Shown here: positions 1 to 64,000 of the stretch, piece after piece | Layout: each line of letters begins with the position of its first letter | Numbering within the stretch: position 1 is the first letter of the stretch | Translations under genes and position numbers: made by a program | The notes under the pieces: generated by a model | What the model saw: the letters and a program-made list of their open reading frames with translations, nothing else | What the model was told of the DNA's origin: nothing | Database searches by the model: none | NCBI GenBank assembly: GCA_964643995.1 | Contig: CAZXUJ010000001.1 | Location: 141,795 to 205,794 of the forward strand | Source: an uncultured Candidatus Saccharibacteria bacterium | Lineage (GTDB): Bacteria > Patescibacteriota > WWE3 > UBA101185 > UBA10185 | Direction of reading: 5' to 3' | Length of the DNA stretch: 64,000 bases

Positions 1-1
1 T

Positions 2-262
2 AAAATTGATATAGAATCTCCAAAAAACAACGATGTCGTAAGGAACCTCAATAAAAGAGTTTTTATTAAAGGCAAAATCTCGGAGAAAGCTACGATTACT
101 ATTAATGACAAGTTGGCGGTACTTAGGCCAGATTTTACGTTTGAGTTTCCGTTAGGCGTAGAGCCAGGAAAAAGGGAAATAAAGATCAAAGCAGTAGACG
201 AAGCAGGAAACTCCTCCGAGGAAACCTTTACGATTACATATCTCCAGGAGAGTGAAAACTAG
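2..262 (+). CDS. 3' end of an upstream gene, partial. The C-terminal fragment looks like an Ig-like surface protein (...KAVDEAGNSSEETFTITYLQESEN*).
   Basis: Translating frame 2 gives an open frame from the window edge to TAG at 260-262. The VDEAGNS motif resembles bacterial Ig-like/cadherin-like repeats. Confidence 0.35.
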   Translation, partial: KIDIESPKNNDVVRNLNKRVFIKGKISEKATITINDKLAVLRPDFTFEFPLGVEPGKREIKIKAVDEAGNSSEETFTITYLQESEN

Positions 263-1439
263 TGGACTCAATCAGTCCAAATAACAAAAGTAAGACGAAT
301 AGTATCTGAGGATAAAAGAGAGAGTTAATGAACATAGACTGCAGGAGCAATCCTAACAATATGGCCAGAGTCGCGAAGTTGTAACCACACTTTCTATTCA
401 CATATGCCTTTAGTGTGAAAAAGATGTAACTTAGCATATAAAAGCCCATCCCAACTACACCGGTAGTAGCAAAAACAAATAATAAGCTTGCATCCGAGCC
501 AGCTCCAGAATTTCCACCTAAGGTTCCAAGTTCAATAAAACCATAGCGTTGCTGAACATACCGAAAAGCATTGTAACCAATGCCAAAGATAAAATTATCC
601 TTTACAATCTCGACGGTATTATTCCAAGATATCAATCTAAAGTGAGCTGAGTCTGCAGGGTCAGTAATGCCAGAAATACGTGTTTGAATCCTTGGTACCG
701 CAATATATGCCGAAAAAACCAGTATACCAGCAACCGCTAACAACCACTTTGTACGATAGAGGCCATACATTAAAACCACGACACTCAGCAACAACCATCC
801 ACTACGGGAGAATGTCAAAATGATCGAAACAAGCAAAAAAAACATACATAGTAGTAAGTAAAGCGATGGTTTCTTGGTGTTAATTATCTGCTCAAAAGCA
901 AACGTAACACTTATTACTAAATAGGCGGCTACAAAGTTTGGGTCGAAGAAAGTAGAGGCCAAACGATTTTTATGAGGATCCCAGCCAAGAGAAGAGTCTA
1001 AAACCTCAAAGTCAGGCAAAATAAACAACTGCAAAACTCCGAAAACACCAACTAGCACTCCTGATATAACAATCATTCTGGCAAGTACCTCGCATGTAAG
1101 AACCTTCATTGTTAGCATGTTGTATACAACAACTCCCGCTAAGAAGTAAAAAAAAAGCCTAGCTAAATAAAAAAAAGTAATGAAAAGCTGAGAAAGTTGA
1201 TAGTGATGAAAATTAATGAGTAAAGAAACTGCAGCAGCAAAAATAAAAAACAAAAAAAACGAAAATCCTTGCGGTAAATAAAATTTTTTTGAGAGTAACA
1301 ACTGAAAAACACCGACTAATGCGAATAGTATGACCCCTATATCAAAAAGATATATGTTTAGCCCTGAAGACTTGTTCAAAGCTGTAAACTGCGCGAGAGT
1401 CATTAAAGCAAAAACAATGTAAAGCAAAGTTTTAAGCAT
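234..1439 (-). CDS. O-antigen ligase/polymerase family membrane protein (Wzy_C/WaaL-like).
   Basis: Polytopic membrane protein with an SRSGW motif and an H..NN..E..G.GxN loop typical of Wzy_C. The start was chosen at the internal MLKTLLYIV (1439) so it does not overlap the upstream flippase. The longest ORF extends to 1580. Confidence 0.55.
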   Translation of the reverse strand: MLKTLLYIVFALMTLAQFTALNKSSGLNIYLFDIGVILFALVGVFQLLLSKKFYLPQGFSFFLFFIFAAAVSLLINFHHYQLSQLFITFFYLARLFFYFLAGVVVYNMLTMKVLTCEVLARMIVISGVLVGVFGVLQLFILPDFEVLDSSLGWDPHKNRLASTFFDPNFVAAYLVISVTFAFEQIINTKKPSLYLLLCMFFLLVSIILTFSRSGWLLLSVVVLMYGLYRTKWLLAVAGILVFSAYIAVPRIQTRISGITDPADSAHFRLISWNNTVEIVKDNFIFGIGYNAFRYVQQRYGFIELGTLGGNSGAGSDASLLFVFATTGVVGMGFYMLSYIFFTLKAYVNRKCGYNFATLAILLGLLLQSMFINSLFYPQILFVLLLLFGLIESTSFHSPGDM

Positions 1440-2724
1440 ATTTTTTAGTCCATGTTTTCTTAGCAAAGTATAGTAGAAAAGCCAGTAAGATAAGCTCGGA
1501 TATCCAAGTGATAGCAGCAGAGGCATAGAAGGAATATTTTGGAATGAACATGAGATTACAAACCAGATTAAAGACGGCACCTATAACATAAATAAACGGC
1601 AATATTCGTTGGTTTTCAAGTGTAACAAGTAACCATGCAATAGGCTGTGTTATATAAAACACCGGAAGTCCTAGAAGCAGAAGACGTAATACAGTCACCG
1701 ATTGGCTAAATTCACTACCACCAAGAATAAGGACAGCGATAGGTGCGAATAGTGCACCAAGTACAGTGCCTAACATGCCCAAAAGGAACAGCGTAAGTGT
1801 AGTCTTTAAAAATGTCTGTTTGAATTTATCAACATTTTCCGCCAAGTGACTTACAAAGATCGGGTACGTAGCATTCATAAGAAAAGTGGGCACCACGAGT
1901 GCGACTTCGAAAATCTTGTAAGGAAGGCTATAAATTGCTACTGTTTCGGTGTTATTTAAACCGTATTCAGCGGGAAGTTTTGCGAGCGACAGCAGTATAG
2001 AGTCAGCTTTAAAGTTCACTTGACTAAACACAAACATTAAACCTAAGGGCAAACTTTGAATCACAAGGTATTTAATTAATGCTTTGTCTATACTAACTAC
2101 TTGGCGAAGGTCAATTAACTTTGAAAGGAGAAGTAGGTTAATTATGAATGTAAGAAAACCTCCGACAATATAACTTGCATTTACCCACATTATGTCCAAA
2201 CCCTTACCAGTTGTAAAAAGAACCAGACAAAGGATCGCCAAACTTCCAATTACATACCCTGTAACGGATAGGTCATAACGAAGTTTAGCCTGAAATATGA
2301 CGTTTGTAGTTGTATATAGTGCCTGCGTAAGTATCAGAAACAGACTCAAATACAGTCCAAGTTTTAAGCTAGCACTATATGGGAAAAAGCTTATTGAAAT
2401 ACCAACCAAACACATTAAAAATAAAGAAGTTAATATTCTTATGAAAAGTATATTACCGAGGTACTTTTCAGCTTTTGAAAAGTCTTTAGCCAATTCTCTA
2501 GTTGAAATGGCATTAAAACCAAAATCGGCAATTATAAAAAATAAGCCTGGAACATTCTGCATTAGACTAAATTCGCCATAACCTTCCCTACCATAATATC
2601 TAGCTATCAGTATTGTAGCTAAAACTGTGATAGACATGCTTACCAGTTTGCCTATCAACTGGTACAGAGTGTTATTAAAGACTTTAATTGTTGTGCTAGA
2701 TTGCGTCATCACACGTACCTTCAA
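1432..2724 (-). CDS. Oligosaccharide flippase of the Wzx/MOP superfamily.
   Basis: About 12 TM segments with a polysaccharide-biosynthesis-protein N-terminus (ARYYGREGYGEFSL...). It sits next to a ligase and hydrolases. Confidence 0.65.
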   Translation of the reverse strand: MKVRVMTQSSTTIKVFNNTLYQLIGKLVSMSITVLATILIARYYGREGYGEFSLMQNVPGLFFIIADFGFNAISTRELAKDFSKAEKYLGNILFIRILTSLFLMCLVGISISFFPYSASLKLGLYLSLFLILTQALYTTTNVIFQAKLRYDLSVTGYVIGSLAILCLVLFTTGKGLDIMWVNASYIVGGFLTFIINLLLLSKLIDLRQVVSIDKALIKYLVIQSLPLGLMFVFSQVNFKADSILLSLAKLPAEYGLNNTETVAIYSLPYKIFEVALVVPTFLMNATYPIFVSHLAENVDKFKQTFLKTTLTLFLLGMLGTVLGALFAPIAVLILGGSEFSQSVTVLRLLLLGLPVFYITQPIAWLLVTLENQRILPFIYVIGAVFNLVCNLMFIPKYSFYASAAITWISELILLAFLLYFAKKTWTKKYA

Positions 2725-3874
2725 TCATCCGCTCGATAAGTATCTGAGGCTTGCCAGAGACCTTTTCTAGCCCCTTTACTACCTCGAAATGGGCATACGG
2801 GACATTATCCGAGTTCACCCAAGAAAAGTGATCATATGGGGGATTATAGCGTATTGTAAAAGGCATTACAGCTACCACACGGTCATCTTTTAGCCAGATA
2901 TCCTCATAGGCCGTAGCAAAATTTTCACCAACAGTTTGTACAGGTAAGAAACTGGCGTTATATACATCACCTTCCGCATGCGCCCAACCAGTCTCGGTTA
3001 TGAAAACTGGCAACTCCTTAGACACATTAAGCTCAGTTTCAAGAAACGCTAGCTCCACTTCATAAGCTCGTATTCCCCAGCGACCCTTGGTGTAAGGATC
3101 ACCAGAGAAATTTGGTTGAGGGTAAGAGTGAGACGCCCACCCATCAAGTTTGCTAAACACACCAGGCTCGGCGGCATCCATTTTTCTCATAAACTCAAGC
3201 GCATCCATATAACCACCCCCGTCTGAAGCACTTATGTTCAGGGCACCATTCAACATGTAGAAATCTTCATGGACTTTCTTGAAGGCATCAATAGTATAGC
3301 TGAGTATTTCAACATATTCTTCAGGATCTACATACCCATGCCAAAACTTGGAATCATTAGGTTCGTTGTACACACTTATGAAACGCTGTTTAACCGGCCA
3401 CACGAAGGTATTTAGGAATTCTGCGGCCTCTAAGGTCTGGGTTTCATAATCGTCTGGATTGACATCATGTAACTGTATTACAGGTATCAAATGCTTATTT
3501 TTTAATTCGGCAAATAATTCGCGCCATTTTGGGTAATCCTGGTCCTGTATGTTATATGGGACCAGCACATATCCCCAGTCACCGCCGTTTGAGTTCACTA
3601 AATCGTCAGCTAAATCAAGAAACTCCTTATTCTCAGCATAAATGTATAGACCAAACTTGTTATTTTTCTCAAACAAAGGTCTTGAAGTATCGTAAAATGA
3701 ATACTTGATTGTTGGAGTCTCGGCGCAAGACACCACAGATGCCAGTCCCATAGAAGAGTTTGTGATAAAAGGCTTGAAATCCCCAATTTGTGTAGAAAAA
3801 TCGACAAACTGTAAGACAACAACTAGAATTATAAATGTGCTAACACAAGATAATATAATTAGTCTTTTTAGCAT
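2696..3874 (-). CDS. Clan GH-A (GH5-like) glycoside hydrolase with a signal anchor.
   Basis: Acid/base motif VYNEPND and nucleophile motif FITETGW are present. An N-terminal hydrophobic anchor (MLKRLIILSCVSTFIILVVVL) is taken as the start. The longest ORF extends to 3952. Confidence 0.55.
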   Translation of the reverse strand: MLKRLIILSCVSTFIILVVVLQFVDFSTQIGDFKPFITNSSMGLASVVSCAETPTIKYSFYDTSRPLFEKNNKFGLYIYAENKEFLDLADDLVNSNGGDWGYVLVPYNIQDQDYPKWRELFAELKNKHLIPVIQLHDVNPDDYETQTLEAAEFLNTFVWPVKQRFISVYNEPNDSKFWHGYVDPEEYVEILSYTIDAFKKVHEDFYMLNGALNISASDGGGYMDALEFMRKMDAAEPGVFSKLDGWASHSYPQPNFSGDPYTKGRWGIRAYEVELAFLETELNVSKELPVFITETGWAHAEGDVYNASFLPVQTVGENFATAYEDIWLKDDRVVAVMPFTIRYNPPYDHFSWVNSDNVPYAHFEVVKGLEKVSGKPQILIERMIEGTCDDAI

Positions 3875-3896
3875 ATTCAAATTATATAATGGATCT

Positions 3897-5144
3897 ATGC
3901 ATAACGCAGTTAAACTAACCTCACTAATATACATTACAGCGTTTGTTCTCATGCTTGGTAATGTGTTACTTAGCTTATCAAAAGATCAGTATGTTCAAAT
4001 ATCGCCACTTAATGATGGTTTTAGTGTTTTCGCACTTGCAAACGAGTACAAACCGCATAAAGAATACAAAGTATACGGCTTTCTACCCTACTGGAAACTA
4101 AACAAGACAGAATATATACAACTAGATAAATTAACTGATATAGCTTATTTCGCATTGAGTATAGAGGCAGATGGGTCAATACGAAAATACAACGATGATG
4201 GAACAATAGACCCTGGATATAACCAGTGGGTTAACAACAAAGAACTTGATAACCTTATAGAAAGTGCGAAAGCACACCAGGTTAATGTTGCGCTTACCAT
4301 AATTTCTCACGACGATGAGATTTCAGATACTTTTCTTGATTGCGAAAAATGCTGGGAAAAAGCAACTACAGAAATAATTGCACAGTTAGAGACAAAAAAC
4401 ATTACAGATCTTAATCTCGATTTTGAATATGTAGGATATCCAGAACCAGACAAAACAGAAAAATACACTAGATTCATTGCTCTAGTAAACAACAAACTTG
4501 ATAAAAAGTTTGGCAAGGCTACTGTAACCGTGTCTACTTTCGCAGACTCTAGTATAAAACCACGAATAACTAACCCAGAAGAACTGGCCTTGGTGACAGA
4601 TCAACTTTTTGTAATGGCCTACGACTTCCACTACCCTAACTCTGACCGAGCTGGCCCCGTCGCACCTATAAATAGAGATCCAGCATATACATCATACGAC
4701 ATCAATACCATGCTAAGAGATTATTTGAAAACTATTCCCCCAAACAAGTTAATACTTGGGGTTCCTTACTACGGATACAACTGGATCGTAGAAGAACCCA
4801 CTCCATTTGCTGTACGTATACCAGGAGATGATTATATAGGGTATACGATTTCAGAAACGTATGAGGGATTGATGGACAGGATTCTGGAAACACAACCACA
4901 GGTGCAATGGGACACCACAGCAAAGGTACCTTACTTTACGTATATCAGTGAAAGTACAGGACATTATAGAGTTGTGTATTTCGAGAATACCGACTCATTG
5001 AAAGCTAAGTACGACTTGGCAAAATCCTACCAACTTGGCGGTGTTGGAATATGGGCGTTAGGCTATGATGGGGGTTATCAAGAACTATGGAACTTAATAC
5101 AAAAAGAGTTTAGCATTGGTGGTAGTCAAATTTCATTAAAATAA
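3897..5144 (+). CDS. GH18 family glycosyl hydrolase (chitinase/YaaH-like) with a signal anchor.
   Basis: YGFLPYW, a variant DxxxDxE motif (TDLNLDFEY), MAYDFHYP and LGVPYYGY match GH18 conserved blocks. The start was taken at the MHNAVKLTSLIYITAFVL anchor. The ORF track begins at 3705, which overlaps the divergent gene. Confidence 0.55.
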   Translation: MHNAVKLTSLIYITAFVLMLGNVLLSLSKDQYVQISPLNDGFSVFALANEYKPHKEYKVYGFLPYWKLNKTEYIQLDKLTDIAYFALSIEADGSIRKYNDDGTIDPGYNQWVNNKELDNLIESAKAHQVNVALTIISHDDEISDTFLDCEKCWEKATTEIIAQLETKNITDLNLDFEYVGYPEPDKTEKYTRFIALVNNKLDKKFGKATVTVSTFADSSIKPRITNPEELALVTDQLFVMAYDFHYPNSDRAGPVAPINRDPAYTSYDINTMLRDYLKTIPPNKLILGVPYYGYNWIVEEPTPFAVRIPGDDYIGYTISETYEGLMDRILETQPQVQWDTTAKVPYFTYISESTGHYRVVYFENTDSLKAKYDLAKSYQLGGVGIWALGYDGGYQELWNLIQKEFSIGGSQISLK

Positions 5145-5695
5145 TGGCAACACAAAAGAATTTTATCAAAAGCTTTTTTGCAGACTTCACTGAAGTACTA
5201 ATAATAGGTATCGCTGTTTTTGCATTGGCCTGGGTGTTTCTTGCAGAACCTTTAGAGGTAACAGGGGAATCAATGGAACCTACTTTGCACAATAAGGAAC
5301 AAATACTTGTTGAAAAGATTTCAATGAACTTTGATGAGTTACAAAGAGGCGACATTATAGTTTTTAACAGCCCGGAAAACCCCAAAGTACTAGTTATAAA
5401 AAGAATAATTGGTATACCAGGAGACATTGTAACAATTCAAAGAAACGCAGTTTTTTTAAACGGACAGCAACTTGAGGAGACCTATTTGGAGAAGGGTATG
5501 TTAACCGAGGCTAAAGATATGTTGGCAGAAGGTGTAAAAACACAGGTACCATTTAAATCATATATTGTACTAGGAGATAATAGAACAAATAGCACAGACT
5601 CTCGAGATTTTGGACCTATAAAAGAAGAGGAAATAGTCGGAAAAGCAATACTGATCTATTACCCATTTTCAAGCAATAGAATGCTTACGAATTAG
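5144..5695 (+). CDS. lepB: Signal peptidase I (S26 family).
   Basis: N-terminal TM, a GESMEPTL serine box, and [14 protein letters not shown] conserved box E. Confidence 0.8.
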
Positions 5696-5945
5696 CTATA
5701 ACGTCAATTCTCTTTCTAGATCGTGTTGTGTTAACAAAGGCAACAACACCGTCAGCTACTGAAAATATCGTGTAATCTTTGCCCATACCAACATTACTAC
5801 CCGGAAGATATGTCTGCCCTCTTTGTCGAACTATGATTTGACCTGGTTTCACAATATCTCCACCGTAAACTTTTATACCAAGTCTTTTACCTGCAACATT
5901 ACCACCTTGTTTTGCTTTGGCTCCTGCAGCCTTTTTATGTGCCAT
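5685..5945 (-). CDS. rpmA: 50S ribosomal protein L27.
   Basis: [29 protein letters not shown]... is the canonical L27 sequence. Confidence 0.9.
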
Positions 5946-5957
5946 AGTGTCTTATAG

Positions 5958-6371
5958 TTAAGCCTTTTTAGCTTTTGCTGTTTTTGTTGCGGCTGTAGTC
6001 TTGGGCTTTGCAACTTTAACGGCTGGTTTCTTCTTTTCAGAAGACTCTGGCTTACTTTCAGTACCTTTCTTACTGTTACTAATAGATTCAACTTTTACAA
6101 CTGTTAACGGTTGACGATGTCCCTTTTTCTTTCTATAACGAGATTTGCTCTTATAACGAGCTACTACAACCTTATCTCCCATTTTGTCTGAAACATGAGT
6201 TAATTTTACAGCTACAGTAGCAAGTACAGGGTCACCTAAAGTGACTTCTTTACCATCAGAAAAAAGTAGTACTTCGGGCACTAAATCGCTTTGACGGTCG
6301 ATTTCAAATGTTAGCCCTTCTGTGACCATCATTTGCTTTCCATTAAGTTGTATAATTGCATACTTATCCAT
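5958..6371 (-). CDS. rplU: 50S ribosomal protein L21 with a Lys/Ala-rich C-terminal extension.
   Basis: MDKYAIIQLNGKQ..ARYKSKSRYRKKKGHRQ is the L21 core. The start was chosen at MDKYAI. A C-terminal tail of about 40 aa is K/A/T-rich (KPAVKVAKPKTTAATKTAKAKKA). Confidence 0.85.
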   Translation of the reverse strand: MDKYAIIQLNGKQMMVTEGLTFEIDRQSDLVPEVLLFSDGKEVTLGDPVLATVAVKLTHVSDKMGDKVVVARYKSKSRYRKKKGHRQPLTVVKVESISNSKKGTESKPESSEKKKPAVKVAKPKTTAATKTAKAKKA

Positions 6372-6387
6372 AAGCAGAGAGATAATA

Positions 6388-6690
6388 CTATAAATATTTT
6401 GTTGTATCAAGGACCGGGAGGTTTTCGACCAAATCTAGAGAGTCATCACCCGCAATACGATTTTTCCGTTGAAAGCCACATTTCACACATTCGTGAACGA
6501 TTACTTCCTCACCGTCGAGTTTTAAAACTTTGCCTATGGGCGTCATATCACCATTGCACGAAGACTTGCGGTCACCTACCTGCTCATCAACATGCAGGGA
6601 ATGCAAGCAAAATGGACAATGGTTTCTGTTTTTTGTACCGGGTGCCTGAAGGGAAACCTTTTCTTTACAATAGAAGCAAATAAATGTCAT
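6388..6690 (-). CDS. Small zinc-ribbon protein with an RNHCP domain.
   Basis: CxxC...RNHCPFC...H...C..C arrangement. It lies immediately upstream of rplU. Confidence 0.45.
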   Translation of the reverse strand: MTFICFYCKEKVSLQAPGTKNRNHCPFCLHSLHVDEQVGDRKSSCNGDMTPIGKVLKLDGEEVIVHECVKCGFQRKNRIAGDDSLDLVENLPVLDTTKYL

Positions 6691-6696
6691 GGGACC

Positions 6697-8040
6697 CTAG
6701 TTTGAGCCAACTATCATCAAAACATCATAAGTAGCTGTTTCATCTAGGCCATACGCTACAGTTGTGGAATAAGTATCCTTTAGATCTTCTACTAAAATCT
6801 TTTCAAAGTCTTTTTTAGAGTCTTTTATCCGTAGCAAGGTCGTGGTTCTTCCAGACTCATCGGCATTGCCTATACCCTCCACTTTGTAGCCCTTTTCCTC
6901 AAGAAAGGTTTGAGCCTTACCAGCGATACCAGCAATACCGGCACCATTTTCGACACGAATGATTAAATCGGATTTATTTAGAACAACTGGAGATACTACA
7001 GGTTCTTCGGGGATAGAGGGCGTTGTAGGCGTTACAGGCGGAGTGTTGACTTGCTCACTAAGTACATTTGGTGAGGTTTCATCTACTTGGTGCGAGTTGA
7101 GTTTCCAAAAACCAATTCCTCCAAGTAATGTCAGTAATAAAACTGTGACCCCGACATACACTAAGGATGTAGTCTTTTTCACAACGACGGGCACAGGTAA
7201 AAGATTTAGTAAATTAATCTGGGTAGACAAATAATCAGGGTTCATATCAAGCAAATAAACTGCCAACAAATGTGTTTCATAACCCACAGCCTCATTATTT
7301 TCACCACTTAAACCAGCTAAAGGATTCACCTCAAAACTCGGATCAAGCTCAACATTAGTTTCTGCTATGGTGTAAACACTGTTAATAGGATCATTACGTT
7401 TATAGACCGATAATTGTTGTACTAAGCCCCTTATTTCTTCCAAGCTTTTCTCCACACCAAGCTCCTCACAATAATAAATCCCATTCAGCTCAGCCAGTGC
7501 GATGATATTTCTTGTCTGATTTTTTATCAAGAAAACACAAGGATCATTTGAAGTCAAAAATTTAGGTAGTAATAAAACCCACGGTATTACAGCTTTAAGT
7601 GACATTCCCAGACCAGAACTAATTTGAACGTATTGCTCCAGATCAGCTTTACGCATAGCAACGAACTGATATACAAAAGGGGCTATTTTCTGATAGGAAA
7701 AATAAATATCATCGATAGAAACGCCAATACTATTTAATTTTTCTTTGGCACTTTCGACTATCCGTAGATCCACATCCTCAGTTGATTTGTCCAAAACAAT
7801 AAATCTCATCAACACCTCGGAGGGTTCAACAAGGAACACAATCTCCCGCTTCTGTATATTAGCTAATGTAAATTGGCCTAAAGAATCTTTTATGAAATTT
7901 GTGTACGCATCTAAGTCAAGTATTTTAGAATCACGGACGGTAGTAGAGGAAACCTCAAAAGATTTACCTTCGAAACCATCTTTACCTGCTGCACTGATCC
8001 TTAACTGATTTTTACTGAGAGAAATTATAAGGTCTTTCAT
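6697..8040 (-). CDS. Membrane protein with a cytoplasmic N-domain, one TM, a Pro/Thr-rich linker and a C-terminal LytR_C domain.
   Basis: The C-terminus (LIIRVENGAGIAGIAGKAQTFLEEKGYKV...TTTLL) matches LytR_C. A central TM (LVYVGVTVLLLTLLGGIGFW) and a PVTPTTPSIPEEP linker are present. The N-domain is of unknown fold. Confidence 0.5.
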   Translation of the reverse strand: MKDLIISLSKNQLRISAAGKDGFEGKSFEVSSTTVRDSKILDLDAYTNFIKDSLGQFTLANIQKREIVFLVEPSEVLMRFIVLDKSTEDVDLRIVESAKEKLNSIGVSIDDIYFSYQKIAPFVYQFVAMRKADLEQYVQISSGLGMSLKAVIPWVLLLPKFLTSNDPCVFLIKNQTRNIIALAELNGIYYCEELGVEKSLEEIRGLVQQLSVYKRNDPINSVYTIAETNVELDPSFEVNPLAGLSGENNEAVGYETHLLAVYLLDMNPDYLSTQINLLNLLPVPVVVKKTTSLVYVGVTVLLLTLLGGIGFWKLNSHQVDETSPNVLSEQVNTPPVTPTTPSIPEEPVVSPVVLNKSDLIIRVENGAGIAGIAGKAQTFLEEKGYKVEGIGNADESGRTTTLLRIKDSKKDFEKILVEDLKDTYSTTVAYGLDETATYDVLMIVGSN

Positions 8041-8064
8041 ACTACAAATAAGAGTATAAATAGA

Positions 8065-10929
8065 TCACTCTAAAATAGCAAATTTATCGCCCGGTGATAA
8101 CTTTGATGCAGAAACCTTTAACATTATTTCTTTTTCAAACGCGGTTACGGCGTTAGCAAACTCCGGCGTATTTTCATATTGAACTTCGACCTTTTGTGAA
8201 ACAGCCAAACCTAGCTGTTTTCTAAGATCTTGAATTTTTCTTATAAGTTCACGGGAGTTACCTTCATTTATTAACTCTCCCGTCAATTCAGTATCCAGAT
8301 ATGCAGTAAAGTTCGAATCAGACACAGTTGCAAAATTGACGCCATCTTCAGGATTGGTGGAGATTTTTTTCACATTAACCTCATCAATAACCAAGTGTTC
8401 ATAGAATTCGTCAGTATTCTCTCCTAAGGATTCAACTACCAGTGTACTCAATGGCTGACGTACTTTAAGATTCTTTTCGGCACGTATAGCTAAACCTAGT
8501 GAAACTACTGCCCTAGTACTAGCCATCTTTGTCACTATTTCTGCATTAGACCCTATTAGAGTACTATCATACTCGGGATAATCGGTTAAATGTACTGAAC
8601 TTAAAGCACTGGCGTCAACTTCTTTAACAAGGTGTTGATATATGTTTTCGCTCATGAAAGGTATCACAGGAGCAGCGGCTTTGGATAATGTAATCAGTAA
8701 GGTATACAGCGTGGATAATGCTTTGTTATCCCCCTGTGATATACGATCTCTAGAACGCCTAACATACCATCTAGACAGATCATCAACAAAAGTTTCCAAA
8801 GATGAAACTGCGGGCGGAATTTGGTATGCCTCTATATTAACCGCTAGGTCACGTATGGTCTCATGGAGACGAGTCATAATCCATACGTCAAGCACATCGT
8901 CAGAGACCTCCACACTACGGGGTGACCATTTGTTATGATTCGCATAAGTTATAAAAAATTTCATGGAGTTCCAAAGCGGATTGAGAACATTGTTGAGCTT
9001 AGTCTTGAGTTCACTATCATCAAAGTTAGCATTTCCACCAAGCATAAGGGCAGAATTCATAAGGTAGAGTCTTAAAGCATCCCCTCCAATGTTGATTAAA
9101 ACGTCCTTAGGATCAGTGTAATTACCATAGGTCTTACTCATCTTACGGCCGTCGTTGCCGGCCAAAATTCCTGTTGATATAACATTTTTAAAGGAATTAG
9201 TTCCAAAAAGAGCATTTGAGAGTACATGCATAACATAAAACCAAGCCCTAGTCTGTGCGATGTATTCAACGATGTAGTCTCCAGGATAGTTTTTTTCAAA
9301 TTTATCCTGATTCTTAAATGGATAGTGTAATTGGGCATAAGGCATAGAACCCGCCTCAAACCACGAATCCAGAACTTCCTCGCGACGTTTGTAAACTTTT
9401 CCGTCTTTTTTAATGGTAATTTCATCGATATATGGACGATGTAAATCCTTAACCTTTTGACCAGACAGATCCTCCAATTCTTTTATGGATCCTATAACAA
9501 TTCGAGTCCCATCGGCAGCTTCCCAAACAGGCATAGGGGTTGCCCAGAAACGGCTTCGCGAAATACACCAATCTGGTGCCTGTTCAATACCGCTCTTGAA
9601 ACGGCCATATTTGAGATGGTCTGGAATCCAGTTAATGAATTCATTACTATCAAGTAACTTCGATTTTAAACTGTTGACGCCTATAAACCACGAGTTTTGA
9701 GCTTTTTGAATCAAAAGTGTATCACAACGGTCATGGTATGGGAATCTATGAACTATACGAGTATCTCTATACATCAATCCCCTTGTATTAAGATCTTCCC
9801 TAATATATTTATTGGCCTTGGCATAGTACATTCCTTCGAATGGGTTCACGCCGTTATCACCAGCAATAAATTTTCCCTCGTCATCAATCGTAAGCATCAT
9901 TTTTAAACCAAAATGACGACCCATATCGGTATCCACCATTCCAAAACCAGGAGCCGAGTGGACTACACCAGTGCCCTCTTCCATATGAACCATACCTTCA
10001 TACGAGTAAACCTTAAAATCATGCTCATTTGAAGAAAAAAAAGTATATGGAGGCTCATATGATAAACCTACCAAATCTTTACCCATAAATTCTTGTTCCA
10101 CTTTGTACAAAGTATCCCCCATAACATCAGCGAGCCTTTTTTTTGCAAAGATGTATTTTTCGTCTTTTTGTGCAACCAAGACATATAGTTCATTTTCGTC
10201 CACAACTAAGCCCCTGTTTGATGGTAATGTCCATGGTGTAGTTGTCCAGGCCAACATTAAGCTATCCTTAAATTTACTGTCAGTACCCGTAATCCTAAAT
10301 TTAACCATTACTGATGGATCTTCAACGTCTTTATATGTGTTATCCATAGCGACCTCAAAATTTGAGACCGGTGTTCCGCAGGTTGTACAAAACAGAGAGG
10401 TTCTTACACCCTCATATATGAAGCCCTTATCGTAAAGTTCTTTAAATGCCCATATCACGCTCTCCATATAACTTTGGTCTATAGTTTTGTAGGCATGTTC
10501 TATATCAACCCAACGGCCAATCTTATCAATGTACCAATTCCACTCGGCTGAGGTCTCAGATGTGTATTTGTAACACTCCTCAGTGAATTTTTCTAACCCA
10601 AAACTCACGATGTCTTTTCTGCTCTTTATGTCAAGCTTCTTTTGGACTTTGTTTTCTACTGTAAGTCCATGTGCATCCCAACCCCAAACTCTCTCAACTC
10701 TTTTTCCTTTCATCGTCCAGTAACGTGGTATTAAATCTTTAGCTATTGAGCCAAGTAAATGTCCATAATGGGGTAAGCCAGAAATAAAAGGGGGACCATC
10801 ATAAAAAACGTAAAGATTGTCACTTGATCTAGAATTTACTGATTCCTCAAAGGTACCTTCACTTTTCCAAAGATTTAATGCATCCTCCTCAAAGTCAGGT
10901 ATTTTTTTGTTATCCGGTTGCCTAAACAT
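8065..10929 (-). CDS. ileS: Isoleucyl-tRNA synthetase, type 2 (eukaryote/archaeal-like).
   Basis: HIGH-region variant PPFISGLPHYGHLLG and KMSKTYGN. At 954 aa it matches class I IleRS. The PHYGH box is typical of type-2 IleRS. Confidence 0.9.
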   Translation of the reverse strand: MFRQPDNKKIPDFEEDALNLWKSEGTFEESVNSRSSDNLYVFYDGPPFISGLPHYGHLLGSIAKDLIPRYWTMKGKRVERVWGWDAHGLTVENKVQKKLDIKSRKDIVSFGLEKFTEECYKYTSETSAEWNWYIDKIGRWVDIEHAYKTIDQSYMESVIWAFKELYDKGFIYEGVRTSLFCTTCGTPVSNFEVAMDNTYKDVEDPSVMVKFRITGTDSKFKDSLMLAWTTTPWTLPSNRGLVVDENELYVLVAQKDEKYIFAKKRLADVMGDTLYKVEQEFMGKDLVGLSYEPPYTFFSSNEHDFKVYSYEGMVHMEEGTGVVHSAPGFGMVDTDMGRHFGLKMMLTIDDEGKFIAGDNGVNPFEGMYYAKANKYIREDLNTRGLMYRDTRIVHRFPYHDRCDTLLIQKAQNSWFIGVNSLKSKLLDSNEFINWIPDHLKYGRFKSGIEQAPDWCISRSRFWATPMPVWEAADGTRIVIGSIKELEDLSGQKVKDLHRPYIDEITIKKDGKVYKRREEVLDSWFEAGSMPYAQLHYPFKNQDKFEKNYPGDYIVEYIAQTRAWFYVMHVLSNALFGTNSFKNVISTGILAGNDGRKMSKTYGNYTDPKDVLINIGGDALRLYLMNSALMLGGNANFDDSELKTKLNNVLNPLWNSMKFFITYANHNKWSPRSVEVSDDVLDVWIMTRLHETIRDLAVNIEAYQIPPAVSSLETFVDDLSRWYVRRSRDRISQGDNKALSTLYTLLITLSKAAAPVIPFMSENIYQHLVKEVDASALSSVHLTDYPEYDSTLIGSNAEIVTKMASTRAVVSLGLAIRAEKNLKVRQPLSTLVVESLGENTDEFYEHLVIDEVNVKKISTNPEDGVNFATVSDSNFTAYLDTELTGELINEGNSRELIRKIQDLRKQLGLAVSQKVEVQYENTPEFANAVTAFEKEIMLKVSASKLSPGDKFAILE

Positions 10930-11088
10930 AGGAATGTGGTAATCTTACTACATTATTTTGACAGATGCGAGTTTAGAGCAAATAAAACTGATCTGTCGTA
11001 TAAGCCTTGTAAGAAAGAAAACCTAACATCACTATACTAAATAGTACTAAAACCATTAGCAAGATGAAATATTTTTGGTGATCTTTGA

Positions 11089-12084
11089 CTACCATTCTAT
11101 TGAGCCCACCTGGTATTCGGTAACTCTGGTCTCAAAGAAGTTCTTTTCCTTCTTAAGATCCATCATTTCAGACATCCAGGGTAAGGTGTTTTTGGCATCA
11201 TATACCTTCTCAAGCCGAATGCTTTCTAGCCGTCGATCAGCAATATACTTTACGTAACCTTCAACCAAAGGTGCAGTTAGCCCTACAATACCTCTGGGCA
11301 TACAATCCTTGGCATACTTAATTTCAAGATCAACCGCGGTCTGGATGTTCTTTGAAATCGTTTGCTTAAACGAAGGCGTCCAGATTTCTGGGTTTTCTAT
11401 TGCAATAGTGTTGATTAAGTCACGACCAAAAGCCAGATGCACTGATTCATCACGTAAGATAAATTGAAACTGCTCACCTACACCTACCATTTTGTTTTGG
11501 CGCATCATCGAGAGCATCATCGCAAAACCGGCATAGAAAAACACACCCTCCATGATGATGTAAAATCCAACCAAATCGTGCACAAACTTCTGTATATTCT
11601 CTACGCCTTGGGTATTAAAATATGGGTCTGAGACCGATTTTGTCATATCAATAACGAAATCGTCTTTTTCTTTGATACTTGGGATGTTGTTGTACATCGT
11701 ATATACCTCATCTGGATCAAGGCCTAACGTATCACATGTATAAATAAATGTTTCGGTATGAACAGCCTCTTCATATGCCTGACGTAGAAGGTATTGACGA
11801 CATTCTGGGTTGGTAACGTGATTGTAAACTGCCAAAACTATATTATTTGCAGTAAGACTTTCGGCGGTGGAAAAAAATCCCATGTTACGCATAATTAACC
11901 TTTTTTCTTCATCGGTTAGCTTTCCTGGTGTTTTCCACTGCTCAACATCAATTTGCATATTAACTTCGTCTGGTACCCAGTTGTTATTTACACCGTTTTT
12001 ATAATGCTCGCGTGCCCAGTTATACCTAATGGGCAAAATTTTGTTTGGGTCAGTGGAAGTATTGTTTAATATAGATTTTTTCAT
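11089..12084 (-). CDS. nrdB: Class I ribonucleotide reductase, beta subunit.
   Basis: Ferritin-like R2 with di-iron ligand and Tyr-radical blocks (EEAVHTETF, FYAGFAMMLSMMRQNKM, RDESVHLAFG). Confidence 0.9.
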   Translation of the reverse strand: MKKSILNNTSTDPNKILPIRYNWAREHYKNGVNNNWVPDEVNMQIDVEQWKTPGKLTDEEKRLIMRNMGFFSTAESLTANNIVLAVYNHVTNPECRQYLLRQAYEEAVHTETFIYTCDTLGLDPDEVYTMYNNIPSIKEKDDFVIDMTKSVSDPYFNTQGVENIQKFVHDLVGFYIIMEGVFFYAGFAMMLSMMRQNKMVGVGEQFQFILRDESVHLAFGRDLINTIAIENPEIWTPSFKQTISKNIQTAVDLEIKYAKDCMPRGIVGLTAPLVEGYVKYIADRRLESIRLEKVYDAKNTLPWMSEMMDLKKEKNFFETRVTEYQVGSIEW

Positions 12085-12096
12085 ATATCTCCTTGT

Positions 12097-15072
12097 TTAC
12101 TGACACGACTCACACGTCGGATCATCCAGCCTACAGGCTTTAAATTCATACGAAGCACTATTGACACTTTCAAGAGTCGGAACACTAACTGGAGCCATGG
12201 CATAAGCGGCAACCTCTTCTATAGCCTCCTCAACCACTTCAGTAATCTCAATCGATGCAACATTAGAACCAACCATCGATGGAGCACTCGTCACAACTTC
12301 GACGTATGTATCTTCAACCTGTGAAGGAGTACCAACTGCAGAGGACACACCCTGACTTTCTAAAGAAACTGTACTCTTTTCGATTGAGGAAGCACCCAGA
12401 GTTCTCAGATAGTAAGTTGTCTTTAATCCAGATTTCCATGCATCCATATAGATTTCAGACAATACCTTCCCGCGAGTTGTATTTGTAAAAATATTTATGG
12501 ACTGACTCTGGTCCAACCACTTAGATCTATGAGCAGCATGTCTTACTACCCAGTGAGGATCAACATCAAATGCACCTTTATACTTCGAACGAATATGAAT
12601 AGGTATCTCAGATATACCTTGGATATTACCGTCATTGGCTTTTATGGAATCCAGCATAGCAGGTGACCACAAATCTATCTCCTTTAGGTCTTGTACGAGA
12701 TAATCATTAGATACGATAAACTCACCAAACATGTTAGATTTTACGTATAAGTTACTGTAAGGAGGCTCAATAGATGGCGTACAGCTTGCGAGATTTGAGA
12801 TTGATGCAGTAGGAGCTATTGCAAGACAATTGGAGTTTCTCATACCATATTTTTTAACATGTGAACGAACGGGTTCCCAGTCTAGTTTTCCACCATGAGG
12901 TATATGTGTCTTGACACCGCGTATTTCCTCCATATCTTCAAAGGTATCCTGCGGGAAAATATTTCGATCCCACTTAGAACCTTTGTACGAAGAATAAGCA
13001 CCGCGCTCTTTAGCCAACTCAGAAGAGGCTAATATTGCACAATATGAAACCAACTCCTGAACTTCGTCAGAGAGTTTAACAGCAACCTCACTATCAAAAC
13101 TTACACCACCCTTACTTAACATATCCTGAAAGCCCATAATACCTAGGCCAACAGGGCGATGTTTGAGGTTAGAGGTTGCTGTTTCCTTGACGGGATAGAA
13201 GTTTGCATCAATAACGTTATCGAGTATGCGCATCGCAACTCTGACAGAACTTTTCAGCGTATCTTTGTTTAAAACACCGTCATCTGAAGTATGCGCTGAA
13301 AGATTAATAGACCCAAGATTGCATACCGCAATTTCGTCCTTGGAAGTGTTCAAAGTTATTTCGGTGCATAAATTGGAACTATGAACAACACCAACATGAT
13401 CTTGTGGAGATCTAATATTGCAGGGGTCTTTAAACGTAAGCCAAGGATGCCCAGTTTCAAACAACATAGTGATTATTTTTCGCCAAAGATCGGCCGCCTT
13501 CATTTTCTTTATCAAAACCATATTCCCTGCATCAGCCTCTGCCTCATATTCAAGATACTTCTTGTCAAACGCTAAACCATACAAGTGGTGTAATTCGGGT
13601 GTTTCATCTGGGGAAAACAATGTCCAGTCAGCGTTTTCACTTACACGCTTCATAAACAAGTCTGGTATCCACAGGGCAGTGTTTATATTGTGCGTTCTTC
13701 GACGTTCGTCACCTACATTTCTTCGCAATTCTAGGAAAGACTCAATGTCGAAATGCCAAGGCTCAAGATAAACCACAGCGGCACCACGTTTACGACCACT
13801 ACGATTAATCGACGCGTTGGTAGAATCGCAAATCTTCAAAAATGGAACCACACCTTGACTTGGGACATTGGTACTTTTTATCATTGCCCCCGTTGCTCGT
13901 ATATTTGTCCAATCTAGTCCGATACCACCAGCATATTTTGCCAATTGAGCCTGATCACCGTAAGACTTAAATATATGATCTAGGTCATCTTCTACTGTCA
14001 TAAGGAAACAGGAACTCATCTGAGAGTGGACTAGCCCTGAATGATAAAGTGTAGGAGACGATGGTACATACAACAACTGCGACATGACAGTATAGAACTC
14101 TATAGCCTTTTCTTCTTTTTCGTCTTCAGTTAGAGAAAGTCCCATTGCAACACGCATCCAGAAATACTGTGGCGACTCCAAAATCTCTTGCGAAACACCT
14201 TTCAAGACGTATTTATCAAATAACATCTGTGCACTTGGATACATTAGTAAAAGGTCTCTTTCTGGAACCAGTGCCTCGCTAAGCTTTTTGAAGCTGAATT
14301 TCATAATTTTTGGATCAAGTCTACCTTGATCAACACCCATTTGAAGTTTTGCTTTGAAACTACTTCGGTAAACGTCTGCAAAATTCGAATCAGAAGTATC
14401 CATACCAAAAAGTCCCTTATATGTACTATCTAGTAGTGCTTTAGCCGCAATATGCGAGTACTCTTTGCCAAGTTCAATACGTGCAACCAATGACATTATC
14501 AAGGCTTTATCAATTTCCTGAGTAGCCATGCCATCAAACACACTTAACCTAAGTTCCTCGAGTATGTCATACATAACAGCTTTATTCGAAAAACCTTCAA
14601 AGTATCTGCGTAGTTTATTTTCAAGAACACTTATATCAAAAGCCGTAAAAGAGCCATCCCTCTTTTGAACCTTTATTCTAATACGTTGTAAATCTGACTC
14701 TGTTTTATTACGAAGTCTCTTATGCTGTTCACGATATAAAATATACGACTTGGAAGCATCAAAAAAACCCGCCTCGGAAATACCCCGCTCGGTTACATCT
14801 TGAATATCTTCAATATGGGGAATTCGATCCGTGAAAGAATCCTCCAACTCTTGAACAACTTTATTGGCTATCAATGGAGCATGATCTGCTGCGTTTTCCA
14901 CAGCAACAGAGTTAAGTGCTGCCAAAATAGCCTTTTCTATTTTTGCGCGGTCAAAATCTACTACATTACCGTCTCTCTTTACAACCTTCTTAATTTTCGA
15001 ATACTTAGCTTGAGCTGCAGAACAGTCTACAGCCACTACTAAGGACTCTTCTTTTTTCTTACCTTTTGGCAT
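12097..15072 (-). CDS. nrdA: Class I ribonucleotide reductase, alpha subunit, with two N-terminal ATP cones.
   Basis: Two VxKRDGxxxxFDxxKI ATP-cone repeats, a catalytic core (PSNLCTEI, CNLGSINL) and a C-terminal Cys pair (CESCQ). The ATG at 15072 (MPKGKKK) is preferred. The longest ORF begins with TTG at 15108. Confidence 0.9.
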   Translation of the reverse strand: MPKGKKKEESLVVAVDCSAAQAKYSKIKKVVKRDGNVVDFDRAKIEKAILAALNSVAVENAADHAPLIANKVVQELEDSFTDRIPHIEDIQDVTERGISEAGFFDASKSYILYREQHKRLRNKTESDLQRIRIKVQKRDGSFTAFDISVLENKLRRYFEGFSNKAVMYDILEELRLSVFDGMATQEIDKALIMSLVARIELGKEYSHIAAKALLDSTYKGLFGMDTSDSNFADVYRSSFKAKLQMGVDQGRLDPKIMKFSFKKLSEALVPERDLLLMYPSAQMLFDKYVLKGVSQEILESPQYFWMRVAMGLSLTEDEKEEKAIEFYTVMSQLLYVPSSPTLYHSGLVHSQMSSCFLMTVEDDLDHIFKSYGDQAQLAKYAGGIGLDWTNIRATGAMIKSTNVPSQGVVPFLKICDSTNASINRSGRKRGAAVVYLEPWHFDIESFLELRRNVGDERRRTHNINTALWIPDLFMKRVSENADWTLFSPDETPELHHLYGLAFDKKYLEYEAEADAGNMVLIKKMKAADLWRKIITMLFETGHPWLTFKDPCNIRSPQDHVGVVHSSNLCTEITLNTSKDEIAVCNLGSINLSAHTSDDGVLNKDTLKSSVRVAMRILDNVIDANFYPVKETATSNLKHRPVGLGIMGFQDMLSKGGVSFDSEVAVKLSDEVQELVSYCAILASSELAKERGAYSSYKGSKWDRNIFPQDTFEDMEEIRGVKTHIPHGGKLDWEPVRSHVKKYGMRNSNCLAIAPTASISNLASCTPSIEPPYSNLYVKSNMFGEFIVSNDYLVQDLKEIDLWSPAMLDSIKANDGNIQGISEIPIHIRSKYKGAFDVDPHWVVRHAAHRSKWLDQSQSINIFTNTTRGKVLSEIYMDAWKSGLKTTYYLRTLGASSIEKSTVSLESQGVSSAVGTPSQVEDTYVEVVTSAPSMVGSNVASIEITEVVEEAIEEVAAYAMAPVSVPTLESVNSASYEFKACRLDDPTCESCQ

Positions 15073-15337
15073 AAGCAGGTGTGCTCTACTAACTAGTAGT
15101 GTTGACAAGAAAAGCCAAGACTTCTAGCTAATTAAGAGTCTTTACGCCGGTGATAAATGAATCACCAGCAATCCACCAGAGGCGGATAATAAATTTTTAC
15201 TTGGGCAGAATTTAAGTCTGTGGCTAATAGTTACATATTGAAAATGCAGGAACCACCAATACAGGTTTTGATTATCTGTTTTTTAACTGTTATATGGGGG
15301 TCGAAAAAAGAAAAATGTTGATTTAATGTTAATCGAA

Positions 15338-16501
15338 TTAGGCACCACGTAGGAATGCTGGAATGTCATAAATATCGTCATCGCTTTTATCCGGTTTATT
15401 TTTTTCGACCGGAATTTCTTCCGTTGGAAGAACTGGTTTTTCCTCAGGTGGCTCGGATCTAACTGGCAGACGAGGTTTCCTGTTAATATCAGAAGAGCCA
15501 CGTTCAATTTCTTCTTGTACAAGAGTTAGACGTTTTCTAAGCTCAGCCTCTTGATCAAAACCTGTCGCTATAACCGTAATTTTTACCTGATCAGAAAGAT
15601 TCTCATCAATAGTCATACCGAAAATGATGTTGGCGTCAGGACTAGTAGAGTTACTTATGACTTTTGCGGCCTCATTTACTTCGGACATACTTAAGTTGGA
15701 ACCACCAACAACATTAAACAATACTCCAGTAGCACCATCGATAGACACCTCAAGAAGCGGAGAAGATATCGCAGCAGTTGCAGCTTCTACTGCACGATTC
15801 TCACCAGTTCCAATACCTATGCCCATTAAAGCCGATCCGGCGTTTTTCATAATTGCCTTTACATCTGCAAAATCCACATTTATTAGTCCTGGCATTACGA
15901 TTAGATCAGAGATACCTTGCACACCTTGAGTCAATATACTGTCGGAAACACGGAAAGCATCTAAAATGGACATATTGTCATCTGATATTTCAAGAAGTTT
16001 TTGATTAGGTATTACTATTAGAGTATCAACTTCGCGCTTAAGCTCGGCAATTCCTCTCTCAGCATTTTCCATACGTTTTGCACCTTCAAACTTAAAAGGT
16101 TTTGTGACAACGCCCACAGTCAAAGCTCCCATCTCTTTAGCTAATCGTGCTATTACAGGAGCTGCTCCGGTACCTGTACCACCCCCCATACCAGCTGTTA
16201 CAAAAACCATATCGGAATCCTCAATATTTGTTCTTATCAAGTCCATTGACTCCTCAGCGGCTTTTTGACCGATTTCAGGATCCGCACCAGCACCTAACCC
16301 GTTAGTAAGCTCTTGACCAATCGGAATCTTCACATAAGCCTTGTTTACAGACAATGCCTGTGCATCAGTGTTAACTGCTATAAACTCAACACCGGTTATT
16401 TGTTGGGATTCAATTAAAGTATTCAAAACGTTGCAGCCTGCACCACCAACCCCAATTACTCTTATTTTTGCAAATCTTTCTATTTCAGGCTTAACAAACA
16501 T
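15338..16501 (-). CDS. ftsZ: Cell division GTPase FtsZ.
   Basis: [13 protein letters not shown] tubulin signature and a C-terminal DIPAFLR peptide. Confidence 0.95.
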
Positions 16502-16582
16502 AATTTAGACAAAACTATCGGAAACAATATACTTTAGTATAGTGAATACTATAGTGTCATTAACAAATTATCAAGATCTTCT

Positions 16583-17836
16583 TTAAGGCAGGAAAGACTT
16601 AATTTTACCGAAAATACCAGAGACTACATTTGCTATATTACCTCTACCAGAATCGAATGACAAGTCAGAGCTACTCTGTAAAGCTTTGATTCCATATAAA
16701 ACACTACCGATTGAAGCTGAAAACTGAGGACCTTGAATTTCATCAATCAGTCCCGTGACACCTTTAGGCGTTCCTAATCTTATGGGCATTTTCAAAGCTT
16801 TCTTTCCAACACGTTCTGCACCAGCTGTTAAGGAACCACCACCAGTAAGAACTGCCCCCGCCGGAAGCTTGTTGGTCAGACCGGCCTCTTCCAGTTCCAA
16901 AGTAACAAGTTTAAATATCTCGTTTAACCTTGCATCAATAACATCGTATAGAAAGCTTTTTTGGATGCGGTCCTCTTCAAGTCCAAACTCCGACACGTCA
17001 ATTTCGTCGTCTTCTTTTGAGTGATGGATGCTCATCTGAACGGTTTTCTCGGCACTTAACTTGATCTTGATTCTCTCAGCTTCCTCTAAACGTGTGCGTA
17101 AACCAATAGCCAAATCATGAGTGACGTGTTTTGCACCAATCGGCAACACTGCCGAAAAGATTGGACTACCCTCAAGATAAGCAATCAATGCAGTTGTGCC
17201 ACCACCAATATCAATTAAGACAGTTCCAAGTTCTTTTTCTGTATCTGTAAGCACAGCCTCCGAAGAAGCAAGTCCTGTATAAACCATGTCTATAACATCA
17301 ACACCAACTTTATCTAAACACTTCGCTAAATTTTTCATGGAAGTAGTAGAACCGTAAATAATGTTAGTTTGAACCTCGAGTCTAATGCCACTCATACCTA
17401 CCGGATCACGAACACCTGTCTGCGAATCAACTATGAAATCACGAGGAATAACGTGAATAATTTCTTCAGAAGATGGTAGAGAAACAGCTTGAGCCGCCTC
17501 GGTAACTCTGAAGACATCTTCATGAGATATTTCGGCATTTTGGTTAGATACAGCGACAACACCGTGGGAATTTTGAGTTTTAATATGGCTACCACTTACA
17601 GTTATGAAGGCATTAGATACAGATACACCTGCCATACGTTCTGCGCGTTCAAGGCTACTGGATATAGACTCAACTGTATCGTCTATGTCAACAACATAAC
17701 CACGGTTAATACCTTTAGAAATCACGGCACCGGAAACCCCAATTACAGAGATTTTATTCTCGTTCAGTGCTGCTATTATAGTACTTACTTTTGTTGATCC
17801 AACGTCGATGCCTGTAATTATTTTTTCTTTGGGCAT
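16583..17836 (-). CDS. ftsA: Cell division protein FtsA.
   Basis: Actin-fold ATPase (GIDVGSTKV, DIGGGTT), immediately upstream of ftsZ. Confidence 0.9.
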   Translation of the reverse strand: MPKEKIITGIDVGSTKVSTIIAALNENKISVIGVSGAVISKGINRGYVVDIDDTVESISSSLERAERMAGVSVSNAFITVSGSHIKTQNSHGVVAVSNQNAEISHEDVFRVTEAAQAVSLPSSEEIIHVIPRDFIVDSQTGVRDPVGMSGIRLEVQTNIIYGSTTSMKNLAKCLDKVGVDVIDMVYTGLASSEAVLTDTEKELGTVLIDIGGGTTALIAYLEGSPIFSAVLPIGAKHVTHDLAIGLRTRLEEAERIKIKLSAEKTVQMSIHHSKEDDEIDVSEFGLEEDRIQKSFLYDVIDARLNEIFKLVTLELEEAGLTNKLPAGAVLTGGGSLTAGAERVGKKALKMPIRLGTPKGVTGLIDEIQGPQFSASIGSVLYGIKALQSSSDLSFDSGRGNIANVVSGIFGKIKSFLP

Positions 17837-17842
17837 AAGGCT

Positions 17843-18676
17843 TTAATCCTCATCATATTCTACTACTACTTTATCATATCTCAAATCTATTCTGTTTATG
17901 TTTTTCCCTTCCAAACTCAGTCGCATATACAGTTGATCAATAATATGTATACTCTCCGAGATACTTTTCTGCTTGTCTAGAAAAACTCTGGTTTTATCAT
18001 TCACGTAGAAATTAATATTTCTTTTTTCTATACTAATTGAGCTTGTCTTTAACCCTGTTTCATCAATTGAGGTGATAAGAGACAAATATAATGGTATCAG
18101 GTCTTTATCAATAAAACCTCCAACATGTAGCGGTCCGTTGTAAAAAACCTCGGGTAAATCTTGATATTCCGAAGATACAGTACCAAGAATGTAACCCTCG
18201 ATATCTACCAAGAAATGCTCCGCATCTCGTGGATTAAAAACTATAGCAAGAGGCACACGCTCTAAAACCTGAATTGTGACTTTATTGGGCAAGTCCTTTG
18301 TAAAGGATACTTCTTTGATGCCCAAAAAACTATGTCTAAAAACATCTGCTAACGAGTTTTCATCAAGCTGAAAAATAAAATCACCTTCAAGATTTTGAAT
18401 TGCGACACGTTGCAAATCTGTGGAAGAAACAAATTTAGTTGCACCAACAACCTCTATTTGTGAAATACGAAAAAGCGAAGATTTTAATATAAAAAAATAA
18501 AAAGCATAAAGCACTAACGCAAGTAAGGATAAGCCTAACAACCACCAGAGATACTTAGAGCTCTTCCTAAAGAATGTTTTATAACTCGGAAATTTTGTTA
18601 AACGAGAGTTCGCCCTGTTCGGCGTATAGGAATACAAATTTTTAAACTGTGACGGTGGCCTAGTTGCTGAATTCAT
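17843..18676 (-). CDS. ftsQ: Cell division protein FtsQ/DivIB (TM plus POTRA).
   Basis: Basic N-tail, single TM, and a POTRA-like ISQIEVVG block. Positioned between murG and ftsA. Confidence 0.7.
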   Translation of the reverse strand: MNSATRPPSQFKNLYSYTPNRANSRLTKFPSYKTFFRKSSKYLWWLLGLSLLALVLYAFYFFILKSSLFRISQIEVVGATKFVSSTDLQRVAIQNLEGDFIFQLDENSLADVFRHSFLGIKEVSFTKDLPNKVTIQVLERVPLAIVFNPRDAEHFLVDIEGYILGTVSSEYQDLPEVFYNGPLHVGGFIDKDLIPLYLSLITSIDETGLKTSSISIEKRNINFYVNDKTRVFLDKQKSISESIHIIDQLYMRLSLEGKNINRIDLRYDKVVVEYDED

Positions 18677-19779
18677 TTGGAAAGATATGGGAATACACTA
18701 TCTACTATGAGTTCAGAGGCATCGAATCTAATATAAGATTTAAATGAGCTATCTTTTATTTTATAGCTTCCTAAACCAAGTAACATTTTCTTTAAGCTGG
18801 TTATCAAAGTATCTGAGGATAAATTGGATTCTTCTAGAATCAAGCCCAAACCAGAGTTAGCAATAACGCGAGCGTTTTCAAACTGTTCATTGTGAGACAC
18901 CCATGGAATGGGAATCAACAGGGAAGGCTTTTCAGTAGCCAATATTTCTGACGTAATATGAGCACCCGACCTAGAAACAATTAGACTGGCACGAGTGAAT
19001 GCCTCACCTATTTCGTCGCTGTAAACAAAACGACGTAAAAAATAATCTCCCGGCACCTTTTCTCTAAGGTCGGAATATATACCGGAAAGGTCATCAAAAT
19101 CATTAAATGTAGATACATCCCCTGTTTGATGAATTATATTGGCAAAGTTCAGCAATTCGGACAAACAGTCTTTAACTACAGCATTTATTGCATGTGAACC
19201 AGTTTTACCTGCAGTTATGTAAATAGTAGGAAGGTTGTTATCACTTACGAAGGACGTGGATTTTACTTCAAAAAGATCTTTTCTGAGGGGAATGCCGGTT
19301 AATACAACCTTATGAGCTGGAAAGAAAACCCTAGATTGAGGCCAAGATATCAAAACCTTATCAGCAAACTTTGCAATGAATTTGTTGGCATACCCTGCTA
19401 CTACAGTCTGCTCATGCGTAACAGATTTGATTCCTAGTAAACTTCCTGCTAGGACTGTTGGCGCAGCCAAATAGCCTCCAAAGGATAGAATCAAATCTGG
19501 TTGAATTTTTCTAAGAAGAAAAAGCGCATGAATAACCCCCAAAGGTACTTTTGCAATACGTACTGGATCAAATGTTTTATATAGCTTTCCAGCATGTAAA
19601 TCATAGAAAGGTATATTAAGTTGCGTAACCTCCTTATACTCAAGTGTGTCGTTGGAATCACCTTTGACAGAGTGTTTGTGTCCAAACCAAAATATTTCTA
19701 TATTTGGCACTTTGTTACGAAGAGCCGTGATAACGGGCAACGCAGAGCTATGATGCCCCCCTGTTATAACAAGTTTCAT
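18673..19779 (-). CDS. murG: UDP-GlcNAc:lipid I N-acetylglucosaminyltransferase MurG.
   Basis: GT28 family with MKLVITGGHHSS and an LSFGGY block. A 4-bp overlap with ftsQ. Confidence 0.85.
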   Translation of the reverse strand: MKLVITGGHHSSALPVITALRNKVPNIEIFWFGHKHSVKGDSNDTLEYKEVTQLNIPFYDLHAGKLYKTFDPVRIAKVPLGVIHALFLLRKIQPDLILSFGGYLAAPTVLAGSLLGIKSVTHEQTVVAGYANKFIAKFADKVLISWPQSRVFFPAHKVVLTGIPLRKDLFEVKSTSFVSDNNLPTIYITAGKTGSHAINAVVKDCLSELLNFANIIHQTGDVSTFNDFDDLSGIYSDLREKVPGDYFLRRFVYSDEIGEAFTRASLIVSRSGAHITSEILATEKPSLLIPIPWVSHNEQFENARVIANSGLGLILEESNLSSDTLITSLKKMLLGLGSYKIKDSSFKSYIRFDASELIVDSVFPYLSK

Positions 19780-19791
19780 GTTTCAAGTTTA

Positions 19792-20985
19792 TCACCTTTT
19801 GCTTACCGACCGGGAAACATTAGCCAATAACCCTAATCCAGACAAAATAAAGATTAATGAGGACCCTCCATAGGAAATTAAAGGCAGAGGTATTCCTGTC
19901 AAAGGTATAAGGCGCAACATAGCGGCAACATTAACAAAAAACTGCAAACCTACCCAAGTGGTAACCCCAGTACTTATCAGACGGGAAAATATATCATCGG
20001 CCTTTTTGCTAATAGAATAACCCTTGTAAACAAAGGTACAAAAGGCCAAGACCAATAGACCAGTACCTACAAATCCTAACTCCTCTCCAATAATTGCAAA
20101 AATAGAGTCGGCAAAAACTTCAGGTAAATAGAGAAATTTTTGACGAGATTGGCCAAAGCCCAAACCAAACAAACCTCCTGAACCCAGCGCGATTTGAATT
20201 TGCCTTATATGATAACCCTTTTCAAGATCCCCAGTATTGTCACGTAATGATAAAAAGGTTAACAACCTATCACGTCTGTACGACGAAGAAATCATAAAAA
20301 CAATAAATGTGGAAATAAAAACCGGAATAGAAGCTAGAAGGGGCTTGAGACTTTCGTTAGTAGCAAAATACATCGCAGTACCAATAAGAAAAAGAAGACC
20401 GGCTGTGGAAAGATTGGGCTGAAGAAGTATCAAAAAAGCCACCAAACCAGTAACAACAAGATAATTTCTGAAAGCTTCATACCCCTTAGGTTTTGATCTA
20501 ATGGTTTTTTCTAGAAGTGCGGCAAGAAATATTATCAAAGTAAACTTCGACAGCTCGCTAGGTTGAAACCCCAGGATACCAACAAGCGGTAAAGAGGGTA
20601 AAGGTGGGGGATTTATATAGAACCAGCGGTTAGCACCATTGATACATGGGGCTAGTATGAAATTTAGATTACATGGTAAAACGCCGAATAGAGCAAGAAG
20701 AGTCAGGATTGCGATTGTTACTGCAAACAATGAGGTGGCATATCTTTTAAGAACAGCTAGGTCGACAAACGCAAATGTAAAAAACCCCACCAATCCTATA
20801 AGCATCCAAGCTAACTGTAAAAGTACAAATCGATAAGCAAAACCGTAAATATCCTGAGATAAAACAGCTGTAGAGTCGTGAATGATTATTAACCCAAATA
20901 AAAGAAACCCAAAAACCAAGAAGAGCAGCCCACGATCGATTTCTTTTACTAAAGTCAGAAACCTGTTGTAAAAGTTAAATTTCAT
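19792..20985 (-). CDS. ftsW: SEDS family peptidoglycan polymerase FtsW.
   Basis: Polytopic membrane protein with the C-terminal PLTGIPLPLISYGGSSL SEDS motif. The start was chosen at MKFNFYNRF, directly abutting the mraY stop. Confidence 0.85.
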   Translation of the reverse strand: MKFNFYNRFLTLVKEIDRGLLFLVFGFLLFGLIIIHDSTAVLSQDIYGFAYRFVLLQLAWMLIGLVGFFTFAFVDLAVLKRYATSLFAVTIAILTLLALFGVLPCNLNFILAPCINGANRWFYINPPPLPSLPLVGILGFQPSELSKFTLIIFLAALLEKTIRSKPKGYEAFRNYLVVTGLVAFLILLQPNLSTAGLLFLIGTAMYFATNESLKPLLASIPVFISTFIVFMISSSYRRDRLLTFLSLRDNTGDLEKGYHIRQIQIALGSGGLFGLGFGQSRQKFLYLPEVFADSIFAIIGEELGFVGTGLLVLAFCTFVYKGYSISKKADDIFSRLISTGVTTWVGLQFFVNVAAMLRLIPLTGIPLPLISYGGSSLIFILSGLGLLANVSRSVSKR

Positions 20986-22073
20986 AGTAAAGAGACTAAT
21001 ATACCCAGAAATGCACAAACAACCCCTGCCAACCAAAATCTAAGAGTCACTTTAGTTTCTGGCCAACCTAGTAACTCAAAATGGTGATGAACAGGTGCCA
21101 TTCTAAACAATCTTTTTTTCGTAAGTACTACGGATAGCTGCTGAAGTGGACTGGAAAGTCCATCAAGTAAAAACACAGCCAAAATAAAAACTAAGGCAAC
21201 CTCACGATGTAGTACTACTGCGAAAATTGCTAGAGCAGCCCCCAAAATATGGGAACCTACATCACCCATGAAAATACGAGCCGGATGAATGTTAAAATAC
21301 AAAAACGGAATTAAAGCACCTATAAAAGTGGCCGCCAAAATTGCCAAAGAGTTGTATAAAAGCGCGGATGCTATAACCCAATACGCACCAAAAGCAATTA
21401 TACTCAGACCGCCAGCTAATCCGTCAATACCATCGGTAAAAGCAACAAAATTCATAACTATCAAAAAGAGTAAAAATATTAAAATAGGGTAAAAAAATCC
21501 TATATGGATATTTCCAACTAAAGGCAACCAAAGATAATCCCAGCCCAACTTGAAATAAGTCCAATAAGATACAAATGTGGCAATGCCCCCTTGAATCATA
21601 AATTTATGGTATGTCTGAAGGCCACGGCCAGAGGAACTTCCTAAGATCCTGGAACCTTCAATAAACAAACTCCAGAATCGATTAACAATGGGTAATACTC
21701 GATACAATCTACTAAACATCCTTAAAAATACATTCTCCGTTACCACAGAAGTCAACAACGGATTAAGTCCAGATTTTTTATAGACCTTTGAAAAATCCTC
21801 CATAATGCCAAACAAACCAGCCATAGAAGTCACAAAAATTGGAAATAGCGTTTGAGTACGAGAGCGGTTAAGAAAGAGAGTTATGAGGGCAACAGTGATG
21901 AAAAAAACAAGCCCACCCATGGTTGGGGTACCCCTTTTTTGTAAGTGAGTCTGCGGGCCGTCAGTTCGAATCCTTTCACCCATATGATAACTGTAAACAA
22001 AGCTAATCCATAGAGGGTATAAGGCAAAAGCTATAACAAATCCAGCAAATAAGAATAGTAATTGCTCAAACAT
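20982..22073 (-). CDS. mraY: Phospho-N-acetylmuramoyl-pentapeptide transferase MraY.
   Basis: MraY blocks (FTDGIDGLAGG, HHHFE). Confidence 0.9.
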   Translation of the reverse strand: MFEQLLFLFAGFVIAFALYPLWISFVYSYHMGERIRTDGPQTHLQKRGTPTMGGLVFFITVALITLFLNRSRTQTLFPIFVTSMAGLFGIMEDFSKVYKKSGLNPLLTSVVTENVFLRMFSRLYRVLPIVNRFWSLFIEGSRILGSSSGRGLQTYHKFMIQGGIATFVSYWTYFKLGWDYLWLPLVGNIHIGFFYPILIFLLFLIVMNFVAFTDGIDGLAGGLSIIAFGAYWVIASALLYNSLAILAATFIGALIPFLYFNIHPARIFMGDVGSHILGAALAIFAVVLHREVALVFILAVFLLDGLSSPLQQLSVVLTKKRLFRMAPVHHHFELLGWPETKVTLRFWLAGVVCAFLGILVSLL

Positions 22074-22092
22074 AATTAAGATTGATTATATA

Positions 22093-23421
22093 CTAATCTG
22101 ATTCTTCGATTTGCGCACCGAGCTCTGAAAAGCGCTCAAGAAAAGAGTCAAAACCATAGCTTATTTGAGAAAATCCGGTCAATTCGGTTTTTCCTTCGGC
22201 AGACAATGCCGCTATCATTAAAGCTAGCCCAGAAATAAATTCCGTTACTAAGACCTTACTACCTTTAAGCTTGGTTGGACCATTAATTTCAATAACATTC
22301 AAAGGCTCACCAGATTTTTTTATATCGTAAGACTCATCACTAATGACCATCTCAAGACCGGACTCAGAGGGTTTTAAGAGTTTTATATTGGCACCCATCA
22401 TGTTTAGGTCTCGAATGTAATCTGAGCGATTGGTATAAATTGTATCGTACAATGTGCTTTTACCCGAAGCGCGAGTCATTAAAACAGTCAAAAATGGCAA
22501 CCACTCAGATAAGAAACCCGGCGCAGGCGAGGTGGAAAGGGATATAGGGGATAAGGTTTCAGCAGAGTGCCAAATACGCATGTTCTTTCCGTCAAATTCA
22601 TAGCGAGCGCCTAATTTGGTCAAAACATTAACGAAAGATAGCAAGTGTGCCTGCTCAACATCTTTTATGATTACACTTCCTTGTGTTGCCAATGCACAGG
22701 TAGCAAAAATCACAACATCTGTTTTATCCGGCGGTAAAGTAAACTCGGTGCCCCTAAACAACGCGACACCTGTTACTTTTATGATTCTAGGTTCAATGCG
22801 GGCAACGTTTCCACCGATACTGTTACAAAATTCTATCAAACTATCGACCTCAACTTCCTCAGCAGCATTTTTTATGTAGGTTTCTCCGTTAAGAAATAGA
22901 GATGATAACATAGCGTTTTCGGTACCCATATGAGTATTAATCTTGAAATTCACATTGGCACCAATGAGATTATGTCCTTTGATATGTACATAATTGTCGT
23001 CTTCACTTACCTCATATCCTAGGCTACGCCACGTATCTACAAAACGGTTTACAGGACGGGCTCCATATTTGACACTGTATGGTTTTGGAAGACGTGCTTG
23101 TCCAAATCTATGCACCAATGGACCCGCAAGAAGCAGGCAAGTTCTTTGTTTAGCACCCAAGTCGTAGGGAATTTCAAAAGAGTTAATTTTAGAGCCATTA
23201 AGCTTCAAGGAGTTTTGCGAAATCCAAGTTATCTGGGCACCTAGTGAAGTTAAAATATCTATATCCGCCTCAAGGCTGCCAATTTTGGGAACATTTCTAA
23301 TGATTACATCTTCATTAGAAAACATGGCTGCATGTATTACTTTTAGAGCACAGTTGCGAGCACCAGAAACTCTTATCTCTCCATTTAGCGACTTACCGCC
23401 AGTTATTTTAATATTTGACAT
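22093..23421 (-). CDS. murA: UDP-N-acetylglucosamine 1-carboxyvinyltransferase MurA.
   Basis: EPSP-synthase fold. The N-terminus KITGGKSLNGEIRVSGARN is typical of MurA. Confidence 0.9.
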   Translation of the reverse strand: MSNIKITGGKSLNGEIRVSGARNCALKVIHAAMFSNEDVIIRNVPKIGSLEADIDILTSLGAQITWISQNSLKLNGSKINSFEIPYDLGAKQRTCLLLAGPLVHRFGQARLPKPYSVKYGARPVNRFVDTWRSLGYEVSEDDNYVHIKGHNLIGANVNFKINTHMGTENAMLSSLFLNGETYIKNAAEEVEVDSLIEFCNSIGGNVARIEPRIIKVTGVALFRGTEFTLPPDKTDVVIFATCALATQGSVIIKDVEQAHLLSFVNVLTKLGARYEFDGKNMRIWHSAETLSPISLSTSPAPGFLSEWLPFLTVLMTRASGKSTLYDTIYTNRSDYIRDLNMMGANIKLLKPSESGLEMVISDESYDIKKSGEPLNVIEINGPTKLKGSKVLVTEFISGLALMIAALSAEGKTELTGFSQISYGFDSFLERFSELGAQIEESD

Positions 23422-23435
23422 AACAAAAGGACAGG

Positions 23436-23660
23436 CTAGCGCAAACTTATCAAAACTAATGAATTCAAAACAAGAACACTTGACAGAAATATAGTTAAAA
23501 TCAGGATTACTTTTTCAAGACCACGACGTGATCTATAAACACTAAAAGAACTCCCAAGCGTACTGGACAGGCCACCTCCCTTACCTTGAATTAATATCAA
23601 AGACACAATAAAAAATGAAGAAACTATTTGCAATATCTTTACGATCATAATCAGGTTCAT
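23436..23660 (-). CDS. secG: Preprotein translocase subunit SecG.
   Basis: 74 aa with two TM segments and LILIQGKGGGLSSTLG, the SecG signature. Confidence 0.7.
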   Translation of the reverse strand: MNLIMIVKILQIVSSFFIVSLILIQGKGGGLSSTLGSSFSVYRSRRGLEKVILILTIFLSSVLVLNSLVLISLR

Positions 23661-24073
23661 TTGTTATTTGATGATCCTAGCCACTTAAAAAAATTAAAAA
23701 CAACAACAAACAATAAAGCAGAGAAAACCATAGATGATAACTTCGTTAAGCTTTTTGATGGTAACACAATACCAAAAATTATCAATTCAGATATTACAGA
23801 AGCCTGTACATCAAAAAAAGGTAGCAAAACCGTAAGCATATATAAAACAATCAAATTCATTAAAAACGAAAGAAATATGCCACCTGGGCCACCATCTGGT
23901 AGTGACAAAATATTCAGTATTGGTGGCAAAAAGGTGTTCAAAAGGGCGACTCCTATCAAAACGAGTAAAAAGGTAATATTGTGGCTACCTCCAAAGAAAA
24001 AGCCATTTATAACAGATTGAGTTACATACAATGAAATATAGGAATAAACGAACATTTTTAATATTTTTTTCAT
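23657..24073 (-). CDS. DUF360 / phage-holin-4 (YvlD-like) small membrane protein.
   Basis: Four TM segments with a PPILNILSLPDGG...LFSLMNLIVL pattern resembling YvlD family proteins. Confidence 0.5.
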   Translation of the reverse strand: MKKILKMFVYSYISLYVTQSVINGFFFGGSHNITFLLVLIGVALLNTFLPPILNILSLPDGGPGGIFLSFLMNLIVLYMLTVLLPFFDVQASVISELIIFGIVLPSKSLTKLSSMVFSALLFVVVFNFFKWLGSSNNK

Positions 24074-24075
24074 CT

Positions 24076-25419
24076 TTAGTGTAATTGCTCTTTCACGCGT
24101 TCAAGCCTTAGTTTATGATGATACGCCTGTGCAAATCTATGAGCCTCGTCACGAAGCCTCTGTAGCAACTTCAGGCCCTCATTATCTCGAGGCAAGTTGA
24201 TTTCATAGAACTCACCTTTATTAAAACACACGATTGTTTCATTTTTTTTTGCTAATCCTACTAAAGGATACTCTATATTAAGTTTTGCGAAAACACCCAT
24301 TACTGCTGATAACTGCCCTTTTCCACCGTCCAGAACAATTAAATCTGGCGCATCCCAATCTTTTTTTAATCGTCGATACAAAACTTCGGACATCATTGCA
24401 AAATCATCGGGTGTACTTTTGGTTTTGATTTTAAATTTGCGATATTCTCGTTTAGTGATCTCACCCCTTACAGCTACAACCATGGATCCAACAGAATCCG
24501 TACCTGAGACATTTGATATGTCGTAGCACTCTATTCTTTCAGGAGGACTTTGTAAAAATGGGATGTTGGTATGTAATTCAGCTAGCGCTTTTTCTCGTAG
24601 ATCTTCCGCTAAGTAAGGGTTCTGCATGTAGTCATCTGCACGACTGAACTTTTGCCTTATATAATCAAACTTTCTTAGAATATCTCTATTTTTTGCAGCA
24701 CTTTCAAAGTCATGGGCTTTAGCGAACGTCTTCATTTCAACCTCAAGTGAACGTACGAATTTATTTGACTCACCTGATAAAAGATCCTTAACCTTTTTTA
24801 TGTCACGTTGATAGCTCTGCGGTGAAATTTTATCTGTGCAAGGAGCCTGACATAAACCTATATGGCCATACAAACATGGTGCATTTTTATGAGCATGTTG
24901 GTTAAATTTACTTTTACTGCAATCTCTGTACGGCAGAACAGTACGCATTATTCTAAGAACGGATTTAGCATAGCGCGCATGTGGATATGGACCAAAATAC
25001 AGATCGCCATTTTTTAGATCGGTTTGCCGAGCAGCCATTACCACTGGTAGGGTCACTTGCCTGCCGGTCTTTTCCATCTTTTCTGGACGTATAACAATAT
25101 ACAAATACGACTTGTCATCCTTCAGAGCAATGTTGTATTTTGGTTTGTATCTCTTGATTAAGGCAGCCTCTAGTATGAGTGCTTCGAGCTCTGATAATGT
25201 CTCAATGTATTCGATAGTCTCAATCTGTTTTACCAACATTGCTGTCTTCGAGGTTTCTTCAAATGGTATGCTGAAGTATGAACGTACACGATTGCGTAAA
25301 TTCTTTGCCTTACCAACATATATAACCTGCCCACCCGTGTCATGATATTTGTAAATACCAGCACATGTTGGAACTTCGTTCATCTTATCTTTTAGATTAG
25401 GGCCACGTATCACTTGCAT
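24076..25419 (-). CDS. uvrC: Excinuclease ABC subunit C, short form lacking the C-terminal (HhH)2 domain.
   Basis: GIY-YIG block (IYVGKAKNLRNRVRSY), a UVR-like segment and an RNaseH-like endonuclease domain. The protein ends at 447 aa. The next gene starts 3 bp downstream, so there is no room for an HhH domain. Confidence 0.85.
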   Translation of the reverse strand: MQVIRGPNLKDKMNEVPTCAGIYKYHDTGGQVIYVGKAKNLRNRVRSYFSIPFEETSKTAMLVKQIETIEYIETLSELEALILEAALIKRYKPKYNIALKDDKSYLYIVIRPEKMEKTGRQVTLPVVMAARQTDLKNGDLYFGPYPHARYAKSVLRIMRTVLPYRDCSKSKFNQHAHKNAPCLYGHIGLCQAPCTDKISPQSYQRDIKKVKDLLSGESNKFVRSLEVEMKTFAKAHDFESAAKNRDILRKFDYIRQKFSRADDYMQNPYLAEDLREKALAELHTNIPFLQSPPERIECYDISNVSGTDSVGSMVVAVRGEITKREYRKFKIKTKSTPDDFAMMSEVLYRRLKKDWDAPDLIVLDGGKGQLSAVMGVFAKLNIEYPLVGLAKKNETIVCFNKGEFYEINLPRDNEGLKLLQRLRDEAHRFAQAYHHKLRLERVKEQLH

Positions 25420-25560
25420 TACAATATTTTAGCATCACTTGCACTTTTTATCTTAACCCTATAGGATGTGAGGGGCAGTTTTGAAAAAGGGATTTACGCA
25501 AAAGAAAATAGATACGCAATTGGTTTGATTTTGTTGGCTTCAGTTGCGATTTTTTCACAA

Positions 25561-25650
25561 GGCAATGGAGCGCTGGCAGTGGCCTGTGGGGAGTCACAAG
25601 TCTACACAGCCCAGTTCTTGGGGTCATGTAGCGCTGCCCCAAACACCCAA
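25561..25650. ncRNA. GC-rich (about 58% versus about 38% background) island of about 90 bp in a 273-bp intergenic gap. Candidate structured RNA or cis-regulatory leader.
   Basis: Strong local compositional shift. Nested complementary segments (AGCGCT...AGCGCT, GGCCTGTG...CACAGCC, CCCAG..TTGGG). The overlapping 61-aa GTG-start ORF uses atypical GC-rich codons. Confidence 0.3.
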
Positions 25651-25692
25651 TAACACTACAAAAATGTTTGCTACTCTGACATAATTTACATA

Positions 25693-26046
25693 GTGAATCC
25701 TCAGAATCCAAAAAACAAATTAAGTAAACCCATTGTTGTTACTGCCGTAACCAGAAATTCCGCAGGACATACCGAGTTTGATAATTGCCGTACAATACCT
25801 ATAATCGGAGCCAATGGTGTCACAGCACCAATCGGCCTCAGACTTTATGCATTAGTGCAACCAATTACCAATGGTAAATATTTTCCTGCAGAGCCACTTC
25901 CTTATCAAGGATATAAAATAAGTGTAGAAGGTACCTTAGGAAATTCCGACGAAATAAGCAGAGACGTAACTGTTTACAAATCATTTCCATTTGCTACAGG
26001 CGTACTTGATTTTGCACTATATGCAAAAAATAGTTTAACTCCCTAA
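25693..26046 (+). CDS. Hypothetical protein (117 aa), co-transcribed with the downstream transglutaminase-like gene.
   Basis: Intact ORF with typical codon usage. Its stop lies 2 bp before the next start. Confidence 0.45.
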   Translation: MNPQNPKNKLSKPIVVTAVTRNSAGHTEFDNCRTIPIIGANGVTAPIGLRLYALVQPITNGKYFPAEPLPYQGYKISVEGTLGNSDEISRDVTVYKSFPFATGVLDFALYAKNSLTP

Positions 26047-26047
26047 A

Positions 26048-27934
26048 ATGAGAATCTTTATTAAATTTTTGTTTTTTTCAATAGCACTATCGATATTTAT
26101 GCATCGGGGGTATGCCCAAAACCAAGCACCAACACCATTTACATCCCTTTACAATGTAACCTATGAAGTTGACCTAAAGGGAAATACACAGGTATCCCAA
26201 GATATATCGATAGTTAATCGGCACAAAGATGTCATTGCAACAACGTACTCGTTGCTCGTGAAAAAACTCAACATATATGATCTGGTTATTGATTCAGACC
26301 AGAACATTGAGCTGGAAGAAAAAAAAGAAAACGAACAGACAGAGATTAATTTAACTTTCAAAAATGCAGTTATAGGAGAAGGTCGGGCAAACGAGTTTAA
26401 AATTAAATATAAAACCCCTGACATAGTATCAAGAGTAGGCGAAGTGTGGAATATAAATATACCTCGTGCAAATTTACTAGAAGACACTAAAGAATACGGC
26501 GTCACCTTGCTAGTACCCAAGGAATTTGGCCCAGAAATATTCATTACACCTAGCCCAATAATAAAAGAAGAAACCGACACACACTACAAATACAATTTTA
26601 ATGAAAATACCCTGCGCGCAACTGGCATCTCGGCATCTTATGGGCAATATCAAGTAATAAACTTCAAACTTGACTATGAAATCTCAAATGATTCCTTTCT
26701 GGAAACCGATCGCGAAATAGCGCTTCCTCCCGATTTAACAAATGTTCAACAGGTTTTGTTTAAATCAATTGAACCTTCACCAAATAGCATTTATACCGAT
26801 CAAGACAACAATATCCTAGCAGAATACAAACTTGACGGAAAGGAAACAAAAAACATTACTGTGATAGGTACTGCGAGAATACTTAGTAGACAGATAAAAC
26901 CCGACCTCGGGGCAACTGCAAAAGACATCCCTAACGAATTAAAAAACAAATACACTGGGGCAAATGAGTTTTGGAATGCAGACGATATAGAAATAAAGAA
27001 AACCGCTGAAGAACTTTATGACGCGAATGAGTCTGTTTCCAAAAACGCTCAGAGAGCTTATCAATTTACAGTATCTAAACTCAAATACGACTTTAGTATT
27101 CTGAAACAGGAATCGGTAAACCGCAAGGGAGGAGCTATGGCACTAATGGCCACAGACAGCATTGGATGCATGGAATTCACTGACCTTTTCATCTCACTAA
27201 CCCGGGCAATGGGTATCCCTGCCAGAGAGTTGGATGGCTATGCAATCACAGAAGAAAACTCAAGCACAACACCACTTTCCATAAATTTAAGAGGTGGCGA
27301 TTTGTTACACGCATGGGCGGAATTTTATGATCCAGCTTTTGGATGGGTACCTGTTGATCCCACCTGGGGTAGCACTTCTGGAATTGATTACTTCACTAAA
27401 CTCGATACCAATCATTTAGTTTTCGCCGTAAAGGGAATAAGCCCATATTTACCAATGCCTGCAGGATCATATAAAAGAATCGAAGGTCAAAAACAGGCTC
27501 ATGTTGAGGTAGCAAGTAATAATAATACTGATGAGTTCATTCCATTAATAAAAATCTATAGATCATATGATTTTAGTTTAGTGCACCTCTTAAAAAATGA
27601 GAAACGATATTATCTTAAAAATGAAGGTAACATAGCCGTTTACTATGATGGACAACAAATAATTCCAACACAACACATTCCTATAAACATAAAAAACGAA
27701 AAATTCTCATTACTTATAAAGGACACTCTTGGGAAAGAATATATTTTAGATCCTGAGGTTTCAGATGAGAAACTAGATAACCCTATTTTAGCTTATGGCT
27801 CTTTAGTTTTCTCAGTGCTTCTCCTGTATATGATCTTTTATTTTTTAGTAATTCGCTTACAGGTCCTGAAAAGATTAGCTCTCCTCCTAAAGAACCACCC
27901 TCAGGTCCCAGATCAACAACCCAATCAGCATTAG
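26048..27934 (+). CDS. Secreted, C-terminally membrane-anchored transglutaminase-like (Cys-His-Asp) enzyme.
   Basis: Signal peptide, then a transglutaminase core with Cys (GCMEFTDLF), His (HAWAEFY) and Asp (VPVDPTWG). A C-terminal TM anchor is encoded in the overlap with the uvrA 3' end. Confidence 0.7.
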   Translation: MRIFIKFLFFSIALSIFMHRGYAQNQAPTPFTSLYNVTYEVDLKGNTQVSQDISIVNRHKDVIATTYSLLVKKLNIYDLVIDSDQNIELEEKKENEQTEINLTFKNAVIGEGRANEFKIKYKTPDIVSRVGEVWNINIPRANLLEDTKEYGVTLLVPKEFGPEIFITPSPIIKEETDTHYKYNFNENTLRATGISASYGQYQVINFKLDYEISNDSFLETDREIALPPDLTNVQQVLFKSIEPSPNSIYTDQDNNILAEYKLDGKETKNITVIGTARILSRQIKPDLGATAKDIPNELKNKYTGANEFWNADDIEIKKTAEELYDANESVSKNAQRAYQFTVSKLKYDFSILKQESVNRKGGAMALMATDSIGCMEFTDLFISLTRAMGIPARELDGYAITEENSSTTPLSINLRGGDLLHAWAEFYDPAFGWVPVDPTWGSTSGIDYFTKLDTNHLVFAVKGISPYLPMPAGSYKRIEGQKQAHVEVASNNNTDEFIPLIKIYRSYDFSLVHLLKNEKRYYLKNEGNIAVYYDGQQIIPTQHIPINIKNEKFSLLIKDTLGKEYILDPEVSDEKLDNPILAYGSLVFSVLLLYMIFYFLVIRLQVLKRLALLLKNHPQVPDQQPNQH

Positions 27935-30755
27935 CAATTACATCCAAATTGTGCTCTATAACAAGGATAGTATGCCCCTTAGACTGCAACCTCTTAATAA
28001 TAGCGATTAAACGCTCTAGATCCTTAAAGTGCAATCCGGTAGTTGGCTCGTCTAAAATGTACAAAGTACTTCCACGAGAATTCTTTGCTAGTTCAGACGC
28101 CAATTTAACGCGCTGCGCCTCACCACCCGATAGCGTTGGAGCAGGCTGCCCGAGTCTGATATAGCCCAGCCCTACGTCGTATATCGTTTGAAGCTTACTG
28201 TGTATCGCAGGTATGTTTTCAAAAAATTCCAAAGATTCCTCAACAGTCATCTGCAAAACATCACTAATATTTTTACCCTTATAGTAAATTTCTAACGCCT
28301 CACGATTATACCTTTTACCTTCACATACCTCACAATTTACGTATACATCAGGCATAAACTGCATCTCAATTTTAATTTGACCCTCCCCTGCACAAGCCTC
28401 ACAACGACCACCTTTAACATTAAAACTAAATCGGCCCGCCTTGTACCCTCTGATTCGAGACTCTTGAGTTTTGGAAAATAGATCCCTAATGGCATCAAAA
28501 CACTTGGTGTATGTTGCAGGGTTAGACTTTGGTGTTCGCCCAATCGGCGTCTGGTCAATGGCAATAATCTTATCTATATTATCTAGCCCATCAATGTGCT
28601 TGAAAGGCTCAGGTCGGCTTTCGATTTTCATACCAAAATACTGCCTGAGAGCGGTATATAAAGTATCCATAATTAATGTAGACTTACCTGAACCGGAAAC
28701 TCCGGTGACACAAATGAATTTGCCTAGAGGGAGTTCGACTGTTACGTTTTTCAAATTACGTCCTGTAGCCCCCATTATTTTTAAGGTCTTGTCTGAGTGC
28801 TTCATCTCCACCGAATTAGTATTCTTAGCTTTTGACGAGTCTAATTTACCAACAACTTTTTTACCAGACAAATAATCACCAGTAATAGAATTTTTGTCAT
28901 TCATAACCTCTTGTGGTGTACCAAAAGACATTACTCTACCGCCATGCTCACCCGCACCAGGACCAAAATCAAAAAGGTAATCACTCTCAAGCATTGTATC
29001 CATGTCATGTTCAACGACCACAACTGTGTTGCCAAGATCTCTTAGGTGTTTTAGGGTTTTTATCAATTTCCCCTGGTCTCTTTGATGTAAGCCAATGGAA
29101 GGTTCATCTAATACGTAAAGAACTCCCGATAAACCAGAACCAATCTGAGAAGCTAATCTTATTCTTTGAGCCTCACCGCCAGATAGATGAGATGCAGACC
29201 GACTCAAACTTAAATAACTTAAACCTACATCTAACAAAAACTTTATCCGGTAAGTGATTTCCTTCATTATCGGAATAGAAATTTTTTCTTCGCGCTCATT
29301 GAAAGTCTTTTTCACTTCTTGGATCCAATCCCAGAACTGTTCAATAGACAGCTCGCTGATTTCCCAAATATTCTTGTTATTGATAACAACAGACAAAGAG
29401 TCCTCTTTTAAACGAGAACCTAAACATTTAGGACAAGATTCTTTCACCATAAATTTTTCTATCTCAGCACGAATATAGTCTGATTTTGTTTCTTTATAGC
29501 GACGTAACATATGAGGTATTACACCTTCAAATTTGGCGTTGAAGGTGCCACTATTACCTTCCCGTGTTTGATACTTAACCCTAAACTTTGTCATGCTTTC
29601 TGGGCCATATAATAATAGGCTGAATATCTCTTCTGGGAGTTCTCCAATTGGAGTGTCGAGAGAAAAACCATATTCTTTTGAAACGGAAGTAACTACCATA
29701 GACATCCAAGAATTGTGTTCAAACAACCTCATCCATGGAATAATACCTCCTTCTGCTATCGAAAGATTCTTATTGACGATCAAGTCCTTATCTACATTGA
29801 GTTGGGTTCCCAAACCATCACATGCTGGACAGGCACCATGGGGCGAATTAAACGAGAAGTTACGAGGTTCAATATCAGGCAATGAAATGTTACAAAACGG
29901 GCACGCAAAGTTTTCTGAGAATAAATGGTCTTCTAGATCTGTAGGAACATCTTTAAAATCAAAGTCTTTATCTTTAACAATACTCACCACCACATTACCG
30001 TCACTTAACCTTAAAGCGGCCTCTATTGTCTGATAAGTAGATGATTCAAGTTCCTTTTTATCATTGGGATCTGCGAGTTTAGCTTTGCTGACGACTAACC
30101 TACTAAGTACTGCTTCAATCGTATGCTTATTTGTCTTGATAAGATCAAAATCAGTGTTGAGATTTGTAATCTGCCCATCAATACGCGCACGGGTAATCCC
30201 CTGTTTTCGCAAATTTTCAAAAAGTTTAGAATATTCACCTTTTCGATCACGTACAATTGGTGAAAGGATCATAAGTCTCACACCGCGCTCATTTTTAAAA
30301 TCAGGTGACTCAGAAGAAAGTTGAAAAATCCTCGAGACTATCTGATCTACACTTTGTCGACTTATCTCCCTACCACATTGAGAACAGTGAGGATGCCCAA
30401 CACGCGCATAAAGTAAGCGAAGAAAGTCATATACTTCAGTTATGGTACCTACCGTTGATCTAGGGTTTCTAGAGGCTGTCTTTTGATCAATTGCTATAGC
30501 TGGAGATAATCCCTCAATACTATCAACATCAGGCTTGCCCATAACACCTAAAAACTGACGAGCATATGCCGATAAACTTTCAACATAGCGACGCTGTCCT
30601 TCAGCATATATGGTATCCATAGCTAAAGAAGATTTCCCAGAACCAGAAACACCCGTGAAAACGACGAATTTATATTTAGGAATTTCCAAATCAATGTTTT
30701 TAAGGTTGTGCTCACGAGCACCGCGAACAATAATGTGGTCGATCGAGGAAGTCAT
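27783..30755 (-). CDS. uvrA: Excinuclease ABC subunit A.
   Basis: Two ABC ATPase modules ([29 protein letters not shown] twice) and zinc-finger Cys clusters. 990 aa. Confidence 0.9.
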
Positions 30756-30768
30756 AATTTTACAAGTT

Positions 30769-30793
30769 TACGGCATTTATTCGGGTTTGACAA
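30769..30793 (-). promoter_or_regulatory. uvrA promoter with embedded TACGG-N6-TTCGG direct repeat (candidate LexA operator).
   Basis: On the minus strand: TTGTCA, a 17-nt spacer, then TAAACT, 9 nt upstream of the ATG. The repeat occupies the spacer. Confidence 0.35.
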
Positions 30794-30809
30794 GATTTGA
30801 GATAGAAAA

Positions 30810-31244
30810 CTATTCACCACAATCTAATATTAGTTGTTGACCTACTGATAAACGTGCCCTGTGGATGTTTAGATTGTTTGCCTTGGCCAAATATTTGTAT
30901 TTTTCGCCATCCCCACATGCCCTTTTTGCTACATGCCATAGACCCTCACCTTTTTCAACTGTTACGTATTCGCTGGTATCAAACACAGAGTCTTTTGCTA
31001 AAACTTCTTCCTCTGAATTTTCAACAAGATCTGGAAGTTGTGGAGTAGAACCTCGACGCAGTTCATTTATGAATGTTTTATCACTAGGAGTCGAGTTGAA
31101 GTACCAAACACTAAACACCGAAACCAAAACTAATATCACAATACCCGTAACAAGGTTTTTGAAACTGGCATTTGGATTTTCTTTTTTGATAATATCTACC
31201 AGTTCATCAAATTTAGCTTTTATTCTATCCAACTCAATCATCAT
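30810..31244 (-). CDS. LysM domain membrane protein.
   Basis: N-terminal TM and a C-terminal LysM ([27 protein letters not shown]...GQQL). The start was chosen at MMIELD. The longest ORF extends to 31310 and would overlap the PBP gene. Confidence 0.55.
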
Positions 31245-33528
31245 CTTTTTCCGTAGACCTTTTTGAACAAATATTGCTCGGGATTTTAAAGTTACTATTG
31301 AAAACTTCAAACTTGTTAGGACACTTGCTGTTTTCTTTTATAACAATATCCTCTGGGATAGGAAACTTTTCATCGTCCATACCCTGTAACAATGTTACCA
31401 TTATTTTATTCCAAATTGGAGCTGCTCCAGTTAAACCTGACGCCAACCTAGAATCCATTGTACTATTGTCGTTGTTTCCAACCCAAACACCAACAGTATA
31501 TGATGGTGTATAGCCTACAGTGAAATTATCACGTATCTCATTAGTCGTACCTGTTTTTACAGCTACAGTTTTTTCGGGTATATATAACTGGCTTCTTGAG
31601 CCGAATGCTGGTGTTCGAGCAGTGTTATCGGACAATATACTTGTGATGATATACGCTGTTTCATCAGACATAACTTCTTTTTCACCGTAGTCGAGAACAC
31701 TCATAATTTCATAACCATAAATATCCTTAACATTAAGAAATGGGCTTACGTTTCTGTACTTACCTTGACGAGCAAACGTGGCATAAACATTAGTAAGGTC
31801 CAGGAGTCTTACCTCTTTGCCACCCAATGTTATAGCCATACCGTACGTACCATCTCCAACAACCCAGTTTTTCAAGCCTAAATCTATACCAAACTGAACC
31901 ATTTTATCAACCCCAACAACATTAACGAGCTTCACAGCGGGAATATTGTATGAATTTGCTAAAGCTTGTCGCAGGGAGACCTTTCCATGATATTTGTTGT
32001 CGTAATTCTTCGGGGTATACTTCTGACCTGAAAATTGATACGTAATTGGGCTATCGTCTACCAACGTAGCTGCAGTATGGCCTTGTTCAAATGCCAAGGC
32101 ATAAGTTATAGGTTTTATTGAAGAGCCAGGCTGTCTGTAAGCAGTTACAACATCAAACTTACCACCATCCTCGTCGAAGAAGTCTACAGAACCTACATAC
32201 GCCAAGATTTGTCCGGTTCTAGAGTCCATAACAACAGCAGCACCATTTGAAAAATCCAACTCTTTACCATTTAGACGGACTTCTTCAGTTACAATATCTT
32301 GAACTTTATCCTGTAAATCCAGATCGAGTGTAGTTGTAACTGTGAGACCCCCAAAATCAACGGCACGCTGACCGAGCTTTGTGTACAATTCCTGACGTAC
32401 ATAATTCACAAAATGTGGTGCACGAATAGGTTCTTCCTGAGAGCGAAATGTTAACTCCTTATCATAAGCAACCTCAGCTTCAAAACGGGTTATATAACCC
32501 AAAACAACCATTCTTTCTAGCACCTGACGCTGACGTTTTTTTGCCATTGTAGTATCACCCTGCAATGGGGAATAAAGAGTAGGTGCATTAGGTAACCCTG
32601 CTAACATACTAGACTCAGCCAAATCTAGTTCCCAAACATTTTTTCCGAAATACTTTTGCGCGGCAGCCTGTATCCCATATGCTGTCCCACCGTAAGGGAT
32701 GTTATTTAAATAAAATTCGAGAATCTCATTCTTTGTATATTTCTGTTCAACTGAAATCGCCAACGCAAGCTCTTTAATTTTTCTTTCATAGGTACGTTCT
32801 GGTGTTAGGAGAACTGTTTTTATTAGCTGCTGGGTAATAGTAGAACCACCCTGAAGCTCATCTTCCAAAAAGGTACTTTTTGCTGCGCGTATGATACTTC
32901 GAACATCAAATCCAGGGTGTGAATAGAAAGAAGCATCTTCAATTGCCAAGGTGGCATTTATGACATCATCTGGAACCTGTTTTAGAGGTACAGGCTCTGA
33001 TTTTCTATCAATATAAATTTCATACAAAGCCTTTCCATTTCTATCAAGTATTTTAGTTGCAGTACTTTGCGTTTGTCGACTGATTAAATCCGGGGATGGT
33101 AACTGCTTATACCACAGATAAACTCCAAACGGTACAGCAAGAAACATTATGGCAAAAACACAACCAATCAAAAATGTTAAGAGTATTTTAAGTTTTAAAT
33201 ACTTAACACCAGTTTGAGATTTTTTCTGGGCTTGCCGCTGTTTATGACGTTTACTTCGAAGTCTTTGTGCATGAATACGTTTGTACCTTATACGTAATAC
33301 TGCAGTAAACCAAATATAACTGCTAACAGCGTTGTTCAAAATCAGGCGAGGCAATCCCAGTATTTTGCCTCTGTCTACGTGTCTCAAATTCTTCAAAAAA
33401 ACACCAAGTCTTTCAATCGGAAACATAATTACGTAACCCAAGAGTATTAATGAGTTTAAAACAGACAAAAAAACCCTTGAAAAAGGGCTTTTCCTATTGA
33501 TAATGTGATTTTCATCTTTTTCGGGCAT
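31234..33528 (-). CDS. Class A penicillin-binding protein (GT51 transglycosylase plus transpeptidase).
   Basis: GT51 block (ATLAIEDASFYSHPGFD, RGGSTITQQL) and transpeptidase blocks (SSIKP, KTGTT). Arg-rich cytoplasmic N-tail, then a TM. Confidence 0.85.
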   Translation of the reverse strand: MPEKDENHIINRKSPFSRVFLSVLNSLILLGYVIMFPIERLGVFLKNLRHVDRGKILGLPRLILNNAVSSYIWFTAVLRIRYKRIHAQRLRSKRHKQRQAQKKSQTGVKYLKLKILLTFLIGCVFAIMFLAVPFGVYLWYKQLPSPDLISRQTQSTATKILDRNGKALYEIYIDRKSEPVPLKQVPDDVINATLAIEDASFYSHPGFDVRSIIRAAKSTFLEDELQGGSTITQQLIKTVLLTPERTYERKIKELALAISVEQKYTKNEILEFYLNNIPYGGTAYGIQAAAQKYFGKNVWELDLAESSMLAGLPNAPTLYSPLQGDTTMAKKRQRQVLERMVVLGYITRFEAEVAYDKELTFRSQEEPIRAPHFVNYVRQELYTKLGQRAVDFGGLTVTTTLDLDLQDKVQDIVTEEVRLNGKELDFSNGAAVVMDSRTGQILAYVGSVDFFDEDGGKFDVVTAYRQPGSSIKPITYALAFEQGHTAATLVDDSPITYQFSGQKYTPKNYDNKYHGKVSLRQALANSYNIPAVKLVNVVGVDKMVQFGIDLGLKNWVVGDGTYGMAITLGGKEVRLLDLTNVYATFARQGKYRNVSPFLNVKDIYGYEIMSVLDYGEKEVMSDETAYIITSILSDNTARTPAFGSRSQLYIPEKTVAVKTGTTNEIRDNFTVGYTPSYTVGVWVGNNDNSTMDSRLASGLTGAAPIWNKIMVTLLQGMDDEKFPIPEDIVIKENSKCPNKFEVFNSNFKIPSNICSKRSTEKDDD

Positions 33529-33595
33529 ATGCGTACACGAAAACTCTGCACATTATAATTTTCACTACAGGTTAAGTCAATCGGGAGGACAAAAG

Positions 33596-35671
33596 TTATT
33601 CGAGATATTTCTTTACCTTTTTTATTTCATCTCGAATCACAGCAGCTCTTTCAAAGTTTAGCATATCAGCTTCATATGTCATTGCTTTTTCCATTTTTGC
33701 AATTTCTTTCTTGATCTCTGGTGGGGGCAACTGGGAGTAGTCCACATCTACAGCATACCTAAGCCTCTTTGTTTTATCCAACTGCTGTTCAATCAACTCA
33801 TCGACAAGTTTCTCTCGCATTGGTTTATGAATACTCTTCGGCTCTATATTGTGCTGTTTATTGTAGTTGGATTGGATTTCACGTCGGCGATCAACTTCAG
33901 CAATTGCACGTTTCATACTTCCGGTAATGTTGTCAGCGTACATGATAACTTCACCATCCATATGTCTGGCAGCTCTACCCATAGTTTGGATCAAAGCCGA
34001 TTCGGAACGTAGAAAACCCTCCTTGTCAGCGTCTAATATAGCCACCAAAGAAACCTCAGGCAAATCTAAACCTTCACGTAAAAGATTGATACCTACGAGA
34101 ACATCATAATTACCCCGTCTAAGATCGTCCAAGATTGTTGTTCTTTCAAGGGTATCAATGTCCGAATGTAAGTAAGTAACTTTTACACCTTTTTCCAACA
34201 AATATGATGAGAGCTCCTCAGACATTCTTTTAGTTAAAGTTGTAACAAGCACACGTTCTTTCTTTGAGACCTTATCTAAAATCCTAGCTAACAGATCTTC
34301 GACCTGATTATTTGTAGGAAGCAGTGTGACTTTTGGATCAGTAATACCTGTTGGTCTTATCAATTGCTCTGCTACATGCCCCAAAGAACGTTCGAGTTCC
34401 CATACGTTAGGGGTAGCGCTTACATAAACGACTTGGTTAACCTTAGAGATAAATTCATCAAAATTTAGGGGACGATTATCATAAGCTGATGGAAGTCTAA
34501 AACCAAAATCAATCAAGTTTTTTTTGCGAGCTTGGTCACCATTATACATGCCACGAACCTGAGGAATACTGATATGAGACTCATCTACAACCAGTAGATA
34601 ATCCTTAGGAAAAAAATCCAGCAACGAATATGGAGCATCACCAGGTTTACGCCCATCAAAGTAACGGGAATAATTCTCAATTCCTTTGCAGTACCCAATT
34701 TCTTTAATCATTTCTAGATCATACATAGTTTTTTGCTTTAAACGATAAGCTTCCACAACTTTACCTTCGGTTTCCAATTCTTTAACTCGTAATGAAAGGT
34801 CCTTTTCTATATTTGCAAGAGATTCATCACGACGTTCTTCTGCGGTGACGTAATGTTTAGCAGGATAAATAACTGCCCAACCACCTTCCTTTTGGCGATG
34901 CTCGGTAAAATTTTGTTCGTCTTGGGTGAGAATTCTTGCACTTCCCCCACGACGCTCCGTAGGTAACATATCACGAAGTATGGGCTGTCCAGTTAGTGGA
35001 TCAAAATGAGTTATATCCTCAATTTGATTATCGAAAAGTTCAATGCGTACAGCATAATCCGTATAGGCAGGATATATATCAACCACATCTCCTTGAACAC
35101 GATAATCGCCACGTTTAAAATCAAACTCGTTTCGATCATAGTAGAGTTGAGAAAATCTCTTTAGCAAGTCAGACTTACGTATCTTCATGCCCTTTTTGAG
35201 TTCAATGGCTACTTTTGAATATTCAGCAGGAGAACCAAGGTTATAAATACAAGATACAGAAGAAACTATAATTACATCTTTACGTGTCATCAAAGAAGTT
35301 GTAGCCGAAAGTCTAAGTTTATCTATTTCTTCATTTATATCAGCATCTTTTTCAATATAGGTATCAGTTTGTGGAACATAACTTTCAGGTTGGTAATAAT
35401 CATAATAGCTAACAAAATACTCAACAGCATTCTCAGGAAAAAACTCTTTTAATTCTTGATAATTTTGCGCAGCTAGCGTTTTGTTATGGCATAAAAACAA
35501 AGTTGGACGTTGCGTGTTTTGAATAAGGTTAGCAATCGAGAAGGTTTTACCACTACCTGTAACACCCAAAAGTACCTGATCCTTCACTCCTGAAAGAACG
35601 TTCGAGGTTAGTTGTTCAATAGCCTTCGGCTGATCCCCCGTAGGCTTATAATCTGACTTCAAATTAAACAT
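33596..35671 (-). CDS. uvrB: Excinuclease ABC subunit B.
   Basis: Helicase motifs (GVTGSGKT, DESH), a beta-hairpin region and a C-terminal UVR domain. 691 aa. Confidence 0.9.
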   Translation of the reverse strand: MFNLKSDYKPTGDQPKAIEQLTSNVLSGVKDQVLLGVTGSGKTFSIANLIQNTQRPTLFLCHNKTLAAQNYQELKEFFPENAVEYFVSYYDYYQPESYVPQTDTYIEKDADINEEIDKLRLSATTSLMTRKDVIIVSSVSCIYNLGSPAEYSKVAIELKKGMKIRKSDLLKRFSQLYYDRNEFDFKRGDYRVQGDVVDIYPAYTDYAVRIELFDNQIEDITHFDPLTGQPILRDMLPTERRGGSARILTQDEQNFTEHRQKEGGWAVIYPAKHYVTAEERRDESLANIEKDLSLRVKELETEGKVVEAYRLKQKTMYDLEMIKEIGYCKGIENYSRYFDGRKPGDAPYSLLDFFPKDYLLVVDESHISIPQVRGMYNGDQARKKNLIDFGFRLPSAYDNRPLNFDEFISKVNQVVYVSATPNVWELERSLGHVAEQLIRPTGITDPKVTLLPTNNQVEDLLARILDKVSKKERVLVTTLTKRMSEELSSYLLEKGVKVTYLHSDIDTLERTTILDDLRRGNYDVLVGINLLREGLDLPEVSLVAILDADKEGFLRSESALIQTMGRAARHMDGEVIMYADNITGSMKRAIAEVDRRREIQSNYNKQHNIEPKSIHKPMREKLVDELIEQQLDKTKRLRYAVDVDYSQLPPPEIKKEIAKMEKAMTYEADMLNFERAAVIRDEIKKVKKYLE

Positions 35672-35690
35672 TTCTACATTTTACCACAGC

Positions 35691-35711
35691 CTTTGGGTTT
35701 TATTTGGTAAA
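35691..35711 (-). promoter_or_regulatory. uvrB promoter region with TTTGG-N6-TTTGG direct repeat (candidate LexA operator, degenerate).
   Basis: The repeat shows the same 11-bp periodicity. On the minus strand, TAAAAT lies 7 nt upstream of the uvrB ATG. Confidence 0.3.
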
Positions 35712-35822
35712 TATAGCGACTGTAGAAACATGATATTGAAGCCACGAAATGGGTGCCAGCGTAAGGCGTAGGGGTAACATTATAAGCATATTATCAACTC
35801 AGTGAGTAAGGAGACGTAAGAA

Positions 35823-36281
35823 ATGAAACACATACTCTGGTTTTTAATTCTATTGGTTTTGATTGGGTGCTCTGGCAAAGCAAATGAAGTTGTGCAACAA
35901 GCTTCACCGGAGACCACCCAAGAGCAAAAAACCGCCCCTGAGGTTCCCAGTGAAGTAATGGTTTCCCAAGAAGCCGAGACAGCAGTAACGCTGTCACCGG
36001 AAACTCTTGAGTTACTGCGCAGACGAAAGATAGAAATTTACAGCGCGCCTAAAAACGCGGATGGAACCCACCCATATTTTTATATTCATCAATATATCGG
36101 TGGTGACGAGAGGTTTCTCGTACGAGGGACATATCAAGGGAAACCGTTCGGGGTCGTAATGTCCAAATACGACGAAAGGTTAGCGTTCACGTCGCAGGGC
36201 GTTGCGTTGTGCATCACAGAAGTTAAGGAGGATTTTCCCACGTGGGATTGCTTCGAGACTTCGTTGGAGTCATTAGATTAG
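35823..36281 (+). CDS. Lipoprotein, hypothetical.
   Basis: Signal peptide with a lipobox, LIGC|SG. Confidence 0.5.
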   Translation: MKHILWFLILLVLIGCSGKANEVVQQASPETTQEQKTAPEVPSEVMVSQEAETAVTLSPETLELLRRRKIEIYSAPKNADGTHPYFYIHQYIGGDERFLVRGTYQGKPFGVVMSKYDERLAFTSQGVALCITEVKEDFPTWDCFETSLESLD

Positions 36282-36313
36282 TGTATCTGAGCCAAAAAAG
36301 CATGTGTTATGAC

Positions 36314-36340
36314 TTGTGAAATCTTCACAAATATAGTTTT
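36314..36340 (+). terminator. Weak hairpin (TTGTGAA-atc-TTCACAA) followed by a T-rich tract, downstream of the lipoprotein gene.
   Basis: Perfect 7-bp inverted repeat, then ATATAGTTTT. AT-rich stem, so weak. Confidence 0.25.
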
Positions 36341-36382
36341 GACACCTCTACTTTTTTGGCTCTTTTTTTTGCTCACAAAACC

Positions 36383-36411
36383 TTGACATCTTCGGTACTT
36401 ATTCGGTACTA
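36383..36411 (+). promoter_or_regulatory. lexA promoter. The -35 TTGACA is followed by the direct repeat TTCGGTACTTA/TTCGGTACT (candidate LexA operator).
   Basis: TTCGG at 36391 and 36402 with an 11-bp period. The repeat overlaps the spacer and -10 region (GTACTA/TACTAT). Confidence 0.4.
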
Positions 36412-36474
36412 TAAAAATACGAAATAAACCCAAATAAATATAAATTTAAGTGCAATATGCACTGGAGAAAAATA

Positions 36475-37104
36475 ATGAGCCCTATAACCTTGTATAAAAG
36501 ACAAAAACAAATTTTAGATTATATTTCGCAATATATACAAATGAATGGTACTTCACCTACCTTGCAGGAAATTGCAGCAGCTATGGATCTATCGTCGCTC
36601 GCAACTGTACATGAACATTTACAGGCTCTAGAAAAAAAAGGCGTAATTAGAAGATTCGATGGCGCTGTAAGAGGTATTGAGCTTCTTGATCCAAGTATTA
36701 ATGCCTCGCCTACCAGTATTGAGCTTCCATTAATTGGCTATATTGCCGCAGGTGAGCCTATTGAGGCTATTGAAAACGATTTAGAAACCGTAGCTGTATC
36801 ATCAGATTTAGTTTCAAAAGTAAATCGATGCTATGTTCTTATGGTCAGAGGTGACTCCATGATCAAAGAAGGTATATTCGACGGAGATTATGTAGTAATT
36901 CAAAAGCAGGATACTGCAAATAACGGGGACATTGTTGTAGCCCTGATAGACAAGCAATTCGCAACACTAAAAAGTTTCTATAAAGAGAGTAATGGAAAAA
37001 TCAGATTACAACCAGCTAATGACGAGATGGAACCATTGATAGTAGATGCTAGAGACATAACTGTGCAGGGAAAAGTTACTGGAATAATAAGAAAGTATAC
37101 TTAG
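36475..37104 (+). CDS. lexA: SOS repressor LexA.
   Basis: N-terminal winged-helix domain plus an S24 peptidase domain (VRGDSM...TLKSF). The start was chosen at MSPITLYKR. The longest ORF starts at 36457. Confidence 0.85.
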   Translation: MSPITLYKRQKQILDYISQYIQMNGTSPTLQEIAAAMDLSSLATVHEHLQALEKKGVIRRFDGAVRGIELLDPSINASPTSIELPLIGYIAAGEPIEAIENDLETVAVSSDLVSKVNRCYVLMVRGDSMIKEGIFDGDYVVIQKQDTANNGDIVVALIDKQFATLKSFYKESNGKIRLQPANDEMEPLIVDARDITVQGKVTGIIRKYT

Positions 37105-37113
37105 AACTTAGAA

Positions 37114-37812
37114 CTATTTAGATTCGGTATCAGACGTAGACCTGGTTTGCGAAATCTTCTGTAAGATACTTTCCTCACCGTATTTCATTCGGCGATAGTA
37201 AAACCAACCAATCAAACATACCATACCAAGCCCTATCACTATGGTCATGATCGACTCTATACTGTCTAAACCTTCCATCAACACATGAAATGACTCGTAT
37301 CCTACGTACCCAAAATAAAGATAAATAAAATTTCTACCTAAATAACCTAAAAACGAAGCGCTAAGGTAGTTTTTAACATTAAGGTGAAGTAACCCAGCAA
37401 CAACAGAAATTGGCGCTGTTGGAACTATAGGTATAAGTCTGGCTAGAAATACTACTAAAAAATCCTTTTTGCCTTCGCCAAAGTGTTTACTTAAACTTTC
37501 GATGTCGCTTTGCTTGATACCCACAAATCTACCAAACTTTCCAACAAAGAAATCTTCAGCTTTATCAGAAACATAATACAAAATTAAGGAGCCAATAATT
37601 TTGCCTATAGCACCAATCATAGCTAAAACTAACAGATACAAAACTGATTTACCCTGACTACCTGCAACTGATCCCGCAGCAGTCATAACAATAGGAGAAG
37701 GAATAGGGGCAACAATTTCTTCCACAAGAGCACCAATAAAGGTAAATGCCTCCACGGGTATTTTCTGCGAGAGCATCTCAAGTTGTATTGTTAGTTGATT
37801 AATGAAATTCAT
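37114..37812 (-). CDS. DedA/TVP38 family membrane protein.
   Basis: SNARE-associated/VTT domain blocks (GKFGRFVG, LARLIPIVPTAPISVVAG). Confidence 0.7.
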   Translation of the reverse strand: MNFINQLTIQLEMLSQKIPVEAFTFIGALVEEIVAPIPSPIVMTAAGSVAGSQGKSVLYLLVLAMIGAIGKIIGSLILYYVSDKAEDFFVGKFGRFVGIKQSDIESLSKHFGEGKKDFLVVFLARLIPIVPTAPISVVAGLLHLNVKNYLSASFLGYLGRNFIYLYFGYVGYESFHVLMEGLDSIESIMTIVIGLGMVCLIGWFYYRRMKYGEESILQKISQTRSTSDTESK

Positions 37813-37851
37813 GTTAAGTACTAAAACAACGTTTATGATACCATAATAATA

Positions 37852-38550
37852 ATGATCGATCCTGCCGAACTACAAAGACTATATTCAAAATATGGTATGG
37901 ACAAAGTCGAAGAGGCCATTGCATACCTAAGTTATCGAAAAGCGGACCCACTTCCAAAAGAAGAAAAAAACGGTTGTTCCACACTCTATGTGTTTAGACA
38001 CGGACAAACTGTAGACAATGCTAATTATGTCTTCAGCGGATGGAGAGATCCAGATTTAACTGAAACAGGTATTCAACAAGCGGAAGTGTTAGCAGATAAG
38101 TTCAAGGATAAATCTATTCACATGTTGATTGCGTCTGACCAACAACGTGCAATTAAGACTATGCAAATTGCGATGTCAAAAAACCCTTACGCAAAGGAAC
38201 TTGAGATAGTGAAGGATCCACGAATCAAAGAAAAATCATATGGAGATTATCAAGGAAAAAGTAAACTCGAAATGGAGCTTGAAGATCCTGAAAAGGTATT
38301 GGAAATAAGGAGAAACTATTTTGAAGTATCCCCCAATGGTGAGAGTATAGAAATGGTTGTAAAAAGGGTTAACGAGTTCTTGGACGAAATAATACCTTTA
38401 ATGAAGGAACATAAGATCAATGTAGCGGTATCTTGTCATGGAAATTCTATTAGGGGGATTAGACAAAGATTTGAAAAATTAAATAACGAAGAGACTGCAT
38501 TAATAGAAACACCTCTGGGGCAAGACTACGCGGCGTATGCAATTTGCTGA
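37852..38550 (+). CDS. Histidine phosphatase family protein (phosphoglycerate mutase-like).
   Basis: LYVFRHGQT...SGW catalytic His motif and a second His block, CHGNSIRG. Confidence 0.7.
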   Translation: MIDPAELQRLYSKYGMDKVEEAIAYLSYRKADPLPKEEKNGCSTLYVFRHGQTVDNANYVFSGWRDPDLTETGIQQAEVLADKFKDKSIHMLIASDQQRAIKTMQIAMSKNPYAKELEIVKDPRIKEKSYGDYQGKSKLEMELEDPEKVLEIRRNYFEVSPNGESIEMVVKRVNEFLDEIIPLMKEHKINVAVSCHGNSIRGIRQRFEKLNNEETALIETPLGQDYAAYAIC

Positions 38551-38552
38551 GT

Positions 38553-39782
38553 TTAACCTTGTGTTTTTTCAAAAATTTCTAGAAGACGATTATACTTAGC
38601 AACACGCTCACCGCGAGCAGGAGCACCCGATTTCATAAATTCAGCATTTACTGCCACAGCTAGATCTGCTATAAAAGTATCTTCAGCAGTATCCCCACTT
38701 CTATGAGATATAACAATAGACATTCCTGCACTACGCGCCATACGTATAAAGTCAAAAGTTTCCGATAACGTACCAACTTGATTAGGCTTAACTATAACTG
38801 CATTAGCCAAATCATTTTCGATAGCTTTGTTAAGAAACTTGGGGTTAGTTACTACCAAATCATCTGCAACAACCATAAGCTTATCGGAGTATTTAGAGGT
38901 AAATCTCTCCCATGCACCATGATCTCGTTCATAGAAAGGGTCCTCGAGATATATGAGCTCGAATTTCTTGAATAACTTTGCATAATAGTCAGAGAGTTTA
39001 TCTGCCGTTAGATCTAGTTTCTCCTCTTTTATTACATAACCAGTATGTTCATAAAAAGATCCAGCAGCAACATCCATACCAAAAAAAATGTTTTGCCCTG
39101 GAATACCGTGCACACTGGCGGCACTTTTAATATACTCCAAAGCTTTGTGTACCGTGAAATTTTCTGGGGCAAAACCACCCTCGTCTCCTACACCAGTTTC
39201 GTGACCATCCCGCAATAGATTTTCACGTAGGGTATCGTATATCAAAACACCCAACTCTAAAGCAGAAACAATATTAAGATCAGGTGACGGAATCACCATA
39301 AACTCTTGGAATGACAATTCATTCTGGGCATGTTTTCCACCATTTATGACATTAAACACTGGCGTAGGAAACTTAACTGTCCAATTTTCCATATCATAAA
39401 GCTCCGCTAAGTACTCGTATAACTCTATTTCACGAGAATCCGCACAAGCTTTAGCAACAGCTAGAGAGACCGACAAAATACTATTACCCCCCAGATGACT
39501 TTTATTTGGAGTACTATCCATATCGATTAAGAGTCCATCAATAGTCTTTTGGTCGAAAGGATCATGTCCCACAAGCAAATCATTAATAGGATGTTCAACA
39601 ATATCTACAGCTTGATTTATATCTACATAAACTGCCTCGTGTTCACCCCTAGATGCCCCATCAGGAACAGTTTGTATTCCTATAGAGCCATCAGATAACT
39701 GAACATATGTTTCAATTGTCCAGTCACTCCTGGAGTTCAGAATCTTATGGCATTTAATTGATTCAATTTTTGGAGAACTCAT
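38553..39782 (-). CDS. eno: Enolase.
   Basis: Enolase N- and C-domains (KILNSRSDWTIE, SHRSGDTAEDTFIADLAVA). Confidence 0.9.
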   Translation of the reverse strand: MSSPKIESIKCHKILNSRSDWTIETYVQLSDGSIGIQTVPDGASRGEHEAVYVDINQAVDIVEHPINDLLVGHDPFDQKTIDGLLIDMDSTPNKSHLGGNSILSVSLAVAKACADSREIELYEYLAELYDMENWTVKFPTPVFNVINGGKHAQNELSFQEFMVIPSPDLNIVSALELGVLIYDTLRENLLRDGHETGVGDEGGFAPENFTVHKALEYIKSAASVHGIPGQNIFFGMDVAAGSFYEHTGYVIKEEKLDLTADKLSDYYAKLFKKFELIYLEDPFYERDHGAWERFTSKYSDKLMVVADDLVVTNPKFLNKAIENDLANAVIVKPNQVGTLSETFDFIRMARSAGMSIVISHRSGDTAEDTFIADLAVAVNAEFMKSGAPARGERVAKYNRLLEIFEKTQG

Positions 39783-42118
39783 TTTTTCTTAGACGATTTT
39801 TTCTTAAGCACGGTTTTTTTGGTAGAAGTGGTTTTACGCTCCTTTTTTTCAACCGTTTTTTTGTGATTGCCTACCACTAACTTTTTTTCTGATTCATAAA
39901 CTATCTCTCTAGTTTTGTCCAAAACATCTGGGCTCACAGAAACAGAAGTAACACCCCATGTGGTTAACATATCTACAAGTTCCGGATATACAGACGGAGC
40001 TTGTCCGCAGATTGAACAAGCAATTTTTCTTTTACGACATGTCGTGACTATACGTTCAAGTGACCACAATACTGCCGGATCGAGTTCATTATAAACATTC
40101 GCGACACGTGCATTATCCCGATCGACACCGAGGGTGAGCATTGTCAAATCGTTTGAGCCAATAGATACTCCGTCTATTCCAAGATCAATAAACTCGTCAA
40201 GCATAATTACTGTGGAAGGAACCTCAACCATCATGAAAAGCTTAAATGCACCACTTCGACGTAACCCTCTGGCTGAAAGTAATTTTTTAACATCTCGCAT
40301 TTCACCAGTAGTACGTACAAAAGGAATCATGAGGTGTAAATTCTTCAAATTCAATTTGTTTCTCACTTCCAAAATCGCATCAATTTCTAGGTTGAAAACA
40401 TCTGCATCTTCAAGGTAGCGTGAAGCACCTCTAAAACCAATCATAGGGTTTTCTTCATGACCTTCAAACTCCTCACCACCCTTTAGTCCTCGAAACTCAT
40501 TTGTTCTAAAGTCTGTTGCGCGATATATGACAGGACGTGGATAAAAGGCTCGCGCAAATTGTTCGAGGCCAGCCGCTAGTTTAGTTGTGAACTCCTTACC
40601 ACGCTTTTCCTTTAAAAATTTACGGGGATGCTCACCTATTTGCGCAACCATAAACTCAGCTCTTAAAAGACCAACTCCATCAACATTTCTATGCGCAATT
40701 TCAAATGCATTTTCTGGTTCTGCGAGGTTTACATAGACTTTTGTAGCAGTTTTAAGTATTTTTGTATCTTTAGCCTTAACTTTTTGTTCTACGGTATGTG
40801 CCCCTTCATAAATTTTGCCTTCATATCCATCAACTGTTATCACTTCTCCGGCAGCCAGCAACCTAGTGGCATCTCCCGTACCCACTACGGCAGGTATTCC
40901 AAGTTCTCGACTAACTATTGCGGCGTGGGATGTTCTACCACCCTCATCGGTGACGATCGCCGAGGCACGTTTCATAGCAGGTACAAAATCAGGGTTAGTC
41001 ATAACAGCGACTAATATATCGCCCTCTTTGACTTTAGAAATTTCAGATACTCGATGCAATATCCTGACAGGGCCACTTGCAACGCCTGGAGATGCACCCA
41101 GACCATCTAAAATAACTTTTCCAGCATGTGGAGTATCAACATGGGTCTCCGTTTTTGCAGTATCCTTTTTCAAAGTTGTGACGGGACGGGACTGAACGAT
41201 ATATAACTTCCCGTCTTCCATACCCCATTCAATGTCTTGGGGTTTGCCATAATGTTTTTCAATCAACATGCCCAGTCGTGCAAGCTCTACCACATCCTTA
41301 TCATCCATTTTCTGAACCTCTTGATATTTTTTAGAAACCGCGACATTACCCGCTAAAGTAAACTGCCAGGTTTGCTTAGCAATATATTTGTAAATAATCA
41401 TTTCCGAGCTTTTATTGACAATGTATTGGTCGGGAGTAACTTCGCCAGACACGATCGGTTGACCTAAACCATAAGCCGCTTCTATAGAAACCTCACTTTG
41501 GTCATTGGACAATGGATTGACTGTAAACATAATTCCTGACACTTCAGACTGAATCATCAACTGCACCGGAACAGCTATACCAACCTTGAGGTGGTCAAAT
41601 CCATTTTCATTCCTATAATAAATTGCGCGAGCCTCAAATAGAGATGCCCAACATTTTTGCACATGCTTAACAACATCTCTGTAACCTTTTACGTTTAGAT
41701 AAGTCTCCTGCTGACCAGCAAATGAGGCTTCTGGCAAATCCTCAGCAGTAGCGGACGAGCGCACAGCTACATACTTATCATGTTCTCCGCAGAGGTCATG
41801 ATAATAGTCTTTGATCTGGTCTTGAAGCTCTTGAGGCATATGCGCTGCCATAATAGCTGTTTCAATATGCTTAGATGCCAGCATCAAACTTTTTGAGTCT
41901 TCATAATCCAAATCACCTAACTCAGATAGTATTTTTTGCCTGATTGAAGTTTTATCTAAAAAGTCAAAGTATGCTTTTGCAGTTACTACGAACCCATTTG
42001 GAACAGGGATACGGGCACCTACCATTTCACCTAAATTTGCGCCTTTACCACCTACAATGGGAATATCGTTTTTACCGATTTGAGAGAACCACAGTACTTG
42101 GGCAGAGTTTTTATTCAT
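39779..42118 (-). CDS. ppsA: Phosphoenolpyruvate synthase with a Lys-rich C-terminal tail.
   Basis: PEP-utilising enzyme. The N-terminus is VLWFSQIGKNDIPIVGGKGANLGEM. A phosphohistidine domain (GGRTSHAAIVSRELGIPAVVG) and a TIM-barrel domain are present. The terminal 35 aa are K-rich. A 4-bp ATGA overlap links it to eno. Confidence 0.85.
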   Translation of the reverse strand: MNKNSAQVLWFSQIGKNDIPIVGGKGANLGEMVGARIPVPNGFVVTAKAYFDFLDKTSIRQKILSELGDLDYEDSKSLMLASKHIETAIMAAHMPQELQDQIKDYYHDLCGEHDKYVAVRSSATAEDLPEASFAGQQETYLNVKGYRDVVKHVQKCWASLFEARAIYYRNENGFDHLKVGIAVPVQLMIQSEVSGIMFTVNPLSNDQSEVSIEAAYGLGQPIVSGEVTPDQYIVNKSSEMIIYKYIAKQTWQFTLAGNVAVSKKYQEVQKMDDKDVVELARLGMLIEKHYGKPQDIEWGMEDGKLYIVQSRPVTTLKKDTAKTETHVDTPHAGKVILDGLGASPGVASGPVRILHRVSEISKVKEGDILVAVMTNPDFVPAMKRASAIVTDEGGRTSHAAIVSRELGIPAVVGTGDATRLLAAGEVITVDGYEGKIYEGAHTVEQKVKAKDTKILKTATKVYVNLAEPENAFEIAHRNVDGVGLLRAEFMVAQIGEHPRKFLKEKRGKEFTTKLAAGLEQFARAFYPRPVIYRATDFRTNEFRGLKGGEEFEGHEENPMIGFRGASRYLEDADVFNLEIDAILEVRNKLNLKNLHLMIPFVRTTGEMRDVKKLLSARGLRRSGAFKLFMMVEVPSTVIMLDEFIDLGIDGVSIGSNDLTMLTLGVDRDNARVANVYNELDPAVLWSLERIVTTCRKRKIACSICGQAPSVYPELVDMLTTWGVTSVSVSPDVLDKTREIVYESEKKLVVGNHKKTVEKKERKTTSTKKTVLKKKSSKKK

Positions 42119-42164
42119 ACACTTAAAGTATACACATAAAATCTAACAGAATGAAATACCAAGA

Positions 42165-42947
42165 CTAACATTTTGGTAAGGTATAGACCATTTTTGTACC
42201 CTTTGGATAATTGTCTTCAATCCAGATCTTGCCACCATGCGCCTCGACCATCCCTTTGACTATTACAAGACCTAAACCGGTACCCTTTTCTCGGGACACC
42301 GGGAGAGCACGTGCTTGAACAAACTTATCAAAAACCTTGGTCTTAAGACTAGATGGGATACCAATACCCGTATCAGCTACAGTCACTTCTATATAATCTG
42401 GAAGATCGCGCACCTCAACTTTAATCTCTCCATCTTGTGTGAATTTCATAGCATTGGAAATCAAGTTGCTCATTATATGTTTGATTTTATCCGGGTCACA
42501 GTTTAACTCTAAATCGTCTGTAGGAACCCTGATACTTAGCTCTAAATTTCGCTGACGGGCAATATTCCGGTATTTCTCAACTTCCTCCTTGAGCACCCCT
42601 ATAATATTCGTTTGATGTTTGAACAATTCAATCTTTCCAGCTTCAATTTTTGATACATCAAGCAAGTCACTAACAACATTCAAGAGATCAGCGGCCGAAT
42701 CCTCAATTTGTTTTATCAATGCTTTCTGTTGTGCACCAGTGAACTTTTCAGGTTCATTAAGCAACATATTAGCAGATCCTTTGGTTACTGATAGAGGCGA
42801 ACGAAGTTCGTGGATCATCATAGCCATAAAGTCATTACGTAATCTAGAAAGCTTGGAAAATTCGGAAAGATTCTTAAAATACAAAACAGCAAAGGTTATA
42901 AACAACGAAAAGGTTATCAATAAAGCTAAAATCAAATATTCATACAT
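42165..42947 (-). CDS. Sensor histidine kinase (TM, HisKA, HATPase_c) with no extracytoplasmic sensor domain.
   Basis: H-box MMIHELRSPLS, an N-box, and a G-box (DTGIGIP...GTGLGL). One N-terminal TM. Confidence 0.8.
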   Translation of the reverse strand: MYEYLILALLITFSLFITFAVLYFKNLSEFSKLSRLRNDFMAMMIHELRSPLSVTKGSANMLLNEPEKFTGAQQKALIKQIEDSAADLLNVVSDLLDVSKIEAGKIELFKHQTNIIGVLKEEVEKYRNIARQRNLELSIRVPTDDLELNCDPDKIKHIMSNLISNAMKFTQDGEIKVEVRDLPDYIEVTVADTGIGIPSSLKTKVFDKFVQARALPVSREKGTGLGLVIVKGMVEAHGGKIWIEDNYPKGTKMVYTLPKC

Positions 42948-42953
42948 GAATTG

Positions 42954-43355
42954 CTATTGTACAAACTTAACTGCGGAATCAGAGGCATCGCCTAATAAGG
43001 AAGCAACCTTCTCTGATAACTCGGAAGGCACTATGTTGTATTTCATTATGTAATCCTCTGCTCCCAACTCGAGCGCACGACTTACATTATCTTCATTTCC
43101 AAAATTAGTAAGCATAATAACTCGATTAGCTTTTCCCTCAGTATCTGCTTTAAGCTCTTCGAGAATTTGAAGACCATTTTTACCGGGAAGCATTAGATCC
43201 AGTAACACTAAGTCAGGCTTTTGTTCCTTTATTGTGTTAAGGGCTAGACTTCCATCAGCTACGTTCACAATATCGTAACCTTTTGTTTCTAGTTCAATCT
43301 TATATAAGTTATATAAAGAGGTGTCATCTTCTACTATTACAATCTTTTTTGCCAT
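42954..43355 (-). CDS. Single-domain response regulator (receiver only).
   Basis: KIVIVEDD...DLVLLDLMLPGKNG. No output domain. The start was chosen at MAKKIVIV. Confidence 0.75.
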   Translation of the reverse strand: MAKKIVIVEDDTSLYNLYKIELETKGYDIVNVADGSLALNTIKEQKPDLVLLDLMLPGKNGLQILEELKADTEGKANRVIMLTNFGNEDNVSRALELGAEDYIMKYNIVPSELSEKVASLLGDASDSAVKFVQ

Positions 43356-43458
43356 GTAAAAATCATACATAAAATGACGACTACGTGCAATAACAAACAA
43401 AATGTATAACTTTATGTTTGCGAAGCATTTACTAATCAACTATCCTTATTTCCATCGT

Positions 43459-44565
43459 ATGAAAAAATTCTTAATACCTATAGCACTAACAGCATTGATA
43501 GCAACAGGAGCCATAATTGTAAAACTAAATCAAAATAACAATCATAACAAAGAGGTACTTTCACCACTGGCAAAAACTAATAAAGAAAGTGCTTTCAAAA
43601 AACAACTTTCAAAACTCACAAGCACAGAAACTGAACCCGAACCGGAATTTAATACCGACTTAGCTAAGAAAGATATAAGTAACATTCTATTGCTTGGTAT
43701 CGATAGACGAAGTAAAGATGAGGCAGGATACAGAACTGACATAATGATATTACTAACGATAAACAAGAAAGATAACAGGGTGGTTTTGACCTCACTACCA
43801 AGAGATTTGTGGTATCGTGGAGGTAGAATAAATGCTATATACGTACAAAATGGCTGGGAGGGCATGCAGCAAGCCTTTGAGACTATAACTAAACAAAAAC
43901 CCGATAAATACATTCTTACCGATTTTGAAGATTTTTCATGGATTGTAGATCAGATGGGAGGGGTTCCAGTAAACATAACCACAACATTTACAGACTCGCA
44001 ATACCCCGTAGACGCTACAAAAGAATATCAAACTGTCTCATTTACTGCCGGACCGGAAAGGCTTACTGGAGAGAGGGCATTGATATTTTCTCGATCACGT
44101 AAAGGTGATAATGATAATGGTGATTGGGGAAGAATGAGAAGGCAGCATCTCATACTAAAAGGTATGCTTGAGGCTGTAGTGCAACCTCAGAGCTTTATAT
44201 GCAAAAACACAGAAAATGCAACTGAAAACGTAGGTATGTGCGAAACGAAGGTAAATAAAAATACTCTTGAGTATGCCCTAAAGATGGTCACGAGCGGACG
44301 CATGAGTACTAATCTAGCTTTAGAAGACCTCGAATATCTATGGGATTTCTATAAGGATAAGGATAAATACGTAATTGAATCACTACTAATGGACTATGAA
44401 TATGTGTTCACACCTCCCGCGGAAGAGTATGGTGGTGCATGGGTACTGGCACCAATTGGTAACGATTACACCAAATTCCAAACAACACTTAATAATATGA
44501 TTTATGGGATTGCAACACAAAATGTGGAAAATGTTGAACCTGATATCGAGACACCTGCGCTGTAA
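43459..44565 (+). CDS. LytR-CpsA-Psr (LCP) family protein.
   Basis: LCP core NILLLGIDRR...RTDIMILLTINKKDNRVVLTSLPRDLW. The start was chosen at MKKFLIPIAL (signal anchor). Confidence 0.8.
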   Translation: MKKFLIPIALTALIATGAIIVKLNQNNNHNKEVLSPLAKTNKESAFKKQLSKLTSTETEPEPEFNTDLAKKDISNILLLGIDRRSKDEAGYRTDIMILLTINKKDNRVVLTSLPRDLWYRGGRINAIYVQNGWEGMQQAFETITKQKPDKYILTDFEDFSWIVDQMGGVPVNITTTFTDSQYPVDATKEYQTVSFTAGPERLTGERALIFSRSRKGDNDNGDWGRMRRQHLILKGMLEAVVQPQSFICKNTENATENVGMCETKVNKNTLEYALKMVTSGRMSTNLALEDLEYLWDFYKDKDKYVIESLLMDYEYVFTPPAEEYGGAWVLAPIGNDYTKFQTTLNNMIYGIATQNVENVEPDIETPAL

Positions 44566-44854
44566 TAGTAACTATATCGACGCGCCATTGTTGGGACGGA
44601 TACTTAATGAGATAGCTGTCAATCGCTCTTGAGAGAGCACGTTGTTTATAGTAATGGAGGGCACAGCTAACATCACCAAAGTTTTTATTGCTTCTGAATT
44701 TGACTTCAATAAACACTAACCATATAGAGTCCCTCATCACTAGGTCAAGTTCCCCCCAATGTGTTGTCCAATTACGAACAACCAAAACATATCCAAGGCG
44801 TTCGAGATATTTACAAGCGAGTTTTTCACCGAAATTACCACGAACTTTGTTCAT
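44489..44854 (-). CDS. yraN: YraN family (UPF0102) endonuclease.
   Basis: GEKLACKYLERLGY...ELDLV...FIEVK motif set. The 3' end overlaps the LCP gene by 77 bp. Confidence 0.7.
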   Translation of the reverse strand: MNKVRGNFGEKLACKYLERLGYVLVVRNWTTHWGELDLVMRDSIWLVFIEVKFRSNKNFGDVSCALHYYKQRALSRAIDSYLIKYPSQQWRVDIVTITAQVSRYQVQHFPHFVLQSHKSYY

Positions 44855-44892
44855 ATACTCATATTGGAATGAAATATTGAAAATACCAAACG

Positions 44893-44917
44893 TAGTCTTC
44901 TATAGATAGTAGACTAC
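44893..44917 (-). terminator. Hairpin (GTAGTCT, 12-nt loop, AGACTAC) overlapping the ftsI stop codon and followed by a T-rich tract. Candidate terminator of the mraZ operon.
   Basis: A 7-bp inverted repeat seen in the sequence. On the minus strand it is followed by GTTTGGTATTTTC. Confidence 0.3.
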
Positions 44918-46737
44918 TCCTGATCTAGAGACGATGACGAGGTTGACTCAACCACAGGAGTTGTATCAACTACTTTATCCGGGGCAATACCATAATACTT
45001 TACTAAGTCATCAGCAATACTCATCCATAAAGGTACCGCAGTCTCTGCCGCATAAATACTTGCCTCAGGCTCTTCTAGCTTTACAATCATCGCAAACTTT
45101 TTAGAACCAGACAAAAATCCTACAAAAGTAGTATTTGTTTTACTAGGGTCATATTTTCCATTAACAGGTATCTGTGCTGTACCAGTTTTTCCAGCAATTT
45201 TATAGTTTTTTATATTAAAAAACTTGGATTCTCCACCCTCAACAGCACTGGTCAAAAGATCTACCATGGTGCTAGAAGTATCTGGTGTCATCACACGATT
45301 TATAACTTTGGTAGGTATCGAAATATCTTTACCCTCATCGACAACCTTTTGTACTATACGTGGGCGCATTAACTGACCGCCATTAGCTATGGCACAAAAA
45401 GAATTGATTACTTGTAAAGGTGTCGCCGATATACCTTGCCCAAAAGAAATTGTTGCCAAATCAATTGCTGTCCAAGTATCATAGGGACGAATAATCCCAG
45501 TGTCTTCTCCCTCAAGATCAATACCGGTAGTGCGCCCCAAACCAAACTTTTCAAAATAGTCATTAAGGTCTTTGGAACCAACCAAATGTCCTACCCATGC
45601 AGCACCAATATTATTAGACTTTTGTAAAAGCTGCTCCACAGTTTGGACACCATGATGCCTACCATCCCAATTGTTTATTACATAGTCCGAGTATTGAACT
45701 GGCCCCGAATCTACAAATGTGGAACTAGGTACTACTTTACCCAAGTCAATACCTGCGGATACTGTTAACGCCTTTATAACCGAACCAGGTTCATAAGTTT
45801 GCGAGATCGCAAGATTAGTACGCTCAACATCCTTACGTTTACCTGTGTTTAAATCTTTTTTTTCGAAATCATTAAAGTTTGCAGGATCATATGTCGGATA
45901 ATTTGCCAAAGCTATGATATCTCCCGTAAATGGATCCATAACAATCACGGTACCAGATACCGCATCATACTCTTTAACACCACGCTCTAAATGCTCCTCA
46001 ACCAAATATTGAACACCACGGTCAATCGTCAAAACAATGTTTCTACCATCAATAGAATCTACCCTAGTGTAACCACCTACAAGTATAGGTGCCCCCAAAG
46101 CGTCACGTTCTTCAACGATTCTTCCGGGTTTTCCGGTTAGATCACCATCCAAACTGCCCTCTACACCAAAGTATCCTTGTTTATTACCTAACTCATCACT
46201 AGCTACAAAACCCAATACGTGAGAGGCTAAGGAATGCTCGGGGTAGTAACGTAGGGGTTCTTCTTCAAAACCTATACCATCAATATTTAGACTTTCAATC
46301 TGTTTTTTTTCGTCTGGGGTCAGATCACTAATCACCTTAGCCCAATAAAGATCTTTTTCAAGTAATAACTTTATTTTTTCTTGGTAAAAAGCTTCAGGAA
46401 ATTCTAACTCAAGCTTGTTTATCTTAGCGAGCTCGGTAGATAACTTAGCCGTTAAACCTGCCTTATCCTGAACGCTATTAGGTTCGACATACAGTAGGTA
46501 AGAAATCTGCGTCGTGGCTAATGCATAGCCATCACTACTCAGGATATCACCACGCTTGGCAGGAACTTCCACAGCATCCCAATACTGCTCCTGCGCCTGC
46601 GCCTTGAAGTCTTCGTGATGAATTATTTGAATACTAAATAACCGAGCCAAAAATATAAGACAAATAAGAAAGAAAAAGTATTGTAGGAAATTAATTCTTA
46701 GATTATTAATGGAAGATCTATCGGTCTTTCTATACAT
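44914..46737 (-). CDS. ftsI: Class B penicillin-binding protein (FtsI/PBP2-type transpeptidase).
   Basis: PBP dimerisation domain plus transpeptidase blocks (SVIK, SNN, KTGTAQ). Positioned after ftsL in the mraZ cluster. Confidence 0.85.
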   Translation of the reverse strand: MYRKTDRSSINNLRINFLQYFFFLICLIFLARLFSIQIIHHEDFKAQAQEQYWDAVEVPAKRGDILSSDGYALATTQISYLLYVEPNSVQDKAGLTAKLSTELAKINKLELEFPEAFYQEKIKLLLEKDLYWAKVISDLTPDEKKQIESLNIDGIGFEEEPLRYYPEHSLASHVLGFVASDELGNKQGYFGVEGSLDGDLTGKPGRIVEERDALGAPILVGGYTRVDSIDGRNIVLTIDRGVQYLVEEHLERGVKEYDAVSGTVIVMDPFTGDIIALANYPTYDPANFNDFEKKDLNTGKRKDVERTNLAISQTYEPGSVIKALTVSAGIDLGKVVPSSTFVDSGPVQYSDYVINNWDGRHHGVQTVEQLLQKSNNIGAAWVGHLVGSKDLNDYFEKFGLGRTTGIDLEGEDTGIIRPYDTWTAIDLATISFGQGISATPLQVINSFCAIANGGQLMRPRIVQKVVDEGKDISIPTKVINRVMTPDTSSTMVDLLTSAVEGGESKFFNIKNYKIAGKTGTAQIPVNGKYDPSKTNTTFVGFLSGSKKFAMIVKLEEPEASIYAAETAVPLWMSIADDLVKYYGIAPDKVVDTTPVVESTSSSSLDQE

Positions 46738-46747
46738 GATCTCCTAA

Positions 46748-47089
46748 TTATAGTGTAGTCAGGGAAGCCTTTGAAACTGCTGAGTTTATCTTCTGCGCAT
46801 ATAAATCGTTCTTGCTGAAACCAAGATCATAAGCTTGGGATTCAATATACTTTAGTGAGGAATATTTTGACTGCTCTAGTGCTAACTCCGATATCTCCTT
46901 CTCGAGTTGTGCACGGCGCTGTTCGAGCTGAACTATTTCCTTGCCTTTTATAGCAAGCCCGTTAGTGACATACATCTGTACGGCTAGAGTAAAAACAAAG
47001 GAGATTACTGAAAAGATAAGAAGATAAGCCACAAGATTGATATTACGAGGTCGTCTTCTATTAAAATTTTGGGCAGAATTGTTAAGCAT
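46748..47089 (-). CDS. ftsL: FtsL/DivIC-like septum formation protein.
   Basis: Short cytoplasmic tail, one TM, a coiled coil (LEQRRAQLEKEISELALEQ). Lies between rsmH and ftsI. Confidence 0.55.
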   Translation of the reverse strand: MLNNSAQNFNRRRPRNINLVAYLLIFSVISFVFTLAVQMYVTNGLAIKGKEIVQLEQRRAQLEKEISELALEQSKYSSLKYIESQAYDLGFSKNDLYAQKINSAVSKASLTTL

Positions 47090-47999
47090 CTACTAATTTT
47101 TTCTCGAATACACGCATTTTTGCACTTCTGGATTTTCTGTTGATCTCTACCTCACTCGCTGTAGGCGTGATTGGTTTTTTTACAAGAGCGCTCATATAAA
47201 AACCCAGATCAGATCCATTAGGCCGTGCATAGTCGTGACCAAATTTCTTTACTTCACGATCTTCCAACGAATGAAACGATATGATCGTCATGCGTCCACC
47301 AGGCAGTTTTAGAAGCTGCACGGCCTGGGGTAATGAATTCTTCAAATTGCCAAGTTCATCATTTACTACAATACGAAGTGCTTGAAACACACGCATTGCA
47401 GGATGTGATTTACCCGAGTCATACCCTGAAGAAGCTTCAGCAACTAACAAATCAGCAAGTTGTTTAGTTGTTTGAATCTTTTTCAATGCACGACTTTGAA
47501 CAATAGTCTCAGCAAATCTTTTTGCTAAGTGTTCTTCACCATATTCCCTAAAAAGTTGGGTCAATTGCTTATCCGACAATGTGTTAACAAGATCCGCTGC
47601 GGTTACACCCATGCTTTGATCTACACGCATATCAAGAGGCGAATCGCTTAAAAACGATATGCCTTTTGATGTATTTTCAAGTTGCGAAGAACTGTAACCT
47701 AAATCATATAAAATACCATCCACAGTTCCAAAACCATTGCTAGTTGCCAATTCTTTTATATCCTTAAAGTTTCCCAAAATTCCAACAAAATTACTAGATA
47801 GACCTAATGACCTAATTCGCTCGAGGGCAGTTTCGAGCGAATTAGAATCATAATCAATACCTAAAACAAAGGCGCCCTTTTTTAAAAATTCAATGGTGTG
47901 TCCACCATCACCCAGTGTGCAATCAATAATTTTTTTCCCATGACCGGCGTAAATATAATCATTTACTTCAGTTAGTAAGACCGGTTGATGATATGTCAT
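47082..47999 (-). CDS. rsmH: 16S rRNA (cytosine1402-N4)-methyltransferase.
   Basis: HQPVLL...IDCTLGDGGHT is the MraW signature. Confidence 0.9.
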   Translation of the reverse strand: MTYHQPVLLTEVNDYIYAGHGKKIIDCTLGDGGHTIEFLKKGAFVLGIDYDSNSLETALERIRSLGLSSNFVGILGNFKDIKELATSNGFGTVDGILYDLGYSSSQLENTSKGISFLSDSPLDMRVDQSMGVTAADLVNTLSDKQLTQLFREYGEEHLAKRFAETIVQSRALKKIQTTKQLADLLVAEASSGYDSGKSHPAMRVFQALRIVVNDELGNLKNSLPQAVQLLKLPGGRMTIISFHSLEDREVKKFGHDYARPNGSDLGFYMSALVKKPITPTASEVEINRKSRSAKMRVFEKKLVDA

Positions 48000-48005
48000 A
48001 TAAAG

Positions 48006-48410
48006 CTACTCACTCAAAGTTTCTGTAACTTTACCCATATACATATCCCAAGAGTTTTTATCCCAAAGCTCAATATGATCTCCGACACCAATCACAGCTG
48101 TTTTGTTTTCCAACATGGCATACTCCTTTAAATGAGGAGGAACAACAAATCGGCCTTGAGCATCAATGCTGGCTTCACTAGCTGAAGTGTACAAATAACG
48201 CTCTAGATCACTGCGCTTCAAATTACCTGGCAAATTTTCAACTTGCTTCTGAGCCTTTTCCGCCCAGTCGTCCTTATCGTAAACCAAGACACACTTTTCA
48301 AAACCTTTGGAGAGAATGATTTCGCCATGACTTATCTGATCCCGCATCTTGCTGGGCAAAGCAATTCTGGAACCTTCGGTAATGTTTGGATTGTATTCGC
48401 CCAAAAACAT
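48006..48410 (-). CDS. mraZ: Transcriptional regulator MraZ.
   Basis: Two DXXXR-type MraZ repeats. The start was chosen at MFLGEYNP by analogy to E. coli MFRG. The longest ORF starts 30 nt upstream. Confidence 0.85.
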   Translation of the reverse strand: MFLGEYNPNITEGSRIALPSKMRDQISHGEIILSKGFEKCVLVYDKDDWAEKAQKQVENLPGNLKRSDLERYLYTSASEASIDAQGRFVVPPHLKEYAMLENKTAVIGVGDHIELWDKNSWDMYMGKVTETLSE

Positions 48411-48421
48411 TTTCATAAAGC

Positions 48422-48451
48422 CTTTCATGTGATTCACCATTCCTCACCATT
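48422..48451 (-). promoter_or_regulatory. Direct repeats ATGGTGA-N3-ATGGTGA (10-bp period) plus a third degenerate copy immediately upstream of mraZ. Candidate MraZ box array.
   Basis: On the minus strand: cAAATGGTGAggaATGGTGAatcacATGAAAG. MraZ operators elsewhere are GTG-rich direct repeats with 10-bp periodicity. Confidence 0.35.
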
Positions 48452-48543
48452 TGATATCTATCTTGCTCCATTAGGTACTTAACGTCAACACAAATATTAC
48501 CCGAAGAATATCAAGTAAAAGTCGTATCTGGTATCATTTACAA

Positions 48544-49167
48544 ATGGTAAGAGCAGCACTAAAACAACTACCGACTTTTATAAATACAGTTTTTGCAAAA
48601 AAGTACAAAGATCCAATAAAATATCACGACTTCGCAGTCGATGCAGAAAGAATAAAACAGAGTGAGGATATCGCTGACAGATTGGCTGAACTTTTGCCTA
48701 ATGGGGGAACTATACTAGATTTAGCAGCTGGTACAGGTATTGTTAGCAAGTGTTTAGTTGAAAAAGGTTTCAAAGTTTGGGCCACTGACCATGATTCACG
48801 AATGCTTGAGCAAATTGGTCTAGGAGCTAACGTACAAGTTAAAGACCTAGACTACAACGTAAAATTTAACTTTGAAAACAACATGTTTGATGGGGCGACG
48901 ATACTGTGGGGTAACAGGTACATTAGCAATATTGATCATTTTGTAGCAGAACTTTTCAGAGTTATGAAATCTGGCGGTGTGTTTTTATGGCCAATTTTTG
49001 CCATCGAGATGCCCCTATGGATGACAATCGGTAAACCAGAGAAGATTCCCACCCCTAAAAATTTGATAACAAAAGCAGAAAAAGCAGGATTTAAGGTTAC
49101 ACAAATAAAACAGCCCAACCCAGCTACTACAAAGGTACCAGGATATCTGATTCTTAGGAAAGAATAG
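48544..49167 (+). CDS. Class I SAM-dependent methyltransferase.
   Basis: Motif I ILDLAAGTGIV, plus acidic loop and post-I motifs. Confidence 0.65.
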   Translation: MVRAALKQLPTFINTVFAKKYKDPIKYHDFAVDAERIKQSEDIADRLAELLPNGGTILDLAAGTGIVSKCLVEKGFKVWATDHDSRMLEQIGLGANVQVKDLDYNVKFNFENNMFDGATILWGNRYISNIDHFVAELFRVMKSGGVFLWPIFAIEMPLWMTIGKPEKIPTPKNLITKAEKAGFKVTQIKQPNPATTKVPGYLILRKE

Positions 49168-50512
49168 AAACAAGATCTGAAATTTTTATACGACTTTGCT
49201 CAGTTGTATCTCTATTTCGCACCGTTACAGTACCATTTTCCAAAGTTTCATAATCCACTGTCACGCAATATGGAGTACCAATCTCATCTTGGCTGAGATA
49301 ACGTTTACCAATATTTCCACGATCATCCCAAGCAACACTGAAACCAGCCTTAACTAAATCCTGGAAAACTCCTCGAGCTTTTTCTACTATTTCAGGTTTA
49401 TTTTTTACTAGTGGGAAAACAGCTACTCTGTATGGAGCTATTTCTTTGGCTAGTTTCAAAACGACTCGATCACCATCTTCATAATAACCATTGGTCAATA
49501 GGGCTAGGAAAACTCTATTAATACCAAAAGTAGGCTCAATCACGTGCGGGATGTACTTCTTGTTTGTAAATGGGTCGGTGTATCGCAAGTCTATGCCAGA
49601 TTTTTCTGTATGATTTCGAAGATCAAAATCAGTGCGATAAGCCAAACCGAACATTTCTTTAAATCCAAAACCAAACTCAAAATCTAAATCCTCAGTCTTT
49701 GTAGAATAATGAGATCTTTCCTCATCAGTGTGTAGTCTCCAACGCAACTTGTTTGAAGGAACTCCTAAAGACTCTATCCAGCTTTTCATTTCTACTTTCC
49801 AACTATCAAACAACTCTTCCCAATTTTGTTCTTCAGGATCGAAGAAATATTCAAACTCAGATAAGTTAAATTCAAGATTTCTAAAGATAAAATTACCTAG
49901 TGTTATCTCATTACGAAAGGCTTTTCCGGATTGAGCTATACCAAAAGGCATTTTCGGACGCATTGTATCCACTACGTTCTTAAAGTTTACAAACATACCC
50001 TGCGCAATTTCACCTCGTAAATAGGCAGTTGATGAAGCATCTACAATAATTCCGATACTTGTTTCAAAAAGAAGATTAAATTTTCTAGGCACTGTCCAAT
50101 GAGATTTTCCACATTTAGGACATGGAATATGATTTTGTTCTATCAACTCTTGAATATCTTCAAGAGTACGCCCTTCGACCTGAATATTTTGGATATAATC
50201 CTCAATCAAATGATCTGCACGTGTGCGTGAGCGACATTCTAGACAATCAACCATAACATCTGTAAAACTTGCTGTATGTCCGGAAGCCTCCCAAACTTTT
50301 GGAGACATTAAAATACTCGTATCCAAACCGAACATATTCTCACGACTACGAACAAAAAAATCCCACCACGAATTAGTAATATTCTTAAGCATTAAAACAC
50401 CTAAAGGACCCATATCATAAGTATTTGCAAGACCTCCATATATTTCAGAACCCGGAAATACAAATCCTCGTCTTTTACATAGAGATACTATCTTTTTATT
50501 TAAATCGTCCAT
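49154..50512 (-). CDS. glyQS: Glycyl-tRNA synthetase, class II dimeric type.
   Basis: The N-terminus RRGFVFPGSEIYGGLANTYDMGPLG is canonical GlyRS. An anticodon-binding C-domain is present. The start was chosen at MDDLNKK. The longest ORF starts at 50665. Confidence 0.85.
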   Translation of the reverse strand: MDDLNKKIVSLCKRRGFVFPGSEIYGGLANTYDMGPLGVLMLKNITNSWWDFFVRSRENMFGLDTSILMSPKVWEASGHTASFTDVMVDCLECRSRTRADHLIEDYIQNIQVEGRTLEDIQELIEQNHIPCPKCGKSHWTVPRKFNLLFETSIGIIVDASSTAYLRGEIAQGMFVNFKNVVDTMRPKMPFGIAQSGKAFRNEITLGNFIFRNLEFNLSEFEYFFDPEEQNWEELFDSWKVEMKSWIESLGVPSNKLRWRLHTDEERSHYSTKTEDLDFEFGFGFKEMFGLAYRTDFDLRNHTEKSGIDLRYTDPFTNKKYIPHVIEPTFGINRVFLALLTNGYYEDGDRVVLKLAKEIAPYRVAVFPLVKNKPEIVEKARGVFQDLVKAGFSVAWDDRGNIGKRYLSQDEIGTPYCVTVDYETLENGTVTVRNRDTTEQSRIKISDLVSILS

Positions 50513-50541
50513 ACTAAGTTTTGATGTTAACAGGAAAGTTG

Positions 50542-50576
50542 TTGACACACAATCAAACTTCGGGTAATATTCGGGT
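50542..50576 (+). promoter_or_regulatory. Promoter TTGACA-N17-TAATAT with embedded TTCGGGTAATA/TTCGGGTATG direct repeat. The predicted transcription start is at the ATG of the small ORF (leaderless).
   Basis: TTGACA at 50542-47 and TAATAT at 50565-70. TTCGG at 50559 and 50570 with an 11-bp period. ATG at 50577. Confidence 0.4.
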
Positions 50577-50864
50577 ATGTACAGCGTAATTAACGAACCT
50601 GTAGAAGTATTTGCTAATTTTAACAAAAAAGGAGCTGAACCAATAGGCTTCACATGGAAGAACAAAGACTACAACATTACCTCAATAAACTTTAAACACT
50701 ATTCAAAAGACGGTGATAAAAAAGTCTACCAGTTTGCTGTTACTGCAAATCAAGAAACGTACAAGTTAATGTTTGACCCTACAACACTGGTGTGGCGATT
50801 AGAAGAGGTGTATTTAGAAAATGACTTCAAAGAAGTAAAAACTCTAAATGACAGCTACAACTAA
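50577..50864 (+). CDS. Hypothetical 95-aa protein, apparently leaderless and co-transcribed with dinB.
   Basis: ORF with normal codon usage. It starts exactly at the predicted transcription start and overlaps or abuts the dinB start. Confidence 0.4.
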   Translation: MYSVINEPVEVFANFNKKGAEPIGFTWKNKDYNITSINFKHYSKDGDKKVYQFAVTANQETYKLMFDPTTLVWRLEEVYLENDFKEVKTLNDSYN

Positions 50865-52101
50865 AGATTTAACTCATTATTTGGACTTTAATAAAATCAT
50901 AATGCATATAGACTATGACTCTTTCTTTGCATCCGTAGAACAACAAGTTAATCCAAAGCTGCGTGGCAAACCAATTGCTGTTGGAGGAAGTTCTGTAAGA
51001 AAGGGAATAGTTTGTGCAGCGTCGAGAGAAGCAAAAAAGCTTGGAGTTAAAACAGGAATGCCCTTGTTTAAGGCACGAGAACTATGCCCTCAACTGATTG
51101 CTATAAAAAGCGATGGAACAAAATACAGCTATATTCAAAAGGAAAGTTTAAAAATATTTAATAAATATACGGATCTGATTGAACCTTTTAGCATTGACGA
51201 GGCTTTTCTGGATGTCACGAAAACTGTGAAATTCTTCAAAAACCCTGAGCACATAGTAACTTGTATAAAAAACGAAGTAAAAGAGATGTTTGGCGAGTAT
51301 ATAACTTGCTCGGTTGGAGTAGGCCCTAATAAGTTATTAGCAAAGCTTGTTTCAGACTTAAAAAAGCCAAATGGGTTAGTAATAGTAACTGAGAAAAATC
51401 TCCAAAAAATACTTACTGGGGTTGAGCTGGAAAGTTTTTGTGGGATTGGGCATAGATTACAGGAAAGATTGAATAATATGGGAATTCATACTGTAAAAGA
51501 ATTACAAGAGACTACCCTAGCTGAACTGTATCGCGAATTCGGGAATGTTTCAGGGTCATTTCTTAAGGCAGCAAGCTTCGGCGTAGGAGTAGGAGAGGTC
51601 AAATCAGCTGAGTACGAAAGACCGGTTAAATCCATTAGTCATCAGCACACGCTAATGTATAACACTAAAAACTCAAGAATAATTCTTGATAATTTAAGAA
51701 GATTAACAGAAATGGTGGCAAAAAGACTTCGTAATCATAGTGTTGTTGGTAAAACTATACATTTATCTTTACGTGATGGAAAAAAGCAATGGTATAGGTT
51801 CAGAACAACATTACCTAGACATACCTCCTCGGGAATGGAAATATATAAAAGAGTTGAAAAATTGTTTTGGGAGGTCAAATGGGACAAAGAAACTCGCTTG
51901 GTGGGCATAGGCATATCAAACCTAATAGATGAAAAAACTTTAATGCGCCCGCTATTCTTAGAAGATCAGAGGGACGCAACGATAAACAAAGCCATAGATA
52001 AAATTAATGATAGATGGGGAAAATTCTCAATTATACCAGCTAATACCTTAAGGGCAGCTAATACAAAAACAAAAATAAGCAGCTTTTTACGACATGAGTA
52101 A
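50848..52101 (+). CDS. dinB: DNA polymerase IV (Y-family).
   Basis: HIDYDSFFASVE catalytic block and GIG...L HhH little-finger region. The start is at 50848 (MTATTK), or possibly 50905 (MHIDYD). Confidence 0.85.
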   Translation: MTATTKDLTHYLDFNKIIMHIDYDSFFASVEQQVNPKLRGKPIAVGGSSVRKGIVCAASREAKKLGVKTGMPLFKARELCPQLIAIKSDGTKYSYIQKESLKIFNKYTDLIEPFSIDEAFLDVTKTVKFFKNPEHIVTCIKNEVKEMFGEYITCSVGVGPNKLLAKLVSDLKKPNGLVIVTEKNLQKILTGVELESFCGIGHRLQERLNNMGIHTVKELQETTLAELYREFGNVSGSFLKAASFGVGVGEVKSAEYERPVKSISHQHTLMYNTKNSRIILDNLRRLTEMVAKRLRNHSVVGKTIHLSLRDGKKQWYRFRTTLPRHTSSGMEIYKRVEKLFWEVKWDKETRLVGIGISNLIDEKTLMRPLFLEDQRDATINKAIDKINDRWGKFSIIPANTLRAANTKTKISSFLRHE

Positions 52102-52104
52102 TTG

Positions 52105-52827
52105 CTAAAAATTTCCAAAAGCTCTAGATGTTTTAAAGTTGTCTTCAAGAATACTACGAATGAATACTTTAATTAAGGACAATGTTTCGGAAGATACCTT
52201 AAGATCTTTTACTAATTTACCTTTTTGTAGAAAATGCAAAAACTGCGCATCCTGCAAAGCAATCTGCAAACCATTTTTACAGTCGTCGCAGACCAACCCA
52301 CCTAGAGCTAGGTTCAGCCTATAACCTTCCCAGTCTAGAGAAAACTTTTTTCCACAATTAATGCAGCTATCAAACCTAATGGCGTAACCTAAGTTACGAA
52401 CAAGAGACAGCTCGAAATAACTTACAACAACTTTGGGATCAAGCATTTGGCTTTCAATAAATTTCAATGTTTTTAGTAGTAGCTCAAATATGTTCTCATT
52501 AGGATCATTACTTTCTGTGAGACGATCGCACAACTCAATGAGATAGTAACCGAGAACAGAGTATTCAAGATTAGTTTTCAAACGATTGAACGTTGTTATA
52601 GGAACAACTTCGGTGAGGTAGTCAAAACTATTTGACGATTCTGTGATACTAACCTTTATGTGGTTAAAGGTATCAATAATCCCTTTTCTCTTTGAGGAGA
52701 TTTTTCTTATACCCTTTGCGACGGCTGTAATTTTTCCACGCTCTTTTGAATATAACGTAAATATCTTATCAGCATCTTTATAATTGATGTTTTTGAGAAC
52801 TATACATTCAGTAGTAAACCTATGCAT
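52105..52827 (-). CDS. recO: DNA repair protein RecO.
   Basis: N-terminal OB fold (IVLKNINYKDADKIFTLYSKERGKITAVAKG) and a C-terminal Cys4 zinc finger (CINCGK...CDDC). Confidence 0.8.
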   Translation of the reverse strand: MHRFTTECIVLKNINYKDADKIFTLYSKERGKITAVAKGIRKISSKRKGIIDTFNHIKVSITESSNSFDYLTEVVPITTFNRLKTNLEYSVLGYYLIELCDRLTESNDPNENIFELLLKTLKFIESQMLDPKVVVSYFELSLVRNLGYAIRFDSCINCGKKFSLDWEGYRLNLALGGLVCDDCKNGLQIALQDAQFLHFLQKGKLVKDLKVSSETLSLIKVFIRSILEDNFKTSRAFGNF

Positions 52828-52842
52828 GAATAAGATTCTACA

Positions 52843-54777
52843 TTATAAAGTGGTAGTGAAGGTTTCGTCTGTTGAAAGTTCAACTTCAGTTTTTGTACCA
52901 TTGACCGTCACGAAATGTTTTTCACGATCAATACCTGACTGTTTTTGCAAGTAGAGGCTATAGCTATCGTCTTTGATCAAACCATTAGGCAAATAATACT
53001 TAAACACCAAATCTTTTGTTTCACCTTGATTTAAAGTAATGTACCCATGAAACATAGTTTTGTTACGATCTAGCACCTCTTCGGTACCACTCGGATCGGC
53101 AGAACCCTCTACACTAATTAATTCGGATCCTGCTGGAACATAAAGGCGAACCCAATCCTGATAAATTTGAATAAATGGATCGTAAGATGGGTCTTTTTCA
53201 CCGTAACTAAATTTAACACGTACTGTTCGCACATAACGGCCGTTTTCTTCTGCCAGTTCGTGCTCGATTTGCTTGTTAACAAACCAGCCATTCGTCTTAC
53301 CACCACCTAAATTAGTGGACGTTACTAAAGCATAATCACCAGCAACTGGGTTTACGATACGGCCCCCAAAATTATATTTATCAATGAGTGCCTGTGCATC
53401 TGAGTCGAACACATATGCTTGTATGTGTTTCCTCATTGCCAAGTCAATACCCTTGTCGACAAGTTTTGGCCAGAGGTTGCTATCAGACTCGAAAACATTA
53501 ATTAACATTTCCTCCATTAAATCGCCTAGTATTCTCTTACGATTTGCCTGCTCTCGTAGAGCCAGACTAGCTATTTTTTCAAGTTCAAGAGTAACTGTAT
53601 CAGGGGAATATGTAACACCATTCAATGTAACTGGGCCGGTTATTTCTAGGACTTCTTCTAGCACACGAGTATCAATTGTAAATACACCGTCAACAGGTTT
53701 AAAGTCACTACTTAAAGGCATAGCCAAATTCCAAAAAACCATGAATTGATCAACAGATGTTGGCAAATCAGGTGATATGTTAGCATCGCGGGCAAACATA
53801 CGTTCAACCTTCAAGTGATTTTCGTAAGCTGCAGGAACTTTTGGAAATGTGTAATATGAATCTATGGCATCCAATACGAAGTCTACATTATAGGTACCAT
53901 TTGAAGAAAAATCAGAACTTAGCAATGCATTAGAAAGCTTAAAGGTAGACACGTAAGTCCAGAAACCGCCAGTACCTCGTATTTCTTTATCATTTTGGAA
54001 AAGGATCATGTAACGTTTTTCACCGGTTTCAACACCAAGGAGAGGTGGAATAATGGTTAACGCTTTTTTAATATCGGGTGCCGATTCATTAAGCTGAACC
54101 AAAGCTTTTTGAGTAGTTGCAATAGTATCTCTCAATGGAAAACCTCTAAATTCCTCTGGATATCTATTAGCATCTATTTTAGATAATTCTTCACCGGCGA
54201 GAGCAAGCTTTTGTAAAACTACATCAGATCCGCTTGCAATTTCGGGCATAATACCTACCCATGTGGCGAATGCTTCGGCAAGTCCTGTTTGAACTACTTC
54301 CTGCTCCTCAGAAATTTTGAACCCACCGGCGGCTGCAAATGGGCGCATCAAGACTATAGCCTCACGACCTGCATTTAACATGTGAAAACTTGCCTCGATG
54401 AAATGTTCTGAATCGTTGTAATACTGTTTTGTAAATCCTATATTACTTGCCCAACCTACATTTTCATCACGAGCAACTCTTAAATCACGGAGGTTTTGTT
54501 CAGTTTTATCAAAAAGTTTTTCAAGTGTAACTAAGTCTCTGTTGGCTGCGGCAAGTTTAATCTCGGCAACATCAGCTTTGAGAGTGTTAATATTGGTTAA
54601 AAGTGAGAGGGCTGGTTTTGCAAACAAAAAGTAAAATACTAATCCAAAAGCAAGCAATATCCCAAGTAAAATGCCCAGAAAACCAAACAACTTTTTATTT
54701 TTGATAGGTTTCTGTACTTTTCCGAAAGCAGTCTTACTTTCTTTTGAATTAAAAAATGTAGCTTCAGCCATAGACAA
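52843..54777 (-). CDS. DUF4012 domain membrane-anchored protein.
   Basis: N-terminal TM, then a large extracytoplasmic domain with an ILFQNDKEIRGTGGF block characteristic of DUF4012. It heads a glycosyltransferase cluster. Confidence 0.5.
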   Translation of the reverse strand: MSMAEATFFNSKESKTAFGKVQKPIKNKKLFGFLGILLGILLAFGLVFYFLFAKPALSLLTNINTLKADVAEIKLAAANRDLVTLEKLFDKTEQNLRDLRVARDENVGWASNIGFTKQYYNDSEHFIEASFHMLNAGREAIVLMRPFAAAGGFKISEEQEVVQTGLAEAFATWVGIMPEIASGSDVVLQKLALAGEELSKIDANRYPEEFRGFPLRDTIATTQKALVQLNESAPDIKKALTIIPPLLGVETGEKRYMILFQNDKEIRGTGGFWTYVSTFKLSNALLSSDFSSNGTYNVDFVLDAIDSYYTFPKVPAAYENHLKVERMFARDANISPDLPTSVDQFMVFWNLAMPLSSDFKPVDGVFTIDTRVLEEVLEITGPVTLNGVTYSPDTVTLELEKIASLALREQANRKRILGDLMEEMLINVFESDSNLWPKLVDKGIDLAMRKHIQAYVFDSDAQALIDKYNFGGRIVNPVAGDYALVTSTNLGGGKTNGWFVNKQIEHELAEENGRYVRTVRVKFSYGEKDPSYDPFIQIYQDWVRLYVPAGSELISVEGSADPSGTEEVLDRNKTMFHGYITLNQGETKDLVFKYYLPNGLIKDDSYSLYLQKQSGIDREKHFVTVNGTKTEVELSTDETFTTTL

Positions 54778-54846
54778 GTATTTATTACGATACTATAAAA
54801 CAGTAATTCGCGCAAAACTTCCAAGTTTTTTGTAACACAATCTACA

Positions 54847-55479
54847 TTATACGGCACCGCGACCAGTAATTACAACGAGGGGTGTTTTTATAATTATAGA
54901 TATATCGTACAAGATGGATCGGGATTGTGCATATGTTGCATCCATCTTAATACGTTCCTCAAAGTTCACTGCAGACCTGCCCCCTATTTGCCAAGGACCT
55001 GTAAGGCCAGGTTTCACTGTCAAAGTAGTGTCTACATGCTCTTTGTAATCAGGGTGCTTTTTTATCTGCTCATCTAACTCAAATGGGTAATAAGCACGAG
55101 GACCAACAATACTCATATCGCCTTTCAAAATGTTCAAAAACTGTGGCATCTCATCAATACTATACTTTCTCATCACTGAAGCACCAGGTAACCAACGGGG
55201 GTCATTGTCCAACTTATAGTTGTTCTCTTTATATTTTTTGTAGAGTTCAGGATTGTTTTTTAGCCATTCTGAAGCATTTGGAATCATGGATCTAAATTTA
55301 TACATACGAAAGGAAGATTTATCTTTGCCGACCCTATTTGGCGTATCAGCCATAATGGGACCGTTTGGTGAAACTATTTTAATAAAAACAGCCGTGACTA
55401 TCATGACAGGTGCAAATACTGTTAGTCCAACTAAAGCTCCCAAAATGTCTAGTAGTCTCTTTTCAATTTTATAAAGCAT
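54847..55479 (-). CDS. Small initiating sugar-phosphate transferase (PglC/WbaP C-domain type).
   Basis: Single N-terminal TM plus a Bac_transf domain (YKFRSM, DEMPQFLNILKGDMSIVGPR). Confidence 0.75.
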   Translation of the reverse strand: MLYKIEKRLLDILGALVGLTVFAPVMIVTAVFIKIVSPNGPIMADTPNRVGKDKSSFRMYKFRSMIPNASEWLKNNPELYKKYKENNYKLDNDPRWLPGASVMRKYSIDEMPQFLNILKGDMSIVGPRAYYPFELDEQIKKHPDYKEHVDTTLTVKPGLTGPWQIGGRSAVNFEERIKMDATYAQSRSILYDISIIIKTPLVVITGRGAV

Positions 55480-56575
55480 TTTCTTCCCCTACACTTTCTA
55501 CAAAGAGCCTTACTCCTTGCACAAAATTACTTTTACTGTACCTCAAAGCATGCTCCATGCAGGTAGAAGCATTATACCTTAAAGGGTCGAAACTTTTTAA
55601 TAAATTTACTAAAGATTCAACTGTTTGATCATAAAAAAACTCTCCAGTCACCAAAGGTGTGATTGTTTCAAGTGCACCGCCCTTCCCAAAGGCTATTACT
55701 GGTTTGCCAAATGACATCGCCTCTAGTGGGGTTATGCCAAAGTCTTCATATTGCGTGTTGATAAAAGCTATGCAGTTTTTGTAAAGTTGATTTTTTCTGT
55801 GTTGTGTTACATAGCCCTCAAATCTCGTCCTTCCATTAGAAATGCTTTGTAAACGTTGTTTGTCCGTCCCATCACCAACTATAACTAAGTTTAAACCTAA
55901 ACTTTCACAAGCGATTATTGCAAGTTCGATCTTTTTCCATGCTACGAGTCTAGAAACTATCAGATAGTAATTTGAATCATCAACTGAGTTATCATTTTCA
56001 GCATACGTGGAAGTTTCAACGAAAGGGTAAATTATTGTTGATTCACGATTATAGTACTTTTGGATTCTACTTTGGGGAGTAGCGGAGTTGGCTATAAAAT
56101 GATCCACCCGTTGGGCAGCAGCATAATCCCAAACGCGCAATATACTCAAAGCCGACGCTATAGTGTTAAAAAAGACAGTGTTTTCCTTTTCAAAGTAGGT
56201 AGAAGGCTCCCAGAACATTCTTCCAGGAGAATTCATATAACAAATATGTTTCGTGTTGGGTTTAGTTATCACGCCATGAGCGAATCTTGCTGACATAGAA
56301 AATACGATATCGTACTTAGAGAAATCGAAAGACTCCATAGCCATATTGTAAAGAAGTGTAGGCCCCAAAAGTCGAAACAATGTCTTTTTGAAAGGTATCT
56401 TTTGCAAAAACGAAGTTTTAAGTACAATCCCTCTAGTTGCGCAGATCTCCTCCCAATCGCGTGTTGCCATAGTTGTGAATAATGGAGCCTCAGGCCAAAT
56501 TTCAGTTACAGCAAGTAGCAAATTCTCCGCGCCTCCATGTTGGATGAGATCATCAAAAACTATGGCTATTTTCAT
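55469..56575 (-). CDS. GT4 family glycosyltransferase.
   Basis: GT-B fold. N-terminus MKIAIVFDDLIQHGGAE, and a C-terminal E..E block (GITPLEAMSFGKPVIA). Confidence 0.7.
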   Translation of the reverse strand: MKIAIVFDDLIQHGGAENLLLAVTEIWPEAPLFTTMATRDWEEICATRGIVLKTSFLQKIPFKKTLFRLLGPTLLYNMAMESFDFSKYDIVFSMSARFAHGVITKPNTKHICYMNSPGRMFWEPSTYFEKENTVFFNTIASALSILRVWDYAAAQRVDHFIANSATPQSRIQKYYNRESTIIYPFVETSTYAENDNSVDDSNYYLIVSRLVAWKKIELAIIACESLGLNLVIVGDGTDKQRLQSISNGRTRFEGYVTQHRKNQLYKNCIAFINTQYEDFGITPLEAMSFGKPVIAFGKGGALETITPLVTGEFFYDQTVESLVNLLKSFDPLRYNASTCMEHALRYSKSNFVQGVRLFVESVGEENAL

Positions 56576-57686
56576 AGTATCTTTTAACTAAAACCTCATG
56601 GACTAGTTTGCCCGATTTTTCCCAAGTAAATTGTTTAGCACGTACTAAACCGGCAGCAACACGCGTTGAGTCAGTGTCTTTTAGACAAGATACTATTGCT
56701 TCAGCAATACTCCTTTTATCACGAGGATTAAAGTAATAAGCTATATTTCCTCCAATTTCTGGGAGAGAACTTGTATTGGAGCAAACTACCTTGGTTTCAC
56801 ATGAAAAGGCCTCGAGCAATTGGATACCAAACCCCTCATACAAAGATGGATTAACAAAAGCTTCGGCGGACGAATAAATATAAGGAAGGTCACTATCGTT
56901 AACAAACCCTGTGAAGTTAAGCTTAGAGAATATTTTTTTGGTGCGCCACTCCTTCTCGATACGTTCATAAAAAAACTTTTTGCTCCCTCCTAATACTAGG
57001 GTTAGGTCTGGTAGAGTATCACCCACCAACTCAAAGGCTTCAATAAGTCTTTCCAAATTTTTATGCGGGTGCGCATTACCAATATAAAAAATATATGGCT
57101 TTTTTATACTATATTTAGATAAAATTTCTGCGGTATGTTCATTAATTTGCCTGAAAAAGTGCTTTTCCGCAGCACACGGTGTTATAAATATTTTTGAAGG
57201 TTTTACAGGATAAGCTTCTAGAATCTCATTTTTTACAGATTCTGTTACAGTGAATATGCGATCTGATTTAACAATGGCATACCATAGAACAATCTTTGCA
57301 CTGACTCTCTTGAACATGTAAAAGAAGTAAGGAAGTGTGGAAGCACGCCCAGTTTTAACTTTAGTGACAGTAAGATCATGAATAGTAACAACAAATTTTT
57401 TCAAATATAAAATCGGAACGTTAAGATTTGGAACAAATAGTATGTTTAGATTTGCGCGATAAAAATATATCGGCAATACAAACTGCTCCTTAAACGAATG
57501 CCAGCGAATATCAGTTGCTACGAATGTAAAGTTATCAGGAAGGTTAAACGAATCTCGATCTTTGGGTAAAACAAACAAGATATATTCATTGGTGTGATCA
57601 AGCTCGGAGATAACTCTGACTATGTTTCTTATGTAGCGACCTATTCCTGTTTCATTCCACATTCTACAATCTATACCTATCCTCAT
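56553..57686 (-). CDS. GT4 family glycosyltransferase.
   Basis: MRIGIDCR..GIGRY N-terminus and a C-terminal EGFGIQLLEA motif. Confidence 0.7.
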   Translation of the reverse strand: MRIGIDCRMWNETGIGRYIRNIVRVISELDHTNEYILFVLPKDRDSFNLPDNFTFVATDIRWHSFKEQFVLPIYFYRANLNILFVPNLNVPILYLKKFVVTIHDLTVTKVKTGRASTLPYFFYMFKRVSAKIVLWYAIVKSDRIFTVTESVKNEILEAYPVKPSKIFITPCAAEKHFFRQINEHTAEILSKYSIKKPYIFYIGNAHPHKNLERLIEAFELVGDTLPDLTLVLGGSKKFFYERIEKEWRTKKIFSKLNFTGFVNDSDLPYIYSSAEAFVNPSLYEGFGIQLLEAFSCETKVVCSNTSSLPEIGGNIAYYFNPRDKRSIAEAIVSCLKDTDSTRVAAGLVRAKQFTWEKSGKLVHEVLVKRYYENSHSF

Positions 57687-57704
57687 AGTATTATAATATC
57701 AAAG

Positions 57705-58934
57705 ATGCTTGCACAACTTACAAAGATCTCAATAGTCAGCGTGGGAAATATTGGAAATGCCTTTCTGGGAGTGTTGTTTCTCACTGCTGTGGCACGAAGT
57801 CTTAGTATCGAAGAGTTTGGCAAGTATGCCTTACTCACTACGCTTCTGGTGTCTATGTCTAAGGTGATTGATTTTGGAAGTAACTCTACATATGTCGCAG
57901 AAGCATCAGAAGAAAACAATGAGAACATAGACTCCTTTCTCATACTTAAAGCCGGGATGCTTACACTTGCATATTTTGTAGGCACGCTGATTCTATATTT
58001 CACAGATCTGCTCAATCTAGCGACGTTCATAACGTACACCCTAGGAATTATCGCCTACAGTTTTAACATTACAGTATTTGCCTTGTTTCAAAAGAAAAGG
58101 ATGTATAAAGAAGCTGTACTACTAAATTCAGTGCCCGCGAGTATCAAAGGGTTATTAGGCGTAATTGCGTTAAGTGGCTTAATGAGTCTAACATTGGAAA
58201 GAGCCTTCGCCATATTTGCCGGATCCGTGTACTTCAGTTTGATTTTATACCCAAAAATCCCAAGGCTTTACAAAACACTCAATGTAGGTTTCATAAACAA
58301 AGAATATGTAAGACATCTCGCAAAAACAGGATTTCCTGGAGGTGTAGCACTGATAATACAACATAGCTGGCCGACAATTTCTAACACCATTGCAAAGATC
58401 GCAAAGGATTTTACATCCGCTGGAATTTTTTCTGTAGCAGACAAAATAGCCAACATATTCACTCTCATCTCAGTTTCGGTTTTCACGGTGCTACTGCCAG
58501 AAAACGCACAGCGAAAAAGACTTAATCAAAAGTATGATTACAAAGGTACCTTTTATATTTCTCTCGTAATTATATTGCTGGCACTGTTTGCTACTGTAGC
58601 AGGCACCATTTTATTACCAATAGTTTTCGGACAAAAATATATTGAGTCTGTGCCAATTTTATGGATATTGATACTCAGTAGCGCATTTACAGCTATACAC
58701 ACATTCATGGACAACTACTTTTACGTCCATAAAAATGTAAAACCACTAATGTATATAAACTTGCTGAAACTCGGTGCAATGGTAATTTTGGGCTTTGCGC
58801 TTATAAAACAACTAAACTTAATTGGATTGGCCTATGCACAATTGATTGCTGCATCAATAACACTAGCCGTTACGATTTGGATAATAAAGAAATTGGAGTC
58901 TACTCAATCGCAGCTTCAGCACTCTTTAGAGTAA
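57705..58934 (+). CDS. Polysaccharide flippase (MOP/Wzx-like).
   Basis: About 12-14 TM helices and a polysaccharide-biosynthesis-protein pattern. The start was chosen at MLAQLTKI to avoid overlap with the divergent GT. The ORF track begins at 57594. Confidence 0.6.
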   Translation: MLAQLTKISIVSVGNIGNAFLGVLFLTAVARSLSIEEFGKYALLTTLLVSMSKVIDFGSNSTYVAEASEENNENIDSFLILKAGMLTLAYFVGTLILYFTDLLNLATFITYTLGIIAYSFNITVFALFQKKRMYKEAVLLNSVPASIKGLLGVIALSGLMSLTLERAFAIFAGSVYFSLILYPKIPRLYKTLNVGFINKEYVRHLAKTGFPGGVALIIQHSWPTISNTIAKIAKDFTSAGIFSVADKIANIFTLISVSVFTVLLPENAQRKRLNQKYDYKGTFYISLVIILLALFATVAGTILLPIVFGQKYIESVPILWILILSSAFTAIHTFMDNYFYVHKNVKPLMYINLLKLGAMVILGFALIKQLNLIGLAYAQLIAASITLAVTIWIIKKLESTQSQLQHSLE

Positions 58935-61929
58935 TTTGATCAGATAACTTTACTATCTCAAGTTGTATTCCCTGAATTCTGTTAGCATCTTCGAATGACA
59001 TAGGTTTAGTAGCTTTATCCTCTATTTTGCGGATTTCTCTTTGCAAATTGTTTACTAATGCTAAATCAAGTTCCTTAAGCGAAGGCATATAACCAAGGAC
59101 CCATTCGTCGCGACGTGCTTTCATCTCGATACTAGGATTACTTTCTTGAAATTTTCTGAGTCTACTTTCCTTTGTTATAAAGACCAAGTTCTCATTGTAA
59201 TTCGCATCCTCAAACTTGTCTTGGAGTGGGCCAAAATCTACAACCTCGAATGGTCCATCAGAATAAAAAAGCAATAGTGGGAGTTCTATCCTGTCGGCAA
59301 ACAGAGTTTCCTCATTACCATAAAGTTTATCCTTCTCCTTAATGAGCTCGGCCTGTTTATAAGTTAAGTCATCTGTATAGACTAGATCTTTGTTAGCCAC
59401 TAAATACAACAAATTCACAATGATAACTACATAAAGCAAAAAAACTTTTTTTACAGCACTTTTCAGAGCGGTTGCTCGGATAATTCTTTCTATGAACACA
59501 CCAACGATCAATGCAAGAAATGGATAGACAGGAATGATATACCATACCAATTTTGAGGCAGAAATGGAAAAAAAACCAAATATAGCTATAGCAGCTACAA
59601 CTACGAACCAGTCTTTTCTATAGCTGTTAAGTTTAAATGGAGTGTTTTGTATTATGTATTGTCTTACACGTGTTACCAAAGCAAACAGGCTGATAGGAAA
59701 TGCGGCCAACAAAGCTACGAACCATAAGCGCATACTTACCTTTAGTACTACTAAATACCAGTAGATTGGACGACCCTTGTCTTCAATCCCCTCAGTAGCC
59801 CTTCTCAGGACATGATAACCAATATAAGTCTTGAAAAACGAGATACCGTGCTGTTGGAGCATTATCAGGTGCCAAGGGAGAAAAATCACGGCACTCGATA
59901 GAAGGAAAAGCAAAGTGTTATTAATCAGATTACTCTCGAGTTTCTTCTTACCAGAGAATATTAGAGTTGCCTGATGTGCCAAGATAACAAGCAGAGGAAG
60001 AAAACCAACTATACCCTTGGTCATAACTGCAAGTCCCATGGATAATCCGGAAATTACCCAAAAACTTTTCTTAAGATCCTCCTCAGCATGCCAGTAAAAA
60101 TATATAGATAAAGTAGTGAAAAATGTCAGTGTTACATCAAGCATACCAATTCTGGAATAGTAAAGAAATTGAAAAGTTGTAAGTAAAACAAACGCAGACA
60201 AAAAACCTACAGTTCTGTTGTATAACCTCTTGCCAAACAAATAAACCGTCATAACAGTACCTAGACCAAAAATTGCTGAGGGCAACCGCACTGCCCACTC
60301 GCTTACACCCACCAAATGCATTAACCCAGAAACTAACCACATATACAAAGGAGGCTTTTCAAACCAAAGTTCCCCCGGCCACCAATGTAATGTAAAGTAC
60401 TCACCAGTTGTAAAAATGTTCTTGGCTATCTTCGCATAGATTGCCTCGTCCCAAGGAATTAAGTGAGTACTCCCCAAACCTGCAAAGATTAGAAAAAATC
60501 CTAATGCAAAGATAGTAAGAAAAGTTAATTTCGATGATCTTGAATAAAAAGTAACAATGTTTTCAATCATGAATTTATTTTTCAAAACGGATACACCATA
60601 CGAAAAATAAAAGACAAATATTAACCAAAAAAACTCACTTTTGTATGAATAGAATATGCCAGCTATCAACCAACCTACTACGGTAGATCCCATCGCTGTG
60701 GTTAACAACTGTTCTTTGCGGCTTGTAAGATGGAATGAACCATAAAATAAAGTACCAAGAATTACAAAGATTAACATTACAAATGCAGACATCCCAAGCA
60801 GCCCAGTTTCCGATAATTGTTCACCCCAAATAGTGTGTGCAGGAACCCGTGTGTTAAGAGCTGCAGGGTCTCTACCAAAATAAACCGTTGAGATCTCAGT
60901 TTTACTGAAGTGTTCGAAAAATCCTCCATACCCACCGCCGAGGACCGGATATTTCTCAAACACCTGCCAAGTCCCCTGTAGTAAAAGTATGTGAGAGTCG
61001 AAGGAGTCCAATCTGTAATGAAAATAGTTCTTTACCCTTGCACGAAAAGGACTTGATTTAATACTATACTCATATGCTAAAGGTATTGAAATCAATACAA
61101 ACAACCCAAATAGAAATGCTATTCCCTTGAACTTGAACTTTTGGAAAAATATCACACTCACGAAGGTTACAAACGAAAAAAATGAAATCATCCACGCAGT
61201 ACGGGAATTTGTTAGAACTAGCACAATCAACAAAACAGCAAAAATCAAGGAATTAACAACACGTTTTTTCCATGGACCCTCAACCAAAATTAGAATCCCC
61301 AAAACAGGAAGTAAACCAGCCAGAAAGGCACCATAATGATTCACATCCCAGAAAACTGAACCGACCCTAGCCAAATGGCCTGGCACGCTCCACAAAGCAC
61401 CTATTGTTATGCCAGTGGTGTTGTAAAGAAACAACTGAAAAAATCCAAACAGACATGTCAAAAAAGCTAACACTATAAAAAACTTTATGAAATGTAACAC
61501 CTCATTCGGTTTCTCACGTAATTGAAAATATAAATATGTACCAACTAAAAACACACTTGAAAAAAACCCATACAAAAACAGACTGGATGTTAGGTTCTTG
61601 GTGAAGACTATAGATATCCCCTGAATTAACCATAGAAGAAAAAAAGAAACAAAAAACGGATCATGAAATACAAAATAGAGATCTTCGATCAACTTATCTT
61701 TTGGTTTCTTCTTCAAAGCATCTATAAGTACTTTGAAAACAATGAAAACACTAAAAGACACCATTACTAAGCGTGCGGGGAGAATATCCCATCTATAAAT
61801 ACTAAAGACCTCTTTATGTAAAAGAAGTGAGGTAATCATCAAAAGATAAACTGCAAAACGAAAGTCTTTTCTTATCAATAGAAAGCTAAATGCAAATATT
61901 AAAGGTATGAGAAATAATTCTAAGCTCAT
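58900..61929 (-). CDS. Fusion protein: N-terminal O-antigen ligase/polymerase-like (Wzy_C) domain plus C-terminal GT-C ArnT/PMT-like glycosyltransferase domain.
   Basis: N-half: TNSRTAW and HSHILLLQ...GGGYGGF, a Wzy_C loop. C-half: LIPWDEAIYAKIAKNI....WFEKPPLYMW, the GT39/GT83 DE motif. A single uninterrupted 1009-codon frame. Confidence 0.65.
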   Translation of the reverse strand: MSLELFLIPLIFAFSFLLIRKDFRFAVYLLMITSLLLHKEVFSIYRWDILPARLVMVSFSVFIVFKVLIDALKKKPKDKLIEDLYFVFHDPFFVSFFLLWLIQGISIVFTKNLTSSLFLYGFFSSVFLVGTYLYFQLREKPNEVLHFIKFFIVLAFLTCLFGFFQLFLYNTTGITIGALWSVPGHLARVGSVFWDVNHYGAFLAGLLPVLGILILVEGPWKKRVVNSLIFAVLLIVLVLTNSRTAWMISFFSFVTFVSVIFFQKFKFKGIAFLFGLFVLISIPLAYEYSIKSSPFRARVKNYFHYRLDSFDSHILLLQGTWQVFEKYPVLGGGYGGFFEHFSKTEISTVYFGRDPAALNTRVPAHTIWGEQLSETGLLGMSAFVMLIFVILGTLFYGSFHLTSRKEQLLTTAMGSTVVGWLIAGIFYSYKSEFFWLIFVFYFSYGVSVLKNKFMIENIVTFYSRSSKLTFLTIFALGFFLIFAGLGSTHLIPWDEAIYAKIAKNIFTTGEYFTLHWWPGELWFEKPPLYMWLVSGLMHLVGVSEWAVRLPSAIFGLGTVMTVYLFGKRLYNRTVGFLSAFVLLTTFQFLYYSRIGMLDVTLTFFTTLSIYFYWHAEEDLKKSFWVISGLSMGLAVMTKGIVGFLPLLVILAHQATLIFSGKKKLESNLINNTLLFLLSSAVIFLPWHLIMLQQHGISFFKTYIGYHVLRRATEGIEDKGRPIYWYLVVLKVSMRLWFVALLAAFPISLFALVTRVRQYIIQNTPFKLNSYRKDWFVVVAAIAIFGFFSISASKLVWYIIPVYPFLALIVGVFIERIIRATALKSAVKKVFLLYVVIIVNLLYLVANKDLVYTDDLTYKQAELIKEKDKLYGNEETLFADRIELPLLLFYSDGPFEVVDFGPLQDKFEDANYNENLVFITKESRLRKFQESNPSIEMKARRDEWVLGYMPSLKELDLALVNNLQREIRKIEDKATKPMSFEDANRIQGIQLEIVKLSDQITLKSAEAAIE

Positions 61930-61931
61930 AA

Positions 61932-63074
61932 TTAAAAACCATTCTTAAGAAGAAGATCATAAATCTCCTTAGTGCTCTTCGCAGCATTCCCCCATGTATA
62001 ATCTAACACATCTTGAGATACTTTATCTGGACGTGGGGCAAAATACTCTGTTTCGATTGCTTTGGCTATGGATACAACACTTGCTGGGTCACAATAGGAA
62101 ACGTTTTCGCCAAGGTATTCGCTCGCGCGACTGCCTGAAGCTACAGCATTTGTACCACAAAACAATGCTTCAAGACTAGTTAGTCCGGTAGTTTCAAACC
62201 AACTTGCCGAAACCCCCACTTTAGCAAACTTAAGATAGTATGGAATCTCAGAGTAAGGCACTGCGGGTATATGGGTAATCCAAGAACATCTCTTTAAATA
62301 TTGATTAAATTTGCCTACGTATTCAAAGTGCTTTTTGGTGCTTTTTTTGCCAATAAAAACGAGTTTTAGATCTTTCTTATGTTTTTTTCTCAGCTTTTCC
62401 ACAGCTTCAATTATTTTTAGCTGGTTTTTTCGGGCTTCAATGCGGCCGATACAAATTATATAGTCCTCAAACGGTAATCTATTGGCGGCACGATCAATTT
62501 GGGTAGCATCAAAGAACTGCTCCCCTACTCCATTTACAACTTTTCTCCATCTGAAATCTACGTTATATAAACTCTTTAAATCTTGTGCTTCTCTAGATGT
62601 CTGAACCAAAATCATATCGGCATTCTGTAGAACATACCTTTGCATATTTTTTAGGCCAACGACTAGACTAACTACTGTAGGAAAAAGAAATCTACGATCA
62701 AAGATAGATCGATATACATTCTTGAAAGTATCTCGGTGAAATTGGTTTTTGAATAGTAGTTTAGAAATACGCCTAAAATCAAATACATACTCGGTATCAA
62801 ACCTAGATACCTCGTCGATGTTGTGGTGTATTGGAGATAAAACTAAAGTCTTCTTGGCTTTTTTGGCCTTTTTCGCATATAAATATGTTTCGGGGATCCA
62901 ATCTAGCTGAAAAAGGTGAACGATATCATAGTTAGAGTAGTCTACATTAAACCCCGGAATTATATCCACAGACAAGCCAAGCTTAGACAGCTCTGCAGCA
63001 GTATTTTCGATCTGCACTCGATCGCCTCCCCCAACCTCTAGCAGATCAAGTTTACCTTGCATTAGTACTTTCAT
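61932..63074 (-). CDS. GT4 family glycosyltransferase.
   Basis: GT-B fold with a C-terminal ETTGLTSLEALFCGTNAV block. Confidence 0.65.
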   Translation of the reverse strand: MKVLMQGKLDLLEVGGGDRVQIENTAAELSKLGLSVDIIPGFNVDYSNYDIVHLFQLDWIPETYLYAKKAKKAKKTLVLSPIHHNIDEVSRFDTEYVFDFRRISKLLFKNQFHRDTFKNVYRSIFDRRFLFPTVVSLVVGLKNMQRYVLQNADMILVQTSREAQDLKSLYNVDFRWRKVVNGVGEQFFDATQIDRAANRLPFEDYIICIGRIEARKNQLKIIEAVEKLRKKHKKDLKLVFIGKKSTKKHFEYVGKFNQYLKRCSWITHIPAVPYSEIPYYLKFAKVGVSASWFETTGLTSLEALFCGTNAVASGSRASEYLGENVSYCDPASVVSIAKAIETEYFAPRPDKVSQDVLDYTWGNAAKSTKEIYDLLLKNGF

Positions 63075-64000
63075 AAGGTTTTGTACAAATTTTCGTAATT
63101 AGTTATAAATTTCTCCATCGAATACTCCGCTAATACAAAATCTCGACCAGTTTGTACTTTCTGAAAAGCTTTCTGATAGTCATTATAAATGTTAAGCATA
63201 GAGTTATGAATAGCCTCAACTGAGCCAGTCTGGAAATATTCGAAAACAAAATCACGACCGACCTCCTTCAGTACAGGTAAATCAGAACAGACAACCGGTA
63301 TTTTCATCGCGAGGGCTTCAATCAATACCAGCCCGAAACCTTCACTCAAAGTTGGGAAAACGTAAACATCCAAAGAGTTGTATAGTTTCACATGATCTTC
63401 GTCAGGAAACGTTCCAGTTACACAAACATTATTTTCAAGTTTCAAACGATGAATTTGTGCTAAAACCTCCTCTTGCAACTCGCCTTTACCAGCTAAGAGT
63501 AAATAAACCCTATCTGACAAATCTGGGTGTTGCTTGAGTAAAAGATCGAAAGCATTTATTAACAAGTCAGTACCCTTGTTCTGAGAAAGACGGCTCAAAT
63601 TGCCAAAAACAAATGCATCAGTTGGGAATCTATACTTCTGCGACATTTCGGATCTATGTAAATTTTTATCGTACTTCGTAGGATCAAACTTAGTCGACTG
63701 AAAACCATTAGGTACTACTACTAACTTTTGGGCAGGTATTCCCTCACAAACTTTTGTATGTTTAATCGATTCGGTAAGCGCAACTTCTTTCGTGGCTAAA
63801 AACCTAACTGCGAATGAGTAACAAAATGTATATATTTTTTTCTTTAAATTCGAAACTGGCCACATGGATAAAGGTGTGTGAATATGGGAAATGCGTATAC
63901 GTGTACCGACAATAAAACCAGCTATTAAAGAATTTGCCACAGCACGCAGCTCATGAGAATGTATAATCTCAATCTGATTCTTTTTGAGAAATTTTACAAG
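63071..64000 (-). CDS. GT4 family glycosyltransferase, 5' end beyond the window.
   Basis: The EGFGLVLIEALA motif is present. The frame stays open upstream of the GTG listed at 63940 (..KFLKKNQIEIIHSHELRAVANS..) to the window edge, so the gene is partial. Confidence 0.6.
   Translation of the reverse strand, partial: LVKFLKKNQIEIIHSHELRAVANSLIAGFIVGTRIRISHIHTPLSMWPVSNLKKKIYTFCYSFAVRFLATKEVALTESIKHTKVCEGIPAQKLVVVPNGFQSTKFDPTKYDKNLHRSEMSQKYRFPTDAFVFGNLSRLSQNKGTDLLINAFDLLLKQHPDLSDRVYLLLAGKGELQEEVLAQIHRLKLENNVCVTGTFPDEDHVKLYNSLDVYVFPTLSEGFGLVLIEALAMKIPVVCSDLPVLKEVGRDFVFEYFQTGSVEAIHNSMLNIYNDYQKAFQKVQTGRDFVLAEYSMEKFITNYENLYKTL

Follow-up and report, generated by a model that had tools for sequence, protein, structure and literature searches.

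The promoters of lexA, uvrA, uvrB and the orf95-dinB operon, all within a 64-kb stretch of a Patescibacteria (candidate division WWE3) genome (hereafter, the window), carry a common direct-repeat element that is, with high probability, an SOS box, i.e., the operator of a canonical, self-cleaving LexA repressor. The element has the consensus TTCGGGTwwTA-TTCGG and the core T[TA]YGG-N6-TTYGG, and since its two same-sense half-sites start 11 bp apart, they face the same side of the helix. It is present in the lexA promoter itself, is conserved in canonical SOS promoters, overlaps core promoter elements, and occurs in a genome that encodes a complete LexA. Its placement differs by gene: the spacer in lexA, the spacer and -10 in uvrA, the -35 position in uvrB, and the -10 and transcription start in orf95-dinB. 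Since these are core promoter elements, bound LexA would exclude RNA polymerase. A first-pass annotation of the window had proposed a direct-repeat, lineage-specific LexA operator shared by these four promoters. Its four quoted sites are indeed present, with coordinates right to within 1 nt, the gene identities were upheld by Pfam and NCBIfam, and its reading of the element is supported by conservation in related genomes, by enrichment, by control gene starts and by the negative result at distant dinB genes.

Scanning the window for T[TA]YGG-N6-TTYGG returned five exact sites, four of them on the core promoters of lexA, uvrA, uvrB and the orf95-dinB operon; the fifth, inside murG, is a chance match. 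With the stricter TTYGG-N6-TTYGG, four exact matches were observed against 0.68 expected (a count of four was reached in 1 of 100 shuffles), three of which fall in SOS promoters and one within murG, and relaxing the first half-site to T[TA]YGG added the uvrA site alone. A position weight matrix (PWM) built from the lexA promoters of other genomes gave lexA (24.6 bits), uvrB (19.5 bits) and dinB (14.4 bits) as the top three matches in the window. Three matches thus scored above 14 bits where 0.25 were expected, and the maximum among 200 simulated sequences was two. The uvrA site was not recovered in the window by this lexA-trained matrix because the matrix penalizes TACGG and the GGGT flank, a penalty that arises because promoter hexamers impose those features on the lexA training sites. 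When a pooled PWM (consensus TTCGGGTTTTATTCGG) was used, the six best matches in the window all lay in promoters, namely the dinB operon (23.3 bits), uvrB (21.2 bits), uvrA (20.3 bits), lexA operator 1 (18.1 bits), a minus-strand site upstream of mraZ at 48490-48505 (16.3 bits) and lexA operator 2 (13.2 bits), a ranking that is partly circular since the window's own sites were in the training set. In each of the five promoter classes, the half-sites repeat in the same sense. Matches inside genes at 14352, 19467, 37145, 51538, 60047 and 60614 were dismissed as chance. A motif-like TTCGTGGTAATTTCGG at 44829-44844 (minus strand) occupies codons 4-10 of a UPF0102/YraN gene, and the corresponding PWM match (44827-44845, in the first codons of that gene) was set aside as coding sequence rather than an operator.

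Other repair and replication genes were considered as well. The first-pass annotation had stated that uvrC and recO carry no upstream copy of the element, and the window scans bore this out. Ribonucleotide reductase is reportedly a member of the published Patescibacteria SOS regulon; in the window, the class I enzyme is encoded at 11089-15108 by nrdA, which includes an ATP-cone, and nrdB, and no SOS-box-like site was found in the 230 nt upstream of nrdAB. For nrdA, translation may begin elsewhere than at the listed TTG (15108). The window's uvrC, recO, nrdAB and ftsZ are outside the minimal SOS regulon, and recA was not found in the window or in any retrieved locus.

The lexA gene (36475-37104, plus strand) encodes a 209-aa protein with LexA DNA-binding and S24 peptidase domains, and its start at 36475 is backed by homologues. 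Its core promoter (36383-36412, plus strand) consists of a -35 TTGACA (36383-36388), an 18-nt spacer and a -10 TACTAT (36407-36412), with 10 of 12 matches in the sigma-70 scan. The same scan agreed with the promoter placements in the first-pass annotation, i.e., TTGACA-18-TACTAT for lexA, TTGTCA-17-TAAACT for uvrA and TTGACA-17-TAATAT for the dinB operon. Operator 1 (36391-36406, plus strand; TTCGGtacttaTTCGG), an 11-nt direct repeat, fills the lexA spacer, and a repeat search of 36370-36450 found an 11-nt tandem unit in this promoter and no inverted repeat. A second operator (36419-36434; TTTGGgtttatTTCGt on the minus strand) has one mismatch and lies in inverted orientation over the expected transcription start, spanning about +1 to +16 of the lexA transcript. 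The four lexA half-sites start at intervals of 11, 18 and 11 bp, the leading pair having the opposite sense to the trailing pair.

Alignment of the lexA promoters of related genomes showed how closely this arrangement is kept. The string TTGACA-tc-TTCGG-N6-TTCGG-TAnTAT served as a gap-free anchor in 71 of 81 promoters (80 loci plus the window), and in the anchored alignment each half-site base carried 1.4-2.1 bits vs. about 0.2-0.7 in the N6. Most of the unanchored promoters have the repeat beside a variant -35 (e.g., L004, L071, L073-L075, L078 and L079). An inverted second copy (plus strand TACCRAA...CRAA) occupies columns 35-52, at a fixed distance, in most genomes with a lexA leader, and several lexA genes with short or absent leaders are without it. 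A palindromic reading of the window's lexA site, GTAC-N7-GTAC, was rejected since its bases are not conserved in other genomes.

Several further features of this intergenic region were noted. In L073-L075 and L078, whose LexA proteins show 60-64% identity, the direct repeat is kept in the spacer (TTGATT-TTCGGGTTTTCTTTGT-TATAAT) and an extra palindrome, ACTTGTA-N5/6-TACAAGT, lies downstream of the repeat, about 35-70 nt upstream of lexA; it may be a site for a second regulator or an RNA hairpin. The lexA leaders of L037, L052 and L054 (operator to start codon) are about 100-150 nt long, GC-rich and contain self-complementary stretches (e.g., ttgcggcc...ccgcaaag); elsewhere the leaders are short. 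In the window, a 152-aa ORF (35823-36281) lies between uvrB and lexA, which are usually directly divergent in related loci. This ORF had no Pfam or NCBIfam match and no tblastn match in the 80 related loci, which leaves two readings, an insertion specific to the lineage or no gene at all. In some genomes (e.g., L011 and L015), the divergent lexA and uvrB promoters appear to use one common operator.

At uvrA (27783-30755, minus strand; identified by Pfam), the core promoter TTGTCA-17-TAAACT lies at 30765-30793 on the minus strand and the operator at 30769-30784 on the plus strand (TACGGcatttaTTCGG), antisense to the gene. The first-pass annotation had placed this site in the 17-nt spacer, which is mostly right; it is not wholly inside, however, since it also covers the first 2 nt of the -10, the TA of TACGG being the first two -10 bases. 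Orthologous uvrA promoters have the architecture TTCACA-AACCCGAAnnnnTACCG-TAnAAT, with the element antisense and its first half-site overlapping the -10, so that TACGG and the -10 hexamer have their TA in common. In a second class of uvrA promoter, the same half-site is placed on the -35 (ACCCAAATAAAACCCGTAGACA). The uvrB operator (35692-35707, plus strand; TTTGGgttttaTTTGG) is likewise antisense to its gene (33596-35671, minus strand; identified by Pfam) and covers the -35 position, with an extended -10, read by eye, 8 nt downstream of it (TGgTAAAAT, 35678-35686, minus strand). Orthologues show TACCAAAyAAAACCCAAA-N6-TGnTAnAAT, with the extended -10 again read by eye, so that the operator occupies the usual -35 place of an extended -10 promoter.

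The fourth promoter (50542-50570, plus strand; TTGACA-17-TAATAT) precedes orf95 (50577-50864, plus strand), which encodes a conserved 95-aa small protein and opens the dinB operon. Its operator (50559-50574, plus strand; TTCGGgtaataTTCGG) spans the end of the spacer, the entire -10 and the transcription start. The end of orf95 overlaps by 17 nt the start of dinB (50848-52101, plus strand), identified by Pfam and NCBIfam as the gene for the Y-family DNA polymerase IV (DinB/IMS polymerase). Orthologues of orf95 precede dinB in five WWE3 loci (L081, L083, L161, L162 and L164), and orf95-like ORFs were also seen near distant dinB genes (L104, L137 and L144). A family search with orf95 gave only sub-threshold matches to Pfam DUF6504 (E 0.0013-0.24); the protein may be an accessory factor of the dinB polymerase.

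The distance from the -10 to the start codon was short in these genes, i.e., 6 nt for orf95 (50565-50579), 6 nt for uvrB (35669-35686) and 9 nt for uvrA (30753-30770), and was similarly short in several orthologous lexA genes. Therefore, the SOS genes of this lineage appear to give leaderless or near-leaderless transcripts without a Shine-Dalgarno sequence.

LexA homologues at 73-100% identity were all from Patescibacteria, mostly candidate division WWE3. A genome scan based on the LexA alignment provided 80 loci, most of them WWE3 and a few labeled Microgenomates, Amesbacteria or Nomurabacteria, several of these taxonomic labels being loose. Since the loci are phylogenetically related and were retrieved partly by means of the peptide ATVHEHLQ, which is the recognition helix itself and restricts the set to a single LexA clade, the conservation counts that follow do not represent independent events. 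Scoring a promoter as conserved when at least 9 of the 10 specified bases matched, we found the element upstream of lexA in 74 of 80 cases (40 exact; 130 nt searched), upstream of uvrA in 40 of 47 (38 exact; 65 nt searched; 39 of the 40 antisense to the gene) and upstream of uvrB in 63 of 71 (36 exact; 65 nt searched; 62 of the 63 antisense). All seven dinB-operon promoters examined (the window, L081, L083 and L161-L164) had it, five exactly and two with one mismatch, in a search that took in 130 nt upstream and the first 10 nt of the gene. Within each class, operator orientation and position relative to the promoter were fixed, and the 11-bp phasing predicted to persist in orthologous promoters was kept in dozens of relatives at lexA, uvrA, uvrB and the dinB operon.

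Backgrounds were markedly lower. None of 625 control gene starts from the same loci had an exact site and 5.8% reached 9 of 10 or better, while among random 130-mers the corresponding figures were 0.4% and 4.9%, which refutes an equal frequency of the motif in random DNA. The density of exact sites was 5.05 per kb in lexA, uvrA and uvrB promoters vs. 0.023 per kb in the other 1.27 Mb, an enrichment of ~220-fold, and almost all of the 29 exact sites in that remainder lay within long ORFs or at contig ends. A metagenome scan for dinB gave 80 matches, 76 of them at 41% identity or less; usable orthologues came only from L081 and L083, and the rest served as a negative control. The dinB genes at 35-41% identity had no exact site within 500 nt upstream, where upstream sequence existed. 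Therefore, the promoter counts and backgrounds indicate that the element is specific to these genes and to this lineage.

The encoded LexA is, as predicted from its domains and residues, a canonical repressor in which a DNA-binding domain, cleavage site and Ser/Lys dyad are all present. Pfam and NCBIfam identified LexA, as they did UvrA, UvrB and the Y-family polymerase; the protein contains PF01726 and PF00717 and matched TIGR00498 at 207 bits against a cut-off of 111. It could be aligned end to end with E. coli and T. maritima LexA, and the alignment takes in the AAG cleavage region as well as the serine of GDSM and the lysine of TLK. Its N-terminal domain aligned without gaps to that of E. 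coli LexA, where SPNAAEEHL is replaced by SLATVHEHL, so that N41, A42 and E44, which we take to be the base-contacting positions in structure 3JSO, become A, T and H. The recognition-helix residues were invariant in 18 homologues at 72-96% identity, an invariance due in part to selection because the search peptide ATVHEHLQ is the helix. A helix unlike that of E. coli yet invariant within the clade fits a conserved motif of a non-E. coli type.

Other readings of the element were weighed against these observations. Since the binding protein is assigned from sequence, the element could in principle be the operator of another transcription factor that co-regulates DNA-repair genes and lexA, with LexA binding elsewhere; the candidate mraZ site just upstream of a TGG[AT][GT] array with 10-11 nt spacing also implies that other repeat-binding regulators are active in this genome. 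However, nearly all genomes examined have the element in their lexA promoter, the WWE3 lexA promoters show no alternative conserved element, lexA, uvrA, uvrB and dinB are the classic SOS core, and a direct-repeat motif has already been ascribed to Patescibacteria LexA in the literature (PMC7739468), and we therefore regard this alternative as highly improbable. A chance, compositional or basal promoter feature that serves no protein as an operator is less probable still, to the point of being negligible. The genome is AT-rich, murG contains one exact match by chance, and ~5-6% of random or control stretches of 130-140 nt reach 9 of 10, but such a feature is at odds with the 220-fold enrichment, with the lack of any exact site at the 625 control starts, and with the transfer of the lexA-trained PWM to other promoters in the window (three matches above 14 bits vs. 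0.25 expected). Furthermore, the orientation of the element and its register relative to the -35 and -10 vary by gene, unlike any basal promoter element.

A further alternative accepts LexA as the binding protein but supposes that LexA reads half-sites one at a time, or in inverted pairs formed between neighboring operators, so that promoters with two half-sites would hold partial sites. The lexA promoter lends itself to such an arrangement, since its half-sites start 11, 18 and 11 bp apart in opposite-sense pairs, the two inner ones can make up a perfect TTCGGTA-N9-TACCGAA palindrome (e.g., in L010), and the solved LexA-DNA complex, 3JSO, uses inverted half-sites. However, no inverted partner accompanies the single direct repeat of uvrA, uvrB, the dinB operon or mraZ, and these sites are as well conserved as those of lexA, and several lexA genes with short or no leaders do without the second operator. 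In addition, the inner half-sites are ~18 bp apart from center to center, compared to ~12 bp in CTGT-N8-ACAG and 8 bp in GAAC-N4-GTTC. We therefore give this alternative very little credence and retain the direct repeat as the LexA operator.

As to how such an operator could work, we infer that one LexA dimer would occupy each direct repeat in a head-to-tail manner permitted by the flexible interdomain linker, with the two winged-helix domains a helical turn apart along one face of the DNA. Two dimers are suggested by the four half-sites at lexA; that the other promoters have one repeat each speaks for the direct repeat as the binding unit. Bound in this way, LexA would presumably stand in the way of RNA polymerase at the spacer, -10 or -35 of the promoter; following DNA damage, RecA-stimulated self-cleavage of LexA would free the promoters. 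The second, inverted operator over the lexA transcription start may make autoregulation tighter. The solved E. coli complex with its inverted half-sites (3JSO) leaves unexplained how a two-fold symmetric dimer sits on a direct repeat.

The mraZ promoter of the dcw cluster probably bears a further operator. The candidate (48490-48505, minus strand; TTCGGgtaataTTTGT) has one mismatch and lies 1 nt upstream of a -35 TTGACG (48488-48483). The gene, in its 134-aa form, is at 48006-48410 on the minus strand, with rsmH, ftsL and ftsI downstream at 47999-44914. A corresponding arrangement, TTCGGG-N5-TTTGT-n-TTGACA, is kept in the mraZ promoters of L026, L042 and L165-L170, which amount to about six independent lineages since L026/L042 and L165/L166 are near-duplicates. 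These orthologous sites scored 10-18 bits with the pooled PWM, within the range of true sites, and the spacer GTTTTA is common to the mraZ-site, uvrA and uvrB operators. Between the mraZ -35 and start codon, the boxes ATGGAG, ATGGTGA and ATGGTGA occur in 21- and 10-nt steps (48434-48471, minus strand), and upstream of mraZ in relatives (L026 and L165-L170), four to five TGG[AT][GT] boxes recur every 10-11 nt; these are probably MraZ autoregulatory sites. The upstream element can also be read as a degenerate extension of the TGG[AT][GT] array, and for this reason we hold its assignment to LexA at a lower level: on balance, we favor a LexA operator at mraZ by a modest degree. That LexA directly controls the promoter of mraZ-rsmH-ftsL-ftsI, so that the SOS response acts on division through the MraZ repressor rather than through an inhibitor of the SulA/YneA type, is a more tentative proposal and somewhat doubtful. 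We found no report of LexA control of mraZ, in a comparison with literature other than the 2017 Patescibacteria regulon.

Some of the motif-bearing records have GW2011 and RAAC2 names (L003, L037, L059 and L071), and the genomes so named were presumably public before 2017. In two later papers from the same laboratory, the study of the Patescibacteria SOS response by Sanchez-Osuna, Barbe and Erill (2017; Environ Microbiol 19:3465; pmid 28618189) is listed among reports of distinct LexA-binding motifs (PMC8565304) and is cited among lineages in which LexA evolved direct-repeat recognition (PMC7739468). On the account of these later papers, that motif and ours come from the same superphylum, involve the same regulator and are both direct repeats. 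A full-text literature search found no text giving the Patescibacteria LexA consensus. We consider it likely that the WWE3 consensus is identical to the published motif; should the two logos prove different, the WWE3 element is to be seen as a variant of the published one. The element therefore very probably rediscovers a published motif, the direct-repeat LexA motif of Patescibacteria having been known since 2017.

Comparison with better-known LexA systems places the element more precisely. The E. coli CTGT-N8-ACAG box belongs to the same family and follows the same logic, with an autoregulated lexA, operators that overlap promoters and tandem lexA operators, but it is palindromic, has another half-site, and is read by a LexA with N41, A42 and E44 where WWE3 has A, T and H. 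The GAAC-N4-GTTC box of Firmicutes and Actinobacteria has the extended consensus CGAAC-N4-GTTCG, which is also the box of B. subtilis, whose LexA helix reads STVHGHL. The half-site GTTCG of this Gram-positive (Cheo) box has TTCG in common with the WWE3 element, and the WWE3 helix SLATVHEHL is far closer to that of B. subtilis than to the E. coli SPNAAEEHL. However, the Gram-positive box is a palindrome with 4-bp spacing, whereas the WWE3 half-sites are same-sense and 11 bp apart. Since both the TTCG half-site and the helix are Gram-positive-like, the change lay in the arrangement of the half-sites. The alphaproteobacterial SOS box, GTTC-N7-GTTC, is a direct repeat (PMC8565304) with a start-to-start period of 11 bp and a TTC core, both identical to those of WWE3. 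The first-pass annotation had held that the WWE3 half-site differs from this box, and this is true of the G before TTC, found in the WWE3 lexA column in 7 of 53 (first half-site) and 5 of 53 (second half-site), but does not extend to the shared core and period. Conservation in WWE3 runs in the 3' direction (TTCGG), unlike the alphaproteobacterial GTTC, and the LexA is from a different lineage. The EMSA-validated LexA motif of Balneolaeota, TTACACATATTTTWTACATA (PMC7739468), is a direct repeat like that of WWE3, but has an unrelated half-site and belongs to another phylum.

A reading of the sequence by itself thus rediscovered the SOS operator of an uncultured lineage with a reduced genome. It defines a minimal WWE3 SOS regulon of lexA, uvrA, uvrB and orf95-dinB, to which mraZ probably belongs as the fifth. 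Direct-repeat operators bear on how a two-fold symmetric repressor reads same-sense half-sites, and are relevant to the evolution of LexA motifs, in this case through rearrangement of a conserved TTCG-type half-site. Since the motif class was already published for the superphylum, the added value is in the details: the inverted second lexA operator, the half-site variants shaped by promoter hexamers (TACGG at uvrA), and the candidate link between LexA and mraZ. If that link is true, the SOS response of these bacteria would reach cell division through the MraZ repressor.

Follow-up and report, generated by a model that had tools for sequence, protein, structure and literature searches.

The window analyzed here is a 64,000-nucleotide stretch from an uncultured Candidatus Saccharibacteria bacterium (Patescibacteriota; WWE3). 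Near its right end lies a gene that starts with ATG, contains no internal stop and encodes a membrane protein of 1009 amino acid residues, in which a WaaL/Wzy-type module is followed by an ArnT/PMT-type GT-C module (Table 1). The gene is part of a glycan cluster. Only 2 nt separate its ATG from the stop codon of the upstream GT4 gene, the product of which is matched by tblastn in 72 of the 81 loci analyzed, in nearly all of them at the same position; these 81 comprise the best 80 of 96 relatives plus the contig of the source genome itself. The Wzx gene is convergent with the fusion gene, their 3′-ends overlapping by 35 nt. The order GT4, GT4, fusion, Wzx, GT4, phosphoglycosyl transferase, DUF4012, recO is kept in 51–72 of the 81 loci, and across the lineage the glycan locus adjoins recO. 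The cluster also keeps a second GT-C-like protein.

Table 1. Features of the fusion gene and its surroundings (window positions; residues are those of the fusion protein).
Feature	Position	Strand	Remarks
LCP-family ligase	43402-44565		
DUF4012 protein, membrane-anchored, mostly extracytoplasmic	52843..54771	(-)	Pfam; 51/81 loci
Small phosphoglycosyl transferase (Bac_transf, 210 aa)	54847..55479	(-)	182.7 bits; 52/81 loci
GT4, conserved part of cluster	55469..56575	(-)	55/81 loci
GT4, variable part of cluster	56553..57686	(-)	
Wzx-type flippase (Polysacc_synt/MurJ)	57705..58934	(+)	Downstream in 62/81 loci
Whole fusion gene, 1009-aa membrane protein	58900..61929	(-)	One ORF; stop codon 58900-58902
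C-terminal extracytoplasmic part, residues 846-1009	58903..59394	(-)	After last membrane helix; net negative charge
GT-C (ArnT/PMT-type) membrane module, residues 468-845	59395..60528	(-)	
D598	60136..60138	(-)	Aligned to Asp of ArnT 'LDMTL'; invariant in 70/70
EKPPL motif, E524-K-P-P-L528	60346..60360	(-)	Aligned to ArnT 'FEKPP'
DE-x2-YA motif, D494-E-A-I-Y-A499, first outward loop	60433..60450	(-)	Aligned to ArnT 'PDEGRYA'
Linker, residues 453-467, short amphipathic helix, inner side	60529..60573	(-)	Lys/Arg-rich
N-terminal module, residues 1-452, WaaL/Wzy-superfamily polytopic membrane domain, about 13 helices	60574..61929	(-)	
Wzy_C (PF04932) match, residues 229-384	60778..61245	(-)	44.0 bits, cut-off 31.7 (Pfam)
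HX10G motif, H365 to G376	60802..60837	(-)	HTIWGEQLSETG; aligned to WaaL His
R243, in motif T-N-S-R	61201..61203	(-)	Profile alignment to 7TPG: equals WaaL R191
GT4 directly upstream of fusion	61932..63074	(-)	Pfam Glycos_transf_1
GT4, gene cut by window end, 392 aa on full contig	63071..64000	(-)	tblastn match in 72/81 loci

A preliminary description of this DNA had placed the fusion beside an initiator, a flippase and five GT4 enzymes. The small phosphoglycosyl transferase is likely the initiating enzyme, and the Wzx-type flippase and the GT4s are indeed present; the number of GT4s within the window is four, one of them cut, with three more genes of this family just past the window end on the same contig. 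Phosphoglycosyl transferase, glycosyltransferases and Wzx are thus encoded together, as is characteristic of a Wzy-pathway context. No co-polymerase (Wzz/PCP-type) Pfam family was found in the conserved core of the cluster, and a structure model of the DUF4012 protein returned no informative match and none to Wzz-type structures. A polyprenyl-phosphate-sugar synthase (GtrB/ArnC-like GT2) or a GtrA-like flippase was found neither among the window ORFs of at least 150 aa nor in the loci examined, where no clear GtrB-like membrane helix pair is present in the GT2 genes of L001 and L017; such genes could be elsewhere in the genome. Elsewhere in the window, positions 234-2724 hold a second Wzx paired with a stand-alone Wzy_C gene.

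The fusion is genuine, and an assembly artefact can be excluded. The preliminary description had called for a continuous read across the junction to exclude a missed stop, and the frame runs uninterrupted through residues 453-467. The identical protein is encoded by the 403-kb contig of the NCBI record and by a separately assembled Logan contig of 117 kb. The survey of related genomes that had likewise been proposed reveals both modules within a single ORF in 78 of the 81 loci, the modules of the remaining three (L060, L079, L081) being in different frames or ORFs. The best 120 homologues among the matches listed all possess the same three Pfam domains and measure 945-1080 aa, except for a fragment of 660 aa on a 2.7-kb contig. 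Those three divergent loci are all that speaks for a missed stop codon or frameshift having merged two genes, and this explanation, its probability being negligible, was rejected on the strength of the continuous ORF, the second assembly, the 78 loci and the occurrence of both domains in the 120 homologues.

Pfam analysis bears out the proposed Wzy_C assignment of the N-terminal portion, PF04932 scoring above its gathering cut-off. The module is polytopic, and a large outward loop, predicted at residues 290-366 and thus within the Wzy_C match, precedes the final three helices, as in the WaaL fold. Both WaaL-type catalytic elements, namely the histidine of the HX10G motif and a diphosphate-binding arginine, are present: in a profile alignment to 7TPG, H365 aligns to the WaaL His of AHNDIVEAASTTG. 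Conservation was assessed with 70 full-length homologues from different species, in all of which R188, D195, N197, H198, R243, R306, H313, H365 and G376 are invariant. The histidine equivalent to H365 is essential in the WaaL proteins of Pseudomonas aeruginosa and E. coli (PMC2932511), and the Arg and His residues of WaaL-type enzymes have been given roles in the literature (PMC12800693; PMC2932511). Profile and fold searches with the N-terminal module lead to WaaL, with no Wzy polymerase structure among the returned fold matches for comparison. Since Wzy polymerases and WaaL ligases have both the fold and the HX10G motif in common (PMC2932511), neither feature tells the two activities apart.

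The GT-C assignment of the C-terminal portion holds equally well, with PMT_2 (PF13231; residues 525-686; 84.6 bits, cut-off 26.1) and PMT (PF02366; residues 473-692; 73.7 bits, cut-off 22.7) both above their Pfam cut-offs. Both motifs named beforehand, DE-x2-YA and EKPPL, were located. D494, Y498, E524, K525, P526, D598, R710 and K793 are invariant in all 70 homologues, and E495 and Y797 in 69. These conserved residues, which align to the DE, EKPP, LDMTL, WQRY and SKLPGY positions of ArnT, supply the acidic pair in the first outward loop and the phosphate-binding Lys, Arg and Tyr expected of a GT-C enzyme; the roles of the ArnT residues were reportedly described by Petrou et al. in 2016. Secondary structure of the model divides the extracytoplasmic C-terminus into an α/β domain (846-950) and a helical hairpin (951-1008). 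Mean identity among the 70 homologues is 46-47% for both modules and 39% for the α/β part, falling to 18% in the linker and 15% in the hairpin.

Whether the two active sites face the same side of the membrane was a question raised at the outset, and the predicted topology answers it in the affirmative. Four membrane helices are predicted between the large Wzy_C loop and the DE loop, and in the 70 homologues Lys/Arg-rich loops alternate with loops bearing the conserved residues of both modules, a positive-inside pattern that puts all of the conserved motifs in outward loops. An AlphaFold model of the whole chain (pLDDT 87.8, pTM 0.85) agrees with the two modules being packed against each other in a defined way.

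Relatives of the protein are encoded by 96 species-level genomes, the named ones nearly all belonging to WWE3 or Patescibacteria, and the fusion is conserved across the WWE3-type lineage. In rarer relatives a Wzy_C gene is directly followed by a separate PMT_2-type GT-C gene. These pairs (L082/L083, L084 and L085) are homologous to both modules and retain their order, but as two genes, with gaps of 56 nt and 9 nt and an overlap of 11 nt; the L082 genes show 32% identity to the N-terminal and 40% to the GT-C module. All are situated among GT4 genes. Wzx was seen only at L082/L083, L084 and L085 being short contigs which end before it could appear, and at L082 a second Wzy_C paralogue adjoins Wzx.

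The fusion was compared with characterized systems. With the O-antigen ligase WaaL (Cupriavidus metallidurans, PDB 7TPG/7TPJ; E. coli; P. aeruginosa) the N-terminal module shares only 16% identity; H313 occupies the position of WaaL R265, WaaL is not joined to a GT-C module, and the N-terminal module may polymerize rather than ligate. The lipid A aminoarabinose transferase ArnT (GT83; PDB 5EZM/5F15) lacks the C-terminal helical hairpin and N-terminal partner of the fusion and acts on lipid A, none of which is expected in this lineage. With 89.2 bits against a cut-off of 567 for the ArnT equivalog NF009784 (NCBIfam), the fusion was rejected as an ArnT orthologue. It is closer to ArnT than to the protein O-mannosyltransferases (GT39; Pmt1/2/4; bacterial PMT), and the MIR domain that eukaryote-type PMTs carry in a lumenal loop did not appear in the Pfam scan at E-values of up to 1. 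PglL, PglS and TfpO, the Wzy_C-type O-oligosaccharyltransferases, resemble the N-terminal module in their WaaL-like fold and proposed catalytic His and Arg, and they transfer glycans en bloc from undecaprenyl diphosphate (Und-PP) without lipid A (PMC12800693); no sequence-level match to the module was seen, they have no GT-C module, and no linked target protein was found at the fusion locus. The three-component systems (GtrA/GtrB/GtrC) come close in logic, in that periplasmic GT-C enzymes modify Und-PP-linked glycans at the outer face, whereupon WaaL ligates them (Kelly et al. 2024, PMC11127046). There the GT-C enzyme is separate, whereas here it is covalently linked to a WaaL/Wzy-type enzyme so that both activities are joined, and the donor synthase and small flippase of those systems were not found near the fusion gene.

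The preliminary description had envisaged a coupled polymerization or ligation with transfer of a single sugar on undecaprenyl-linked substrates. That proposal fits all of the findings, and it gains support because the split versions are adjacent and in the same order. Within it we tentatively prefer, as the leading possibility, a two-headed glycan-finishing enzyme at the outer face of the cytoplasmic membrane. At the inner face the small phosphoglycosyl transferase and the GT4 enzymes would build an Und-PP-linked oligosaccharide for Wzx to flip. A polyprenyl-monophosphate-sugar would then serve the GT-C module as donor of one sugar for the flipped glycan or its acceptor, and the WaaL-type module, with its Arg residues holding the diphosphate and the HX10G His acting as catalyst, would release the completed glycan from its lipid carrier and pass it en bloc to the final acceptor. 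The fusion would thereby couple two steps, periplasmic GT-C modification and WaaL ligation, which follow one another in Gram-negative bacteria but are there the work of separate proteins. WWE3 reportedly has no lipid A genes and no lipid A-core acceptor (PMC3812714), and lipid A-core is improbable as the acceptor in this lineage; a surface protein or a glycolipid is more likely. What serves as donor and as acceptor, which of the two reactions comes first, and that the glycan is ligated rather than polymerized are inferences on our part. The missing co-polymerase and the second GT-C-like protein count in favor of this reading; the proposed GT-C donor finds no support in the window and the loci examined, where donor synthase and flippase are missing. 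In its layout the cluster is reminiscent of the eukaryotic ALG pathway, where sugars are first added on the inside, the glycan is flipped, GT-C enzymes add further sugars outside and transfer en bloc follows.

Gtr systems add side-branch sugars to O antigens, and a somewhat less probable but still plausible reading is that the N-terminal module acts as Wzy polymerase in a pathway of the Gram-positive-style Wzx/Wzy kind, that the GT-C module decorates each repeat unit, or the Und-PP-linked chain as it grows, with a side-branch sugar, and that the polymer is finally joined to peptidoglycan by an LCP enzyme. The conserved Wzx-containing core holds no other gene of the Wzy/WaaL type, which favors a polymerase over a ligase, and an upstream membrane protein of 465 aa is GT-C-like rather than Wzy-like. 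The second Wzx and Wzy_C pair suggests one polymerase per flippase. The bacterium has a wall to which a polymer could be attached, since the window encodes penicillin-binding proteins, MurA, MraY, MurG and FtsW besides the LCP ligase, which could attach the polymer without any WaaL-like enzyme. Against this reading, Wzy polymerases are usually highly variable, whereas this module retains 46% identity across the lineage; the core also lacks a tyrosine-kinase regulator, as it does a co-polymerase, and the DUF4012 model matches no Wzz-type protein. It also counts against it that in some relatives a single locus contains two paralogues of the module, as would suit a polymerase accompanied by a ligase. 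HX10G was originally described as a polymerase motif (PMC2932511), but the profile and fold matches are to WaaL, albeit with no Wzy structure returned.

Protein O-glycosylation by priming and ligation is unlikely. Here the PMT-like module would sugar Ser/Thr of a secreted protein such as an S-layer protein or type IV pilin, and the WaaL-like module, for which a sugar hydroxyl is the natural type of acceptor, would attach the flipped oligosaccharide to that first sugar. PglS and PglL, which are protein O-oligosaccharyltransferases, do belong to the Wzy_C-type enzymes (PMC12800693), bacteria of the candidate phyla radiation have no outer membrane but many type IV pili (PMC6744442), and a glycosylated S-layer has been proposed for WWE3 (PMC3812714). 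Against this, the nearest solved relative in sequence and fold is ArnT, not PMT, the MIR domain is missing, and no gene for a target protein is linked to the locus in the window, the full contig or the 81 loci. We know of no two-step prime-then-ligate mechanism of this kind. It is also improbable that the modules are functionally independent, or one of them a non-catalytic scaffold, with the fusion reflecting gene neighborhood alone. The short and variable linker and the evident viability of the split versions would permit this, but both sets of catalytic residues are invariant in the 70 species-level homologues, the fused or adjacent layout recurs in the same order in distant relatives, and the pTM suggests that the modules meet at a defined interface.

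Few candidate phyla radiation bacteria are in culture, and the biochemistry of their envelopes is almost blank. The same gene order across WWE3, beside housekeeping genes, indicates that the locus probably makes a core surface glycan and not a strain-variable antigen. Should the fusion be a novel type of machine that carries out protein O-glycosylation by itself, its PMT-like head priming Ser/Thr and its WaaL-like head ligating the oligosaccharide, for which we see little chance, bacteria would have a counterpart to the eukaryotic two-phase lipid-linked oligosaccharide logic, and an entire candidate phyla radiation lineage would have it as a core feature of its envelope. Together with its split relatives of the same order, the fusion provides genetic evidence that an en-bloc transferase and an ArnT-type single-sugar transferase share a substrate. 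Their union in one polypeptide may ease study of the hand-over from periplasmic glycan modification to ligation or polymerization, and a single chain that decorates and transfers a lipid-linked glycan could serve glycoengineering.

The preliminary description had claimed that a WaaL/Wzy-type module (the N module) and an ArnT/PMT-type GT-C module are joined in a single polypeptide. The ORF encoding this fusion starts with ATG, contains no internal stops and reads in frame through the linker between the two halves. Both domain assignments hold, the Pfam scores of Wzy_C, PMT_2 and PMT all exceeding their curated thresholds, and the DEAIYA and EKPPL motifs sit where that description had placed them. 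The match to the NCBIfam ArnT equivalog is weak (89 bits vs a cut-off of 567), and the fusion is therefore not an ArnT orthologue. The same protein, 100% identical, is found in the NCBI record (403-kb contig) and in a separately assembled 117-kb Logan contig. All of the best 120 homologues listed share the three Pfam domains and, except for one 660-aa fragment on a 2.7-kb contig, span 945-1080 aa; those that are named belong mostly to candidate division WWE3 or Patescibacteria. Scanning a single genome from each species located relatives in 96 genomes, including the complete genome of WWE3 bacterium RAAC2 (CP006914). Within 81 loci, comprising the 80 best of these relatives and the source genome's own contig, the one-ORF architecture recurs in 78, the other three resembling frameshifts or pseudogenes. 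ORF continuity, the two assemblies and these 78 loci rule out an assembly or annotation artefact such as a missed stop or frameshift. Other ORFs of ~1000 aa in the window were considered as paralogues of the fusion and rejected, since they encode IleRS, ribonucleotide reductase and UvrA.

An AlphaFold model built from 42 homologues was of good confidence, with a pLDDT of 87.8 and a pTM of 0.85. Sequence searching found ArnT (5EZM) as the sole solved relative for the whole protein, and a profile of the N module only matches WaaL (7TPG; E 1.1e-6); a Foldseek search of the fusion model was in agreement. Profile alignment to 7TPG pairs R243 of the fusion with WaaL R191, and its HX10G histidine, H365, with the WaaL His, whose equivalents in the P. 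aeruginosa (H303) and E. coli (H337) enzymes are essential (PMC2932511). Among 70 full-length proteins taken from species-level loci, the WaaL- and ArnT-aligned residues are nearly all invariant (E495 and Y797 are kept in 69/70), and mean identity to the query is 46% and 47% for the two modules; conservation is poor in the linker (18%) and in the helical hairpin at the C-terminus (15%). Given this invariance and the equal conservation of the modules, selection appears to maintain both as active enzymes. Topology was derived from the model helices and the positive-inside rule. The large Wzy_C loop is set apart from the DE/EKPP loop by four membrane helices plus a short linker rich in Lys and Arg. 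Averaged over the 70 homologues, Lys/Arg-rich loops regularly alternate with loops bearing the conserved residues of both modules, and the C-terminal domain carries a negative net charge, from which the catalytic centres of the two modules, like the C-terminal domain, are predicted to face outward, as in WaaL and ArnT.

Coordinates of the fusion, its domains and aligned residues, and associated loci (L001, longer contig of the same locus; L017, WWE3 RAAC2; other L numbers, related loci)
Feature	Location	Remarks
Fusion ORF	window 58900-61929 (-)	1009 codons
Linker	residues 453-467; window 60529-60573	
Wzy_C (Pfam)	residues 229-384	44.0 bits, cut-off 31.7
PMT_2 (Pfam)	residues 525-686	84.6 bits, cut-off 26.1
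PMT (Pfam)	residues 473-692	73.7 bits, cut-off 22.7
Wzy_C large loop	residues 290-366	
DE/EKPP loop	residues 483-548	
DEAIYA motif	residues 494-499	
EKPPL motif	residues 524-528	
Aligned to ArnT PDEG	D494/E495	sequence alignment
Aligned to ArnT FEKPP	E524/K525	sequence alignment
Aligned to ArnT LDMTL	D598	sequence alignment
Aligned to ArnT WQRY	R710	sequence alignment
Aligned to ArnT SKLPGY	K793/Y797	sequence alignment
3' overlap of Wzx and fusion	window 58900-58934	35 nt
Wzx start	window 57705	divergent from next GT4
Next GT4 start	window 57686	18 nt from Wzx start
465-aa membrane protein	L001:4285-5682	just past the window's right end
RAAC2 insert	L017:14083-18368	
Split Wzy_C/GT-C pairs	L082:6001-8932; L084:529-2578; L085:3358-6114	two adjacent genes, metagenomic relatives
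Tandem paralogue	L072:13050-15275; L075:3005-5218	also in L071, L073, L076, L080
Second Wzx/Wzy_C pair	window 234-2724	
Stand-alone Wzy_C	window 234-1580 (-)	448 aa
Second Wzx-type flippase	window 1432-2724 (-)	
ORF without family match	window 2696-3952 (-)	418 aa
Peptidoglycan and cell-division genes	window 15338-23421, 31234-33528, 43402-48440	
Stretch without convincing ORF	window 25420-26047	628 nt

Read from the window and L001 along the fusion's strand, the gene order is a 465-aa membrane protein, a GT4, a small unknown protein, two GT4s, the fusion, a convergent Wzx overlapping it, two GT4s, a 210-aa phosphoglycosyl transferase, DUF4012 and, lastly, RecO, DinB and an aminoacyl-tRNA synthetase. 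The GT4 immediately upstream stops 2 nt short of the fusion's ATG. The two upstream GT4s are retained in 72 of the 81 loci and Wzx in 62; downstream, the conserved GT4 is kept in 55/81, the phosphoglycosyl transferase in 52/81, DUF4012 in 51/81 and RecO in 42/81. This retention of order across the lineage argues that the locus is a core, vertically inherited glycan locus as opposed to a variable antigen island. Wzx and the conserved downstream GT4 are separated by a variable insert. The RAAC2 insert comprises the four dTDP-rhamnose genes (RmlD, RmlA, RmlB, RmlC), a GT2 and GT4s, which suggests the presence of rhamnose in the glycan of that lineage. A structure search with the DUF4012 model returned nothing informative. 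The 465-aa protein, present in 57/81 loci, possesses an acidic SEDT motif following its first helix and a weak EpsG match (22 bits, under the cut-off). As a candidate for the cluster's separate Wzy polymerase it was rejected, since profile comparison aligns it to the PMT_2/GT-C part of the fusion with 84% probability and a further match is to a putative glycosyltransferase family; by this alignment the core locus has a second GT-C-like enzyme.

The N-module family is narrow: a search with this module only against 1.84 billion representative proteins gave just 367 matches at E <=1e-3 and 57 at <=1e-30. Its other forms include 780-930-aa proteins retaining both Wzy_C and PMT_2, proteins of ~700-850 aa in which Wzy_C is joined to a membrane C-terminal part without family assignment, and stand-alone proteins of 430-460 aa. 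In all three stand-alone members examined, a distinct PMT/PMT_2 GT-C gene comes immediately after the Wzy_C gene, matching the fusion's order, with a spacing of 56 nt, an 11-nt overlap and 9 nt, respectively. GT4 genes surround all three pairs; Wzx is seen only in the first locus (L082), the other two contigs being too short to show one. The L082 GT-C gene shares 40% identity with the fusion's GT-C module. The adjacency of the split genes in the fusion's order indicates that the Wzy_C and GT-C pair works as one unit, whether fused or separate. L082 also carries a second N-module paralogue adjoining Wzx, and an inverted repeat able to form a hairpin lies inside the 56-nt gap. A tandem paralogue of ~740 aa, consisting of a Wzy_C module (His kept) and ~290 residues of unassigned membrane protein, follows the fusion in six deep-branching loci. 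One of these contigs (L075; JAWABG010000068.1), bearing a WWE3-type fusion with the tandem paralogue, is labelled Candidatus Woesearchaeota archaeon; it is probably bacterial and mis-binned.

Elsewhere in the window a second Wzx-type flippase adjoins a stand-alone Wzy_C protein, which keeps the conserved Arg residues and has Asp in place of the HX10G His of the fusion and WaaL; an ORF without family match lies beside this pair. No Rfam or tRNA match was found in the window, including one stretch (Rfam E up to 1) with no convincing ORF. The peptidoglycan and cell-division genes comprise MurA, MraY, FtsW, MurG, FtsQ, FtsA, FtsZ, MraW and MraZ, together with two penicillin-binding proteins and an LCP ligase. 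In the first WWE3 genome report a complete peptidoglycan pathway was reportedly not identifiable. Lipid A genes are absent from WWE3 and glycosyltransferases numerous (PMC3812714); in candidate phyla radiation bacteria an outer membrane is reported to be missing, while DUF4012 and type IV pili are enriched (PMC6744442).

In known systems, outer-face GT-C enzymes employing polyprenyl-phosphate sugars modify Und-PP-linked glycans, after which WaaL ligates them (PMC11127046). Because modification precedes ligation there, we tentatively favor, by analogy and at rather less than even probability, a ligase-type N module within a decorate-then-transfer enzyme. The GT-C head would add one sugar from a polyprenyl-phosphate donor, and the WaaL-type head would move the flipped glycan en bloc onto a non-lipid-A acceptor. 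The main rival, a possible if somewhat doubtful reading, takes the N module to be the locus's Wzy polymerase. The conserved core contains no other Wzy/WaaL-type gene, which would fit a polymerase, as would the LCP ligase and peptidoglycan synthesis genes in the same genome and the second Wzx and Wzy_C pair, the Wzy_C of which is without the His. A further point in favor of the polymerase is the presence of the HX10G motif in polymerases too (PMC2932511); being shared, the motif was dropped as a means of discriminating them from ligases.

A prime-and-ligate scheme of protein glycosylation is improbable, and independent functions of the two modules are quite improbable. All of these readings share a weak point: neither a donor synthase nor a small flippase was found nearby, in the window, the RAAC2 insert or the loci examined.

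Each half of the fusion is of a known kind, the N half belonging to the WaaL/Wzy-type superfamily, class GT-C_B (PMC12800693), and the C half to the ArnT/PMT-type. Public annotation of the protein reads "glycosyltransferase family 39," and one JGI record has "ArnT-like glycosyltransferase/O-antigen ligase"; literature searches found no paper on the fusion. The fusion is best regarded as a new combination, found across the lineage, of two known enzyme kinds, not a new type of system. It provides a concrete, testable way into the assembly of envelope glycans in an uncultured phylum, and into how outer-face modification couples to en-bloc transfer.
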